This document shows, piece after piece, positions 1 through 64,000 of a stretch of DNA of 64,000 bases. Numbering within the stretch: position 1 is the first letter of the stretch; each line of letters begins with the position of its first letter. This DNA comes from Folioceros fuciformis (Eukaryota). The notes below the pieces were generated by a model. That model had not been told where the DNA came from and did no database searches. It was given only the letters and a program-made list of their open reading frames with translations. The stretch covers positions 71,897-135,896 of the forward strand of contig JBNGIO010006003.1 of the NCBI GenBank assembly GCA_049999805.1. The letters run 5' to 3'. A program made the position numbers and the translations under genes.

Positions 1-987
1 GGGGTGGGTTGGATCAGGTTCTGCCTCTCCTCATCCATCCGGGTGTATAAAATCCTTCCCCAGTCGATCCTGGTGCCCTTCACTACTTCATGCACAAACA
101 GGAGCATCTGATCAGACAGATAATCCTATTTGCGTACCCGGAAGAAGCTCAGGAACCACCTGGCCAATCCCAACAGCTACGGACTTGCCATGTCGCGCAC
201 CAACCACCCGTTCGCTTCCTTTCTCGTGCCTGCTTTGAGCAGTGTTTCCGCCGCTCCCGTTCCGCCACGCCTTTTCAGGGACTCCAGCATCGGTCCCCCT
301 TCCTCCTGTTGGTCGCGCCCGTAGACCCTCCTGATCAACTCCAGGTTCCATTCCTGGGGTCTGCCTCTAATCCCCTCCTCGCGTACAGGCTCTATCAGCC
401 TCAGGGCGCACTCCCTGACCAGCTGGGGTGCTNNNNNNNNNNNNNNNNNNNNNNNNNNNNNNNNNNNNNNNNNNNNNNNNNNNNNNNNNNNNNNNNNNNN
501 NNNNNNNNNNNNNNNNNNNNNNNNNNNNNNNNACCAGTCCCCCTTCCTCCTGTTGGTCGCGCCCGTAGACCCTCCTGATCAACTCCAGGTTCCACTCCTG
601 GGGTCTGCCTCTGATCCCCTCCTCGCGTACAGGCTTTATCAGCCTCAGGGCGCACTCCCTGACCAGCTGGGGTGCTGCATGGTTCCACTTCTGGGTTATA
701 GAAGTCAGACCCAGCTCTGCCACCAATTTTCCTACCCTGACCCTCTAGTGCTCCATATTGGGCCACAGACGCAGGTCGATTTGGGGGACAGGAGGTCCCC
801 CCTTCTGTTCAAAGGCTGCTGCTCCAGGAATCAGTTCAGGCCGCGACCTCATCCTGCCTGTCCCCCTCCCCTCACGCTCGGGCTCGGAACTCTTCTGTCC
901 TGGTCGCGCTCTGGCTCTTCCTCTGTTCGCCCAGCTCTCTCCACCGCTCGCGCCTTGGAGATCTTCCACTCCCCTGTGCTTGCTCAA
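1..987 (-). pseudogene. Decayed ORF of probable retrotransposon origin (accessory ORF); runs off the window start
   Basis: Manual translation gives one reading frame (...APQLVRECALRLI.PVREEGIRGRPQEWNLELIRRVYG...HEVVKGTRIDWGRILYTRM...) broken by in-frame TAG stops and an N gap. TATA-like sequence near 1309-1316. Adjoins a Gypsy element. Confidence 0.45.
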
Positions 988-2712
988 CCCTTACACCCTG
1001 CGGCGTCTGTCCTGTCGTCCTGGCGCTTTTTCCTTCCTCAGCCGCTTCACGCTTCAAGTTACTCCCACTCCCCGCGCTTTCGGATGTTGGACAAAGGTCC
1101 CCCTTCTCTAGGGTTTTTATGCCCTGCCTGCTTTCTCTCCTTACCGCCCATCGGGCTACCACCAGTCGTCCCTCCGGCGACGGTTGCCCTGCCGGCTACC
1201 GTCGCCCCGTTGTCCTGGCCCTTATTTTTGCCTAAGTCCACCACTGGCCCGTCCCCTAATCATTTCTATTTCCTTATTTCTCAAAAGAAAAAAGGGGAGG
1301 GGGTAGCATATATAGAGACCTAAGGGGCCCCGGACCACCAAAGGCCACGGTCATACCCCACTCACCTACCTACAGACCTGATCCTTAATGTTCTCAATGA
1401 CCCGAGAGGCAAGGAGGCACTCGCTCATCCCTCCTCCTTGTCCTGGTCTTCAGTACACCCCAAACCCCAAACGCCAAGAGGGACTTTGGGCATAAACACC
1501 CTGGTCTTATTTACCTACTAAGCCGATGCGCCTGTCCCTACAAAAAAAATATCACAACCTGCTCACACCGTCGCTCAAAATGGGGGTTCTGAAAGTTTTT
1601 TTCGTTCACACCTAGCCTTCAACTACTCAACAAATTGGCGTGGATCTCCAGTGGTAGTGTCGAAAACTTCAGCGTTTAGCATGGATACCACATCCAAAGC
1701 TGAATTTCCACTCATCTCAAAGGGACATCATCCCAGGGAGCTATGTACTGTGTTATTATAACAAAACTTCGCATCATCACGATGATCAGCCCAATCTCTC
1801 TGATCAATCTGCACATAGTGCCTCAAATATTCTTCTTGGATTCGGTTAACTCGCTCAGTTAATCCATCAGTATCTAGATGGTATGTAGTACTCATGCATA
1901 GCTGCACATTTAAACTCTTCATCAAGTGCTGCTAGAACTCTCCTGTGAATCTTGGATCTCTATCGCTCACAATCTGCACGGGCAAGCCATGATACTTGTA
2001 TACATACTTTTTGAACAAGTTTGCTGCCTCAGAAGCGGTCACTCCCTTCATGGTGGGATGAAGTGTGCTTGTCTAGTGAATCTATCCACCACTATCATGA
2101 TAGCTGTAAATCCATTAATGGGAGGCAGGGGCATGATGAAGTCCATAGAAATACTTTTCTATGGGCCTCTTGGGATAGGTAGGGGCTGTAATAAACCTCT
2201 CGGTTTAGCTTGCCCAACCTTATCCTGCTGACAAATAGCACATGCCTTAACATAATCCAATGTATCTTGATACATTCCTTGTCAGTAAAACAATTTCCTC
2301 AACTTCTCATAAGTTGAATCACCTCCACGGTGACTAGCACTTGGCATATCATGACACTCAACAAACAATTTCCTCTTCAAGCCTACAAAGTTAGGGATCA
2401 CAACTCTCTTCTGTTTGTATATCAACAAACCATCTCTGAGTTTGAACTTGCTTCCTTTCTCTGCCACCCCATTCATCCAGTCCTGCACTTCAGGATCTTG
2501 CAGATAAGCTTCTTTTATCTCTTCATCAACATCCAAAGGTTCAATCATAGTTGCCATTGCTTTCACTTCTTAACTCTGCTTGCAACTCAGCGCATCTGCA
2601 ACCTTATTCTCTTTTCTAGGTTTATATCTAAGAGTCATATCATACATAGCTAGGAAATCTTGCCATCTAGCTTGTCTCGCATTCAACTTCAACTGGTTTG
2701 AGAAGTACGTCG

Positions 2713-2993
2713 TGAAGGATTGCTAGAGGAGCTACATGGTGAAGGAGAGGAGAGGAGGAGGCAAGGAGGAGAGGAGAAAAAGAGGTCATACTCTCACAAT
2801 AGAGTCTCCATAGCAAGGGAGCTCAAGGAGGGTATTTATACCCTTTAGAAGAGCTCCCTAGGAAGCTTCACAAGAAGCGCACAGGAAGCTGGGCAAGAAG
2901 CTTCCTACAGATTACCTTAAGCTAATCTAAACTAATGGTACTTAACTAGACACTAATCTTAGACTAAACACATTGGGCTTTAATAACCCTACA
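2713..2993 (-). mobile_element. Solo LTR (281 bp) nested in the Gypsy RNase H region
   Basis: TG...CA termini (TGAAGG.../...CCCTACA); perfect 5-bp TSD CGTCG at 2708-2712 and 2994-2998; TATAAATA on the minus strand near 2833-2840. Removing it restores the host frame DNMSTT-YFSNQLKLNARQARWQDFL. Confidence 0.9.
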
Positions 2994-5947
2994 CGTCGTG
3001 CTCATATTATCAATATACAGCACAAAAGACCTACCCAAGAGATAGTGTCTCCAAGCCTTCAAACAGTGGATGAAGGCAGTCATCTCCTTCTCATAGGTGG
3101 AATACTTCTCATAAGGATGCAACTTTCTTGACTCAAAAGCTAACGGCTTTTGGTCCTGCATCAAAACTCCACCTATAGCCACATCTGGGGCATCACAATA
3201 CACTTCCACATCTCTCTTGGAGTCATACATTCCCAACACCGGAGTCGTGCTCAACTTCTTCTTCAAGCATTCAAAGGTTGCCTAACACTCAGCATCCCAT
3301 CTCCAAGCTTTTGTTGTCTTCAAGAGGTCAGTTATGGGGGCTGCTATCTTAGCAAACATACATACAAACTTCCTGTACACATAAGCCAAACCCATAAAAC
3401 TTCGCACCTCATGAATGTTTCAAGGGGGCTGCCAATCTTGAATGGCCTTAACTTTATCAGGATCCATCCAGATGCCCTCGACAGAGACAATGAAACCTAA
3501 GAATGGAATCTCTGTCTTGATAAAATCACACTTCTTGATGGCCAAGAACAAATAATTCTCTCTTAGTCTCTATAACACTTTCCTCAGGTGTTCAACATGT
3601 TGCTCTAAGGTATGACTATAGATCAAAATGTCATCCAGATAGATTACAACACACTTGTCTACTAGATCTATGAATATAGTATTCAGAAGAGTCTGAAATG
3701 TGGCAGGTGTGTTAGTAAGTCCAAATGGCATGACAAGAAACTCAAAAGATCCATACCTTGTTCTACATGCTGTTTTGTACTCATGCCCCTCAGCAATCGT
3801 GTTCTGATAGTACCCTGCCATCAGGTCTAGCTTGGTGAAATACTTGGCACCCTTCAACCTGTCAAACATGTCATCCATTCTCAACAAAGGATATGCATTC
3901 TTGATTGTGATCTAGTTCAAAGCTCTGTAATCTAGACACAATTTGAGTTCTCCATTCTTTTTGCGTGTGAATAAGAGAGGCGCACCAAAGGGAAACTTAG
4001 AAACTCTGACATATCCCTTTGCCAGTAGGTTGGATAGTTGTCGCTTGAGTTCTTGCAACTCATCTTGTGACAATCTATATGGTGCTGTCGAAGGAGGCGT
4101 ACTCCTTGGCTTCAACTCAATCTCATGATCCACAACTCTGCGAGACGACAATGGTGGCAGCTCATCTGACATCAAGTCCTTAAACTCATCTAGTACAGCT
4201 TGTACCTCTTTTGGGATGTCCTTCTCCTCTGTGGAATTTTCTTCCAAACCATCCTCTAATCCTTGGAGTACAACCAAGTATAACTCCTTTTTTTTCCTAA
4301 GGTCTTTCTTGAGCTCTCTTTTTGTAATCAGTTGTACTGATACGCTCTCAAGCCTCTGGCTACTACTAGCACAACTCACTTTGTGCTTCCTGGATATCTC
4401 AATAGTGCGTGACTTAAGATCCATATGCACTTCATTATATCTCAACCACTCCAAACCTAAGATGATATCATGGTCGTCCACTGTAAAACTCACACTTCCT
4501 TGCCACGCCTCAACTTGTAGCTTTACTCCATGCAATTCACCTAGAAATTGCAGAGTCCCTTTAGCTTGCCTGATTCTATATGGCATGGAAGTTTCAATCC
4601 ATTCAAGGCCAAGCTCTCTTGCCTTACGTGGAGTCACAAAATTATGGGTGGCTGCAGAATCTAACAAGAGCTCTACATCAAAGCCATTCATCTTGCCACA
4701 TATAAACATCAGGTCTCCACCCTCCCTGGAAATAGTGTCATCCTTGACACTCGATGACTCACCACATATCCTCACAACATGTGGCCCCTGGCGTCACCTG
4801 GACTCTTCAGGGAGCTCTTGGATCCTAGCTCTAGATACAAGTGGATTGGCGGCAACTAAATTCAAGTTGGGAGCTCCCGCATGTGGACAATTTCTAGCAA
4901 AATGTCCCAGCTCTCCACAACTATAACATGCACCAGATGTAGGCACTGCACGTCGTCTTCCACGACTCATGTTATCGCCTCTACCCTGGCCTCTGCCCGG
5001 GTTCTCAGTAGTTGCACTGTTCCCAGTGACGGTGGCTTGTCCTCTACCTCTAAATCTACCCTGAGATCTAGGATATCTCCCCCTCGAGATTGGAGCCTCC
5101 TGGACAAACATGTTCGGTATGGCATTTGTTGCTGCCATAGCCTCTTGCAGAGTCTGAGGATTAATCAACGCAATCCTGTTCTGAGCCCACCTCTTAAGGC
5201 CAGTAGTAAACTTGTGGAGTTTGTCCTGCTCATGCATCTCAGGACATTGCAAGACAACAGAGCTAAATTCTCTCACATACTCCCGCAAAGTTCCAGTATG
5301 CTTGACATTGTCGAGCATCCTTCGCGCCAAACTCGCAGCATTAGCGGGTTGGAAACGGAGTTGCAGCGCTTCCTTGAAGTCTGCCCATGTGAAGATTGTT
5401 GCTCTGCGATTGCCTTACCTTACGTTCTCTAAGTAAGTCCTCCACCAAGTAAGAGCATATTCATCCAAGAAATTCGTGACGTGCTTCAAGTACTCGTCTT
5501 GCGGCACTCCGCATGATTCCAAGTACGCTTCCAAGGAGAAAAACCAAGAACTGATTTCCTCTACATCACGCTCGCCCTTGTAACTCTTAGGGGTTGGGAC
5601 ACTCAGTCTCAACTTCTTGGCCTTCTTAGGAGCAAGGATCTCAGGCTCGGGGTCCACTTCTTGTGGCTCTTCTTCAACGAGCCTACGTTTACCTCTGATC
5701 CCTTGATCCAGGGCGTCAAGTCTCTTCATGATTTTCTGGAGCTGGTCCTCTATAGTGGTACCGATCCTCTGCCCCGAAGTTCCTTCCTCCATTGTTCTCA
5801 CGACTTGAGGATCCGCTTGTGGCTCTTCCACAACGGCTTCGATAAGCGGGGCCTTATCCTTCTTGCGGCGTACCCTCTCCGCTCTGCCTGGCTCAGCAGG
5901 ATTTGCCATCGTTAACTAGCGTACTAGTCAAAGATGCTTCAACCTAT

Positions 5948-5959
5948 GCTATGATACCA
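5948..5959 (-). promoter_or_regulatory. Primer-binding site (tRNA-iMet type)
   Basis: Minus strand reads TGGTATCATAGC, one mismatch from TGGTATCAGAGC, between the LTR and the gag ATG at 5909. Confidence 0.85.
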
Positions 5960-5962
5960 ACA

Positions 5963-6665
5963 AGTAACACCCCCTTCAGTGGGGTGGGGTAGAACCACGC
6001 AGTTAGAAGCAAAGGCAAGAGTCAGTAATTAAACACCAAACACATCACTAGGCCTCCAAGTAGCCGGCCCTCCTCTTCTAGGAGGACTCGCAGCCAGCAC
6101 CCTTGCTGCTACTCTCTATTCAAATCACGAGTCAACAAGAACATACAGAGCTGGAGGGCTAAAGAGAACTCCCCATCTTTGCCTAAGCTAGGAGCTTAGT
6201 TCTCCCTTCTCTTAACCTCCCCATCTTTGCCTAAGCTAGGAGCTTAGTTCTCCCTTCTCTTAACCTCCTCCCACAGCTCCTTCACAGCACACCTCTCATG
6301 TGCTCACAGCACACCTCTCATGTGCTCACAGCCCAAGCAACACATGCTCTCAAGGCGTAGCCCAAGCACCCAGTGCTCTCAAGGCTTTGAGGAGATAACT
6401 GATCTCAACTCCACTGTACTAAACTGTCCTTAGTCCTTGGCTAGGTCCCTTTTTATACACAAGCTATAGTCTTTAACTTAGTAACTACATACTTAACCCT
6501 TAAGCTATTGTTCACTATCACACACTTTTCCTAGGGCTGCATGTTTCTCATGCTCTTAGTAACCTGCTCTGTTAAACATGCCTCTGCATGGAGCTTTCTT
6601 GCTTGGCACTCAAACCAGTGTTGTTACTAAGAGGTTTTTTTTAATAGATTATTAAGATCATAACA
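5963..6665 (-). repeat. 5' LTR of the Gypsy element, with internal tandem duplications (about 49 bp x2 near 6170-6268; 22 bp x2-3 near 6283-6332)
   Basis: Minus strand starts TGTTATGATC at 6665 and ends ...GGTGTTACT just before the PBS. TATAAAAAG near 6450-6458. Confidence 0.75.
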
Positions 6666-7007
6666 TCGTGGTTCATTGACCATGGCTCGGCCACCACTCG
6701 GTCCTCGGCCTTGCTGCGCAGTATTGCATCTTATTTTTGTTAAATATACCGAAAAAGACGGAATGAGCGCGTTCTTTACGGTAAGCCTATGCAGAACGCC
6801 GGGTCCTATGTGAACAGCCCTTCAGGCGAGCATTCGCTACTCCATAACGGAGTCCCACGTCAACCCATCTAGGTAGATAGTTAGCTACGGTGTGGGCACC
6901 TTGTCCTTTCAAATTAAATTGTTAACTTCCCCCTTTAAGCTCGGTAGGCTTGGTATGCGATGCGCAGCGAGCGACAATTACCTTGAACACTCTGGAAGCA
7001 GGTGCAG

Positions 7008-8851
7008 ATGGCATCCTCGGACGATCTGGTGTATTTGGTGCGGCAGTATGGCAGACAGCATGCGCAGAAAGGTGTTGCCTTGCCCGCTTGGTGGCGTGTA
7101 GCGCAGAGTTAGGGCTAGGACTGCACGATTGACGTTGGTAGTGTGTGCTGCTGTTCTTCGCGTGCAGTCACTTCAGCGGAGCGGCTTGTGAAAGAATTGA
7201 GAGCTCGAAGCTTGGAGGTTGAAGCGAAACTTGCAGCCAGTTGTGTCTCACTCGATATCGCGAAATTGGAGAGGAACCGTGCAGAGAATGAGCTGAAAGA
7301 ACTCGCCACAGAGCTTGCTACATTGGAAGCAAGTGTAAGAGCCCGGCAGGTAGATATTTAGTGTCTTCGTCCGCCTGAAGTGGACTTGTCTATTGATGTG
7401 ATACCTTATTAGAATTGTTGCATGCGTGTCGTGAGGCAGGCAAGAATACAAAACCGGCAAGCAGACATTGCTTCATTGAGAATGCGTCTCGAAGAAGCAC
7501 ATGTTAGGGCCACACAACCTCTGCAGCCATGCCAGTGAGGCAGTTTTTCCAATTATTTTTTACTCTGGTGCGAATGCCCCTTGAGCCCTAATCTGGTTGC
7601 TGTGGATTGGTCGCCAAGCTGGAGGAGGCAAGGTTGAGGTGAGCAACGGCTGCAGTGCTCCGTTCTGGTTTGGTTTGTTTGGTAGCTGTCGCATCTGACT
7701 TGACGGCTGTTTTTTCCACTTTCTCCAGAGACAAATTCATTTGTGACATACAACTCCAGAACAGCGAAATGAGGTACGTGAAGCTGGAAGGGTTGGAGTA
7801 GCCTGGGAATGATTCATTTGCAGGAGTGTGGCTGAACTCTGTCACTACGCTTCCTCTATCAGAAGGATGAATGCAGAGCAGAGTCAACGTGACCTGAAAC
7901 TGATTCTGTTAAACAAGCGTCAACACCTGGAAGGTCCGATTCCTATTGGTGGTTGGGAGCAGTCATCCACAGTTCCGTTTTTTTAACAAAAAGTGACAAC
8001 TCTACGCAGCGTTGAGGGCCGAGGTAGCCCTGAGTCAAGCGCACCAGGCTTGCCCGGTGGCTCCGGATGCAGGTGAAGTTGGCGGAGCCTGTGTAGAGAC
8101 GGATAAGGAGGTGACAGCCCACTCGTCGACTATCGAGCTGAATTCTTGCTCACTGGAGGCTTTGTAACATGAAACAAGTAGAGCACTTATTACCACTGCC
8201 TGCTGGCTGCAGATGGATGAGCGGCTAGACCTGGTTGAAAGGCTGGCTCAAAGCAAGCAAGAGTTGGAGGCTTTGTCCATATATCCTGCAAGACTTGGAT
8301 CTTTGTCAATTCTGAGCTTGGCCCTCGTTGGTACACGGTTTGGAAGTCGACTGGAGCCAATGGCGTAGCCACCCTGTTGCTTGCAAAGACGGTTTGAAGC
8401 GTGCCGTGCCCTTGACTTGCAATTCCACGACCGCGCATCTAGAAGATATGTCGAGGTTCTACAGAGGCGAGTTGGTGAAACAAGTTGTTTGCCCAGACTG
8501 CAGGTCTGACAACATGGAACAGGTGAGACCTTGTGGCCTAGGCCTTCTCACGATGATCGGCACTCCATTACACGCCGCTTGTGAAAACACTGTTATCCAA
8601 TGCATCTTTCCCATGGTCTGCGTGTTATCATATCCTGGCTGAACTTGCACAAGCAGTGGAATGAAAGAACTAAGTATCGGTCCAGGAGTCCAGAAGTCTC
8701 GAAGACGAAGCAAAATGCCAGCGTGACTGAAATACTGTACGAACAATCCCAGCGGGTGTCGTTGTGTGGAAGGCAGTGGAAGCAGCTGGGGGGGGGCGGA
8801 GGCCGACAGATATCCTTGGGCGATCTCCGTTGCAACGGGAGGGAACAGTAG
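7008..8851 (+). CDS. Coiled-coil protein with C-terminal CxxC motif, SCEP2-like (synaptonemal complex central element); 8-9 exons
   Basis: Phase-consistent exons 7008-7071, 7177-7349, 7440-7534, 7729-7773, 7863-7933, 8010-8110, 8213-8280, 8429-8522, then 8657-8851 or read-through to a stop at 8642. Protein MASSDDLVYLVRQY...AERLVKELRARSLEVEAKL...AKLERNRAENELKELATELATLEASVRARQARIQ...DKFICDIQ...LEDMSRFYRGELVKQVVCPDCRSDNMEQ matches the recalled At3g28370 family pattern. Confidence 0.75.
8281..8428 (+). other. U12-type (minor spliceosome) AT-AC intron
   Basis: 5' site ATATCCTG; branch point CCCTTGAC at 8409-8416; 3' end ...TTCCAC at 8428. Splicing keeps the frame (AT+G = Met). Confidence 0.8.
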
Positions 8852-9147
8852 AGGATGTGGCGATAGGATGTCAGATGATAGGAAAACGACACTAATTGAT
8901 AATTGGACTTCTCCACGTCGATTGAGCTGTACTTGTCCAGCGCTCCAGGCAAGACCATATCTGTGGGTTATCAGTCCGGCTGTTGTCCCTTCCCACATGT
9001 GGATGCAACTTCAGGAGTTTGCGAGCACCGGTTGCAGACTCGGCGAAGCAAGTACTGTACATACATAGTGTACACGTTTGAGCGGACTGGTTGCAGCATG
9101 TGGGAGGATCTGAATTGGCAGAAAGTCGGGGGTTTGGCAGGTGGCGC

Positions 9148-9238
9148 AGGAGGAATTGATGAAGCAGAAGCTGGGGTGGGGAGGAATTGATGAAGCAGGA
9201 GCAGAGGTGGGGAGGAATTGATGAAGCAGAAGTTGGGA
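9148..9238. repeat. 31-bp tandem repeat x3 (GGAGGAATTGATGAAGCAG...)
   Basis: Three near-identical units read directly from the sequence. Confidence 0.85.
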
Positions 9239-10179
9239 CAAATTGGGGAGTGGTGTGGCCTGGCTGGTCGGAGGCCAACAATAGACAACAACTGGAGCGG
9301 ACTGTGGGCTGTGGGCTGTGAGCTGCTCATGAGATCCTATCATGAATGAAGGCGGCGATGGTCGGAAATAGCAAGATTCGAGCTCGTAGTGTTGTGGCAT
9401 GAATGCGCCAACATCCTGATGCATCTTGTTACACCGGTATGGCGAGCAAGAAGGCAGATGTATAATCATGGTGGACAGAAGGCAAATTGTGAGGGAAGGG
9501 TGAGATANNNNNNNNNNNNNNNNNNNNNNNNNNNNNNNNNNNNNNNNNNNNNNNNNNNNNNNNNNNNNNNNNNNNNNNNNNNNNNNNNNNNNNNNNNNNN
9601 NNNNNNNTCCGGTGGCTGCACATGTGGTGCAAGGACGAAGTGTACACAGTCCATGGTGTGCAGCAAAGGTATGTAGTGGTTCAGGGGATTTGGTGCAGGA
9701 ACTTGGAACTAGTAGTGGTCCTGCAATTGCTGCTGGTATTGGTACTGGTACTGTAACGGGTACTGGTACTGGTACTGGCAGTGTGGTCTCTGTTTAACTG
9801 CTAACCGCATGGATTGTTTGTTGTACAACAGTACAGTAGAGTACAGGTGAGTGTTCCGTCCGCCAACCAGAAGCCGGTTCATGGGGAAGCGGGCACATTG
9901 AATGCCCAGCCGACAAAGGTCTACCTGAAATAGGAGGCCGCATTTCCGGGATGCCAAGGTGTACCGGTAAGAGGCTTTTCCTATCCCCATGCGCGTGTTC
10001 CAAATTCTCCAGTCCCGCCCGCCCTCGGCCGCGCCTGAATGCATTTTAAATGGAGGGAGGAGTGTGTAAAAATAGGAGNNNNNNNNNNNNNNNNNNNNNN
10101 NNNNNNNNNNNNNNNNNNNNNNNNNNNNNNNNNNNNNNNNNNNNNNNNNNNNNNNNNNNNNNNNNNNNNNNNNNNNNNG

Positions 10180-10430
10180 AGGCCCTGACATGAATTTAAT
10201 GGAGTGCGGCCTGTTTCGGGCCGGGGCAATTTCCAAACCCCGCCCAAATCGGCCCGTATCGGGCCGCTTGGGGGACGGGCCCTATGCATGGCACTGAAAT
10301 TTATTGCAGCGGCCCATTTCGGGCCGTTTTTAAATGGGCTCTCCTGTCCCCAAGATGAGGGCCCCGGCCCCCCCTGCAATCGGAATGATGAAGGGCTTTG
10401 AAAAGTAGTGGGCTCTTGCCGTCAAGGCCT
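10180..10430. mobile_element. Possible MITE (about 250 bp)
   Basis: AGGCCCTGAC ... GTCAAGGCCT inverted termini (9/10 match) and many internal CGGGCC/GGCCCG motifs. The left flank is lost in an N gap, so no TSD can be checked. Confidence 0.35.
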
Positions 10431-10721
10431 TATACAAAATTGTGGTGAATGATGCAGGTGACAGCTCGCTAACGCAATGAGGTAAGGGATCGTCTACGGA
10501 GGCGGTGAGGTGAGATCCACGGCCCCAATCAGGCTGCCCGCGGCGGGGCATCATTATGCCCCTCCATCCTCTACTGTGCCGCTTATGTATATCTTAAGCT
10601 CGCAGTGGGGACTAGTTTTGTTTTTTACTTATGTGGGTGGCCAGCAACCCGGCTTTACGTATTCTGGAAGCTGGAGCCCTGCAAAAGCTAGCTGCTGTGT
10701 TTAGCTTTGCAGCCTGCATGG

Positions 10722-10773
10722 GCCTGGCTCTGGCTCTGGCTCTGGGCCTGGGGTCTGGGTCTGGGTCTGGGCC

Positions 10774-10811
<38 letters not shown>

Positions 10812-13170
10812 CTGCGTCTTGCGTCCTTCGTCCTGCATCCTGCGTCCTTCGTCCAGCGTCCTTCGTCCAGCGTCCTTCGTCCAGCGTCCTTCGTCCAGGG
10901 TCCTTCGTCCAGGGTCCTTCGTCCAGCGTCCTTCGTCCTTCGTCCAGCGTCCTGCGTCTGCCTCTGCGTGTGCATGTGCGTAAACACCAAGTCACAGGCG
11001 TGTAGCGTAGCGGTGACTTAGAATTTCTTGAAGTTCAGGCAGTAGTTTGTATGTGCATGGCCAAAGCCAAAGTAGATGTCCTACAATTTATATTCGTTTT
11101 CAACCTCCACCATTCGATTACATTCCCCAGGAGAAAAAAAGCAGTCCCGCCACTGTTTTTGTCACATATTGGTTTCGGGTGCGTCCTTGTCTTTTTTCGA
11201 GACCGCCAACAAACAACACAAACAAAAGAAAGAAAGAAACAAACAAAGAAACAAACAAACAAACAGGGGCCAATGCAAGACAAGGGGAAAGGGAGAGGGT
11301 AAAGTCAAATCTGGATTACGGGGATTGGTTTAGAACAGACGCAGGTGGGTGGGTACTTTACGTACATTTTAGGCACCTACACCGGCCATCCCCGCCTTGC
11401 GCCTGCCCTACACTCCCAACTCCTGGGAAATATTAGTCAAAGACAGGCAGGTGGGCCGGGTATTAGCGGCCTCGCCTTCCTGCCCCATCTCTCGTTAAAT
11501 GATTTATTATACACATAGAGCACAGCACTATACCCAAAATGTGATGTGAGTGTGTGCATGGGAAGTCGGGAGAGGGGGGAGCAGGGAACGCCAATGCCAA
11601 TGGCAGCTGGCATTGGAACAAGATCGACACTGGTGTAACCAGCGCGCAAAACCAAGCGCGATCTTTGTCGAGGCGCGCGCACACACACACAGAGCACAGC
11701 ACAGCACAGCACATCACATCACATCACAGAACAGAACAGCACAGCACAGCACAGCGGTGGGGGCAGGAGTTCGAGTATGCATGTAGCTACCCTAATAAGG
11801 ACGGAAGGCAGGCAGGAAAGGAAGGAAGGAAGCAGGAAAGGAGCAGGCGCAACAGCGCCTTGGTTGTGTGTGTAGAGCGCACTGGAGTGGAATGGAGTGT
11901 GAGTGAGTGTATTTGGTATAACCGTTGTATAACGATTCCAGCAAAAGGATGATTGGCGCCGCGCGCGGCTTCCAGCCGCCGGTTATCTTCTCTTTCTCTT
12001 TCTCTCCTGCCCCTCCTCCTCTTTCTCTCCTGCCCCTCCTTCTCTTCGCTCCCATTTCTTTCCGCCTTCTTTCCGGCGTGCTGTGGAGAATACCGGGGCC
12101 GTCACATGGTGGGCACATGTCGCTCACCACACTTCCTTCCCGCCCCGCGCTTCTTGTCCTCATCACCCCGCACTTAGCGTAAGTAAGCCAAAGCCACGTC
12201 GCCTGCTGCTGCTGCTGCTGCTGCTGCTGCGCTTGCATGCCCAGATCCTGCTCTTGCACCTGGGCATTTAATGGGGGTAGGAGGTGACCCATCATATGTT
12301 ACCCCGGTTGGACACTGTCACATAATAGCCTTACCTGCATACAAGCATGTGGAGCAACGAATTCCAAGCAAGCGAGACTGCTGCCGTCGTCGCTCCAAAC
12401 TGCACTGCAACACCCCAATTCCTAAACTTGAGATCTTCGACACACCAACAAGGGCCCAAAGCTGAGCTTCCCAGGAGGCTAATGCCAACGCCAACGCCAA
12501 CGCCAACGCCAATGCCCATACCAATGCACTAATCTGCCCCCCTTCCCTTTGTACTTGGCATTGAAGAGGTCGGGCAGATCGTACAGGCGAGAGAGAGGGT
12601 CGCCCGCGGCCCAGCCCAAACGGCCAAGAAGCCTTCAACCCCAACGCTTTTTCATTTTCATTAATGCGCCCTCTCTTGTGGCCTGGCCTGGCCTGGCCTG
12701 CCTCTCCTTATACCAATGTACAATGTGTGTGGTACATGCATGTCGCATTTGCAGTTTCTGGTTCGGATTAAGGGGGGTAGGCAGCAGCGGCAGCGGCAGC
12801 GGCAGCGCCACTGGCACTGGCACTGGCACTGTAACCAACCCTTGAGGAATGTAAAGCATTTGTATGTACAGATAATCCGGGGCGTGGCTCGGGGCTCATA
12901 ACTCTCATGAGACGCTTCAAAATGGCACTTCGCCCACAAGGGGGATTGATTCTCAGGATGCGAGGAGTTTGGGAATTTGAGGGTTCGAGGGACGAGGGGG
13001 ATCTGGTGGCAGTGCGGCGGAGTGCGGACGGACCGACTGCCGACGGCTGCATTTAATGCGCGTCCAGGATATGATGGGGGGGGGGCGGGGGTGTTCACCT
13101 CGCCTCGCCTCGCCTCGCCTCGCTTCACCTCGCCTCGCCTCGCCTCGCCTCGCCTCGCCTCTCCTCGCCC
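10722..13170. repeat. Microsatellite-rich intergenic island: (CTGGCT), (CTGGGT), (CTGCGT), 14-bp CCAGCGTCCTTCGT, (AAAC/AAAG), (CACAG), (CTG), (GCCAAC), (GGCAGC), (CTCGC)
   Basis: Tracts visible near 10722-10960, 11205-11265, 11675-11755, 12204-12230, 12483-12525, 12781-12830 and 13098-13168. Confidence 0.9.
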
Positions 13171-14315
13171 GTCCGATGCCGGTTGCCATGCTCATGGAAA
13201 GACGCGGGAGGGATGGTCCGGAAAGAAGCCGCCGCTTTCTTTTTCTCCTCTGCTGGTGCTTCTCGCGTTTTGGGCCCCACTCTCTCTCTCTATCTTTCTC
13301 TCTTTCTTCACAGCACTGGGGCTGCCAGATGACTGCAGTTCATGCTTCCTTTCCTTCCCAGGCTCTCAGTCCCTGCCCGACTCGCTGCCCGCTGTCTGCC
13401 CGGCCTGCCCGTGCCTTCCTCGCACTGCCACCGCCTGCGCCTTCCCCCTCCCTCTTTGTCTCGGGGGCCTCCTGCTCCTCTTTGCCGAGACGCCTGGACG
13501 CTCTTTGCTGTGCCAAGCCGAGCGCTAGCTCGAGCGCGAGCGTAACCTCTGCGCCCCTCTTCTCTTCACCGTCTCTGCTCAGCCTAGCCTAGCCATCTCT
13601 GCCTTGGCCGGAGCATCGCCGCCTCCCAGCTTGCGAGCGGCCTGGCCACGCCATGCGGTGTCGGTCTGCAGCTCGCGAGCCCCGGCGGTGATGGAGCTGA
13701 GCCACACCTCGTCAGTTGAGTTGAGGTGAGGGAGCTGCTGGATGGATTCTTGGACGACTTCTTGATGCCGCGGATTGCCTCCTTCCTGCTTCTCGTCCCT
13801 CCCCGCACGCCACGCTGCGTCGTACCTGTCCTAGTCTTGTCCTCAAACACACAAGTCACGCCACGCGACGCGGGCCTGCGCCTGTCTGCTTCTCTTCTCC
13901 GTCATTCACCCGCTTGTGCCTTGCTTCCGCATGCATGCTAGGAAGCGGAATCGCAATTGCGTCTTCGTCCTGTGCCGGTTGGAATTGCCCGCCCTTTGCT
14001 TGTGCGTGTGTTTGCGAATTTCTTGTTTCTTGTTCCCAGTTTGGTGCAAGATTGCGACGATTTGCTTAAATTTCGGTGGAGCGCACTCGCTCTGCTCCAC
14101 CCCTCGCTTTTTCATCCGGCGGTGCACGGCAGAGGCAGCTGTAGGGCGGCGGTGCGCGCTTTTGCTCTGCTTCCCTTTGCCTCGCTGCGGTCCTCTCATC
14201 CACGGTTACGACTTTTTGCAGCTTGCTTTCCGACGAACTGTTGTTGTTGACCACAACGTTTGCGCGATCGGAGTGTCTAGGGGAGCGTGACACGACCGTG
14301 GCTTTTGGAAGCTGA

Positions 14316-15533
14316 ATGAAGCGGACCATGGGGGCCCCCGTAGTCTTGTTGGTGGACCCGAGGTCTCAGGAGCAAGAGGAGACGGAGGACCGATCCAGCG
14401 TGGTTATGGTTGAGAGACTGTGGAGTAGGTTGCCCGAAGAGCTGGTCGAGAGAATTCTGACGTGGTTGCCGCTCCCCAGCCTCTTTAGATGCCGCTCCGT
14501 GTGCAAGAAATGGAACACGCTCATGTTCTCCAAGGATTTTCACTCCGATCGTCACGGATCCTCGCCGATGCCTCTCCTCCTCTTGTTCGGGCTCGAGGCT
14601 GGTAGAGCCGACCAATCGTATGATGCTCTGCGGAGTTCCTGGCACAAACTGCCTCGATCTTTCCTTCCGTATTTGGATGTCCATCCTATCGTCTCGGCTG
14701 GTGGCCTGCTGCTCTGCGTCAGAAGCTTCAAGCTCAAATTCGACTACTCCTGGCTCTGCGTTTGCAACCCCTTGATGAAGTCTTGGCGAGATTTGCCCGT
14801 CACCAGCAAGGTGAAGATGCCGATGCTCATCACCATGGTTTATGATGAGCAAGCCAAGTCTTTCAAGGTCATAGTCGCTGGAGATCGGAGGTTCTGCACC
14901 GCCGTTGCGTCTCTTGACGAGGTGTCCAGGTTTCAACAGGAGACCACCAATTTCTGTTGGCCTACCTACGTGTACGACTCTGCCACCGATTCTTGGAGCG
15001 ATGCTGGTAGGGTGCCAGACGGCTCTTGTCTACGCCCAACCTCCGTTGTTCTCCACGGCACCCTCTACGCCTTGAGAAGGACTGGGGAAGTGGTGGCCTT
15101 CGACTTGGAGAAATGCCTGTGGCGCCGTCTGCCAGTGCCCGCGCCCGTGCCTCCCTCTTGTGATGTTGCTTGCCTGACAGAGACCTCTGGAGCAATCTAC
15201 ATGGCTGGCTATTCCAGGGCTGAAGGTGTGCAAGGATTGAGCATATGGCAGATCGACTTCAAAGCCAATACTTGGCTGCACCGTGGCCGCTTGCCCGACA
15301 AGTTGCGAGCAGATTTGAAGCCAAGATCAACGGAACCTGCACGCCTGGTTGGACACGGCAGATGGTTCTTCCTCATGTTTGGGGGTGGTGATGGAAAGTT
15401 GCCCGAGACTATCAAGTATGACTTCGTCGCCAGAGTGTGGCGGCACATAGGACAGTGCCCGTTCGATATCCGCTCGCCTGACCTGCAATCCAGCCTGCTC
15501 CCCTACGAGCCCAGATTGGATGTTTTTTGGTAG
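14316..15533 (+). CDS. F-box/kelch-like (F-box-associated beta-propeller) protein, intronless CDS
   Basis: F-box WSRLPEELVERILTWLPLPSLFRCRSVCKKWN, followed by SAGGLL, VCNPLMKSWRDLP, VYDSATDSW and C-terminal YEPRLD. Confidence 0.92.
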   Translation: MKRTMGAPVVLLVDPRSQEQEETEDRSSVVMVERLWSRLPEELVERILTWLPLPSLFRCRSVCKKWNTLMFSKDFHSDRHGSSPMPLLLLFGLEAGRADQSYDALRSSWHKLPRSFLPYLDVHPIVSAGGLLLCVRSFKLKFDYSWLCVCNPLMKSWRDLPVTSKVKMPMLITMVYDEQAKSFKVIVAGDRRFCTAVASLDEVSRFQQETTNFCWPTYVYDSATDSWSDAGRVPDGSCLRPTSVVLHGTLYALRRTGEVVAFDLEKCLWRRLPVPAPVPPSCDVACLTETSGAIYMAGYSRAEGVQGLSIWQIDFKANTWLHRGRLPDKLRADLKPRSTEPARLVGHGRWFFLMFGGGDGKLPETIKYDFVARVWRHIGQCPFDIRSPDLQSSLLPYEPRLDVFW

Positions 15534-16555
15534 ACATTGCAGACGCACTTGATGCTCTCACGCACATCCATTTGCTATGCCACTGCCCGGCCTCAACTGC
15601 GTTTTTTCGACGGCTAAGATTCGGCTCCTCTCTATTTCTCATATGCAATTCGTCTTGTACCAACTTAGGAAGAAACTGTGCAGGCCTTCAGTGGCGTGTG
15701 GATTAAAAATCTCAGAATTTGAAGGAACTAGCTCAAGCAGAGTCTACTATTTGCCCTCCCTAAGAGCAACATTTGAAGAACGTGTGGCTAGAGGCTGAAG
15801 TTGCTCAAGGATTTTTTTTTTGGTTTTTTATAACCCGGCCATGTCTGGTGAGGACTCCGTGAACTACTCTATGCACGTGACATGAGTACTGTTGCTTTGC
15901 TAGCTGACACTTACCACCTCTTTGCTGCAGTCCTCGATCGACCGCCCCAGGAGGATACCACTCCACACCGGAGGCACGCCAGCAGCACCGGGGAATTGAT
16001 TAGTAGGCTTTTCACCCCTAGCTTGACTGGCTACTCACGGACTTGCCACTAGCTTAGTGAAAGATCTGTACGCCGTGATCATCGGCTTTCTCGGATTTGC
16101 GTATAGCAGATTGTCTTGATCTCCCAGGGATCATGAAGCTCCAGAAATGGGGACACTTGAGACGGAAGGAGTACCTACTGTACGCAGTACGCGCTTTTAA
16201 AACTGTAGGCAAAACTCATACTGTGTATATAATACTATCGCTTACACAGGCTGCATCCATGGAAAGCAAACCCCTTATATGCTAGGGAGACCTCTACTCG
16301 AGCGACAAGTACAGAAAAATAGCCTGGCTCCAATCATGTATGACAGTGGTGAATGATATCCTCCTGCACGTTCTTTACAAAATTTGGTTCTGTTGCCGAT
16401 TTCGTACATGGCCGCTGTCTCATGACAGTCAAAATTGTAGCTATACACACATGCGTACAGTAGCTTGCGTCTCTGTACTGGCAGACCTGGCAGAGATGGA
16501 GCCATGATAGCGAAAAAGAAAAAAAAAACTCAACTTCTACCCGCTGGTGGCTGAC

Positions 16556-19500
16556 TTAGTGTCGCGATCTCACAAGCTTGAGAGCTAGAGCTTCCTGTTC
16601 AGCCAAGGACAGATGAGGTGCACGCCCTTCACCTGTGTCGTCGTCGTCCCGGTCGCTCCCAGCGTCTGAGGCCGCTGGGGACCGACTGCCGGCATCAGTA
16701 TCGTCTTCACTGTCACCTGTGTCGGCCCCAAGCCTTACTCCGTCTGCCTCTACCTCTGAACCCTTCCTCAACTTCTGCATCTTCTTCCGCCTCCTCTCCC
16801 GCAATCTCTGCTTTTCCAGCAGCCGATCTTCCTTGTCCCGCCGCTTCATCTCGTTCTTGAGCCTCGTGTTTCGCTCCTCAGCGGCACGAGCAAGATCTTC
16901 TGCAAACACCAGGGACACATGTGAGTCATGATCATGGATACAGTGCAATCGTGGGCATTGCAATGAAAATCAACTGAGATACCTTGTTCGTCCTCCTGCT
17001 CCTTCTGGAGTGCAAGTGCTTCAAACGGCGTGACAGCGTTTCCATCTTCGTCGAACACCATACGTTGGCCACCAGCTTTGCTGGAGTCAATCTTCAACAC
17101 TTTCTTCTTCTTGGAAACCTTTACTCCAGAACTGCGCACCAATTCCAATACTCAGGCACCCATGCTAACCGCAGAGAACAAATCATTGCAGAAAGCGAAA
17201 TACCGATGGCAAAGTACGAACCTCTTCGCTGCTCCTACACCTCCTGAAGTATCTTCCGGACCTGCTTGCCTTCGCAAGGTCCTACTACTGTCGTTTTGGA
17301 CCCGGAACATAAACTCCTCTTCAACAGTGGGCTCATGAGCCCGCATTTTCTCATAGCTCGCAGACAGCACATCTGCATTTTTGCGTCTGAAGAGTCGGTC
17401 GAGTTTGGACGCCTTCTTCTTCGCGTTGACATCACTCTCAGACAGCCATGTAGAGAGAGACGCGACATCAACCTCCGCCTGCGCTCCATTCTCGACATGT
17501 GCGTCCTCGTCCGTAGTCTCTGACCCTTCGTGCTCATTGTCATCTGCATCATCATCCGAGCCCTCGACCACCCGGTTCATGTTTCTTGGGGCATTCTTAG
17601 CCACTTTGGCAGAGGAATTCTTCAGAAACCGGATGCGAGGAGTCGATGGCAGTCCCATGGATGCTGCAAACTCAGCGAGTGGAAGTTTTGCGACGTCAAA
17701 CATCTCCTTGTCGGGACGCAAATGGAGAGAACGCATATATGTGACGAATGCTCGCTGGGCAAGATATTTTAACTCAGGACTCTTGGAGAGCAAGCCTGCC
17801 AACGCGTGTGAAACTTGCTGCACCTTGTTCGTATTTGCCTGTGGGAAGTGGGCAGGGAGTGCCATCAGGTTAGACACAAAACAGTGCATTGGAGTCGGCA
17901 TCCAAGGAGGACTGACGCACTGGTGCATGATCCATACCTTAATCACTTTGATAGGGATCTTAGATGCTTCGAATGCAGTCAGCATCTTCTGCTCTGCAGA
18001 TGTCAGAAACAGTAAAGACCGCCCTGAGGCAGTGTACCGAGCAGTCCGTCCAACCCGATGAATATAAGTGGCAACGTCTTCAGGACAATCCACCTGGGCA
18101 GCCAAAGGTGCACATGATCAGAAGGCGTTCAGAAAAGCTTTGTCATTCAGGCCAGCGGACCTTCCTTACCACCATCAAGTGAAATCTAAATGCACCACAC
18201 CTGAACCACCCAGTCTACTGCCGGAAAGTCAAGTCCTCTTGCTGCCACATCCGTAGCAAATAACAGCGAATGGCGACTTTCGCAGAATTCAAAGAACACC
18301 AAAGACCTTTGCATCTGCTTCATTCTTCCATGCAAGCATTTGACGGGCACTCCTGGACGCAGCTTTTTGAATACTTCGCTCAAAAACTTGACCTGCAGCA
18401 GATGAACAAGTTGAGTGACAAACGTGATCCACTTGCACATTCACACAGAAAAAACCGTAATTTTTTTTGATCTGGCCACGCAAGTTCCAGCAGCGGGAGA
18501 ACCAGACCTGCTTACAAGATGACAGGAAGACCAGCATCTTAGAGCGAAGATGCGACTTGACAAAGCTCCACAACATATCTAACTTCTCCTCCAAGGGCAC
18601 AATCATGGCAGTCTGCTGCAGTCTCGCCGGCGTTGCCGTGGTCGACTCTGCATGCACAGACAAATACTCGGGATCCCGCAGACTGAGCCTGGCAAGATCT
18701 TGCACAGATCGAGTTTGCGTGGCCGAGAACAGGAAAGTCTGCCGCTGCTTTGGAAGCTGTGCCAGAATGGCATTGAGAGTCTTGGCGAATCCCATGTCCA
18801 AAATGCGGTCTGCCTCATCCAACACCAGCACCTGCCTTGTGACCACCACCAACCCCCCACGCATTAGTTGTTATGGCTGACCAGACTAAACCTCCTTCCG
18901 TCCAGCTCAAAACATCCAAATCCGATGATCCAGCAGCACTTGCCCAGACAATGGTAGGGATCACTGCATGAACGTGCAAAGGTGGCCTGAAGCTACTAGA
19001 TAACTGAAAACCCACCTGGAGCTGGGAACAGTCGAAGTTGGGCGTCTCGTCCATATGCTGCAGCAGGCGACCTGGCGTGCACACTAGAACATTGAGCGAG
19101 CTGACGTGACCTTTCTCCGTATCCACACCCTTCCTCCCCCCGATCAGCAGGCCTCCACTGAGCGAGTGGTGCTTGCCCACCTTCTTCAACTCATCAAAGA
19201 TCTGCACTGCCAGCTCGCGCGTAGGCGAGATAATGATTGCGCCCACCCCATCCAGAGTGCCCCACCGAAGCCGAAACAATTTCTCGATCACCTGCCAACC
19301 CAAAAGCCCGTCAATCTTAGTCTTCGTACCAAGACGCGCCGCCATCCAAACAACCAAAACCCATCCACCAACCCACCGGCACGAGAAACGCCAAGGTCTT
19401 GCCAGACCCAGTTTTGGCCGCCCCGAGAACATCCCTCCCACACAGAGCGTGCGGGATCGCGGCCTTCTGAATCGCAGTCATGCGCGTGTAGTGGGCATCC

Positions 19501-19799
19501 ACCAGCCCCCTCTTGGTCCGATCGCAGAGCGGCAGCTGCGAGAAGAGCTTGGCTCCAGCGTAAGGCCTCAGCTTCTCCTCCACCTTGCCCGCCTCCTCCG
19601 ACAGGGTTGCAGCCAAAGGATTGGACCCAGTCGGTGGCGCCCCATTCGCAATCCTGCATTCCAACACCTGGATCTCCTCCACTTCCGAAGGCCCTCCCCG
19701 CCGCTTCTTCCTCACCTGACTAAGAGGCTGCGTCTGCTCAGCCTCCTCCTTCTCCCGCTTCTTCCGCGTCTTCCCATCCCACCTCTTCATCGACACCAT
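16556..19799 (-). CDS. DEAD-box RNA helicase, RH32/DDX10/Dbp4-like; multi-exon
   Basis: Motifs [51 protein letters not shown] and [10 protein letters not shown] across GT-AG exons; C-terminus [13 protein letters not shown]. Confidence 0.93.
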
Positions 19800-20814
19800 C
19801 CTTCCCACACCAAATGCCCAACACCTCGGCAAACCTGTACTGTCTTTCCCTTAAGACCCGTCCGCCACCTTCAAGGATGACATACAAGACGCACGAACTC
19901 CTCCCGCGCTCAGTTGCGGGATGCGGGACGAAACGAGACGAAACGATCCATCCCAACCCTTCTCGTTTTTTTCGGCCGCAATACGCCGGTCGCATCACGA
20001 CTCAAAACAAATGACTCGGGTCTCACACTTCTAGACGCTCATCTCACATCGAACTTAAGTATGTATTTCCACACCTAAATAGAACAGAATTAGCTTCATA
20101 ACTCGAACTTGTGAAAGGCGAAAACAGCAAGGGAAGAGGGAAAATGCGGGCGATACATACATCACATACATACATACCATATATGGTGGAATCTGGCAAA
20201 CGCATCGAGTCCGTCCACGTGGTAAAGTGCAAACGGGTTGTGACCAGGGTCCGGATTAGCGAGCCGGAGTCGATCTGAGCCGTCCGCAGTCATCATCGCC
20301 GCTGTCCAGGTCTGTAACCCTTTCCCGCTCTCGTTGCGTTCTTTTTCCCCCTCTGGTCTCTTTGCTTTTTTTCAGCTGCCGTGGTGGTGCTGATCGTCTC
20401 CGTGCGGGTGTGGCCCAGACAACGGGCCAGGCATCGCAGCGCGCTGGTGGCCAGGCTGAGGGCCTCGTGGCTGGAATCTGATGCGCGGTGCTCGCGCTGC
20501 GGCTTCGTCAGGCGGCAAGCCAGGGTTTTGAGCGCAGGCAGCCAGCAGGGATCAGCTCGGTGTCGGCCCAAGCCGTGCCGTGCTCTCGCCATTCATTGCT
20601 GTGAGCTGAGCAGGCGCGGTAAGGGGGCCTGCTCGGGGCCTATGCTGCGGGCTCGTAGCTGGAGGTGCGGTGCGGCTGGTGGGCGACTGCCCCGTTCCGG
20701 AGCTTAAACTGAGTGACCTCCCGGGCTTGCTAGGGTTACGGCTTTTGCCGTTGTGGGGGCGACATCGAGCCGGCACCACCGACTTCTTGGTGTTCGCAGC
20801 TGCGCGCGGTGATA

Positions 20815-23800
20815 ATGCAGTCCCAGGCCGGTGTGGGGCTGCCGGCTCCGCAGGGAGCCGAGCAGCAATGGATGTACCAGCAGCAGGCTGTTATGCAGCA
20901 GCAGCCGCAACAATCGCATGACGAGGTCAAGACCCTTTGGGTCGGCGACCTCCAATACTGGATGGACGAGAACTACCTTCACAATTGTTTTGCTCATACC
21001 AATGAGGTACTCGGTGGCTTTCTGTAGCTGTCCTGGTCTGTGCTTGCCTGTACGGGCTTGGTTGCGTGCAAGTGTCCGATTTAGTAAAGTGTTAATTTTC
21101 TCTCTGTGCAGGTGATGTCGGTCAAGATCATCCGCAACAAGCAGACGGGTTACTCGGAAGGGTACGGCTTTGTGGAGTTCGTTTCCCACGCAGCTGCCGA
21201 AAAGGTGTTGCAGACCTACAATGGCACGCAGATGCCGCAGACAGAGCAGCCATTTAGGTTGAACTGGGCTTCCTTTGGTATCGGTGAGAGGCGGCCGGAA
21301 GCGGGACCCGAGCACTCCATCTTTGTTGGAGATCTGGCGCCGGATGTTACGGATTACATGTTACAGGAAACTTTTCGGAGTCGCTATCCTTCCGTTAAAG
21401 GAGCTAAGGTCGTCACGGATGCGAATACAGGTCGCTCAAAAGGGTACGGATTCGTGAGGTTCGGTGACGAGATGGAGAGGAATCGAGCCATGAGTGAGAT
21501 GAATGGAGTCTACTGCTCTAGTCGACCGATGCGTATCAGCGCAGCAACTCCCAAGAAGTCTTTAGGTCATGCTCAACAACCCTTTCACCAAGGTTGGTTT
21601 TTTACAGTTGTTTGCATTACAGCTGCCGTCAGACATGTGAGGAGCTATTTCGGCTCTTTTCCGAGTAACCCTCGCCGTAGCACATCCGTAGGTGTCTCGA
21701 AAAGGGGCGGACGGGAAGCCTTATTTTTGCAACTCTCTTGTCTCATGGGGTTTACGTGTGTCTGATTATGTTTTTCTTCGAGCATCCTGTCCCTCTGATG
21801 GTCATGGTAGCTGCTAGACGTCTAAAGAATCTGTCGTATGCCTCCCCATGTTGATTTCTCGAAGGCCCTCCTCTTGTTCCTAGCATACGTCACAAAGGCT
21901 AGACTCCCTCAGACATTCCTTGGACTGCCCGGTTATGTTTCCGCAATTCCCTGCTTAATTCATTTCCTGGGCACCATTCAAATTTGCCTGGAGTAACCAG
22001 CAAACTGTGTGGGTCCCAGTTCTTTAAAGCTTATAAGCTCATTTGTCTTTAAGCAGGAGAGCAAGAGACTTTCTACACTGAGCTCAGTCCAGGAACAACT
22101 TGTCCTCCTTAAGAGGACTGTAAGGCCTTTTGACCTGGTTAACGGTTATAGCTCTGAGATTTTCTACTCTGTGAAGACTGATTTGAACAGAAACTATGTG
22201 GCTGATGGAGAAGGCTCTTGTATCGTGTGTTTGCAGCTGTTCCAGCGGCAACTGTCGTGGCTGCCCAGTATCAGGCGCCAACCTATGGTGGGACTCCACC
22301 TCTTCAACAAGCTTTTGCAACTGATAATGATCCAAATAATACCACAGTATGCTAGATCTATCCAGCCAATTTCAGAATTTCAGCTGCTGGAAATAATGTA
22401 TTGACATCATTTTTACCTTCTACCTTTTTTCCTTGAACGGTTCCAGATCTTCGTGGGTGGATTGGATCCTAGTGTTACAGATGAAGAGCTGAGAGCGGTT
22501 TTTGCTCAGTATGGAGATCTAGTGTACGTCAAAATTCCTTTTGGCAAGGGTTGTGGGTTTGTGCAGTTTACTCACAGGTGAGCTTTTCAGTTTCTTTTTT
22601 TTCCGGTATTGAGAATCCCACGGTTTCGAAAATGATTTATGAGATGCTTTTCCTCTTGTGCAGGGCTTGTGCGGAGGAAGCGCTAACTAGGTTGCACGGT
22701 ACAGTTATTGGGCAACAAGCAATCCGGCTGTCTTGGGGAAGGAGCCCTGGTAATAAGCAGGTGTGTAGACCGTGCCGGTTGAGTGGCGATGATATTAGTT
22801 CTCGTATTAATGTGATTTTGCGTCTGTGGTACGATGGCACATCTGATGGGATCTATGTTTTCCTGTCAGTGGCAGTCTCCGGCTGGTTGGGGGCAGCCTC
22901 AGCCAGACCCAAACCCTTGGAATGTGGGTGGGTATTACGGTTACGGGCAGGGGTATGATGGATATGGCTATCCTCCACCACCTCAAGATGCTGGAGGCTA
23001 TGGATATGGTGCCTATACGTATGGGCATTATACTCAGCAGGTAAGCTAGAGTTCCAAGGATGACTTGGGGTTCACAGACAGTAATTCTGTCTTTTGAGAA
23101 TGTCTTATCGTATGTACAGGTTTAAGTTACACCAGAAACAATTTGGTTCCACGATTATGGCGGTGGTGTTGTTTTGAACCTGGTATGCAAGCATAGTTGA
23201 ATGAGAAAAGGAGACTTGGCCGGTGGTTTGGTGTATGCATGATGTGGTGCTAATGCTGAATGTCGCATCTGTTGTTAGATTTGGAGGTTGGAATCAGATT
23301 TGAGTGGTAGTCCATGTTTGACATCTGTTGTCCGCTCCCTCGAGTAGTGATTGGGCCAGAGTTTACATTCAAGAACCTCCTCTTGTCTGGCTCTTTTTGC
23401 ATGAACTCTAGATTGAAGCTCAATCTGGGATAGCAAGTGCTTCCATCACCAGCTCAGGACATGCAGCCGAACATAAGGAGGATGAAATCGTCGACCCCCT
23501 GGCACCTCCTGACATTGACAAGTGAGTTTTGAGGAGTCCAAGCCTCGTTTTTGTTTCTCTCGGTTCTACTGAGGCCTGTGTATGTGTTTGCCTTGTCAGG
23601 TCGAGTAGTCTTCTGTCTGTCAGGTTCCCTTTCAGATAGACCTGTTGACGCTGCGTCTCTGTATGAATCGTGCATGTTTACCACTTTTCGTGGCCCTCAA
23701 TACTGCTGGATGATGCAACCTCCTGAGTGGGATCCTTATGTTGGACAATGTCTCTGCAGATTGAATGCAGCGTACATTGCTTTACATGAGCCTCCCTTGC

Positions 23801-23856
23801 TGGGACGTCATCTGTGGCTGAAGACATCTGAGCAAGCTCAACCTGCCAATGCCTGA
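20815..23856 (+). CDS. RBP47: RBP45/RBP47-family RNA-binding protein (3 RRMs), RBP47B'-like C-terminus
   Basis: Gln-rich N-terminus; KTLWVGDLQYWMDENYL; IFVGDLAPDVTD; IFVGGLDPSV. Exons approximately 20815-21006, 21112-21592, 22237-22347, 22447-22577, 22664-22760, 22871-23040, 23412-23521, 23760-23856; tail DPLAPPDIDKLNAAY...LLGRHLW. Confidence 0.92.
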
Positions 23857-24284
23857 ATTAGTTTGTGGACTCGACCGTTCCGTAGCGTTTAGGGACTATG
23901 CTCTCGGGAGGGCTGCGTGCCAAAGTAGTCACCTCATCCGCCAGAACTGGAGTCCGCTTCTCCTTTGGAGGCTGGTAGACCTGGCTGTTGAAAACGAACC
24001 GATCACACCTGTCGGAATGACAGCCGTTGTAAATGTAGAAGGCATCTCTCCCGAATGTTCCGTGTAGCCGCGTGTTGCGGTCTGTGCAATTGCCATGTTG
24101 GGTCGGTCTTCCGATCTTCGAGCCCATTTCTTTGGATCCTACTTACTTGGCAGTCGCTGCAATTGGATGAATTGGATGTTGGTGTAGGAAGTATCGGTAA
24201 TAGTGGTCGTGAGTCGCAGTGGCATGTTGTTGGACGTGCCGGTGATCCTGGTTACTCACCGGTGGAGGAGAGGGAAGCGGAGGG

Positions 24285-25151
24285 ATGGCTTTGGTTGTCA
24301 CGCCGGGAGTGGTAGATCCTGCTGCGTATCCGCTGCATCGTAGCAAGGTGGTGTATCTCGTGAGACATGGCCAGGGCTTTCACAATGTCGCTGGCGAGTT
24401 GGATCACAAGGCATACGAATCCACGGAGTTCTTCGACTCTAGCATCACTGCGCGAGGGTGGCAGCAGGTTGCTGCGCTGCGGAAGCATGTGCGCAGCACG
24501 GGCATCTTGGACGATGTGGAGTTGGTGGTGACTTCGCCTTTGACACGAACCATGCAAACAGCGTCAGGGGTTTTCGGAGGTGGCGATGTTATCCAGGGCG
24601 ACTCCCGTCCTCCTCTGATGGTGCAGGGAGTGGGGAAGGCGGATCACGCCGCCGTATCCAGTGCGTCTGCGCCGCCGTTTGTAGCCGTGGAGTGGTGCAG
24701 GGAGCAGCTCGGGATCCATCCTTGCGATAGGCGGCAGACTATCTCGGAGTATAAAAATCTCTTTCCTGCTATTGATTTCTCGGAAGTGGAGACCGAGGAG
24801 GACACCTGGTGGAAAGCAGACGTTCGGGAGACAAAGGAGGAGTTGTTCACTCGAGCTAGGGTTTTCCTCCGATGGGTGCTGGATCGCCGACAGACCAGGA
24901 TCGCTGTTGTCACTCACAGTAGCTTTTTGAATCATCTTGTTGGCCTGTTTGGTCACGATTGCACAGAAGTGGTCAAGATGGAGCTCACGGCTGGATTTCG
25001 GAATTGCGAGATGCGGTGTGTCGTCGTCGCCGATCGTGACCCTAAATCGTCAGATCCCAGCGGTCCGGTGCTTAATTTCCCTGGAGGCTCGCCGCCTGGG
25101 CCATCGGCTGGTAGTGACTTTGCAGATGCGAGTGAGAACGGGTCGGTGTAG
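24285..25151 (+). CDS. Phosphoglycerate mutase-like histidine phosphatase, intronless CDS
   Basis: LVRHGQGFHNV, SPLTRTMQTA, CREQLGIHPCDRR, IAVVTHSSFL and FRNCEMR motifs. Confidence 0.93.
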   Translation: MALVVTPGVVDPAAYPLHRSKVVYLVRHGQGFHNVAGELDHKAYESTEFFDSSITARGWQQVAALRKHVRSTGILDDVELVVTSPLTRTMQTASGVFGGGDVIQGDSRPPLMVQGVGKADHAAVSSASAPPFVAVEWCREQLGIHPCDRRQTISEYKNLFPAIDFSEVETEEDTWWKADVRETKEELFTRARVFLRWVLDRRQTRIAVVTHSSFLNHLVGLFGHDCTEVVKMELTAGFRNCEMRCVVVADRDPKSSDPSGPVLNFPGGSPPGPSAGSDFADASENGSV

Positions 25152-25959
25152 GATTGGTGTGACCAGCGAGCTCTCTGGTTTTTGAAGTGGACACATGAAT
25201 TCATGTGTGATTTGTGAGCGGTGCCATATTTGAAGTAGTGCCACTGCAAAATTGCTCCGCTCTTAGCAAGTTCTCAGATTTGTGATGGACGCTCTTGCGA
25301 GGTCTTCCATAGAGCACCTATTTAATTAAGGAGGGGATCTTTACCGGTCCTATTCCAAATGTTAGATCTGGCTCCCTGAGAAGGGAGAAGGGACACGGGG
25401 AAGAGTTAGGTTATGTTCGCATCAACCTGAACGCGGAGGGCCTTGTCTTGGCCAGCCCCGAGTGTCTCAATCTCCGAAGCGATAAATGCTTCACTCGTGT
25501 GAAATCGGACGTGGCATGTCATGTCCCATCCATCCAAAGAACTTCCATCCATCCCATACGGTTTTCCCGCGACGCATTACGCCATGCGCGTAAGCGCCCC
25601 TGGCAATAGGACCGAGCGGGCTGAACGAAGCATATTCGATCCCGCCCGCGTCCTGTCGTCCCTCCACAAATTCCTCTTCAGCACCGCCCGCATCCACTCG
25701 CCCTTCAAGGGTCTGTCCACCTTCACTCCCCGGCTCGGCCGTGCCTACGTCTCAATCTAGGCAGGTGGCAGCTAAGGGGGAGAAGGAGCAGCTAAGGGGG
25801 AGAAGGAGAGGATATCGGGGTGTGTTCGGATCAGGCGTCAAGGGTCGGCAGTGCCGGCTTTGGGCAGAGGAAGGAATTGGCGGAGAAAGGGTTTCAGGCC
25901 TTTGAGGGAGGCCGAGATCAGGCCGGGAAAAGGAAGGAAGGACGGGAAGGGGGTCGGGC

Positions 25960-27175
25960 TGGAGAGGAAGGATTTTAAGATCGCCTATGTTGGATGAATA
26001 GACTGGAGAGGAGGANNNNNNNNNNAGATCGCCTATGTTGGATGAATAGACTGGAGAGGAGGATTTTAAGATTGCCTATGTTGCATGAATAGACTGGAGA
26101 GGAGGATTTTAAGATCGCCTATGTTGCATGAATAGACTGCAAATTTGTTTCAGGAGAACGTCTGAAATGTGCTGCCCACATTTACATTGTCGGAACGGGC
26201 TGCTGTGGGCATCGCGCCCTTACACAGTGCTTTGCAAGTGCTGCTGGAGGGCTATGCTGACACGGTCGTCTGGATTTACGACTTGGAATTTACATCAACA
26301 GAATTTACATCAATGGTCGTCTGGATTTACGACTTAGAATTTACATCAACAGAATTTATATCAATGGTCGTCTGGATTTACGATTTGGAATTTACATTAA
26401 CAGAATTTACATCAATAGAGTTTGCATGAGCGCACACTCACAGCGTTGTTTGGGAGGGCTATGTGAGTGTTGTTTGGGAGGGCTATTGTGGGCAGCACAC
26501 CCACACCGTGTGCTTTGGGGGGTGTTGTTTCCCATTTTAGGACTTGGAATTTAGGATCAAGTCATGCCCACACACCATGCTTTGGGGGGTGTTGTTTCCC
26601 ATGGATTTAGGACCTGGAATTTCGGATTAGGTCATGCACATTCACAGGGTTGTTTGGGAGGAGGTCATGCACACTCACAAGGTCGTTTGGGAGGGCTATT
26701 GTGGGCAGCGCACCCACACACCCCGCTTTACCACAGCCCAACTAAGCACCAAATCAACTTGCCTAAACACCAAGTCAGCTTGCCTGAACACCAAATTACC
26801 TTGGCTGAACACTACATCAACTTGTCTAAACACTACATCACCCTCGCTGAACACAAAATCAGCTTGCAAAGCACTTGTCTAAACACTACATCACCCTCGC
26901 TAAACACAAAATCAGCTTGCCTTCATACAAAAAGAACCTACTTGAACACAAGATCAGCCTGCCTAAACACTAAATCACCCTGGCTGAACACAAAATAAGC
27001 TTGCCTTAACACTACATTAGCTGAACACCATCACATCCTCATTGAACACCAAATTAACCCAATACCCACCAAATTTGCTAAACACCATCACAACCCTATT
27101 AAACACCAAAGTACCCTGGCTACACACTAACCAAGTACTTATATCCAACAAACATAAACACCAAATGACCTGAAT
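25960..27175. repeat. Minisatellite cluster inside the MULE: 43-bp x about 4 (25960-26140), 51-bp x3 (26264-26416), TTGTTTGGGAGGG blocks (26430-26720), about 21-bp AACACCAAATCAGCTTGCCT array (26740-27175)
   Basis: Tandem units read directly from the sequence. Confidence 0.85.
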
Positions 27176-27246
27176 AACCTCATCCCCCAACTACTATTGT
27201 AAACAAAACCACTACAAGGATCATGACATAGTAGTATCCTCTATAA

Positions 27247-29977
27247 TTACCAAGTGCCTTTCTTCTTCTTTGGCCGTGACCGTTCTTCAATGCCTCTAAA
27301 TTGTACCAGCTTGTTTGTTCCATTGTTTGGGACCAACTCCTCTATCCTTGTCATTGTACTTGAGGCCTCATCCTTCCGAGCCGCAATCTCCCTAATACGA
27401 TGTTGTGCTTGTTCCATTATTGCACAAACCTCAAATAAGATATTAGGTTGTGGTTCGACCATGCTTGGAATACTCATACATATTGCATCCAAGTCTCGTC
27501 GTCTTTTCAACTTCAACTCTTCTAAGTTTTTGGGTTACCTCAAACTAGGTGTCACACTGCAAGTCGTGCTTTGTAGCATTACTTCCTGAGGGTTATGCAT
27601 TTCTGTCACATTGGTCTCAACAACAACATTGAGGTCAGGTAATGCACTACCTCCATCCTCTGCCCCAGCATGATATCCATTGGTACACCATGCAAGGTGC
27701 AAAACATGAGAAGTATGTTCAAATANNNNNNNNNNNNNNNNNNNNNNNNNNNNNNNNNNNNNNNNNNNNNNNNNNNNNNNNNNNNNNNNNNNNNNNNNNN
27801 NNNNNNNNNNNNNNNNNNNNNNNNNTGCACTACCTCCATCCTCTGCCCCAGCATGATATCCATTGGTACACCATGCAAGGTGCAAAACATGAGAAGTATG
27901 TTCAAATACACCACAAACTTGTTGCACCTTCACAACATCTTTGCATAGAAAACCTTTTTGCCCCATTGCACAACTACAAAATGCCCACGGTAAGTGTGCT
28001 GCCTCAATAACATATATTTTCTCACTACCTACAGAGGACATGCAATATGCCAAAGTAGACCCATCATCTAACGGAAATGTGACAGCTGTGTTTGGAATGG
28101 TTCTTACTGCAAATAAAACATGTTCATATACCTTCTCTAGCTTCGAATTTGGCCTGTAACCACCAGCCTTAGTGAAATCAAGGTACCAATAATGACGTTC
28201 TACCTCATTCACTAGTTGATGCAAAAGCCAATCCATACGCCTTCCTGGTAGCGCTGCTTTAGTGAAAGACACTCTTTCCTTCAAAAAGCGATGAAAGGCC
28301 TCCAATGCAGACGTGGTATCCTGTCCGGCGTGAGGATACAACGTGCAATTCTTCAACCACATATCTGCCAAAAAAAAAAAAACACCAGTATACTCCTCAC
28401 CCAACGTACGTCCAAGAACACAGCCCTTAAATCACGAAAAGGACACTGCAACATAGAAGCAAAATACTTATAGATTCGCCCCATTGTTTCTTGAAGTACT
28501 CAACAAATGTTGGTTGGCTTCCATGCCACTCCTTATAGAAGAACTCTAATAATACACTAGCCCATGCAACAATATTCTCATTTGTGCCATGGCCTTTCAC
28601 ATACATAATATCTGCAAGCGCAGCCTAAATTTTCTTCCTTGCAATACTACATATCACCTTCCTCAAAAGGTTTCGTTGCCATGCCTTCCTAACATGCCAT
28701 AAGCACAACACAACATGTATATGTGCCCCTCATTACTGTTTCAATGCACCTATGTCTGCCAAACAATTATCAACTAAAAAACAACTAGGAACCCATGTTG
28801 CACATGTGTTGAGAGCTACTTGTTGGAGCAGCTTCAACCATGATACTAAAGAAATGATAGTACTCTCCTGTGTTAGTGCCCAAGCAACTGGAATACCATT
28901 TAGGTGTTGATTAAAAACCATCACAGTGAATAAGTGGTACTGATACTTGTTCGTACCAAATGTGGCATTCATGGCTAAAACACTATTTATCCTATGCTTA
29001 ACTAACATTTGCTGCATGAAAGGAGTTTGCAATCCTAAAACAAATGGTTCACCCGGCTCTGACCTATGGAAGATAAGGTCAGGATTCACTTTTAACGACA
29101 TTTGGGTTGACTTTGCATCATCTGCACGGAGTTTCCACTCACTTGATTCCACCTCCCGTTTCATGTTCAACACATCCTTGCGCTACATGTAGTCGTCTCG
29201 AATGTCATCTCCAGGTCCATGTTCAGAATAGTGCGCCATCTTCTCGTACACAACTGCAATATGTCGACGCATAATCTTCGACATAGAAACCTTGCAATAA
29301 AGACAATGTTTCACCCAATCCTTCTCCTTCGAAAGCCAAGGAGCTCTAGACATTTTAGAATGACCCACATATTGTGGGCCGTGACAAACTTCACATTCGC
29401 GATCTACATGCTCTCCTTCACGAAGGAGGATTTGAGCCACATCTGGAAATAAAAGCAACTGCTTTACAACAAAATCTGCCATACATCCAGTTTTCATTCG
29501 TACATTCTTCGGTGTCGTGCATTCTCTATAATCTTGCAGTCCATATGAGCACCAATATCTACATAGGTAGTCAAAATATATATTAGGCATATGTACCCTT
29601 CAAATTGGTAACTACATCATGTTAGATTTAGTGGGCACATAACCTAGCAAAGAAAAAGTCTTGTCAAACTTAAACATAGTAACCTACAAACATGTGGTTA
29701 GAAAAAGCTATGGAGTGCAACAACTTGGAGGAGGAGATCAATCATACCTAATGTATGAGCTTGCAGTCTCCAGGGACGGCACAATTGGTATATGCAAGGA
29801 ATGTTCACTCTTCGAATCCTTCCGGTAGAAGCTTGCAGCGCATCTCAAGCCTTCTCCAGAAACAAAGTCATCCACTCTACTCCAAGGAATATAAGCAACC
29901 TTCATGTCCTTCACTACCTGCCAGCTTAAATCATCTGCACTGAACTGCCCAAGTGTCGGCGATTGAATGGTGTGCAA
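27247..29977 (-). pseudogene. Decayed MULE-type DDE transposase with SWIM zinc finger (At1g60560/At4g13970-like family)
   Basis: FSADDLSW..VAYIPWSRVDDFVSGE; YWCSYG..GC..FVVK..CHGP; FVLGLQT..AMNATFGTNKYQYHLFTVMVF..GIPVAW; LEAFHRFLK..RRMDWLLHQL; SWIM CSC..GFLCKD. Multiple stops and frameshifts. Confidence 0.85.
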
Positions 29978-30680
29978 GCTCCTTCACCGCTCTTTGCTTG
30001 TGTTTGTGTTAGGGTCAGCAAAGAGCGAAAATGAGGTTCAAGAGCTTCCTACTTTGCTCTATTTTTGTTTGTAGGGGATGATCCCACGCACGGTTTTCAG
30101 CTCAGTTTGTAACCTGCACATGGTTGTAGACACCGCACGGTTCAACCGAGCCAGCGGGTTTTACTCAAAGTTATGCCACCATTTATTTATGGCGAAACCT
30201 AGGTTGTACGCAAGCGGGCTATACGTGGTGATAGAGAGAGTCAGTGACCAGGATGTGGTGCATGCCATGCCACATAGGTAGTTAGACCATCTGATGCATT
30301 TATTGCTCCGGAGATTTAGACGGAGACAGGCCAGGCCAGCCTTACATTAGAGCCCAGAATTTATTATTTTATCTACCACTAGTGTTTCTTTCTATCATGG
30401 TTTATCTCCTCTCCATTGTTAGATTTAGAGTTTGGTTTGTATTATTCTATGTATTAGATTTTATTATTCTCTCTAGCATCCTATGGCACTGGGGAAAGTA
30501 TGAACAAACTAGACGAGTAGGTTGAAGTGTAGATTGAAGTGATATTCATTACTGATGGACATAAGAAATTCATTTAGATAACCTATATAGTTAGTTTAGA
30601 GCTAATTTAAAAGATGGAGTTTGAAAAAGAAAACTTGAAATGTGAAATTCCATCCATTCTCGGTCTTGGCTTAACGGGGA

Positions 30681-30806
30681 TTTTAAGCAAATACGCCTGC
30701 AGGAGGCGCATTTAAACAAATACGCCTATAGGAGCTTTTGAGCAAATAGGCCTATAAGAGCTTTTGAGCAAATAGGCCTATAAGAGCTTTTGAGCAAATA
30801 TGCCTA
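30681..30806. repeat. 26-bp tandem repeat x about 5 (TTTTGAGCAAATAGGCCTATAAGAGC)
   Basis: Units at 30736, 30762 and 30788, plus two degenerate upstream copies. Confidence 0.85.
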
Positions 30807-31160
30807 AGCCTGTAGGTTGGATAGGTATTCATGAGGCTTTTGAGGTGCCAATGATTCCTAAGGCTAAGGGAAAAACGTAAAGAAATATGGCCATATTTCT
30901 TTTTAATGGGGCAGGAGGTTCCATCTTCAGTCTTGAAGACATTGCAACGCTATCCGTATGGAGCCAGGACAAACGGTATTTCCGAACCTACAATATTTAT
31001 AAAATATATGTATATCCATTTTGAAATGATCATCAGCCATTCGGATTCCACCTAAGAGCCACTCCTTTCTTAGGAGAAGTTCTGTTCGATTCGCTCAGAT
31101 ATGTACAAGACACGTAGAGAGGCAGGCCAGAAAAATGAATCTGAACAATGACCAAAGGAT

Positions 31161-32031
31161 CTAAGACTCACTCCGGTCGAGGTCCCCAGGTTTGCTCTCC
31201 TTGACGCCGACCTTCTCGGCGAGCTTCTCCACATCTCTTTTGACGGCCTTGGCGGCCTCGACTGCCACGCCCTTGAGGCCTTCGGTGGTCTCTGCTGTTT
31301 TCTGAGGTATGCCCTTGAGCATGTCGGCGGCCGTGTTCACTTCCCGCTTGGCTGCGTTTTCCACTCCTTCCGCCATGGACTCGACCTTTCCGGAGACGTC
31401 TTTGGCCATTCCCTTGGTCGACTCTGGGGTTTCGTGAGTCGTCTGCTTCATCGCCTTCCCAGTCTCCTCCACTTTCTGCTTGGCCTTACCCGCCGCCTGC
31501 TCCGCCATCTCCTTCGTCTTGTCCACTGCGCTCCGAGCCGTCTCCTTGCCCTGCTCCATCATCTCCTGCGCCTTCTCCTTAGCCTGGCCCGCGGTCTCCT
31601 GCACCGTCTCCTTGGACCGGTCGGCAGCCTCGTCAGCCTTGCGCGCAGACTCCTTGAAGATGCCATGTGACTCCTCGAGCGCGTCGCTCCCTCGGGAAGA
31701 CGATGCCTCGTCCCGGGCCTCCTCGAAGGGTTTGTGGTCGGCGCCGCCTTCGTTCACCATTTTCGCCGCCTCATGTTTCTCTTCGTGCGTGTCAGTGCTC
31801 TTTGCAGGCTGCAGCACCGAAGGGAATGTCAGAGTGCTCACAGGACAGCCCTGCTCGACCGCTCAACATCAGCAATCTCAGCTTCAGCTTAAGACTCACC
31901 TCGCTTGCGAAGAGCCTTGTGAGTGCAGGCCTTGCCTGGCCGCGGAACTGCAGCTGGCATTCTCTCAACTTGCTTCTGCTGCCCTGCTGTATCAACTTCA
32001 GCAGCCCGCTCGTCCTCGCCGTGCTTCCCAT
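31161..32031 (-). CDS. Group-3 LEA (LEA_4-like) protein with N-terminal organellar presequence; 2 exons
   Basis: Exon 1 32031-31900 (MGSTARTSGLLKLIQQGSRSKLRECQLQFRGQARPALTRLFASE), GTGAGT...CTGCAG intron, exon 2 31808-31161 in phase 0. Contains A/K/E/T-rich 11-mer-like repeats (TAGQAKEKAQE, AAGKAKQKVEE). Confidence 0.85.
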
Positions 32032-32084
32032 TGTCGATCAATCTGTGATACCAACACAACAATTTGGACGCCCGTGTAACACAA

Positions 32085-32504
32085 CCACGTTTTCCGATTC
32101 GACACCGATCTGCAATCCCCTCCGCAGCTCATTCAAGTCACTCCATCAGGCAGGATGTGACAACAATCCACCCTTTTGAAGCAAGCCTATTGCAGGTCGC
32201 AATGCGGGCACGATTCAAGAGGAGAGTGGATTTTGGCGTAGGATGTAAACGCATGAGCGCCAAGTGGCCCGGACACGCGGCTGCGGTCTGTAAGCGGACG
32301 CGTTGCGGACTCACAATACTCTGGAAACCTGGAAACTCGCCTACATTCCGCGACCACGTTGCTTATCAGTGTCTGTAGCGTAACCGTGAGAGGTAGCTCG
32401 TCACAAGTTTGATGGAAACGGCAACGTAGAGCAGGTTCGGCTCAAACGTAAGCAGCCCCAAGGGTAGTGATACAAGACAGACCCTTATCTAATATCACAC
32501 GCGT
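32085..32504 (-). promoter_or_regulatory. Candidate ABRE/CE3 elements upstream of the LEA gene
   Basis: Minus-strand ACGTGG at 32085-32090 and 32354-32359, and ACGCGTGT at 32497-32504. Short motifs supported only by their context. Confidence 0.35.
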
Positions 32505-34387
32505 AGTCTTCGTTCAGGGTTGTCTACTTAACATACGCATTTCATTGGCAGATGCCAGTCAATGGACTGAAAACAAGTTGCATACAGACAATTTTGTCTC
32601 TGACCAACTGTGGCACAGCAGCAAGGCGAGAACCTGCCGATTTTGTGCTACCGTCATGCGAAAGAACCTCCTTGTGCTCAGATAACGTGTATCCGCATTG
32701 CGAAGCAAATCGGACTTTGATGGTACGTAAAACTAATCACTGCACAGGTCCTCGCCTTATTCCTCCTTTTCTAGGGAATGACAACGAACGAGGAAACACC
32801 AAAGAAGCTTGAGACAAAGTCACGGAGAAAATGGGAAGCAACTGGAGCACTGGAAATGACAGAAAGATCAACCCATCGAGCTCCCTTTGCTGGTTACTTT
32901 GGCAGATCCTCCATTCAACATATTGCAACTTGACTTGACACAAATGTCGTACACACGGGACTGCAAGTTAGCACAGACGGCCAGACACACCCACTACTTG
33001 ACCACACATCACTCACGATTACATACCAACAGGAAGCTAAGCCCGGTTGGCAGGAATAGCAACTCCGAACTTCGAGAGGTTAGTCAGAAGTTCAAGAGCT
33101 TCAATTAAGCGCATCATACAGGGAATGGATCTAGCTCCGTAGTTTAGCTCAAAATCCCACCTGTCAAAGATCCTGGCTGATGCCGAAGCCACCGAATATG
33201 TGGATGTGGACCAGGAGCCAACCCATGCACATGTGAAGGAAGGCCGATTCTGACGTATCCAGATGACTGACAAATATTATGACGGGAAGACGCACAAATC
33301 GCATGCACTCGAAGAACTTGAGCAGGACATTCCGAGTGTCATTCTCACAATTGAAAGTACAGAAAGAGCGAAGCATGCACTCCTTGATGCCTTGTGTAAG
33401 AATTAGCATTCGAAGTTATCATTGAGTGCTTACTTCAATGCCCACTCCTGCTACTAGGCAATGAAAAGGCTGCACTCATGTCAAGCAGTACACGAAAAAA
33501 ATCTCGCGGCGAAACCTTAACTCCACACACATGTACAGGTATGTCAAGCATTTAAAGCCGCGACACTTTACGGATGGCTTGACTTTTCAGAAAACAAGTA
33601 GATCAGAAAAGAAGAATGAAAGCCACCCGATGGATAACTGACTCTGGTGTAAAAGCTTCAAAACCTGGGAGCAAATAACGCGGCTAGCTAGACTTGGTAC
33701 ACAACGACCACATTCCTGTTCCGGATAATTTCGAGTCGACCCGAGGACAAGCTTGATGATCAGACAGAATCCCCCGAACTAAAAGCCGAATCCAGAACAC
33801 AAGTTGCACAACTCGATAAAGAAACAAGAGTATAGTGGTTAGCGTAACGCTATGGTGTGCATGGCAGGCACAGAGCTGAAGGACTAATATTTCTTGGGCA
33901 GCGGTAAGCCACCCTCCACAGGAGAAGGGTGGCAATGAGGTCGCACCCCAGTTTTCCTCAAGAAAGATACACAAAACTCCATTGAATTTCCAGGTGATCA
34001 CAGACAGAGAGCAAGCCATATGTTAAACCCAACCCGTAAAAGCAAACTCACGGAGGAAAGTGGCAGTCACATATTCCGAAACCAGGCCAAAACCCACAAA
34101 ATGTGTCGATCTGAAAGACGGCAGGGCCTAAACACATGAATTCAAGCCAAAACTCCCGCATTGGCAAACCTACACAGCTGTCAGAGAACAATCTTCCAGC
34201 AAAAATGGAGAAACCTACATATCCCAGCGCTCTACCCACTTTCCGCTGCCCCAGCGTTAGCCCCTCACCCACAACCGACGAGAAGCTCCACCCTAAAGCC
34301 CACCTCCATACCTCGACAGTGTGGGCGAGACCCCCACAGACTTGCAGTACAGGCTCCCTATGCACTCCGAACTCCCCCAAAATTCGG

Positions 34388-34831
34388 CTAACGATAGGAC
34401 TTTTGAAAGCGGGCACGAGCACCACGACCTCCAAACTTCTTGGGCTCACAGCGCCGGGGATCGGCCACTAGCAGAGTCCTGTCATACCTAACGAGGATGT
34501 CCTTGATCTCCTGCTTCGACTGCTCGTCCACATACTTCTGGAAGTAAGCCACCAGGGCCTTGGCGATGCTCTGCCGGATGGCATATATTTGCGAGGTGTG
34601 GCCTCCGCCCCTCACCCGGATCCTCATGTCAACCTCAGCAAAGCGTTGGCGTCCCAGTAATAATATAGGCTCAAAAGCCTTGTACCGCAGAATTTCCGGC
34701 TCCACGAGCTCGATGGGGCAGCCATTGATCTTGATCAGGCCTCGACCCCGCTTGCAGTACGTGACGGCCACGGCCGTTTTCTTCCGCCCGAAGCACTGTA
34801 CAGACGGCACGGGGGCAGGTAGCGCTGCCAT
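34388..34831 (-). CDS. RPS16: 40S ribosomal protein S16 (uS9), copy 1
   Basis: [13 protein letters not shown]...[28 protein letters not shown] near 34925 and telo-box-like TAACCCTAG near 34938-34946. Confidence 0.98.
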
Positions 34832-35085
34832 GGCTGAAATGCTCACGTCCCTGACGGCAACAGATTGCTCCCGTCGCCGCCAAAAACGAATGAGGACTGA
34901 CGATTGGGGCACAATAATTGACATTTATAAACAAAGGCTAGGGTTAGGAGTTCCAGCCCTCTCAAAAACACACCAACCCATGCAACAAAATAGGGCTGGT
35001 CTGGACTTCGCCATTACACATGTATGGCCTGGTTTGGTCTTAGAAGCTATCCATCTACGTGCACTGGTGAGCGAGATGCGAGCCA

Positions 35086-37234
35086 CTACTCATAATGGAA
35101 CACCATCGGAGCGGCGAGCGCTTGAGCCTTATCGTGTCCAAACAGCTTTTCCACAATTGTCAGAGCGAATTCCATAGCTGTCCCAGGACCTCTGCTTGTG
35201 ATCACCTTTCCATCGATCACAACTCGTGAATCAACAGCACTCTGATCCAGGAGATCTCCGCTGAAAGCCGGGTGGGCGGTGGCCCTCTTCCCCTGCATGC
35301 AATGTTGGGCAGCCTTAGTCCTGACCTGTCAAACGTGTTGATGAACCACAAAAAAGCGCTCCTCCTTAAAAATTGAGGGACCGACCTTAAGCAGCTGGTT
35401 TGCTTCCAACACCACGGCCGGAGCAGCACAGATGGCCCCGTATATCCTGTTCTCTTCCTTCTGCTCTGCCAGAATCTTTTGCAAAGCTGCAGACTCGCTC
35501 AATTTCGTCGCTCCTGGCATACCCCCCTGCAAGAAATGGGCAACCAAGCCTTTTAGACAAAACGACGGTCAAGTTTATGGAGGCAGCCTGACGAGGGTCG
35601 GGTACCCACAGGTAGTATAACAAGATCGAACTTGGTGCTGACCACATCTTCAATAAGCTTGTCTGCAATAATCTTCACCTTCCTGGATGCTAGAATTTTC
35701 AAATCCCTCTCCACAGAGGCCACAACCACCTCCACCTGAGCCCGTCGGAGGACATCTACTACAATGACAACCTCCATTTCTTCTGATCCACTTGCTATAG
35801 GAACGAGAGCCTAGGCCAGCACAAAACATGACCACTTCATTAATAATACCCAAGTCATCTAACGAACAGGATCCTCTGGCTGCAAACTCTTACCCGAGGG
35901 GTCGCATCTGCATCAGTCCACCAAGGATGCGCATTGTATTCCTGTCTAGATGCTGTTGGTGTATTCAGCACCTGCAAAACAGAACAGGTGTAAGCTGTGT
36001 ACTCGCCACATCGACCCACAAAAAACCGCTGATGGGGCAGTGGAGGGGTGAAAGACAACGACCTACTTACCAGATTTAAAGCCAATTCTTCCACTTTCTT
36101 TTGGTCAAAGAGTTGCTCTACTAGGGACAGAGCGAATTCTATTGCCGTACCAGGACCTCTGCTTGTTGTGACCAATCCATCCTTAAGCACTCTGAAGTCT
36201 ACCTGCTTGTTATTCGACAGCTTCTCCGCAAATGCAGGATGGCAAGTTGCCTGGAGTTCAGAAGAGTTAGAAAACAGATATCTACATAGCGACTTGACAG
36301 TCACCAGTGACTTCGGTAGAGAACGAGTTAAGGACACCGATGAAACTGGCACCTTTCGTGTACTTCACCTGAACACCCTTAAGAAGGCCCCAGCTTTGAA
36401 GGGCTACAGCTGGTGCAGCACAGATAGCTCCATACAAACGATTGTGCTGAGCCTGAGCCTCGGTTATCTGTCTGAGCACTTCACTGTCCCTCAAGCGCTC
36501 AGAACCTGGCATGCCTCCCTAAAGCCACCCACAGCTTCAGAAGATCTCGTGATCACCTCCTTATTTACAGAATACGGGACCCTCTGCAGAGATGCCATGA
36601 GCTTTTCCCTCCATATTTAGCATCCGCTCTTCCAACACAGACTCATTACGACAACATAAACTCCGCCGCGCATCTGCCTACATCCGTACGGACAATCTGG
36701 AGGTGAACATACCGGGAGCACAACAAGATCATAAGTTTGGCCCTGACAAGCACCGATGAGTGTATCAGCTTCAAGCTTCACGTTCCTGGAGGCCAAAATC
36801 TGCAGCTCTTCTTCAACCGATGCCACTGTCACGTCAGCTCCAGCCCTCCTCAAAATGTCGATAATAATAACAGCCTCCATCTCTTCAGTCCCCTTCCCAA
36901 CTGGAACCAACACCTGGCCACAACCAAACGTCGTCAGACGTCCCCCACTGCAGGATTCAGTACGATACAATGTCATGACCTACACCTTCTTCAGCACCGT
37001 CTCAACATGCGTAGGTGCCACCACTCCAGCGGATGCCACCGACGCCATAGCCGCACAACCGCTGTTCTTTCTGGCGGACCCCAAGAGCAACCCCGGCTTG
37101 CACACTCGAGACTTCCCAACATCAACCCTCGCAGATGCCAAGCCGTGCTGCCTTGCATGTGCCACGGAACATCCAGCGAGACAAGGAGGTCGCGACGGGA
37201 GCAAGGCCCTTCGCACTAAATTCCTAGATGCCAT
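35086..37234 (-). CDS. DJ1: DJ-1/PfpI family protein with two DJ-1 domains and a transit peptide (DJ-1B-like)
   Basis: Two copies of G(T/S)EEME..DxLRRA, GGMPG, AICAAPAV and TSRGPGTA(I/M)EFAL across GT-AG exons; Ser/Arg-rich N-terminus. Confidence 0.95.
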
Positions 37235-38108
37235 GGAGATTTCTATGCAACGGAACCTCGTCTCCATCCATCAAAAACTCCTCCATGCCAAACACCAGAA
37301 TAAAATATTCAAACCCAAGAGCTTGAAACAAATATAGAAATCATTCTTCAGTTTACTCCATTAATTCAAAACCATAATAGGGTACTAGGCACTAACCTCC
37401 TTAAAATCTAATGACTATCAGTAGTACATAAAACAATATGGCTGGAAGGAAAAAAGAGTCTACAACCAATTTGATTCACTAAGGGATGAATTAAAACGAT
37501 TGGATAGATCGATTAGCCCTTCTTTATAAAAATAGGTCTCTTCAATTATTAGTTTATTTTAAAAATAATAAATAATTATTACCTTATAAATAAAACATTC
37601 TCCTTCTTTTATTGAATTTCTATTAAAAAATGCATCCTAAATTTATTCAAAGAGAAATATGCTTATGTTTTTGTTATCGTCCATAGTTGCCAACTTCTTT
37701 TCCTCGCTATTGAAATACAAAGTCTCTCAAAGTCTATATATGTGCAACTACATAGGTAACAAGTAATGTTGCATGATAGCATAGTCTTTGCTATTTTGCT
37801 TACATCTTTATATTACGAAATTATGATACTTCAATCATGTAAGAAATGTTGGAACTTTGACGATGAATGCAGGTGAAGTTTGTTTTGTGATTGATGTCTT
37901 GTGTTGAAGAACTTGGTCGAGGGAGTACTTTACTGATTTATCACTAACTTTGACAGCCTGATTTTGACGTGATGTGTGATAGCATGTTGCAGTGTAGCTA
38001 GCACATGTATTGTGTGTAGGAATTTGGCAAGGCGAAAGGGGAGACCAGTGTAGCTACGACATCTGTGTAGGATAGTGGTGAGACCAGTGTAGCTACGACA
38101 TCTGTGTA

Positions 38109-39060
38109 GGATAGTGGTGAGGAGAAAGGGGAGACGAATGTAAGGAAGGACAATATTGCGCGACCAAATTTGCAGCCCTCGAGTGCATGTGCACCAATGG
38201 AGTTGGAAGATGGTGAAGGGAGAACGAGTGCAGATATGTCTGAGAAAGTAGGTGTCACGTGCATTGGGGTTGCACAGTTGTACATGCTTGAGCTGCAAAA
38301 AATCCTTGGAACTGATGAGGATGCACTTCAAATTTGCAGATATCACCTCAGGGTGCACTGAAGGCACAGACTCCGAGTGAAGAGCTGCTAGAAAAGCGCT
38401 TCGCTTTGCAGGCTCCTGGTGCTAAGGTGGCGAGGTCGTCAATGGAACTGCGAGAAAGGCTCCTTGCTTTGCGGGCTCACTGTACTACGGTGGCAACCTC
38501 GTTGGACGTGGTTGGTAGTCCTTCGAATTCTCCAACTTCCATACCGATTCATGCACTTAATGTCCTGCCACCCGCTGTAGTAGAGGATAGTGGTGAGAAT
38601 AAAGGGGAGACGAATTTAAGGATGGACGACATTGCACGACCACATTTGCAGACCTCTAGTGCATGTGCACCAATGGAGTTGGAAGATGGTGAAGGGAGAA
38701 CGAGTGTAGTTATGTCTGAGAAAGTAGGTGCCACATGCATTGGGGTTGCATAGTTGTACAGGCTTGAGCTGCAAAAAATCCTTGGAACTGATGAGGATGC
38801 ACTTCAAATTTGCAGATATCACCTCAGGGTGCACTGAAGGCGCAGACTCCGAGTGAAGAGCTGCTAGAAAGGCGCTTCGCTTTGCAGGTTCCTGGTACTA
38901 AGGTGGAGAGGTCGTCTTTGGAAGTGCGAGAAAGGCTCCTTGCTTTGCGGGCTCACTGTACTAAGGTGGCAACCTCTGTGGACGTGGTTGGTAGTCCTTC
39001 GAATTCTCCAACCTCCATACCGATTCATGCACTTAATGCCCAGCCACCAGCCGTAGAAGA
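38109..39060. repeat. 476-bp tandem duplication (2 copies), preceded by a 39-bp duplication at 38041-38120
   Basis: ORFs at 38334 and 38810 start with near-identical text exactly 476 nt apart. Confidence 0.92.
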
Positions 39061-39889
39061 TCGAAACTCAGTTCCCGCCATGCTATTAGTAAGGCTAGAT
39101 CCAGAGCCAGCTCTCGTCATGCCACAGGCAAGGCCAAGTCCAAAGCCAGTACTAGTTCATGTCCAGCCATCAGCAGGAGCAAATCTAGAGCCGCCAACTA
39201 GAGAAGATGAAATCCTAGTCCTTGTTCAGTCGCCAACATCGGGGTGTCCAAATCCATTAAGTTTGGAGGCTTGTCAAGAAACAGGAAGCCATCGGGAAGA
39301 AGTTGATATTGAGGAACAAAGAGAGCAAGAGCAAGGCATACCACATACTATGCCTACACAGGAGCCCCTAATTGATGAGGAGTGTGAGAGAGTGTTTACC
39401 GGATACATACTTGGGAGGCTAATTTTGAACCGGGATTTGTACAAGGACCTTCCTCCTCATGAGGAGTCCAAGACAACACATCAAGAAAGATGTGCAAGAG
39501 GTCTTCCACTGCCACTGCTGTCTAACTTTGAGCAAGTCCCAGGCGTAATGAAGGAACGCCCTAACTGCAAACATTATGACTTATTGCGGGATTCAGAAGC
39601 AGCTTGGTTGGAGTATCATTTTCGTCATCAGGTTCAGCATGACATTTCTGTTCGCGTGGATCAGATGCTTGAGAGCGAGGAACATGACCCTATTTGTCTT
39701 GAATGTGAAAATGAGGGAATTAACAGGTCAGAATCTCTGACAAGGGTACAGGAGGCAGCCCCAGTGGAGGAGAACGAAGACTCCGTTGAAGACCATCAGA
39801 CGAGCAGAGATGAATGGGTGGTTCGTCTCTTAGAAGAACTCGATGAGACACAAGATGAAGTTCCAGATTTGAACGAAGCTCAAACATAG
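38110..39889 (+). CDS. Orphan spliced ORF or gene fragment (possibly TE-derived) with a duplicated 128-aa unit; start not found
   Basis: Removing two 92-nt GTAGGT...TTGCAG introns (38248-38339, 38724-38815) gives an uninterrupted frame to the stop at 39889. In-frame TAGs lie just upstream of 38110. Confidence 0.5.
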
Positions 39890-41201
39890 ATTTCCATGGA
39901 TGTTCAGATTTGGGTGATGACAAGGAAAAAAGAGATTCCGCTTACGAAAAGAGGAGGACAAAGGACAATTTTTGCACCACATTGTAGCACATATTGCGAG
40001 AATGTCAAACTACATAAATTGAAGTAACGAAATTGAAACGGGAGCTAGATCCTTTTGCCTCCTTCCAGTTGCCCAGATTGCATCCTCTGGCTCTAACTCC
40101 TCCCTAATGAAGCTCGAGTTTCTGGTTTCAACCGGCAATACGGCCTGAATCTTCTCGTTTCCCTCCGTGCTGCAGTTGCGCCAGGTGTGCTGAAAACGCA
40201 GAGGTAAAATCAGATTGCCGTCCTATTGACATTCATGCTCTCCAAGTTGGACACTGACATCTAGAGGGTCGGTGAGTATCCTGCTGCAGTTGCCTCACCA
40301 CCACACACCTAAGAGACCTCGTTGTTGTGTTGTAGTTGAGCTTCGTTTTCTTAGAACAGATATCCCACCTCGATAGGTCTCCCTTCTCTGAAGGAGACGT
40401 CCGGCCTCTTTCCCTCACGTCCTAAACGCGTCACCGACTCGTCCGGCACGGGGACAAGGGTGATGTTCAGCCAGATTCCGCCTGTATGAAAACTAAAAGC
40501 TAAATCCAGAACAACAAGTTGCATAAAGCTAAAAGAACCACTCTGTATTCCGGGCACTAGTACCCACTCTCCACAGGAGAAGGATGGCAATCAATTCGTA
40601 TCCAGGATTTCCACGCCACACATACACAAAACCCTCCTACATCTTACAAGACCCAGCCTAAAAAATCAATTTCCCGGCCACCGCGAGAACAGCCAGGACA
40701 CCGCCACAGATAGAGAAAAGACCAAGGCATCTGTCACACCCAAACCTATCCCCCTCCCAAAGGTCACACACAGAAGGCATGCCATGAGTCGCACAAGCAG
40801 GAAAGCTTCAAGCGAACCCGATGCGGAAAGAAGCAGTCACATAAAAACTCGAGAGGAAGAAGAAAAAAAAGCACTCACATATTGCACGACATCTGCAACC
40901 AAGCCAAAACTCACAAAATGTGCCGTAAAAAAGGCAAAGGCCTGATATGAATTCACTGCAAAAGTTCCGCATTGGAATGCGTACACAGCTGTACGAGAAC
41001 ACTCTTCCAGTACAAATAGAGAGAGATACATATCTCAGCGCCCTAACTCCCTCCCTTCAGCTGCCTAGAGTTAGCCCCTCACTCACAACCGACGAGAAGC
41101 TCCACCCGAAAGACCGCCTCCATGCCTCGACAGAGTGGGCGAGATCCCCACTGACTTGCAGTCCAGGCCCTGTATGCCCTCCAAACTCCTCCAAAATTCG
41201 C

Positions 41202-41645
41202 CTAACGATAAGACTTCTGGAAGCGGGCCCGTGCACCACGACCTCCAAACTTCTTGGGCTCGCAGCGTCGGGGATCGGCCACTAGCAGAGTCCTGTCATA
41301 CCTAACGAGGATGTCCTTAATCTCCTGCTTCGACTGCTCGTCCACATATTTCTGGAAATAAGCCACCAGGGCCTTGGCGATGCTCTGCCGGATGGCATAT
41401 ATCTGTGAGGTGTGGCCTCCGCCCCTCACCCGGATCCTCATGTCAACCTCAGCAAAGCGCTGGCGTCCCAGCAACAATATAGGCTCGAAAGCCTTGTACC
41501 GCAGGATTTCCGGCTCCACAAGTTCGATGGGGCAGCCATTGATCTTGATCAGACCCCGACCCCGCTTGCAGTAGGTGACAGCCACAGCCGTTTTCTTCCG
41601 TCCGAAGCACTGCACAGACTCCACGGGAGCTTGTGGCCCTGCCAT
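41202..41645 (-). CDS. RPS16: 40S ribosomal protein S16 (uS9), copy 2
   Basis: Protein identical to copy 1 except for the N-terminal residues ([10 protein letters not shown] vs [10 protein letters not shown]). Confidence 0.98.
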
Positions 41646-41789
41646 TGCTGTGACCCTCCGGTCGCCGCCTGCAACAGATGTCTCCCGTCGCCCCCTAGCG
41701 CTGATAGAGCTTTTGAGATGTATACGGTTGACATATTTATATAGACAGAAATTAGGTTTAGCAATTTCAAGCCTCGACAGGGTGGGCTA

Positions 41790-41975
41790 GTCTGCTTTAG
41801 AAAGCACTGATTTATATCTATAGGCTGGGCTGGTCTGCTTTAGAAAGCACTGATTTATACCTATAGGCTGGGCTGGTCTGCTTTAGAAAGCACTGATTTA
41901 TANNNNNNNNNNTATACCTATAGGCTGGGCTGGTCTGCTTTAGAAAGCACTGATTTATATCTATAGGCTGGGCTG
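41790..41975. repeat. 43-bp tandem repeat (4 or more copies, spans a gap) in the RPS16 copy-2 promoter
   Basis: Unit GTCTGCTTTAGAAAGCACTGATTTATAYCTATAGGCTGGGCTG at 41790, 41833, 41876 and 41933. Confidence 0.9.
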
Positions 41976-42107
41976 GACTGGTCTGTTCTGGTCTTGGTGG
42001 CTAAAAATCTATGGCCTGATCTGGCCTTGGAAGCTACAAATCTTTGCCCAGGTCTGGTCTAAGAAGCGCTATGCATCAGTGTACAGCGAGTAGCGAGATG
42101 CGAGAGA

Positions 42108-42278
42108 CTACTCATACTGGGACAGTGGAACACCATGGGGCCGCGATCGATTAAGCCTTCTCGTGTCCGAACAGCGTTTCCACTGTTGTCAGAGCGAAGT
42201 CAAAAGCTGTCCCAGGACCTCTGCTTCTGATCACCTTTCCATCGATAACAACTCGTGAACAAACAGCACTCTGATCCA
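42108..42278 (-). pseudogene. Decayed duplicate of the DJ-1 last exon
   Basis: [41 protein letters not shown] parallels 35249-35086, with a premature stop and indels. Confidence 0.9.
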
Positions 42279-42706
42279 AACGATAGCCTGGTTACCTGCA
42301 GTCCAAACAACGCCAGCGCTGAGCGAAAAAAAAGATCCACGCTGTTTCGATGACAGAGGGACTCCAGACCATACTCCATGAGATGGCGGGAAAAATTCTT
42401 AAACCTTGCCTGGTCGCAAAAGATGTAGCTGTTATTCTCTACACCTTGTGTAGGACGACACCTTTTTGTCCACCTCGTGTGTAGAACCTTTCACCGTTTC
42501 GCTGTTGTGTGTACGTAGCCTTCGGTTGCCGATAGTCACGAAGCCAGGAATGGTTTCACGATATAGTTGTACATAACAGGAAGCGGTCGAAGATGAATAT
42601 CAGATTGTTTTGCAACGAGACATGACCTCAATCCACTGGAGAAATCCGGTACTACCTCGCACGAAGACCAATGTTCTTTAAGTTAAACGAAGCTAACAAT
42701 CCCGGG

Positions 42707-45700
42707 CTAAGCCGCTGATTGAGCTCGCAAATCGACTTCCGCTTCCGTTTCTTCAGCAACAATTGCTTCCCGTGTCCTTCTCCGGCGATGCTTAACTTCG
42801 AGATGAATGAGCAAAGCCGTCACATCTGCCGGAGTAACCCCACCAACCCGCGAGGCTTGCCCTATAGTTTGAGGCCGAATCTGCGAAGAAGGACAAACGT
42901 CACAAGAGATCCAGGCATAGTAAGGTGCCGAAGGTCTAAAGGTAACACTGTCGTGTTCGGGGGATGGAACCCAACCTTAGCGAGTTTTTCCCTTGCTTCC
43001 ATGGATAGTGTTTGTATCGCTAGGTAGTCCAGCTCCTGTGGTATTGGCTTGTTGTGCTTATGCACCATCTGCGATTGTCCCGAACCCACTCAGAGGACTC
43101 GGAGATGACCAAACACACCAGCTTACACTCACAATCAAAAGGGTGAAACTTCAACAGCAGTAGCACCTGTTCGAGTTGGAACTGCTGACGTGTTATAAAG
43201 CCTTCGTATTTGATCTCGATTTCCACACGTTCCTTCTCAGCAGCTGAGAGATCAGAGCTTCCAAGACCATTTTGGTCAAGAACGTCATAGTGAATATGAG
43301 GCCTCTTCAAAATCGCTGACAACGGTACTAAGTCCTTCAAACTCTGTCCAGAAATTTGAGCTACTACTTCAGCAGCGGAGTGTGCATCTAGGATGAACAG
43401 GACCTGTTAGAAGAAAGGAACACAACACAGCGCTACCTTTTGCCGAATTGAGGTCAAAGACTCTACCAGATATCCTTGTCGATTGCAAACGTTGCTTCTC
43501 TGATTCCATTCGACGTTGCCTGTCCTGGAAGAGCTCCCACATCCGATCGTCAATCAGACCAAGTTCTCTTCCCAGAGGTGTCAGTCTGGTATCTGCGTTG
43601 TCTGATCGAAGCAGGAGGCGATGCTCTGAACGGCTGAACAGAATGCAAAAACAATTACAACTCCAAGCAATCGAGACCAGCATGACTTCTATCTCTCGAC
43701 TATTACATTATCCACCAAGATGCGGATGCCATCAACACAACTTGAGCCACCACAACACGGTACCTGGTCAGCATACGATAAGGCTCACGCAGATCCTTTG
43801 ACACAAGGTCATCGATCAGCGTGCCAATGAAGCTATTTTCTCTCCCCAAAGTGACGAGAGGTTTGCCACCAGCAAATCGAGACGCATTTATTCCTGCCAG
43901 TAGTCCCTGCAACATCAAAGAGCCATCCAGTTCATAGGGACATAGAGCATAACACTGTCCTTGTCTCCTCTAAATGATCCTGACACACGTGATCCTGACA
44001 AAGTTTCACAGCAGATAAACCTGGGCAGCAGCTTCTTCGTAGCCCGTGGTGCCATTGATTTGACCACTGAAGAACAGTCCTCCCAGTTTTTTGGTCATGA
44101 GGCTGTTGTAGCATTGATGGGCAGGCAAATAGTCATACTCCACAGCATAAGCGGGCCTCAGCATTGAGCACTGTTCCAATCCAGGTAGGGTTCTCAACAG
44201 TGCAAGCTGTAAATTCTCCGGTAATCCTGTTGAGAAGCCCTGATTGATGTCCATATCCTCAGCGCCACAACAGGACAGGTTTTGCCTTCATACCCTTTAC
44301 TGAAGTAGAAAATCATAAATGTGTTTGTGCACTTTACCTGCACATACAGTTCTGGCACAGTGCGTCCTTCAGGCTCTAAAAAGATTTGATGGGACTCCTT
44401 GTCCTTGAACCTAACAATCTAGAGAAAGAAGGCTCAATGAGCTCACTCGATGATAGTACATAAACGGATCACCCTCTATGAAAGAAAGCTCATAGGCGAT
44501 TGAATTTTCCGAAATAGCTCACCTTGTCTTCAATTGAAGGGCAGTACCTTGGTCCCTTTGCATCAACCCAACCACCATAAGTGGGAGTTTCATGCAGATT
44601 TTCAGTTATTAATTGATGAGTGGCCGCCGTTGTTCGTGTCAGATAACAGGACATTTGCTCCCTTTCTATATGCACCTCGGGATCCACACTGAACCATCGG
44701 ACCTAAATGCAACCATCAACAGCCTTATCACAGACTGCCCAACACCTGCAGTATAAGGCTGTGGCTAATACACTCTGCAAACTTCATACTGGAACCTTCT
44801 AACGGCGATCATAACAGAAACAATTAGCGAATCTTCCGGTACCAACAAATCTGACATCAACCACACACCTCTTCGTCACCAGGTTGTGGCTCCAACTTGC
44901 TATAATCCACTGAACGAACATCCACTCGTGCCGGTGTGCCAGTCTTCAGTCTGTCTGTCTCAAACCCAAGCATGTGCAGGTTCTCTGTCAACCCTATCGA
45001 AGCTGACTCTCCTGCACGTCCCGCTGCCATGCTGGATCGGCCAACCCAAATCTTTCCATTCATGAAGGTTCCAGTCGTTAAAACGACTGCTGGTGCGTAA
45101 AAATTCATTCCGAACAGAGTTCGAACACCCTCCACGTTGTCATTCTTGCCAACAATAATATCCGTCACCATGGCCTCTCGAATGGACAGGTTTTCAGTGC
45201 TGCAGAATACAAACCAAGCAGAGGTGAGCACAAGTATTAGAATCCAGAGTAAATTATTTACTCGGACGTGCAGAGGGCATCATAAAGACTAGCAGCATGT
45301 GACTTCAAGCACCATCGAAAGACTATCAAGACAGATTTCTTACTTCTCAACAACCTTTTTCATCTCGATTGCGTACTCTCGTTTATCTGTCTGTGCTCGT
45401 AATGCCCAGACTGCAGGGCCCCTAGACCGGTTCAACACTCTCTTCTGCAAGTAGCATCTGCATAGTGACAAGTATTGTTCTTACTGCTCGCAAAGACACG
45501 TTCCGGTATCGAAAGCACTCTGGCAGCAGCAGATGTACTAAATACACGGCAGGCTCAGAATTCCAAACCTGTCTGCCATCCTTCCTATCTCCCCTCCCAA
45601 CGCATCCACCTCATGAACCAACTGCGATTTTGCTGGGCCCCCGACAGCGGGATTGCATGGCTGTAACCACGGTAACATTGGGGCTTAGAAACCTGTCGAG

Positions 45701-46457
45701 CAAACGTTATATCTTCGATATCTAGTCCATTCACAATTCACCATTCACGTTGCTGCGACCAGTGCACATTCATTCACAGACATCAATTGCTTCACATCAA
45801 AACCACAACTAACCTGCCAAGCAATTCGATCAAGGTTCAGAGTAAGGAGCAGCGTTCTGGCACCCATGCGTGCAGCTGCTAGAGCAGCCTCACAGCCAGC
45901 GTGTCCTCCCCCAACCACCAAAACATCATATCTTTCTTCCATTCCACCTGAACGATCAAGGACACCTTCACGTCACTTCCATGGCCGTCGGGCTCTCTTA
46001 CTCCCATTCGACAGGGGTCAGCGAAAATAAATCTGCAGCTTCCTGGCTTACAAGATTGCGAGCTCGAGGTGAAAGCTCTGGTTGTAGCTTGCAGAGGTCG
46101 ACCTGCTGGCCCTGGTGCACACCATTTCCAATTCCAACGTACAAAAGGTATCCTGCTGGCCCCCGCGACGCCCCTCCTACTCTGGCATAAACAGCTCTGC
46201 TCCACCCGTTGTCTGAATCGAGACATGCGCCAGCCTGGCGACGGCAGCGGTGCTCGAGATGCAAATCCTGAAGGGCCGCACGATAATTGTCGCTGGCGAA
46301 CCCCCGGAGCGGACAGGCAAGTTCCCACTGGACCGTCCGCCATGACCCAAGAGGCTGCGAACGAAGCACGGGACCTCAAGAGATGGCATCGCGCAGCTGT
46401 TCTGTGCAGAGGAGTTGCCGAGTGCTGCAGGGCAACTCCTCCACAGGTGCCTGCCAT
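42707..46457 (-). CDS. gidA: tRNA uridine 5-carboxymethylaminomethyl modification enzyme MnmG/GidA, organelle-targeted; multi-exon
   Basis: [75 protein letters not shown] and [15 protein letters not shown]; long N-terminal presequence exon. Start codon less certain. Confidence 0.95.
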
Positions 46458-47947
46458 GCCAGCAGCGATGCAGGAGCTGAGCTGATTGCACAACGGGGAG
46501 GGGAGGGGAGGCTCGGGTCTTCAGCCGCGCAGTAGCATCACACGGGCGGTTCCCAGCCCCATCAGCACTGCCATTGTGAGCTGCGACAGAGTCCCAGGTG
46601 ATAAGCATTGAGATGCAGGATAAGCATTTAGGTCTTCCTTCTTCTTTTGAGGATTCATTCCAGGTCTGTCTTCTCTGAAGGATTGGTCCACAGATGATTA
46701 AGGATAAAGCTATGGAGTTCATTTAGCTGTGTGAGGAGAAGTTCCACCCAGTAAGCTAGAAATCTAGATATTACGTTTAAGCACGTTCTAGACTGAGATT
46801 TGGGAAGCACTTCAAGGGGTCGTTTGCCTGGGCCTCGTGTGCAGATGTATAGTACTTTGAGTTTGGACGTAGACACTAAGCAGTTTCCAGCATATCGCCT
46901 CTCTTACGAGTTCACCTTCTCACACGTAGCAAACGTTATCTATTGCCGATGCCCCCACCCTTTCACTTAATTGGGCTGATAGTGCAGGATGGCCGAAGAG
47001 AGTGTACACGACGCATGTGGTATGTGCACGCTTGATTCCATAGCTTTTCGAGCTATCTGGCTTTCATTGGACGTCCTTCGCCAGCAACCCTAACTGCGAT
47101 CGTGACTCAAAGATGGTAGGTATTAGGTGGCATTTGCCCACATTCCCGACTTCGTACTCAATGGCCGAGAAAAGTCCTACTCCAAAGACAAGCAGATCCA
47201 AACACGAAGGACAAGGCAGCCCATTGTAGGACTCAAGACAAGACAACCGCAAGTCCAACAAGAAGTAATAGCCAATTCCCGTCATTCAACATTTACCCAA
47301 ATTGCAAATTCTGGATAACGCTGCACTGGGCTCTTGCACGATATCTTGCTGGGAAACATTGAAGGTAATAAGGTGCACACGGTAGCATGTGTACAATACT
47401 TCCCCGAAACCATGAACTGTCCTTGATCATCTGTGAGTCTTACAAACTACATGTAATTCCAGATATATCGTAACATCTGCACCAAAAGTTAAAAAATACA
47501 ACTTGACCTGAAGCGCCCAAAACTTGCCGGGACTTATACCCCCACCCCGGGACAAGTTATTTAAATGCCTGTACCATGATAAAGCTTTCTTCATGCCTGC
47601 GTTGGAGCCCAAAATGTACCTCCATCTACGAAAGGCACTGCAATGAAGAACTACACCACAGACAAGACAACCCACAGCTTCACGTTCTCCCGCTGGGTAC
47701 GTTGCAGATGCCTACAAAGACCAAATCAGTAGGATGCAGGGCCACCGGGGTACTACTTGGTGACTTCCATCAAGCTCACAAGCTTCGGTCACCAAGTCAA
47801 CCCTGTCTACTGATCTGGTTAGGAGAGAGCACTAGTTAAGTTTTCCATGCAGTCACGGGCGTCCATCATAGTCCAAAGTTTGTCTACGCTGTGTGCTAAC
47901 AAGATGACCCGCACCTGAAGGCAAATTGTGCAGGAGGAATCGACACA

Positions 47948-50900
47948 CTACGAAACTGTTCGCCCATAACTGACAGCTGCAATATAGAGATTCTTGGACC
48001 ACTTCTCCTAAACACAAGTTGAAAACGAGTCAGCCGTGTAGCGGAAGCCCAACGAAAACTCATGAAACGGTGTCTCCTGTCACTCACCTTCACATGCGTG
48101 CTGGGAAATGCAGAAGTACGTAGCGTTTCCTGCGTCTCATCCGCAGGCTTCCTACGAGGAACACTCAGCACAAAAGCAGCTTGGTCCCAGGTCGCGGCAG
48201 TGGACGTTATACGATAGCCATTGTCCCACCGTCTGTGAATACCTTCACTTGGGTACAGAAAATCAAGCTCCACAACCTGATTGAGACACGTCATGCAGCG
48301 TCAGAAAAAAGAAAAAACACCCACTCGTTGAGACAGTGAATCAAGGAGGCCCACCTGATCTGAGAACCCTGCATTCCGTGACATGACAACCCCCCATCGA
48401 CTGCCGGCAGTTGCCATAGACGTCACATAGAAACCCTCTCTCCATTTCTTGTTTATCCACTTGAATGGGAATGAATCACTAACTTTGTACGACTGCTGAG
48501 TGTATGATGTCCCTGAACGGATGCCAAACGACATTGAATAAGAAAAATCAAAACCCACATACACCTCAGGAAAAGTGTGCATATGAACCAAAGAGAGATA
48601 CGCACCTTTGGACATCACAACAAGTGAGCTTCCATTCGTTGCTCCTGCAATGGCACTGATATAGAAGTTTTTCTCCCACTGCTCCATTATCCATTCCTGA
48701 AATGCCTCAAAACATTAACGATGCAGGCACCAGCCTCCCGTGCGTCTGGTATCAGGTTACATGGAAGTGGCACACCAACCTTGTGTAAAAAAACATGAGA
48801 CAGTTCATAGACTTGTGCCGTGAACCCCGTTCCAGCATCCATGATCAATGCCCAAAGATTTGTACAGGAGGCTACACTGCTTATGTACAGTCCATCTTCA
48901 TTGCCCTTCTCAACGTGCTGAGTCAACCTTGAGTCCGCAACATTATAGTGATACCTGCAGTCACCTCGATTGTTCAGGTATCTATTTGGAATTAGATTTT
49001 AGGATTTGCCGCGTTGTTAGACAGCTCTCAGGCGGGAGTTCTGGCCATCACCTTTGCTTCATGGGTCGGCGGGCGTTGTACACTGTGATCCATTGAGTAG
49101 CAGGCATTCCCAGTCGTATTTTTTTCTTCGGCTGGTCATCTTCCTCTTCATCAACTGGGAATCTGCCTCGCTTTTGGCCAACCTGCAGACAGATGGGTTG
49201 TAAACAGTAAGAAACCTCGAAGAAAAACTGTTGACTCCACGCACTGTACAATTTCAAAACGTCCTCCCAAGAAACTACAAGACATCCTCATTCCCTTCCC
49301 GTAAACACACGTAAAGGTGATAGATCCGAAAGGCACGACCAACATGAAGGAAACACTCACCTTCTGAGCTCCGTCTGTGTTGATGGGTCTAACTGCCGGG
49401 TTTGGACCCAGGACACTATCGAACAGACTTATGAGCTTTCCATAATTAGGTTCTTCATCGAACTTCATGTTCACTACAACTTCGAGAAACTGCTTGAAAG
49501 GAACGGGGCAGAAGCAACATAACATCTCAGGAGAGGTGGCCATCTTCTTCTTGCAGACCAGAAAACCTTTATTCTCGCCCTGAAAAACACAATTAACCAC
49601 TGACTGAGGAACAACATTGAAAAACAGGAGACGTAGTACGCAAAAGTTTAGAAATCCAGTACTACTCAGTTCTACCAGGAAGGAAAAGAATCTTTTACCT
49701 GATATCCTTGCCATGGAAGGCGACCTCGGAGTAAGAACACCAATGTGTACGCAAGAGACTCCAAATCGTCTCTCCTGCTGCCTGTTCGACCTAAATGTGC
49801 ATGAACACTCGCATATCGCACAGTTCCCCTAAGGTAAAAAGGGCATGAAATGCACCCTGGTAAGATTCCTCAAAAGAGAATGAAGGGACCATATGGAAAG
49901 GAGTCTGAAGAGGAACTAGGAGTACCAGAAAGATGCTCACATACCGGAACACATCAGGCCTCTGATCATAGTCTACATGCTGGTTAGTGGTACCATCCTT
50001 CCACCTTGTTGCTGTAACCACAAACCACAGGGTAAGCGTTCAGGCATTGGAACAGAGACCAGAGCGAACAAAAGAAAGGGACAAGAAGCTAAGAAGACAC
50101 GCACCTAAACCCAGGTCTACGAGAAACAACTTCTTTTCGTCAACCGTTCCTGGCTGACCAAGTAGAAAATTCTCTGGCTTAACATCACCATGCACGTAGC
50201 TGCAAACAGCACGCACAAAACCAACCATTACAGCTATCCATGACAAACAAGATCGCCAGAAACCCAGCAGCATTGCCAAGTCAAACGAAACAAGTACAAG
50301 AACATACCCCCTTGAGTGCATTTTCTCGAGGATTGATATAGACTCGACTGCAATGCATGCAACCATCTCTGTCGACATCCTGCAGATACAATAGAGGTCA
50401 AAGTGAGCACAGTCATAGAGAACGTTGACACGACCCGCATTTCCAGTACAAGGTGCACTTACGATTGCCCAGACGAGTTCCAGACATCCCACAAGCTTGG
50501 TCCCAGCATGTCCATGACCTGAGACGCGGAGAAGACGACTGTTATTAAATCAAGACAATCTTCAAAAAGAGAAGGGGAACCAAGATATCGCAATTCCGAA
50601 CGACAACTGCCCCACGTGAAACCCCAGCCTACCATGACGTAGTAGTCCCCCTGCCTGCCTTTGAAATGAACACGGGGAACGCCATGACTCCCACCTAGAG
50701 TGCTGCCGGACACGGGAAAACAAAAAAGACGAAGATGGTCAGCGTCCAATCAGCCCTCAATTTAGCATGGGCAGCGAATGGCATACGTACGTGTAAACCT
50801 GCCACTCATAAGGCGGGCCATAATTACAGCCTTTGCTGCTACGGTGCTCAAACTTGAGAGCCACCTAAAGAGCGAGAATGGCTCAACGTCAGGCATAACC

Positions 50901-51844
50901 ACAAGAAGTGCAAAAAATGGCCAGGGACAGTCGACAAACACTGAGATGAAAGAAGCACACGCACCTCAACGGCCTGAGGCCCAGTTCGTTCTGTTCCACC
51001 ATTGATACGCCGACCTACATAAACCTGTCCAAAGCCACCTTTTCCAAGCTTTCGCTCAATCTTGTACACCGGGGACCCTCCAACCTGGACCTGCACATGG
51101 GAGCATGGCATAAAACACTATCAGACGATCGGAGATTCAAAATCAGACGGCGTCCCTCAGAGTGGAAGGGGAAAACGCTGGACGAATCCCACAGGGCGTA
51201 CAGAACACGCAGGCACACAACAAGACTCTTAAGAGGAGACGAGACATGAAACCGACCCTCTCCGGAAGAGGTGCAGTGCTGCCTTCTTCTTCCGCACCCG
51301 GAACCTTGTCGGCAGTCCTCCCGGCGCTCTCTTCTTCCATTTCTTGCTTCACGGGGGCTTCAATAACCTGAACTAGATCTAAATCGTGCTTCACCTGTAG
51401 CTGGCGATGATCCGGCGACCGCTCCGGCTCGGGACCCTGGCTGCGAGATCCAGGCGCGGAAGCCGGGTAGACAACCTTCTTCCTGGCGAGCGGGGCGGCG
51501 GGCCTGGGTGCCGAGGCGGGCGCAACCTTAGCGACGCGCACGGGCTTGGCGGGCCGGGCAGCGGTGGTAGCCTTGGCCCTGGCCGCGGGCACAACCCTAG
51601 GCGCGGTGGTGACTCCCCCCGCGATAGCCTGCTGTGCCACAGCCGCGCGGGTGCGCACGCGGTTAGTGGCGGGAGAGGTAAGATCGACCACTTCTGGCGG
51701 CGGCCTCCTCCTGGCAGGTGTCCTCCGGCCACTTCCAACACCCGAGTCGGGGAAAGCGGGAGCTACAGGAGCTGGCGCAGGCAGGCGCGAGGGATTGGCA
51801 GACGCAGCGTGAGATTGGCGGGCTCCACTACGCAGCTCTGGCAT
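47948..51844 (-). CDS. Plant casein kinase 1-like protein of the MUT9-like kinase (MLK/PPK)/HD16 type; multi-exon
   Basis: MPELRSGAR start, [26 protein letters not shown], family C-terminal domain ([33 protein letters not shown]) and end YGRTVS*. Confidence 0.95.
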
Positions 51845-53789
51845 CCTTCACCCATGCACTCCCCCGCGAGCAGCCAGACCAACGCACCTCGACGCCCCTG
51901 GCGGTGTGCCTCCTGCTGCTGCGGCTGCGATCCTCTGCGCACCTCGCTCATATCTTTGCTCCAATGCCGCCTTGTGGCCGCCCCGCCTCTCCGTCCCCGC
52001 ATGCAGCCTCGTAGAGCCTATCCTCCTCTACCCCGCCACCTACCCTATCCTAGCCTAGCCTATTCTATCCTAGCCGACTCCGGCACCCGAGGCCCGTCTG
52101 TCTGTCTCCCCTTCACTGCGAGCATGGACAAGCCGCCTGCCTGGCTCCGCGAGTTCGCACCAAACCCCAACCTCCTTCCAGCCCGCGCCCCTTCCCTTCC
52201 CTTCTCTTCTCTTCACTTCCCTTCCTCTTCCTTCCTTCCTTCCTGCCCTCTCCTCCCCTGACACCGCGTCCTCCTCCGCTCCTGGTGCCTACCCTCGCCC
52301 CGGCCCCTGCCGCTGGCCAAGAGCGGTCAGTGGATCTCGGCGCGCAGGCTGCAGCGCGCGGGAAGCGCACAATGCGGCGGCTGGGGTTGGCGCGAAGTCG
52401 CGGGGAGCATGTTGCACCCGTAGCAGCGGGATGTGATGCAGGAGGAGACGGAAGAATGCAGAGGGTTTCACCGCGCTCGCACTCTCGCCGAAGGGAGAGA
52501 GAAGCGATGGACGGAGAGGGAGAGAGAGAAAGAGTCCGTGGTCACCACAGAGCACAGCACAGGCACCAGCTCCAAATCACACACAATCAATCACTGTGCG
52601 TAAAAACGCGCGGCAGTCCACAAGCCAAGGCCCAAGGGGCTTTCATTTCCACATATGTATGTACATGCGTCCTTCCCTCCCTACTTCTGCTACTCCAATT
52701 CCACTCCACAGTGGGCCTTCAAAAAAAGGTCGGGTCCATTGTCCCACTTGCTTAACTTAAAAACAGGCCAGCCAGTCAGCCCAACCCAGCCCAGCGTCGT
52801 ACGCTGCTCTGCCATCCCGACATGCCACGCTAATTACCCTGTCTCTCTAGACGCCTTGCGTCTTGCAACGGTGTCCGCTAACTGGTCCCTATGCACTCGG
52901 CGTCATCGTCACTGCGGCGATATTTCCTTTTATGCTTGCTTCTTGCTTCGGGCCCCGCCCACGTCCCGTCGCATTTCAAAAATAAAAAAATCTCCTTCAA
53001 CTGCACATCCTCCAACCACAAATCCTCCTCCATCTCACCAAATTCCCCCTTCACTCGCACTAACCCGGGCATGCACAACACCAGTCAAAAATCTTCCCTA
53101 TCCGGCTTACATCTTGAATGAATGGGCGGCCATCTTGGTATTCAAGATAAGCTTCATACCAATCTCACAATCTCTCTATCTTACCGCCATGAAGGCTCGA
53201 AGAGGTGGGAGCAGAGGTCTTGCTGCATGTATCATGCATTGCTTGTGAACATTAGTACACCATTGTGGTCCGCACATATGTACTTAGGGTCTGTGTGTGT
53301 ACTATTTCCAAACATTGGTGACATCGTTAGAAGGAACACCCGGTGGTACTTGTTTGCTTGTATACAAACTGGTGCATGTGATGTCTCAGAGCAAGAAGAA
53401 ACTTGGGGATGTTCGATGATTGTGATGTTGTACGTCCTGGTTTTACATCTGCACCTTGGGTGGTGACTCGCTTGATGCTGTACTGTACATGTGCTGGTGA
53501 TGATAAATTTTCAAAGCATGGAGATCGAAGTCCACATCCCTGATAAAAGTGCAATTCTGCAGAAAGGCTCATTGTGCTCTAGGACTTATTGGCACCTCTT
53601 TCGTACAATGAGACTCAGTGCTTGTTGTGCAATCTCCATATGCTTGCTTCCCGTCATGGAACTTTCTTGTTGCTTTGCGCCTCTTTCGTACAATGAGATT
53701 TAGTTCTCATTGTGCAACCTACATATGCTTGCTTCTTCTACCACGCAACTTACTTGTTGCTCCACATTTACTTGAGCCTTCTTTGTTCA

Positions 53790-54110
53790 ATGTCGCCTCT
53801 TAGTCATGCAGATGTGTTGCCATCTTGTCCTTGCTTCATCACCTCTGTGTTACCTTGGTACCTACTTGCGCCTTCCTTTCTTCCTTCTTTCTTGCATGTT
53901 GCAATGTCTTCTCTTAGTCATGCTTGCCCCTTCTGTACCTTGTTACACCTTCCTTCCTTCCTACATGTTGCAATGTCTTCTCTTAGTCATGCTTGCCTTA
54001 CACCTTCCTTCCTTCCTACATGTTGCAAATGTCTTCTCTTAGTGCTGTAATGTCTTCTCTTGGTCATGCTTGCGCCTTTTGTCCGCAGTGTTTCTCTTAG
54101 CCATGTGGAA
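53790..54110. repeat. Degenerate tandem repeat (ATGTTGCAATGTCTTCTCTTAGTCATGCTTGC core)
   Basis: The core recurs about 5-6 times with variable spacing. Confidence 0.75.
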
Positions 54111-55331
54111 GCATTTCATAACCGACTTGTGTCTTCTTGCTGTGTCTTCTTGCCGCACTACATTGTGGTACAGTGAACTTTATGCCTTGTGCTCGTGCAC
54201 TTTGATGAGACAGTTGTCTACCTTTTCTAGCTCAATAAGTGAACTCATATATAAGTTCTAGGGCTAGGCAAGTCAACTCAGATAATTCAAAGTGTAGACC
54301 TACCTAGAGTTTTTGCAGCTCGCAAGCTCGTTCGCTCCCAAGGCATGTAAAGCAAGCTCCTTCGCTCCCAAGGCATGTAAAGCTTTTACAACTAGCCAGT
54401 CCCATTGGATAGGGCTTCTAGCATAGGTGTCTACCCCATTGCGTACGGCTCTCACAAGCTGTGAGTGCCATAGAACCTTTTAGGGTTTTGTGTGTATAGA
54501 ATTATATGTGTAGATGAATCCTCTAGGACACAGAGGCACATTCTAAAAGGGCCCTTTGAGACAAGGAAGGAAGGCACATTGTGGAAGGGCTCTTTGACCA
54601 AGGGAAGGGATGCTGCATGAAGTAAGATAGATAAACATTGAAGTGGGAAGAAGATAGCTCCGGTCGTTGGACCTTTGGCGTGGTAGGATTCAACAAAGAT
54701 GTGAGAAACGACGTGCAAGATAAAATATGTGACAGAAAATGAAAATAGCTAATATAGCGAGAGCCTTACGTTGCAACGGAGTTGGTGAGGCCGAGTGTTG
54801 TGTGCAAAGACGATCGACCCTACAGACACGATCGTCACCAGGGACATCTCGACGACGTCCGGGCCTCGTCTCCACGATATCCCTGCCTCGTCTGCGGAGA
54901 AATATCCCGTAAATCGATGGGGACGTGGAGTGACAGGAATCATCAACAGTGTGCGGGAATCGTAGTTTACCACGCAACCTGAGTTGGAATCGGCAGTTTT
55001 ATACACACAAGTGTCCCCAAGGGAGCAAGCAAGTCACCGCGGTGGAGGGGCGATGCCGGAAGGTTTTGTGGACGACTTTGGAAGGACGAAGTACATCACG
55101 AAATGTAGGAATCAATCACACGAAACAGACGCCATTGGAATCACGCAAACATTGCACTTCTCGGAGGCGGCAGCAGTGTTCCCACCATTCCACTCTTGGC
55201 TTCCTCGATTTCCAGACTCCGGACGACTTTCCTCATCACCACCTACTGAGGCTGTAGTTTGGTGCCTTCGTAGCACGTGGATGGGATGTGGAGAGAGGCT
55301 CACCAAAATTGTTGTAACTCGTTTCTTCCTT

Positions 55332-58300
55332 TTACCCTGTGAGAACTCCTGCTAGAATCTCGCTCTTGCCACGAACTGTAATGGTGTAGGCGAGGCGGAT
55401 GGCATCCAGCCACCCTTCCATCAGCTCCCAGGAATCTGCTACCTGCAGGCCGACATCGTTTTCAGGATCAGAAGAGAGGCTGGGGTTCAGGTGGCGGACA
55501 GCAGGGAGAACGTGGAGACCGGACTCACAAAGTATTGTTGCCTGGTGCTTGTGTCGATCCGGAAGCCGCCCCCCACAGGCAGGCTCAGGTCGGCAGATGG
55601 AGTCATGTAGACGATGTCCTCCAGCTCCATTCTGAAGGAGGAGATCTTGACCGGTGTCTTTGCCATGGACGGACTCGAGGGCTCCGACCCGCCTGGGTTA
55701 GTTATCCTTCGCGAGAAATTTTTGGCGAGCTTCTCTTCTGGTTTATCCATCTTGCAGGTTACACGGTCAAGATCGATTCACGTTAGGGCTTACAAAACAT
55801 TCCTCAGCACTCAAAAGTGAACCAGGTAGGTGCACTGAAGTTCGATAGATACCTCGTAGAACGCCTCATGGTCGATGACAAACCACAACCTCTTCCAGTC
55901 ATTATGCGGGGCTAGAGAATCATCCCCGGGATGAACAAGCAAGTAGCCTGCCTTCAGGTATGGCAGAGGAAGCTGCAGCCATTGCAAACACTGCATGTCA
56001 GATGGACGTTTCATCACGCGTCACAAGAACACAATCCCAAAATTCTCATCGTCTTCTAATAGACTCAGGAGGGGACGAACGAGCACCATTGATCTGACAA
56101 GCCGAAGAGCACTCCTGTAAACCTGCCGGCTTCAACCCACACAAGACTAACGGTGAGAACACAACACAGCACAACTTCAATTGGGCGTGAAGCCTACCAG
56201 AGCCCACAGAGGAAACAATCTACAAACTTCGATGGTTCAAGAGGATCCAATGACCAACCGGATAGTCGGGCTTCAAAGAATGTGCAGCGGCGATGTAGAT
56301 GGCTGATTGGCTGTACAGTTCAGAAGGCATGTGGTCTGGTCGAGATACTTTCCGACCACTTCGAAGCGTGTCCTCAGCTAGGCCATACTGCACATGGCAC
56401 AAGGAAGTTATTGGCTTGCAATATGCATTTCAGGAGTGAAATGCAAAAAAGGGGAACCACAGGGCTCCGTCATCTCAACACACTCACCAGGACAGTACCC
56501 AGGTTGTACACTGCTCGATGAAAGTCAAAGCGGAGTCCTATTGCAGCCCGAAACTGCAACAGAATCAAACGAGTGGTGAGTTTCTCCCTTAGGCAAAATG
56601 GATGAGGCAAAAGTGACGACAAAAATTGCAGCTCAACTGTCTTTCACCCTTGAAAGCAATCGACTCGTGGTGTCGGTGAGCGAGAGAGGGGAATGGGTGG
56701 CGGTGGGGAATGAGGGTGCTGCAGTCTATACTTAGCTTACCTTTCTTATTGCACTCCTTATGATTCCACGCTTCTCCTTAAGTGGAACTATAGCGCCAAG
56801 CTCCTGCGACAGTCGACACCCTTCAGAAACTTTGCAAACATATCACACGGGACCAGTCCGTGTTGCAAACAGTGGGTTGTCCCACCTGCAGTGCCAGTCC
56901 CCAGTTGTTGAGAGCCTGCAAATCACCACAAGAGTTAATCGTCTGTGCTAGGCAGTTACTCACGACAGCACCCTTTTCAATACAAAAGCAACTGCTGATC
57001 TACAAAAGAATGCCCTGAGATGCTAGGGCCCAGGCATCCACCTGCGGGCTGTTCCAGTTGAGCTGCAAAGACCTTTCGTACTTCTCACAAGCCTGCACAG
57101 GTGCCCAATGACCCCACTTATTTCTATCCCCACTGCGAGGACTGAAGGGACCCTAAACTCGAAGCCTGCAATGCACAATCCAATCCCATAAACTTGAAGC
57201 ACAAACAGGGAAGTTGGAACAAAACCTGCTTCCAAAGTTCCTCTGCCTCCTTGGTTCTACCCCTGATCTTTGCACGATCAGAAATGGCAATCGCCCAGTT
57301 GTAGTACGCCTGGTTGCAACCATCAAACTCTCACTGTGAGAATCGCTGAATAACACATGAACAACAGCTTCTCCCACCACCGGAAAGATGGCCCCAGGGC
57401 CCGGAAACTGGAAAATACAGGGTGTTCACACCTCATGGAGCGACGGGCAGATACTAATCGCAGCTTCGTACTTGCTGCACGCATCTTCAAGCAGCACATC
57501 CTTTCCCGGGGGGCCACCATCTAGTGGCGTGTTATCCGCGGTTTCCTGCGCCCACGTACAAAGAAAAGACTCTGAAAAGAGCAACGCCTCCTGAGCCCCC
57601 AACCCACAGTCCCGACGATCATGACACCCAACCTCCCACGAACTCCGCACCAACTCACCTGGAGCACCAAAGCCCAATTGTACATGGCATCGAAGTCATC
57701 CGCGTTGGCAGCAACCGCCCTGGAGTACCTGAACCAAAACAGCCCAAATCCCACAATTCAGCATCCCGATCCCAGGATCTCGCTCACTCACAATCCAATT
57801 CTCACCTCCTGGCAGCAAAAGACAACATCCTTTGCCGAGAGTGCTGATCATCCTCCCCAGGCACTGCACTACTGCGGANNNNNNNNNNNNNNNNNNNNNN
57901 NNNNNNNNNNNNNNNNNNNNNNNNNNNNNNNNNNNNNNNNNNNNNNNNNNNNNNNNNNNNNNNNNNNNNNNNNNNNNNCTTCTCCTCCACGATCTCACTC
58001 ACATGCGCTTGAACTTCCACGTGCACTTGCTCCCCGGTCACCTGCTCCTCGATCTTCCCCAGCTGCCCCTCCACTTTCTCTTGCTCCTCAATCCTCTGCT
58101 CCTGGATCCCATTCCCATGCTCCTCGATCTCACCCACCTGCCCCTGCACCTGCTCCCGCTCCTGCTCCTGCTCCTCGATATCGCCCGACTGCTCCTTAGC
58201 CTCCGTCACAACCTCGGGGTGCCCCTCCACAGGTTCCTCGATCTCACTACCCCGCACGGCCTCCTTCCCACAGTCCTGCTCAGGCTGCTGATCAGCCTCC

Positions 58301-58464
58301 TTCCCAGAGTCCTGCTCAGGCTGCTGACCAGCCTCCTTCCCAGAGTCCCGCTCAGGCTGCTGACCAGCCTCCTTCCCAGAGTCCTGCTCAAGCTGCTGAT
58401 CAGCCTCCTTCCCAGACTCCTGCTCATCCACGAGCACCTCAGAGTCCCCGGTTGCCGTGGCCAT
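55332..58464 (-). CDS. HLB1: HLB1-like TPR protein with C-terminal PH-like region; multi-exon, interrupted by an N gap
   Basis: [69 protein letters not shown] and [11 protein letters not shown]; acidic repetitive N-terminus. Confidence 0.88.
58255..58425 (-). repeat. 36-bp coding repeat x about 5 ([12 protein letters not shown]) in the HLB1 N-terminus
   Basis: Visible in both the DNA and the translation of ORF 57802..58602. Confidence 0.9.
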
Positions 58465-58730
58465 CCCGGGCATCCACGATCTCCAGGGCTGTAGTAGAGG
58501 CCCGCCTAAATTGAAAATTCGCGACTCATTTCTGATGCCCAGCCCTTGGCTAGCATGCTCTGGTGGGCTCACCTGTGCGCCAATTTTATACAACCCCGCC
58601 ACATAGCGGCAAAGAAACCATGGGACGAAGGAAGCTTCCGGTTTCCGCCATGCCCTAAATCTCGGACTCGTTGGTACACATGGGGCGACTGGGCCTCGGA
58701 CTGGGCGGGTCTGCGCTGTCTTTGCATTTA

Positions 58731-61700
58731 CTACTGGCTATCTCCGCAAGAACAGAAGCCATCCTTAAACCGATGAACGCGATGGGCATCTCTAATAATT
58801 ATCTCTCGATGTTCTATTCTCGAGATGACCTTGGTGCCGGCGTGGCAATGGCCACACATCCTGAGATTCTTGCTGACCACCAGAGTGGTGCCCGGAGGGG
58901 TGTTGAGGAGGCCGAAAGCTAGAGCCAGCTTTTCGGCATGTTTGCACAAGGCATCTTCACTTTCCTGGAGAGGTCCAGGCCCGAGCACCGGGTTCGAGTC
59001 CCTGCATGCCTCGAAAAGTGTGTTGAGGCTGTTGAGCTTGGCCGAGGTGTCGTCCCTACTTCTGCCTACTATGAATTCGTGTACCTGGCTACCCACCTCG
59101 ATGAGGGCCCTGGCGGGCTTCTTTTGGGCACCTGCGGACTGCATCATGGTTTCCACTTGGTCAACATCCGCCCACCTGCCCGCTTCTGCGTAGATGTCGG
59201 ACATGAGGGCGTAGGCGGAGGCATGTTGGGGTACCAGGTTCACGAGGCGGTGGAAGCAGCTCCTTGCTAGCTCGACATGGTTGTGGGCCTTGCAGGCTGT
59301 GAGGAGAGATGTCCACCCGATGGAATCCTGCTGTAGTGGCATTGTGTGGAGCATGGTTGCTGCTTCCTCCAGCCGGCCGGACCGCCCCAGGAGGTCTACC
59401 AAGGAGTTGTAATGCTCGACCTGGGGCTGGATGCTGTAGTCACGGGACATCATGGTGAAGTAGTTCTGGCCCTCGGTCACTAGACCCGCATGGCTGCATG
59501 CCGCCAGCAGACATGTGAAGGTTGCAGCATCAGGTTGGACTCCCTCTTCCTGCATCCTGGCGAAGCACTGCATAGCCATGGCGCAGTTGTTGTGCTGACC
59601 GTAGCCGCCGATGAGGGCGTTCCAAGTCACCAGATCCTTCCTCCCTGTACTATCGAATACACCCTGTGCGTCCTCCAGGTATCCGCATTTTGCATACATG
59701 TCCACCAGACTGCTACCCACAAACGCGTCATTTTCAAGTCCCTTGTGCAGGATGTCAGCATGTATCTGTTGTCCTTCCTGAATGGCTCCCAGTTTGCCAC
59801 AGACCTTTAATACACACGAATATGTGACAAGGTCAGGCGTCAAGCTTTCTTGCTGCATTCTGAAATATGCCTTAAGGCCATCGTGGCCGAGCCCATGCTC
59901 CGCGCATCCGGCGATGAGGGTGTTCCAGGTTGCCACATCTTTTGTCTGCAACCTTTCGAACAAGACACATGCATCTCCCATGCTTCCGCATTTGATGAAC
60001 ATGTCTATCAAGGCGTTCCCAACGCACAGATCTGATTCAAGTCCTCTTGCCAGAACCTCAGCATAAACCTTCCTGCCCTCCTCTAAGTTTCCTAAGCTAC
60101 CACATGCTTTCAAAATGCTTACATAGGTGAAATTGTCTGGGACCGCGGCACTCAGAAACATGCTCCTGAAAAGTTCTATCGCCTCTTGCCCCAGCTCATG
60201 CTGAGCGTAACCTGCAATCATGACATTCCATGTCACCAAGTCCCTGGCCAGCAATCTGTCGAATACTCTGCGAGCATCCTCCAAGCTCCTGCATTTGGCG
60301 TACATATCAACCAACATGCTCCCAACCAGCTCGTCCTCCTCAGCTCCTCTTTCCAAAATTTGGACATGAATCTGCCTGCCTTCGTGTAAGTTTCCAATGA
60401 TAGCACACGCTCTGAATAGGGCCGCATATGTGGCATTGTTAGGCACAATTCCATTCCCTTGCATCCTCATGTACAGCTTGTGGGCTTCATCCACAGGCCC
60501 CTGATGGACGTATCCCGCAATCATGGCAGTCCATGAAACCACGTCTTTTGAAGGCAATTTGTCAAACACCCGTTGGGCATCTTCCATGCTTCCGCATTTT
60601 ATGTACATATCTAACAGACAGTTTCCCAGTGAGCTATCAGCTTGAAGTCCCCTTTCAAGGACACGGGCATGAATCTGCTTGCCTTTCTCCAAGTGCCCTA
60701 CACTGCCGCATGCTTTCACAACAGCGACAAGGGTTACATGATTGCCTGCCAACTTCCCATCCTGCTGCATAAGGGCGTAAAGTTGAAGCGCTTCTAGACC
60801 TCGTCCATGCTGAGCATATCCTGCAATCATAGCACTCCATGTCACCACGTTCTTTTTTTGCAGTCTGTCGAAAACTCCGCGGGCCTCCTCCAGACTACCA
60901 CATTTGGCATACATGTCGACCAAGGTGCTACCAATATAGATATCAGCTTCCAGTCCCCTTTTCAGGACCTCAGCGTGAATCCCCTTCCCCTCTTGTATAG
61001 CTCCGACATTGCCACATGCTTTAAGAATGCTGACAAATGTGAAGTGGTTTGCTGGACACTTGCCCTCCTGCTGCATCTTCACATAAAGACTGAGCGCTTC
61101 CTGACCACACCCATTTTGAGCATAACCTGCAAACATAGCATTCCATGTCACAACATCTGTGCTCGGCAAATTGTCAAAGACATATCTGGCCGTCTCCAGG
61201 CTCCCACATTTAGCATACATGTCTACAAGGGCGCTCCCGACAAATACATTTGTGTCAAATCCATACTCCACCACATCCGCATGAATCAACTTGCCTGAAT
61301 CTAAATCCCCTGCACTGGCACATGATTTCAGGACAGCAGCCAGCACAAAATCAGTCGGTCTGACACTTGATTGTCGCATTCGCACATACAATTTGATAGC
61401 CTGCTCAGCCTTTCCATGGTCACAGTGTGCTGAAATGATCGAAGCCCATACGAAAGTGTCGGGAGCAGCCAACGTGTTAAAAACCCGCTCTGCTTCCATC
61501 AAACTCCCCGTGGCAGCGTACATCCGAATCAGGTAGTTCGCCATGAAACAGTCCAACGCAGACCCAACTTGTCCAGAGAGGGCATGGACACGCCTGCCCA
61601 CCTCAAGGTTTCTAGTCGCAGTGCACCCTTTCAGGAGAATGTACAACATGTCATTCGGGATGGAAATTCCTCTCCGGTGCATCACGTTCACAGCCTCCAG

Positions 61701-61802
61701 CGCACTTTCTAGCGCTCCCTCCGTCCCGAAATCTGCAAGCTCCAATAGGTCTTCAACAGCCCCCATCCTGCAGGGTCGATCAATACTGTACCACATAAAC
61801 AC
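58731..61802 (-). CDS. PLS-class PPR protein with E1-E2-DYW:KP domain (candidate U-to-C organellar RNA editing factor)
   Basis: About 23 P/L/S motifs, E1/E2, then KPARALIEV, HAEK, KNLRMCGHCH and C-terminus CSCGDSQ. Likely two small upstream exons from an ATG at 62200 splice to an acceptor at 61767. Confidence 0.95.
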   Translation of the reverse strand: MFMWYSIDRPCRMGAVEDLLELADFGTEGALESALEAVNVMHRRGISIPNDMLYILLKGCTATRNLEVGRRVHALSGQVGSALDCFMANYLIRMYAATGSLMEAERVFNTLAAPDTFVWASIISAHCDHGKAEQAIKLYVRMRQSSVRPTDFVLAAVLKSCASAGDLDSGKLIHADVVEYGFDTNVFVGSALVDMYAKCGSLETARYVFDNLPSTDVVTWNAMFAGYAQNGCGQEALSLYVKMQQEGKCPANHFTFVSILKACGNVGAIQEGKGIHAEVLKRGLEADIYIGSTLVDMYAKCGSLEEARGVFDRLQKKNVVTWSAMIAGYAQHGRGLEALQLYALMQQDGKLAGNHVTLVAVVKACGSVGHLEKGKQIHARVLERGLQADSSLGNCLLDMYIKCGSMEDAQRVFDKLPSKDVVSWTAMIAGYVHQGPVDEAHKLYMRMQGNGIVPNNATYAALFRACAIIGNLHEGRQIHVQILERGAEEDELVGSMLVDMYAKCRSLEDARRVFDRLLARDLVTWNVMIAGYAQHELGQEAIELFRSMFLSAAVPDNFTYVSILKACGSLGNLEEGRKVYAEVLARGLESDLCVGNALIDMFIKCGSMGDACVLFERLQTKDVATWNTLIAGCAEHGLGHDGLKAYFRMQQESLTPDLVTYSCVLKVCGKLGAIQEGQQIHADILHKGLENDAFVGSSLVDMYAKCGYLEDAQGVFDSTGRKDLVTWNALIGGYGQHNNCAMAMQCFARMQEEGVQPDAATFTCLLAACSHAGLVTEGQNYFTMMSRDYSIQPQVEHYNSLVDLLGRSGRLEEAATMLHTMPLQQDSIGWTSLLTACKAHNHVELARSCFHRLVNLVPQHASAYALMSDIYAEAGRWADVDQVETMMQSAGAQKKPARALIEVGSQVHEFIVGRSRDDTSAKLNSLNTLFEACRDSNPVLGPGPLQESEDALCKHAEKLALAFGLLNTPPGTTLVVSKNLRMCGHCHAGTKVISRIEHREIIIRDAHRVHRFKDGFCSCGDSQ

Positions 61803-62978
61803 AAGCTACTGACCCCAAATAGCTATCAACATGCCACTGCACGCCAAATACCTGAAAGAGTTTCCTTGGTTACATCCGTAGTCAACAACTGCGTCCCCAA
61901 CTAGTCCGTTCCTTGAGGGCAGGGCAGGAGCTCCCCCTGAACCCAAGTTTCGTCCAGTGCTTGATTGAGACCCAGGACAGAAGGTCCCCCTTGTCGTGCA
62001 GTGCATGAAGGCCGGATACATGCAGTTTCTCTGTGGTGATCACCGATAGTCAACTGGAAACTGTGGGCAAAGCAACGCTGGCCAGGTCTCAATGACCATC
62101 TCGAGCCTTGCACAACCCAACCAGATGGCAGGCAGATTGGAATCACAGCAGATTTTACCTTTAAGAACCCCCAATTCCACGACTGAGAGCGAGCGGCCAT
62201 GATTGTTGCCCCCATAACACCCCGGCCAATTGCAACACCTGCAAACCAGCTCAAACATCAACACCCATCCAGCAACCTCCTGCCAATCTAATCCGAGCCA
62301 TCACAGATACCCTGCGCATGACAACAGCTCACCATTTTCACATGGGTGGCGCTCAGCTGAGGCCCTTAAGGTCGACAAGCGCCTATACCATGCTTTCAAT
62401 GGCACGACAGGGCTGAATCTGCTCTGATTCAGCCAGGCCAGCACCATTCTTCCCTCAAGACGACCACTTCTCTTGGTCGCCCAGTGAGGTGACAGACTGC
62501 GGGGTAAGAAGTGCACAGGTACGCCTGGTACTGGGAAGCTGGACGTAGCGGCCTGAAACAGGCAGAACAGTAGTCGTTCTGTAGTTCATCGGGTGGATGA
62601 AGTCGTCCAGATACAACAAATCGTGTTCTCAGCTTTGATACATATATGTGAAACTTGCTGGGTACCGGCAAGTGACAGCATTGCGCACCTACAGCTATGG
62701 GTAAGTGCGCAAGACAAATTCTTGGTAGACCTTAGGGTTGTCTAGGGGTAGCTCTATGAAACGAGAAGGCGACAGCTTTCGATTCGACTCTTGAATCAGG
62801 ACAAGGTAGGCTGGATCCACTACAGGTGAATAGAATCAAAGCGTAGAACAGGGAAGGGCTCGTGCCAGGTATGGGGGCGTTGGAGAGAATGAGCTTGTGA
62901 GCTTTGGCTCATCAATCTTGGATCTGGGAATGTGAAATTGGCAGCTGTATCCATTGTTCCTGCTGGGGCCGTGGCGGA

Positions 62979-64000
62979 ATGGCGGTCTCGAACGGCGAGA
63001 CGGGTGAAGGTGTAGAGGAACGCATCAGGGGTATTCTGCGGGACCTGCATCTTCCGGAGACCAGGGCAGATCATGTTGCAGTGGATGGAGAGATCAGAGA
63101 AAGTCTGAAGAGCGATCAGGTGTTCTTCAAAGCATTTGCTGGTGCCTTAGTTCTGGCGGCTGAGAAAACTTGGCGCACAGGGGCAGGATCTGCGTGTTAC
63201 AAACTGTTAAGATGGTCATGTATTCTGATTAGAGAGTGCGCTGAGATCGTGTCTTCAAAATCTGCGTTCTCCAGGTTAGTTTCTGTACAGGGGTCTTTAC
63301 TCTACGGACTTGCAGGGGCGTCTCGTCGACTGCAAAATGCTAGCAATCGCGCTATATTGCAATTGCTTTCCCAGAAACCCAATCTTGCCAAGCGTTATGT
63401 GGCTGAGCTGCAGGGGAGTGCTGCCGATCCGGTCAGCAGCAGTGGACTCGCCAGAGTTCTCATTCAGCTTGCAACAAGGGATGCAGAGTTTCTTGAGGAG
63501 CACAGGGCAGCTTTCCTTGGACTGTATATCTCTCTGGTATGGTCGTCCAAGGAGAAGCCGTCCAGGAGGTTGATTGAAACATTCCGGCCTCTTCTGAGCA
63601 TCTTAAATCACAGTGAATTTGGGAACGTGGTGCAGCCTGCAGTGGTCAAAATGCTTCGCAGGAATCCGGAAACGGTGATGGACGCTGCCTGTGCTCTTTT
63701 CAGCTCAGTAAATTTGGACATGAGTAAATATGCTGTGGATGTCTACACAGCTATTCTCCCACAAGCTAGGCATAGTGATGAAGGGAGGCGGAAAGACAGT
63801 GCCACTGTGGTAGGCAACTTGGCTTTGCACACGAGTGACCAAAAGCTTGTACTGAGCATGTATCAGACTGTCAAGTCGGTGTTGGGCGGGTCTGAAGGAA
63901 AGCTGACATTCCCGTACCAAAGGGTGGGTATGATCGGAGCAATTTCGGCCCTATCGAGGACTGAAGGGGGCGAGCAAATTTCTTCTCTTGCTGCCTCAAT
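62979..64000 (+). CDS. GCN1: GCN1/ILITYHIA (eIF2-alpha kinase activator), 5' part; runs off the window end
   Basis: Open frame from the ATG at 62979, translated by hand: FFKAFAGALV..CYKLLRWSCIL..VKMLRRNPE..LDMSKYA..QARHSDEGRR..VLGGSEGKLTFPYQRVGM. Confidence 0.9.
   Translation, partial: MAVSNGETGEGVEERIRGILRDLHLPETRADHVAVDGEIRESLKSDQVFFKAFAGALVLAAEKTWRTGAGSACYKLLRWSCILIRECAEIVSSKSAFSRLVSVQGSLLYGLAGASRRLQNASNRAILQLLSQKPNLAKRYVAELQGSAADPVSSSGLARVLIQLATRDAEFLEEHRAAFLGLYISLVWSSKEKPSRRLIETFRPLLSILNHSEFGNVVQPAVVKMLRRNPETVMDAACALFSSVNLDMSKYAVDVYTAILPQARHSDEGRRKDSATVVGNLALHTSDQKLVLSMYQTVKSVLGGSEGKLTFPYQRVGMIGAISALSRTEGGEQISSLAAS

Follow-up and report, generated by a model that had tools for sequence, protein, structure and literature searches.

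SCEP2 (At3g28370) was reportedly described as a central-element protein of the synaptonemal complex by Vrielynck et al. in 2023, and its homologues are said to occur in all major angiosperm clades. According to the consulted parts of three reports on Arabidopsis and Brassica, SCEP1 and SCEP2 associate with each other along the midline of the synaptonemal complex, and this pair depends on SCEP3/ZSL and ZYP1 and is required for synapsis and crossover interference (PMC12283363, PMC12711579, PMC13170185). How the SCEP1-SCEP2 complex is linked to SCEP3 and ZYP1 is described as an open question in the consulted sections of the report by Feng et al. (PMC12283363); the same sections give SCEP1/2 homologues as absent from Taxus and Marchantia and SCEP3 and ZYP1 as present, and their species list contains no hornwort. 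In the literature that we searched, which included bioRxiv and had most subscription journals outside its scope, no report on SCEP2 in bryophytes or other seed-free groups was found and the gene identifier AT3G28370 had no full-text match.

A SCEP2-like gene in a hornwort

Here, we describe a SCEP2-like gene in a stretch of 64,000 nucleotides (the window) from Folioceros fuciformis. The gene content is of the hornwort type, in agreement with an earlier note, made from the sequence alone, that had placed the gene in a seed-free plant. The Rubisco small subunit has its best PDB match in 9chz (213 bits; next chain, 169 bits), which we take to be a hornwort Rubisco. The 87-Mb assembly contains an intron-bearing LCIB gene (PF18599 above the cut-off in two exons on one contig), and LCIB is stated to be confined to hornworts among land plants in the consulted part of PMC8075897. 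The window also holds DYW-type PPR and F-box kelch genes, fitting a land plant.

The SCEP2-like gene lies on the forward strand, as do all features given below, and consists of ten exons that form one open frame from 7008 to 8730 and encode 250 amino acids. Exon 2 has a single match in a search of the hornwort's own genome, i.e. the gene is present in one copy. The RNA evidence consists of the contigs of one run, X1, and contigs of this kind drop rare forms. X1 is not registered as RNA, although its contigs are spliced, and two further runs, X2 and X3, yielded no sequence for the gene. The X1 contigs are identical to the window, without a listed difference, are spliced and, among those listed, cover the gene from 6921 to at least 9125. 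Joints were found for introns 1, 2, 3, 5, 6, 7 and 9, all of them GT..AG, and a loose contig end matching exon 5 marks intron 4. The gene is real and transcribed. The spliced transcript that the earlier note had named as a check is thus documented for eight of the nine introns (seven joints and one loose end), the exception being intron 8, which was seen only in retained form.

The RNA starts at 6921 and defines a 5' untranslated region (6921-7007) with two upstream ATGs, one at 6955 that is out of frame and overlapping, and one at 6960 that is in frame and runs into a stop at 6984-6986. Exon 1 (7008-7071, 64 nt, phase 1) contains the start codon and is connected to exon 2 by an RNA joint that skips 96 nt (GT..AG). 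Exon 2 (7168-7349, 182 nt, phase 0), which encodes coiled coil, is supported by RNA joints and is the best match of an angiosperm SCEP2 in the hornwort genome. Exons 3 (7440-7502, phase 0), 4 (7619-7638, phase 2) and 5 (7729-7773, phase 2) measure 63, 20 and 45 nt, lengths that are the same in Arabidopsis; exon 4 is a micro-exon placed by the joint 7502/7619 and by the loose end matching exon 5, and its neighbours are placed by RNA and by the comparison with Arabidopsis. RNA joints also define exon 6 (7863-7933, 71 nt, phase 1), which encodes the end of the first helix and the start of a variable linker, and exon 7 (8010-8110, 101 nt, phase 0), which continues this linker; both share their phases with Arabidopsis. 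Exon 8 (8213-8280, 68 nt, phase 2) encodes the second helix and is supported by the joint 8110/8213 and by a profile match. It is followed by intron 8 (8281-8428, 148 nt), a U12-type AT-AC intron identified from its sequence and from the same intron in Arabidopsis. Exon 9 (8429-8522, 94 nt, phase 0) encodes the end of the helix, a CxxC knuckle and an N-x-E motif, was recognized by a profile stretch of 20.9 bits and has an RNA-confirmed donor at 8523. Finally, an RNA joint that skips 163 nt (GT..AG) leads to exon 10, the coding part of which (8686-8730) translates into 14 codons and a TGA stop, and an RNA contig spanning 8683-9125 extends the 3' untranslated region from 8731 to at least 9125. 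The two cysteines of the CxxC motif are residues 226 and 229 of the 250-residue model.

This structure differs in part from that proposed in the earlier note, i.e. eight exons with consistent phases that encode a coiled-coil protein of 237 or more residues, include an AT-AC intron and extend to 8851. Manual tracing of donors and acceptors led to nine exons that share one frame, starting at the ATG at 7008 and reaching 8522, where the CxxC exon ends (236 codons), and frame and RNA joints together gave ten exons overall. Exon 4 is needed in the model because skipping it breaks the frame, and an eight-exon model without this 20-nt exon was rejected for that reason. The coiled coil and the single frame were correctly predicted; the length is 236 residues through the CxxC exon and 250 in total. 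A last exon ending at 8851 is reached only via acceptors that are absent from the RNA and was likewise rejected: the RNA joint leads to 8686-8730, and 8851 is the stop of the frame reached via those acceptors. The AT-AC intron was recognized correctly, with a U12-type donor and branch site present in the sequence of 8281-8428.

Orthology to SCEP2 and reach of the family

The Arabidopsis locus that served as reference was found via the SCEP2 cloning primer in Supplementary Table 5 of PMC12711579, which has three exact matches in metagenome contigs, i.e. the genomic locus twice (L002 and L004, the latter also matching the forward primer) and one spliced contig (L003). The frame of L003 retrieved 96 proteins among 625 candidates; those that are named are all from flowering plants, and one is named At3g28370. 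Because the published SCEP2 primers match and the product is named At3g28370, we take the locus in L002 and L004 to be SCEP2.

The hornwort and Arabidopsis genes each have ten exons, and their introns have the phases 1, 0, 0, 2, 2, 1, 0, 2 and 0 in both; nine matches out of nine have a chance of about 5e-5 under the phase frequencies that we assumed. Introns 1-5 are at identical aligned positions, provided for intron 1 that a four-residue gap follows it, intron 8 is within one codon, and introns 6, 7 and 9 fall in stretches of variable length. In addition to ten exons, nine phases and the lengths of exons 3, 4 and 5, the two genes share the U12-type intron 8, two helical blocks and the CxxC tail. 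They differ in that the Arabidopsis protein has 263 residues compared to 250, that intron 8 is AT-AA in Arabidopsis and AT-AC in the hornwort, that the second helix is shorter in the hornwort, and that Arabidopsis has further similar loci whereas the hornwort has one copy.

A profile HMM built exclusively from angiosperms (18 proteins) scored the spliced hornwort model at 58.2 bits, in two stretches that correspond to the N-terminal coiled coil (42.9 bits) and to the C-terminal helix with the CxxC motif (20.9 bits), and the best of 2000 heptad-block shuffles of the model reached 14.4 bits. In a blastp comparison with the Arabidopsis model, identity was 25% over 121 residues (E 3.6e-7), with an alignment that runs end to end; the local pairwise score was 133, compared to at most 101 in 3000 heptad-block shuffles. 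In the N-terminal 118 columns, the hornwort model is 25-41% identical to its orthologues. The E-L-x-K and CxxC-x-x-N-x-E pattern of the family is kept in exon 9, and this C-terminal motif is present in all 43 full-length homologues listed. Conversely, the best match of chestnut SCEP2 in the hornwort genome was exon 2 (two matches, seven candidates scored), with an E of 0.51 that is weak because the genome is searched exon by exon.

Less specific searches gave little: exon 2 found none of 401 candidates at E<=10 in a word-index protein search, nothing at or above 0.9 in a language-model feature search (Atlas) and no match among phage sequences in tblastn, an uninformative outcome, and seven exon peptides found no Pfam family above the cut-off. 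Similarly, the SCEP2 family as a whole returned only generic coiled-coil matches in Pfam and in PDB sequences, as might be expected if its likeness to the hornwort protein had arisen by chance among generic coiled coils. The shuffle controls, which keep the heptads, and the common intron pattern refute this reading, and we regard its probability as negligible. Alternatively, the hornwort gene could be a paralogue from an old duplication of the SCEP1/SCEP2 type rather than SCEP2 itself. The low identity would be compatible with this reading, as would the finding that PF12507, presumably the SCEP1 family, adjoins the SCEP2 clusters in the Atlas feature search (0.89). Given that the exon lengths of 63, 20 and 45 nt, the nine phases and the CxxC tail all agree with SCEP2, and that a single such gene was found in the genome, we consider a paralogue extremely unlikely. 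Judged by sequence and gene structure, the hornwort gene is almost certainly the orthologue of SCEP2. The divergent orthologue put forward in the earlier note is therefore upheld by the profile score of 58.2 bits against at most 14.4 after shuffling, which is beyond that of a generic coiled coil, by a reciprocal match, although a weak one, and by the shared phases, exon lengths and U12-type intron.

A profile search of 1.84 billion representatives, with a profile that included six exon peptides from the window (one of them misaligned), yielded 293 hits at E<=0.001, with 150 of them listed. Ten divergent hits among those listed were looked up and came from Ginkgo, Diphasiastrum, Selaginella, the liverwort Calypogeia and six angiosperms. 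The best phmmer matches to the hornwort model included Ginkgo Gb_35050 (63 bits), Diphasiastrum KAJ7519327.1 (42 bits), Selaginella XP_024542037.1 (46 bits) and Calypogeia CAM6107629.1 (30 bits); with the chestnut protein alone, the last three scored 51 to 68 bits. None of these four homologues is named SCEP2 in the public sets. Mosses, Marchantia, ferns and algae were not among the matches listed (150 of 293), and a word search with the divergent profile gave five hits among 8000 scored and no new lineage. The hornwort model sat on the non-angiosperm side of a quick tree of 19 sequences, together with Ginkgo, the liverwort and the lycophytes; its branch was long, supports were near 0.8 and no bryophyte group was recovered.

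On these sequence comparisons, SCEP2 dates to the land-plant ancestor, because it has members in a hornwort, a liverwort, lycophytes and seed plants. The earlier note had seen the hornwort gene as placing the SCEP-type central element in early land plants. The hornwort gene and its homologues agree with that placement; for the hornwort gene alone the claim is weaker, since unnamed lycophyte and liverwort homologues were already in public protein sets.

Minor intron and C-terminal tail

The donor of intron 8 at 8281 is ATATCCTG, which is of the U12 type, the branch site CCTTGAC is at 8412-8418 and the acceptor AC at 8427-8428, with a second in-frame AC 3 nt beyond. Intron 8 thus has the features by which we recognized U12-type introns, i.e. 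an RTATCCT donor and, 10-20 nt ahead of a terminal AC or AG, a CCTTRAC branch site. The two strands of the window together contain 20 RTATCCT sites, and one of these, that of intron 8, has CCTTRAC 40-500 nt downstream, a pairing of donor and branch site beyond chance in the window. The genome contains genes for U12 snRNA (95.1 bits) and U6atac (101 bits), both above the Rfam cut-off and, on these genes, encodes the minor spliceosome. In donor, branch site, terminal dinucleotides and tendency to be retained, intron 8 resembles the U12-type AT-AC introns of plants. Such introns are spliced with the help of DROL1 and TTL according to two bioRxiv reports (10.1101/2020.10.19.345900; 10.1101/2025.02.25.639993), in the consulted parts of whose main texts the SCEP2 gene is not mentioned.

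Among the X1 joints listed there is no 8280/8429 joint, and the deepest contig (depth 47.9) is unspliced across 8211-8523. We interpret this as retention of intron 8 and not as absent splicing, because contigs drop rare forms. As introns 3, 6 and 9 are likewise retained in minor X1 contigs (8 of 18 contig pieces listed), the retention of intron 8 is in part general incomplete splicing. If intron 8 is retained, translation stops at a TAG at 8366-8368, giving 233 residues and losing the CxxC exon. This stop is about 150 nt before the last junction (240 nt in Arabidopsis), and a stop well before the last exon junction is the usual mark of a target of nonsense-mediated decay. The 250-residue protein is deduced, because the form with intron 8 spliced was not seen in the sole RNA run with the gene.

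In Arabidopsis, the U12-type donor ATATCCTTT is in the same place, and the intron ends as AT-AA, which is rarer than AT-AC. Of four acceptors tried, the AT-AA intron alone reproduces the 263-residue Arabidopsis protein, which is known from JGI gene calls on ten short contigs (P0248) and agrees with the cDNA-named P0039. The retained forms are on at most four contigs and one contig, respectively, in the same JGI set. Retention of intron 8 in Arabidopsis gives 227 residues and loss of the CxxC tail, and L003, the spliced contig, lacks introns 2 to 7 and 9 and still carries intron 8 and part of intron 1. The three Col-0 reference isoforms retrieved, i.e. NP_189478.2 (292 residues), ANM64641 and its kin (227 residues) and NP_001326656.1 (295 residues), all read into intron 8 and are without the last 47 residues of the 263-residue form, which include the CxxC tail. 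Moreover, both two-hybrid reverse primers of PMC12711579 stop 2 nt before the donor and would yield a product of 216 residues without the CxxC tail. The expectation of the earlier note that automatic annotation would mis-model the gene owing to its AT-AC intron is thereby borne out even in Arabidopsis.

The same pattern extends across the family. Among 247 retrieved SCEP2-family proteins, a redundant set rich in Brassicaceae, 92 stop short of exon 8 and 155 reach it. By regular expression, 80 of these 155 carry the Y-P mark of read-through into the intron (64 without and 16 with CxxC), 57 have a clean CxxC end and 18 have neither, so that databases under-represent what is the best-conserved short motif of these proteins. 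Most Y-P marks are probably errors of gene prediction and not transcripts. Among the four non-angiosperm models, Ginkgo Gb_35050 is the sole one with the full CxxC tail, on protein-level evidence only; the Diphasiastrum model stops at the Y-P motif expected from read-through of an ATATCC donor, and the Calypogeia model reads into it. These sequences indicate that the minor-intron donor is widespread in the family, Diphasiastrum and probably Calypogeia included.

Taken at face value, the RNA could also mean that intron 8 is no longer spliced in the hornwort, that the 233-residue read-through form is the working protein and that exon 9 is a relic: the retained form alone was seen, its depth of 47.9 is the greatest along the gene, and donor and branch site are each one base off the usual consensus. 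A relic is hard to reconcile with the conservation of E-L-x-K and CxxC-x-x-N-x-E for more than 400 million years (20.9 bits), with an intact donor, branch site and spacing in a genome with U12 and U6atac genes, and with the coexistence of the retained form and the spliced one in Arabidopsis. We therefore hold the loss of splicing to be very unlikely, and the CxxC tail is very likely to be functional.

Proposed role of hornwort SCEP2

The layout of the protein is taken from the AlphaFold model of the Amborella orthologue, not from the hornwort protein. The Amborella model has helices at residues 5-126 and 155-242 on either side of a disordered linker, then a small knuckle at the cysteines and a short helix at the end, with a mean pLDDT of 87.9. 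By analogy, the hornwort protein is predicted to have a long N-terminal helix (about 120 residues) that a disordered linker connects to another helix, followed by the CxxC knuckle and a short terminal helix. Foldseek gave no matches, and VIA-align reached a best Z of 8.0 with an rmsd over 90, on long helices only. In a language-model search with radish SCEP2, the nearest non-plant clusters were SYCE1, CCDC172 and CCDC122, at 0.82-0.88; values below 0.9 are leads only. Animal SYCE1, like SCEP2, is a small coiled coil of the central element that acts as a heterodimer. No alignment backs homology to SYCE1 or to the CCDC172 and CCDC122 families, SYCE1 (PF15233) was not among the best 25 of 178 Pfam families matched by 61 members of the alignment, and the consulted literature passages on both terms contain no link between SCEP2 and SYCE1.

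By analogy with Arabidopsis and Brassica, we suggest that SCEP2 in hornwort spore mother cells would pair with a SCEP1 partner via the coiled coils, that SCEP3/ZSL and ZYP1 would bring it to the midline, and that it would be needed for synapsis and crossover interference. Alternatively, a true SCEP2 orthologue could serve in the hornwort not, or not only, in synapsis, i.e. as a coiled-coil adaptor of general use that would have joined the central element at a later stage, in seed plants. The gene is transcribed in a run whose tissue is unrecorded, as is the tissue behind the other RNA and contig data used. A PF12507 search for a SCEP1 candidate in the hornwort genome gave one match, to a kinesin gene (E 1.5). 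Also, the pair may be dispensable if, as in the consulted part of Feng et al. (PMC12283363), SCEP1/2 are absent from Marchantia and Taxus and SCEP3 and ZYP1 are present. These points are weakened in several ways. Arabidopsis SCEP2 is likewise found in RNA-like JGI contigs, and expression outside meiocytes is therefore no argument against a meiotic role. Models of this family are often cut at intron 8, which weakens absence calls made with PSI-BLAST. Lastly, single copy, fast-changing sequence and fixed exon structure, which are an established pattern of synaptonemal-complex genes, fit the hornwort gene. In total, a different function appears unlikely to us, and a central-element role in the hornwort is likely; a single-copy SCEP2 with this role is, with good probability, the best explanation of the data as a whole.

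From the anatomy of the gene, full-length SCEP2 would require the minor spliceosome. When intron 8 is retained, translation would end in the intron, the CxxC tail would be lost and the message would be prone to decay. Minor introns are often spliced slowly, and slow splicing of intron 8 could limit the amount of complete SCEP2; that the intron acts as a regulated limiter in this way is a tentative idea, which we think is probably not correct. A strict meiotic splicing switch is not supported, because spliced and retained forms are both among the JGI gene calls and minor introns are often slow. The two invariant cysteines at the end of a helix suggest half a zinc site, for which a partner chain would supply the other two ligands; we give such a zinc bridge an even chance.

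In its broadest form, the model would be that SCEP2 of all land plants has had a minor-spliceosome gate before the CxxC tail for more than 400 million years, and that splicing in meiocytes produces a zinc tip that links SCEP1-SCEP2 to SCEP3 and ZYP1. We offer this as a speculation that is doubtful as a whole. If it is true, some SCEP2 interactions that were reported as weak or missing would be artefacts caused by truncation, given that the tail is lacking in the Arabidopsis reference models and in at least one published two-hybrid clone.

An overlooked minor intron removes a conserved tail from the Arabidopsis reference models and from at least one published clone. Together with the liverwort and lycophyte homologues, hornwort SCEP2 makes the reported absences of the protein suspect, and it gives an age to the central element of plants; SCEP2 itself had been described from flowering plants.

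Intron 8 of Arabidopsis SCEP2 and feature-search neighbours

In the genomic copy of the Arabidopsis SCEP2 locus (L002), intron 8, the U12-type counterpart of the AT-AC intron 8 of the window gene, spans positions 1476-1625 and has AT-AA ends. The Arabidopsis reference isoforms that we retrieved each read through this intron and lack the CxxC tail, and the published two-hybrid primers for Arabidopsis SCEP2 end immediately 5' of it.

With radish SCEP2 (P0022) as query in the Atlas search, a language-model feature search in which scores below 0.9 are leads only, the closest non-plant feature matches, at 0.82-0.88, were the CCDC172, SYCE1 and CCDC122 clusters. Among plant families, one under the label HCMV_UL139, which we take to be SCEP1, scored 0.89.

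Other genes of the window and the genome

Two intronless open frames at 34388-34924 and 41202-41786 encode near-identical 40S ribosomal protein S16-like products and flank a DJ-1-like gene. Open frames of ~144 and ~364 codons with an identical start form a direct repeat at 38319-39889. On the minus strand lie an open frame for a LEA-like repeat protein (31161-31862), for which Pfam gave weak helical matches alone, and a single-exon open frame of 1024 codons (58731-61805) for a PPR protein whose DYW-type end reads DSQ and which is predicted to be, likely, an RNA-editing factor variant. In the stretches 293-676, 27600-27950 and 57700-58000, the same sequence stands on either side of a 100-base N gap; these repeats look as if they came from overlaps in scaffolding, not from real duplication.

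Elsewhere in the Folioceros genome assembly (G000) we found an intron-bearing LCIB-like gene (L008/L009, contig C1919), which served as our marker for hornwort origin, and a second, weaker U12 snRNA-like copy (L014, C5069:10190-10341; 47.2 bits, below the cut-off).

The 5' side of the SCEP2 gene

A Ty3/gypsy-type LTR retrotransposon occupies 2964 to about 6665 on the minus strand, with gag, protease and reverse transcriptase frames containing stops. Its primer site, near 5951-5960, is of the tRNA-Met type, and its probable LTR ends ~250 bases before the first position covered by SCEP2 RNA. Within the SCEP2 5' untranslated region are two upstream ATGs (6955-6986, plus strand), one beginning a reading frame that is out of register with the coding sequence and overlaps its start, the other an 8-codon frame, and these could damp translation of the gene.

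What the first reader, a model, noticed from the sequence alone, without database searches (positions are those of the whole stretch)
58731..59121. DYW:KP domain with an atypical DSQ terminus: candidate natural U-to-C RNA editing enzyme
Seen: KPARALIEV replaces the PG box, HAEK replaces HSEK, the segment after HEFIVG is shortened, the zinc ligands HxE and CxxC are intact, and the protein ends CSCGDSQ. Established: KPAxA-type (DYW:KP) domains are confined to lineages with reverse U-to-C editing (hornworts, ferns, some lycophytes), and engineered versions catalyse U-to-C; described termini include GRP, DRH and DYW. Inference: a reverse-editing factor with a variant terminus and a divergent gating region (it lacks the usual GY.P-like motif), useful for mechanism and RNA-editing tools.
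Basis: partly seen in the sequence, partly recalled or inferred. Interest (0 to 1): 0.75.

Follow-up and report, generated by a model that had tools for sequence, protein, structure and literature searches.

The report
KP-type DYW editing factor, variant tail
This is an intact, transcribed plant gene for a PPR protein carrying the KP-type deaminase domain linked to U-to-C RNA editing in organelles; it is one more member of a large known family, notable only for an unusually loose regulatory loop.

Summary
On the minus strand, 58731-61796 is one open frame of 1021 aa. It has a PLS-type PPR array, E motifs and a C-terminal DYW deaminase domain. The domain carries every KP hallmark: KPARALIEV, no xHP, HAEK, KNLRMC with the Lys88 equivalent, RDAHRVHRF, and the end CSCGDSQ then TAG at the canonical position.

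My own profiles score it 178.8 bits as KP and 132.9 as PG. Three trees separate it from PG at 99. It lies outside the DRH+GRP clade (98). It sits in an unresolved grade of 14 domains, of which the 13 of canonical length (query included) all end D-x-x, each with a different tripeptide. DSQ is therefore not exceptional.

More distinctive features:
- a shortened, unconserved beta-finger linker
- His in place of the near-invariant Asp of CxDCH

RNA contigs of the same species cover the coding frame from codon 11 to the stop without a difference.

The best reading is a native, probably hornwort, organellar U-to-C editing factor. Activity, target and targeting peptide are untested. It is a new member of a known kind and of modest interest.

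The parts
58731..61796 (-). Genomic open reading frame of the PPR-DYW:KP gene (1021 aa including the first ATG; stop TAG at 58731-58733). No intron in the coding part.
   Evidence: RNA contigs collinear with the genome over 58355-61766 with 0 differences and 0 gaps
59325..61655 (-). PLS-type PPR array (residues about 48-824): L-S, then six P-L-S triplets, then P2-L2-S2. Boundaries set by my own anchors and therefore approximate.
   Evidence: Pfam PPR 1.3e-107, PPR_2 1.7e-107; motif parse
59100..59285 (-). E1/E2 motifs (residues 838-899)
   Evidence: Pfam PF20431 E_motif E 6.7e-15, residues 838-899; three helix pairs in the model
58734..59120 (-). DYW:KP deaminase domain, 129 aa counted from the K of KP
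59094..59120 (-). KP box KPARALIEV (KPAxA in place of PGxS)
58956..59012 (-). Divergent, shortened linker in the position of the gating-domain beta-finger (EACRDSNPVLGPGPLQESE); no G[HY]VP motif. The conserved Pro is Arg and the conserved Lys before the catalytic helix is Ser.
   Evidence: AF2 pLDDT about 53 at residues 938-947 against 93-95 in a DRH-type control
58932..58940 (-). HAE: zinc-binding His, KP-type Ala, catalytic Glu
58869..58871 (-). Lys976, the equivalent of Lys88 of the 133-aa KP numbering (K of KNLRMC)
   Evidence: alignment; role from PMC11845758 (results section read)
58842..58856 (-). CGHCH: CxxC zinc ligands plus the first Zn2 His; His983 replaces the Asp found in 94% of the other KP domains and 97% of PG domains
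58734..58754 (-). CSCGDSQ: the two Cys ligands of the structural zinc and the terminal tripeptide DSQ
   Evidence: ligand assignment from PMC7611903 (passages read)
61767..62699 (-). Inferred 5' leader. An RNA contig continues from 61766 to 62330-62699 with 287 letters between. The only GT/GC-AG two-intron model that fits has exons 62329-62699 and 61874-62158 and introns 62159-62328 and 61768-61873. It puts an in-frame stop three codons before an MMGAVEDLL start.
   Evidence: (record 11); inferred, because the contig itself was not seen

Best explanation
This is a nuclear gene, most likely of a hornwort. It encodes a PLS-class pentatricopeptide repeat protein whose repeats bind one organellar RNA site and whose C-terminal KP-type DYW domain converts the uridine about four nucleotides downstream of the S2 motif into cytidine.

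Shown here: the architecture, the KP classification, an intact catalytic and zinc-binding set, and transcription.

Inferred from published work on synthetic KP proteins: the chemistry. Lys976 (the Lys88 equivalent) is freed because the two serines that tether it in PG domains are alanines here (KPARA and HAE). It attacks C4 of the uridine, and the zinc/Glu centre completes the exchange.

Inferred from the sequence only: the loose, shortened beta-finger and the loss of the CxDCH aspartate suggest that this lineage relies little on the auto-inhibited ground state described for PG domains.
For: Architecture: PPR, E motif and DYW_deaminase hits.

Fold: AF2 pLDDT 90.1. Foldseek best hits are 9kfx_A (E 4.7e-19, TMq 0.83) and the OTP86 DYW domain 7o4f/7o4e.

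KP features: A3 and A5 of KPAxA, HAE, K84/M88 (Lys88/Met92 of KP numbering), V115, no xHP.

Profiles built without the query and its six nearest kin: KP (DRH/GRP-like) 178.8 bits, KP (fern-like) 165.6, HCE type 154.0, PG 132.9.

Trees: the PG split has SH-aLRT 99 in all three. The query lies in a group of 25 (90; 88) or 39 (85) HAE domains that includes named hornwort sequences.

Zinc ligands and catalytic Glu: H, E, CxxC, H, H, CxC are all present.

Expression: run X2 is RNA. It holds 11 spliced joints in the neighbouring gene that DNA run X1 lacks, and it has depth 0 over 54000-54667 where X1 has 11-13. Its contigs cover 58355-61766 with 0 differences. A second species' RNA run (X4) holds a copy about 91-95% identical.

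[quoted passage not shown] Three of seven synthetic KP proteins made U-to-C (PMC9478123, sections 6, 7 passages, 12). Lys88 is essential for it (PMC11845758, results). Ser828 and Ser893 tether the equivalent Lys in OTP86 (PMC7611903, passages).
Against: No activity, target or localisation was tested.

No N-terminal presequence is evident. Both the genomic start and the RNA-based start give an acidic N-terminus (MMGAVEDLLELADFG...) that runs straight into a PPR-like motif.

Deleting the beta-finger of OTP86 markedly reduced editing, and D922A lowered activity (PMC7611903, passages). The query is divergent at both places.

The DRH-based synthetic KP1 was among the four of seven designs not reported active in E. 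coli, and KP6 did both reactions in human cells (PMC9478123). The KP type alone therefore does not fix direction or activity.

In KP6 the last residue (F133H) and residues 64 and 113 shifted the balance towards C-to-U (PMC11845758). The query has untested residues at all three (Q, K, I).

The species is inferred, not known.
Confidence: 0.58

Rival explanations
1. It is an active editing factor, but one that makes C-to-U changes or works in both directions despite its KP-type domain.
For: It keeps everything needed for canonical deamination: HxE, CxxC and the Zn2 ligands. Synthetic KP6 did C-to-U in vitro and both reactions in human cells (PMC11332814 abstract and discussion; PMC9478123). Single changes at KP positions 64, 113 and 133 pushed KP6 to C-to-U (PMC11845758), and the query has non-consensus K, I and Q there.
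Against: Lys88, whose loss is what switched KP proteins to C-to-U, is kept. So are A116 and V119, the states that favoured U-to-C in KP6 (PMC11845758). The KP subtype is confined to lineages with U-to-C editing (PMC13386178).
Confidence: 0.12
2. It binds RNA but is catalytically weak or dead. It would be a decaying paralogue, an RNA stabiliser, or a helper acting with other factors.
For: The beta-finger region is unconserved in length and sequence across its nearest relatives, and AF2 is unsure of it. The near-invariant Asp of CxDCH is His, Pro40 is Arg, and Lys54 is Ser. Removing the finger or mutating D922 lowered OTP86 activity (PMC7611903). No presequence is seen. A hornwort relative (P0276) has gone further, with HVE and Thr for Lys88.
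Against: The frame is 1021 codons long and transcribed in two species. All zinc ligands, Glu, Lys88 and the Asp/Lys pair of the tail are intact. At least ten relatives with the same kind of linker also keep them, which points to selection on the catalytic core.
Confidence: 0.22
3. It is a pseudogene or an assembly artefact.
For: There is an assembly gap (N run 57879-57978) about 750 bases beyond the stop. Many paralogous PPR contigs pile up on the repeats.
Against: DNA and RNA contigs from separate runs match the gene with 0 differences. There are no frameshifts or stops in 1021 codons, and the stop is at the canonical position.
Confidence: 0.03

Closest known systems
Hornwort DYW:KP proteins of the DRH and GRP subgroups (basis of synthetic KP1, KP2, KP3; PMC9478123)
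   Same: KPAxA box, HAE, KNLRMC, RDAHRVHRF, no xHP and the same PLS-E1-E2-DYW build. 51-62% identity over the last 184 residues to unnamed DRH/GRP-ended proteins, and 56% to a named Nothoceros one, P0232. The profile of this group gives the best score, 178.8 bits.
   Different: It lies outside the DRH+GRP clade (SH-aLRT 98). The tail is DSQ. The linker is 3-4 residues shorter and lacks G[HY]VP. CGHCH replaces CxDCH, and Leu6/Ile17 replace Cys6/Thr17.
Fern/lycophyte DYW:KP (basis of KP5, KP6, KP7)
   Same: KP hallmarks and Lys88; Leu at position 6, as in KP6. The profile of the fern-named group scores 165.6 bits.
   Different: The fern group forms a separate clade (97-99) holding named Adiantum, Ceratopteris and Pteridium proteins. 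Ferns have E64, 'CC' in RDxCC.HHF and mostly D-x-F tails.
Arabidopsis OTP86 DYW domain, PDB 7O4E/7O4F (DYW:PG, C-to-U)
   Same: Deaminase fold, both zinc sites, catalytic Glu, the Lys before the CxxC, and the Asp of the tail with its Lys partner. OTP86 itself ends DSW, so Ser in the middle position is not unusual. Foldseek E 3.2e-10 to 9.9e-09 for the four chains listed, ranks 2-5; sequence match 77.8 bits.
   Different: PG box with Ser828, HSE with Ser893, xHP, a conserved beta-finger, Asp922 and terminal Trp960 (PMC7611903). In the query these are Ala, Ala, absent, degenerate, His and Gln.
Synthetic PPR-DYW protein with RNA, PDB 9KFX (PMC13324415)
   Same: Best structural and sequence match in the PDB (127.2 bits; TMq 0.83, 43% identity), covering E motifs plus DYW.
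   Different: It is a PG-type C-to-U editor. By sequence search, no KP-type structure is in the PDB copy: all 3 distinct matches are PG type.

Membership tests
PLS-class PPR-DYW RNA editing factors | Array of P, L and S pentatricopeptide repeats | tested here: met
   Pfam PPR E 1.3e-107, PPR_2 1.7e-107; regular 35/35-36/31-residue triplets
PLS-class PPR-DYW RNA editing factors | E1/E2 motifs between the repeats and the deaminase | tested here: met
   PF20431 E 6.7e-15, residues 838-899
PLS-class PPR-DYW RNA editing factors | DYW deaminase domain with HxE...CxxC and the second zinc site (H, H, CxC) | tested here: met
   PF14432 E 1.3e-29. H, E, C, C, H, H, C are invariant columns that the query shares. 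Fold matches 9kfx, 7o4e/f and 7w86.
PLS-class PPR-DYW RNA editing factors | N-terminal organelle targeting sequence | tested here: inconclusive
   No presequence-like stretch at either candidate start. The 5' exon model is inferred from contig piece lengths only. No predictor or import assay was available.
DYW:KP subtype | KPAxA-type box in place of PGxS, with the short deletion (no xHP) | tested here: met
   KPARALIEV and HEFIVGRSRDD without xHP; features as listed in PMC11332814 (discussion) and PMC9478123 (section 6)
DYW:KP subtype | HAE instead of HSE | tested here: met
DYW:KP subtype | Lys88 (and Met92) before the CxxC | tested here: met
   KNLRMC; K in 100% and M in 100% of the 32 other KP rows; role from PMC11845758
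DYW:KP subtype | Groups with KP and not with PG domains | tested here: met
   46 bits more for the KP profile than the PG profile; PG split at SH-aLRT 99 in three quick trees. The careful bootstrap search did not finish.
DYW:KP subtype | Host belongs to a lineage with U-to-C editing | tested here: inconclusive
The nearest named relatives are Nothoceros (hornwort), in the same 39-row group. The neighbour's short introns (82-187 nt) and about 50% GC fit what I recall of hornwort genomes.
DYW:KP subtype | Catalyses U-to-C at a specific organellar site | not testable with these tools
   No organelle genome or editome of the species was available, and no assay
Hornwort DRH or GRP subgroup | Last three residues DRH or GRP and membership of that clade | tested here: not met
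   The tail is DSQ. The DRH+GRP clade of 25 rows (SH-aLRT 98) excludes the query when the linker, CxDC and tail columns are left out.

The most novel reading that the evidence does not exclude
The protein belongs to an undescribed hornwort KP lineage, distinct from DRH and GRP. This lineage has given up the elements that hold PG-type domains in their auto-inhibited state: the conserved beta-finger, the Asp of CxDCH, and (as in all KP domains) the two serines that tether the active-site lysine. It would be a naturally 'ungated', smaller U-to-C domain whose free last two residues tune the direction of the reaction.
Probability: 0.15. Interest if true: 0.6.

Novelty: new member of a known kind. 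Interest (0 to 1): 0.3.

Why it matters
As of PMC9478123 (2022, discussion read) no native U-to-C editing factor had been characterised, and I met none in the later papers I read. Work so far rests on consensus-designed KP proteins that stall at an RNA-protein crosslink (PMC11332814). Intact, expressed native KP genes are therefore useful test material.

This one adds natural variation at three places that mutagenesis has tied to regulation or direction of the reaction:
- the beta-finger
- the CxDCH aspartate
- the last residue

But thousands of KP domains are already catalogued (3,761 from 68 plants in PMC13386178), and this gene is one of many. Its value is as a candidate for comparison, not as a discovery of a new kind.

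Tried and rejected
- **Whole genome:** none is held for the window, so no census of KP genes or tails in this species.
- **Earlier notes of the scan:** none.
- **Orthologue tails:** contigs of two related species lie on the gene, but the difference table was cut to the best-supported rows. Whether DSQ and CGHCH are conserved could not be read. No protein closer than 64% over the last 150-184 residues was found in the three protein searches and the representative search, and the exact protein is not in the collection.
- **RNA holders:** The look-up of sequencing runs listed no holder on record as RNA. X2 and X4 were taken as RNA only after one search showed spliced joints.
- **Subgroup as a clade:** a seven-member subgroup had SH-aLRT 87 with all columns. 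It dissolved into an unresolved grade when the linker and tail columns were removed, so I do not claim a clade.
- **Careful tree:** the IQ-TREE search did not finish in 288 s. All three trees are quick trees with SH-aLRT only.
- **Co-evolution of finger loss and Asp loss:** the raw table is 9/8/2/48 of 67 HAE domains, Fisher p 2.4e-05, using my own regex for the finger. The independent-pairs test had only 5 pairs and gave p 1. Shared ancestry explains the association, so the co-evolution claim is rejected.
- **'No beta-finger' from AlphaFold:** rejected as a distinguishing feature. The DRH-type control model also has no hairpin.
- **5' end:** a one-intron model fits the contig length but not the depth at 62000. 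One two-intron model fits all constraints. It needs a GC-AG intron and remains unverified. No in-frame link from the upstream transit-peptide-like uORF to the main frame was found (reasoned).
- **Target prediction:** the PPR code could be read only roughly and could not be matched to anything, because no organelle sequence of the species was available.
- **Papers:** Gerke et al. 2020 and Gutmann et al. 2020, which define the KP subgroups, are not held, and supplements are closed. A prior description of this grade cannot be excluded. Searches for one found none. 'DSQ' together with 'DYW domain' gave 0 papers.
Full report
**What is there**

The minus strand of 58731-61796 is a single open frame of 1021 codons ending CSCGDSQ-TAG. 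Pfam finds PPR repeats (E 1.3e-107), an E motif (residues 838-899, E 6.7e-15) and a DYW deaminase domain (residues 944-1020, E 1.3e-29).

My own parse gives an L-S pair, six P-L-S triplets of 35/35-36/31 residues and a P2-L2-S2 set before E1, E2 and the DYW domain. The boundaries are approximate. It is the only DYW domain in the window. The rest of the window is ordinary gene-dense eukaryotic DNA.

Each item is correct.
- KPARALIEV lies at 59094-59120. The finding's end coordinate is one base too far.
- HAE is at 58932-58940.
- CGHCH is at 58842-58856.
- DSQ is at 58734-58742.

The tail is not a truncation. There are 41 residues from the first Cys of CxxC to the end, the commonest value among the domains examined. 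The domain is 129 residues from the K of KP. It is 132-133 in 25 of 41 HAE-type domains and 136 in 119 of 168 HSE-type domains.

**Classification**

I collected DYW domains from the searches:
- 85 hits among 363 candidates
- 3145 hits at E up to 0.001, best 150 listed
- 28 hits among 183 candidates
- 157 hits at E up to 1e-30 among 7999 scored, 120 listed

No hit was closer than 64% over the last 150-184 residues. Of 231 usable domains in the first three sets, 168 were HSE, 41 HAE, 18 HCE, 3 HGE and 1 HVE.

I built profiles without the query and its six nearest kin. They score the query as follows:

| Profile | Bits |
|---|---|
| DRH/GRP-like KP | 178.8 |
| fern-like KP | 165.6 |
| HCE type | 154.0 |
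| PG | 132.9 |

In three quick maximum-likelihood trees the PG domains are split off at SH-aLRT 99 and the query is on the other side. The trees had 89, 75 and 77 rows, the last two without the linker and tail columns. The careful bootstrap search did not finish.

The query falls in a group of 25 (support 90 and 88) or 39 (support 85) HAE domains. That group also holds the DRH- and GRP-ended sequences. Seven EukProt members of my set proved to be Nothoceros aenigmaticus, a hornwort, and one Pteridium. Three of the Nothoceros proteins (P0232, P0261, P0236) are rows of the DRH+GRP clade.

A separate clade (97-99) holds the named fern proteins: Adiantum, Ceratopteris and Pteridium. I therefore take the host to be a hornwort, with moderate confidence. 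The neighbouring gene's 11 introns of 82-187 nt and a GC content near 50% fit what I recall of hornwort genomes.

**Where it sits within KP**

With the linker, CxDC and tail columns removed, DRH plus GRP form a clade of 25 rows (98) that excludes the query. The query is one of 14 rows in an unresolved grade beside it.

Thirteen of the 14 have a tail of canonical length. All 13 start with Asp, and no two are alike: DSQ, DHV, DNH, DSI, DHH, DDL, DKL, DYV, DRP, DHL, DHR, DDT, DDS. The fourteenth (P0264) has an extended tail.

The Asp and the Lys it bonds to in OTP86 (D958-K928; PMC7611903, passages) are both present in the query. OTP86 itself ends DSW, with the Ser pointing to solvent. So only the last residue, Gln for Trp/His/Phe/Pro, is really different, and in this grade that position is free. 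DSQ is not a special terminus.

A seven-member subgroup seen with all columns (87) did not survive removal of the trait columns. I do not call it a clade.

**What is more distinctive**

I compared the query with 32 other KP domains (the six nearest kin and two atypical HAE rows left out). It departs from residues conserved at 80% or more at four alignable places:
- Pro of G[HY]VP is Arg.
- The Lys before the catalytic helix is Ser.
- Thr before Lys88 is Ser.
- The Asp of CxDCH is His. Asp is found in 94% of the other KP domains and 97% of PG domains.

It also carries a two-residue Gly-Pro insertion in the linker. The linker between helix alpha-1 and HAE is 3-4 residues shorter, and it differs in length and sequence in each of the nearest relatives.

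In OTP86 this stretch is the beta-finger of the gating domain. Its deletion markedly lowered editing, and Asp922 stabilises the inactive state (PMC7611903, passages).

More relatives with C-x-H/N/A-C-H came from the profile search: P0257, P0259, P0260 and P0264. Among 67 HAE domains, lack of a finger motif (my regex) and lack of an acidic residue go together (9, 8, 2, 48; Fisher p 2.4e-05). The independent-pairs test had 5 pairs and gave p 1, so shared descent explains the association.

**Structure**

AlphaFold with 96 aligned sequences gives a confident model (pLDDT 90.1). It is unsure only at residues 938-947, LGPGPLQESE (about 53). Its best PDB matches are the synthetic PPR-DYW/RNA complex 9kfx and the OTP86 and DYW1 DYW domains.

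A control model of a DRH-type domain (P0012 tail, pLDDT 94.9) is confident in the same region (93-95) but also shows no hairpin. The models therefore support 'shorter and less determined', not 'finger lost'. By sequence, the PDB copy holds no KP-type structure.

**Expression and gene model**

Run X2 (same species label, filed eight years before the DNA runs) and run X4 (a related species) are RNA. Both hold 11 spliced joints with CT..AC ends in the neighbouring gene. The DNA runs X1 and X6 lack these joints. X2 and X4 have depth 0 over 54000-54667, where X1 has 11-13.

X2 contigs cover 58355-61766 with no difference and no gap, so the gene is transcribed and its coding part has no intron. The contig ends coincide with those of the DNA contigs. 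They therefore mark repeats, not transcript ends. X4 holds contigs 91-95% identical over most of the gene.

One X2 contig continues from 61766 to 62330-62699 with 287 letters between. The only GT/GC-AG two-intron model that fits the piece lengths and the depth at 62000 makes 61768-61873 and 62159-62328 introns. That model puts a stop three codons before an MMGAVEDLL start, giving 1012 aa. This is inferred, because I did not see the contig.

Either start gives an acidic N-terminus with no obvious transit peptide, which I cannot explain.

**Mechanism, and what is shown**

Shown:
- the architecture
- the KP class
- an intact catalytic set
- transcription

From the literature:
- KP domains occur only where U-to-C editing occurs (PMC13386178).
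- Three of seven consensus KP proteins made U-to-C (PMC9478123).
- Lys88 is required, and its loss turns them into C-to-U enzymes (PMC11845758).
- A lysine-uridine crosslink is the proposed intermediate (PMC11332814).
- In OTP86 the equivalent lysine is tied to the catalytic Glu by Ser828 and Ser893 (PMC7611903). Both are Ala in the query.

Inferred: this protein edits U to C at one organellar site.

Mapping the KP6 mutagenesis (PMC11845758) onto the query gives the following:

| KP position | Query residue | Meaning in KP6 |
|---|---|---|
| 116 | Ala | U-to-C-favouring state |
| 119 | Val | U-to-C-favouring state |
| 6 | Leu | KP6's own residue; the Cys change favoured U-to-C |
| 17 | Ile | not the U-to-C-favouring state (Thr) |
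| 64 | Lys | untested |
| 113 | Ile | untested |
| 133 | Gln | untested |

These effects were measured in one synthetic background and may not transfer.

**Verdict**

The emphasis on the DSQ tail is not warranted. The loose gate and CGHCH are the better leads, but they are shared with relatives and are of unknown consequence.

Papers that define the KP subgroups (Gerke 2020, Gutmann 2020) and all supplements were out of reach. This grade may therefore already be described. My searches found no such description.

Noticed in passing
window 54936-57658 (-), probably extending to about 58473: Neighbouring multi-exon gene with at least 11 short introns (82-187 nt, CT..AC on the + strand). It is well covered by spliced RNA contigs in two species (depth 169.8 and 65.2). 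Its product was not identified.
   Followed up: partly
window 57802-58473 (-) and 57879-57978: An acidic open frame with tandem units of the type [11 protein letters not shown] lies just downstream of the PPR gene's stop and is interrupted by a 100-N assembly gap. Read laying skipped repeats at 58129-58184.
   Followed up: no
window 62329-62699 (-): The inferred first exon holds a short upstream frame (MVLAWLNQSRFSPVVPLKAWYRRLSTLRASAERHPCENG...) that looks like an organelle transit peptide. In the splice models I could build it ends at a stop and does not join the PPR frame.
   Followed up: partly
proteins P0022, P0033, P0037 and 15 others (HCE type): 18 domains have HCE at the active site. 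Those I read also have a KPxxA- or PGKA-like box with xHP retained, and odd tails (CQQ, EYD, TSG ...). They group on the KP side of the PG split and look like an intermediate type.
   Followed up: partly
protein P0276 (Nothoceros aenigmaticus, EukProt): A hornwort KP-like domain with HVE instead of HAE, Thr in place of Lys88, no finger motif and an extended tail. It is possibly a decayed or repurposed member.
   Followed up: no
window 3912-4793 (-), 14316-15533 (+), 17152-18117 (-), 24246-25151 (+), 62901-63998 (+): Other open frames hit a retroelement aspartyl protease, F-box plus Kelch repeats, an SPB4-like helicase C-terminal extension, a histidine phosphatase and the GCN1 N-terminal domain. 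This fits a compact plant nuclear region.
   Followed up: no
window 433-532, 9508-9607, 10079-10178, 26016-26025, 27726-27825, 41903-41912, 57879-57978: Seven runs of N (assembly gaps) in the window.
   Followed up: no
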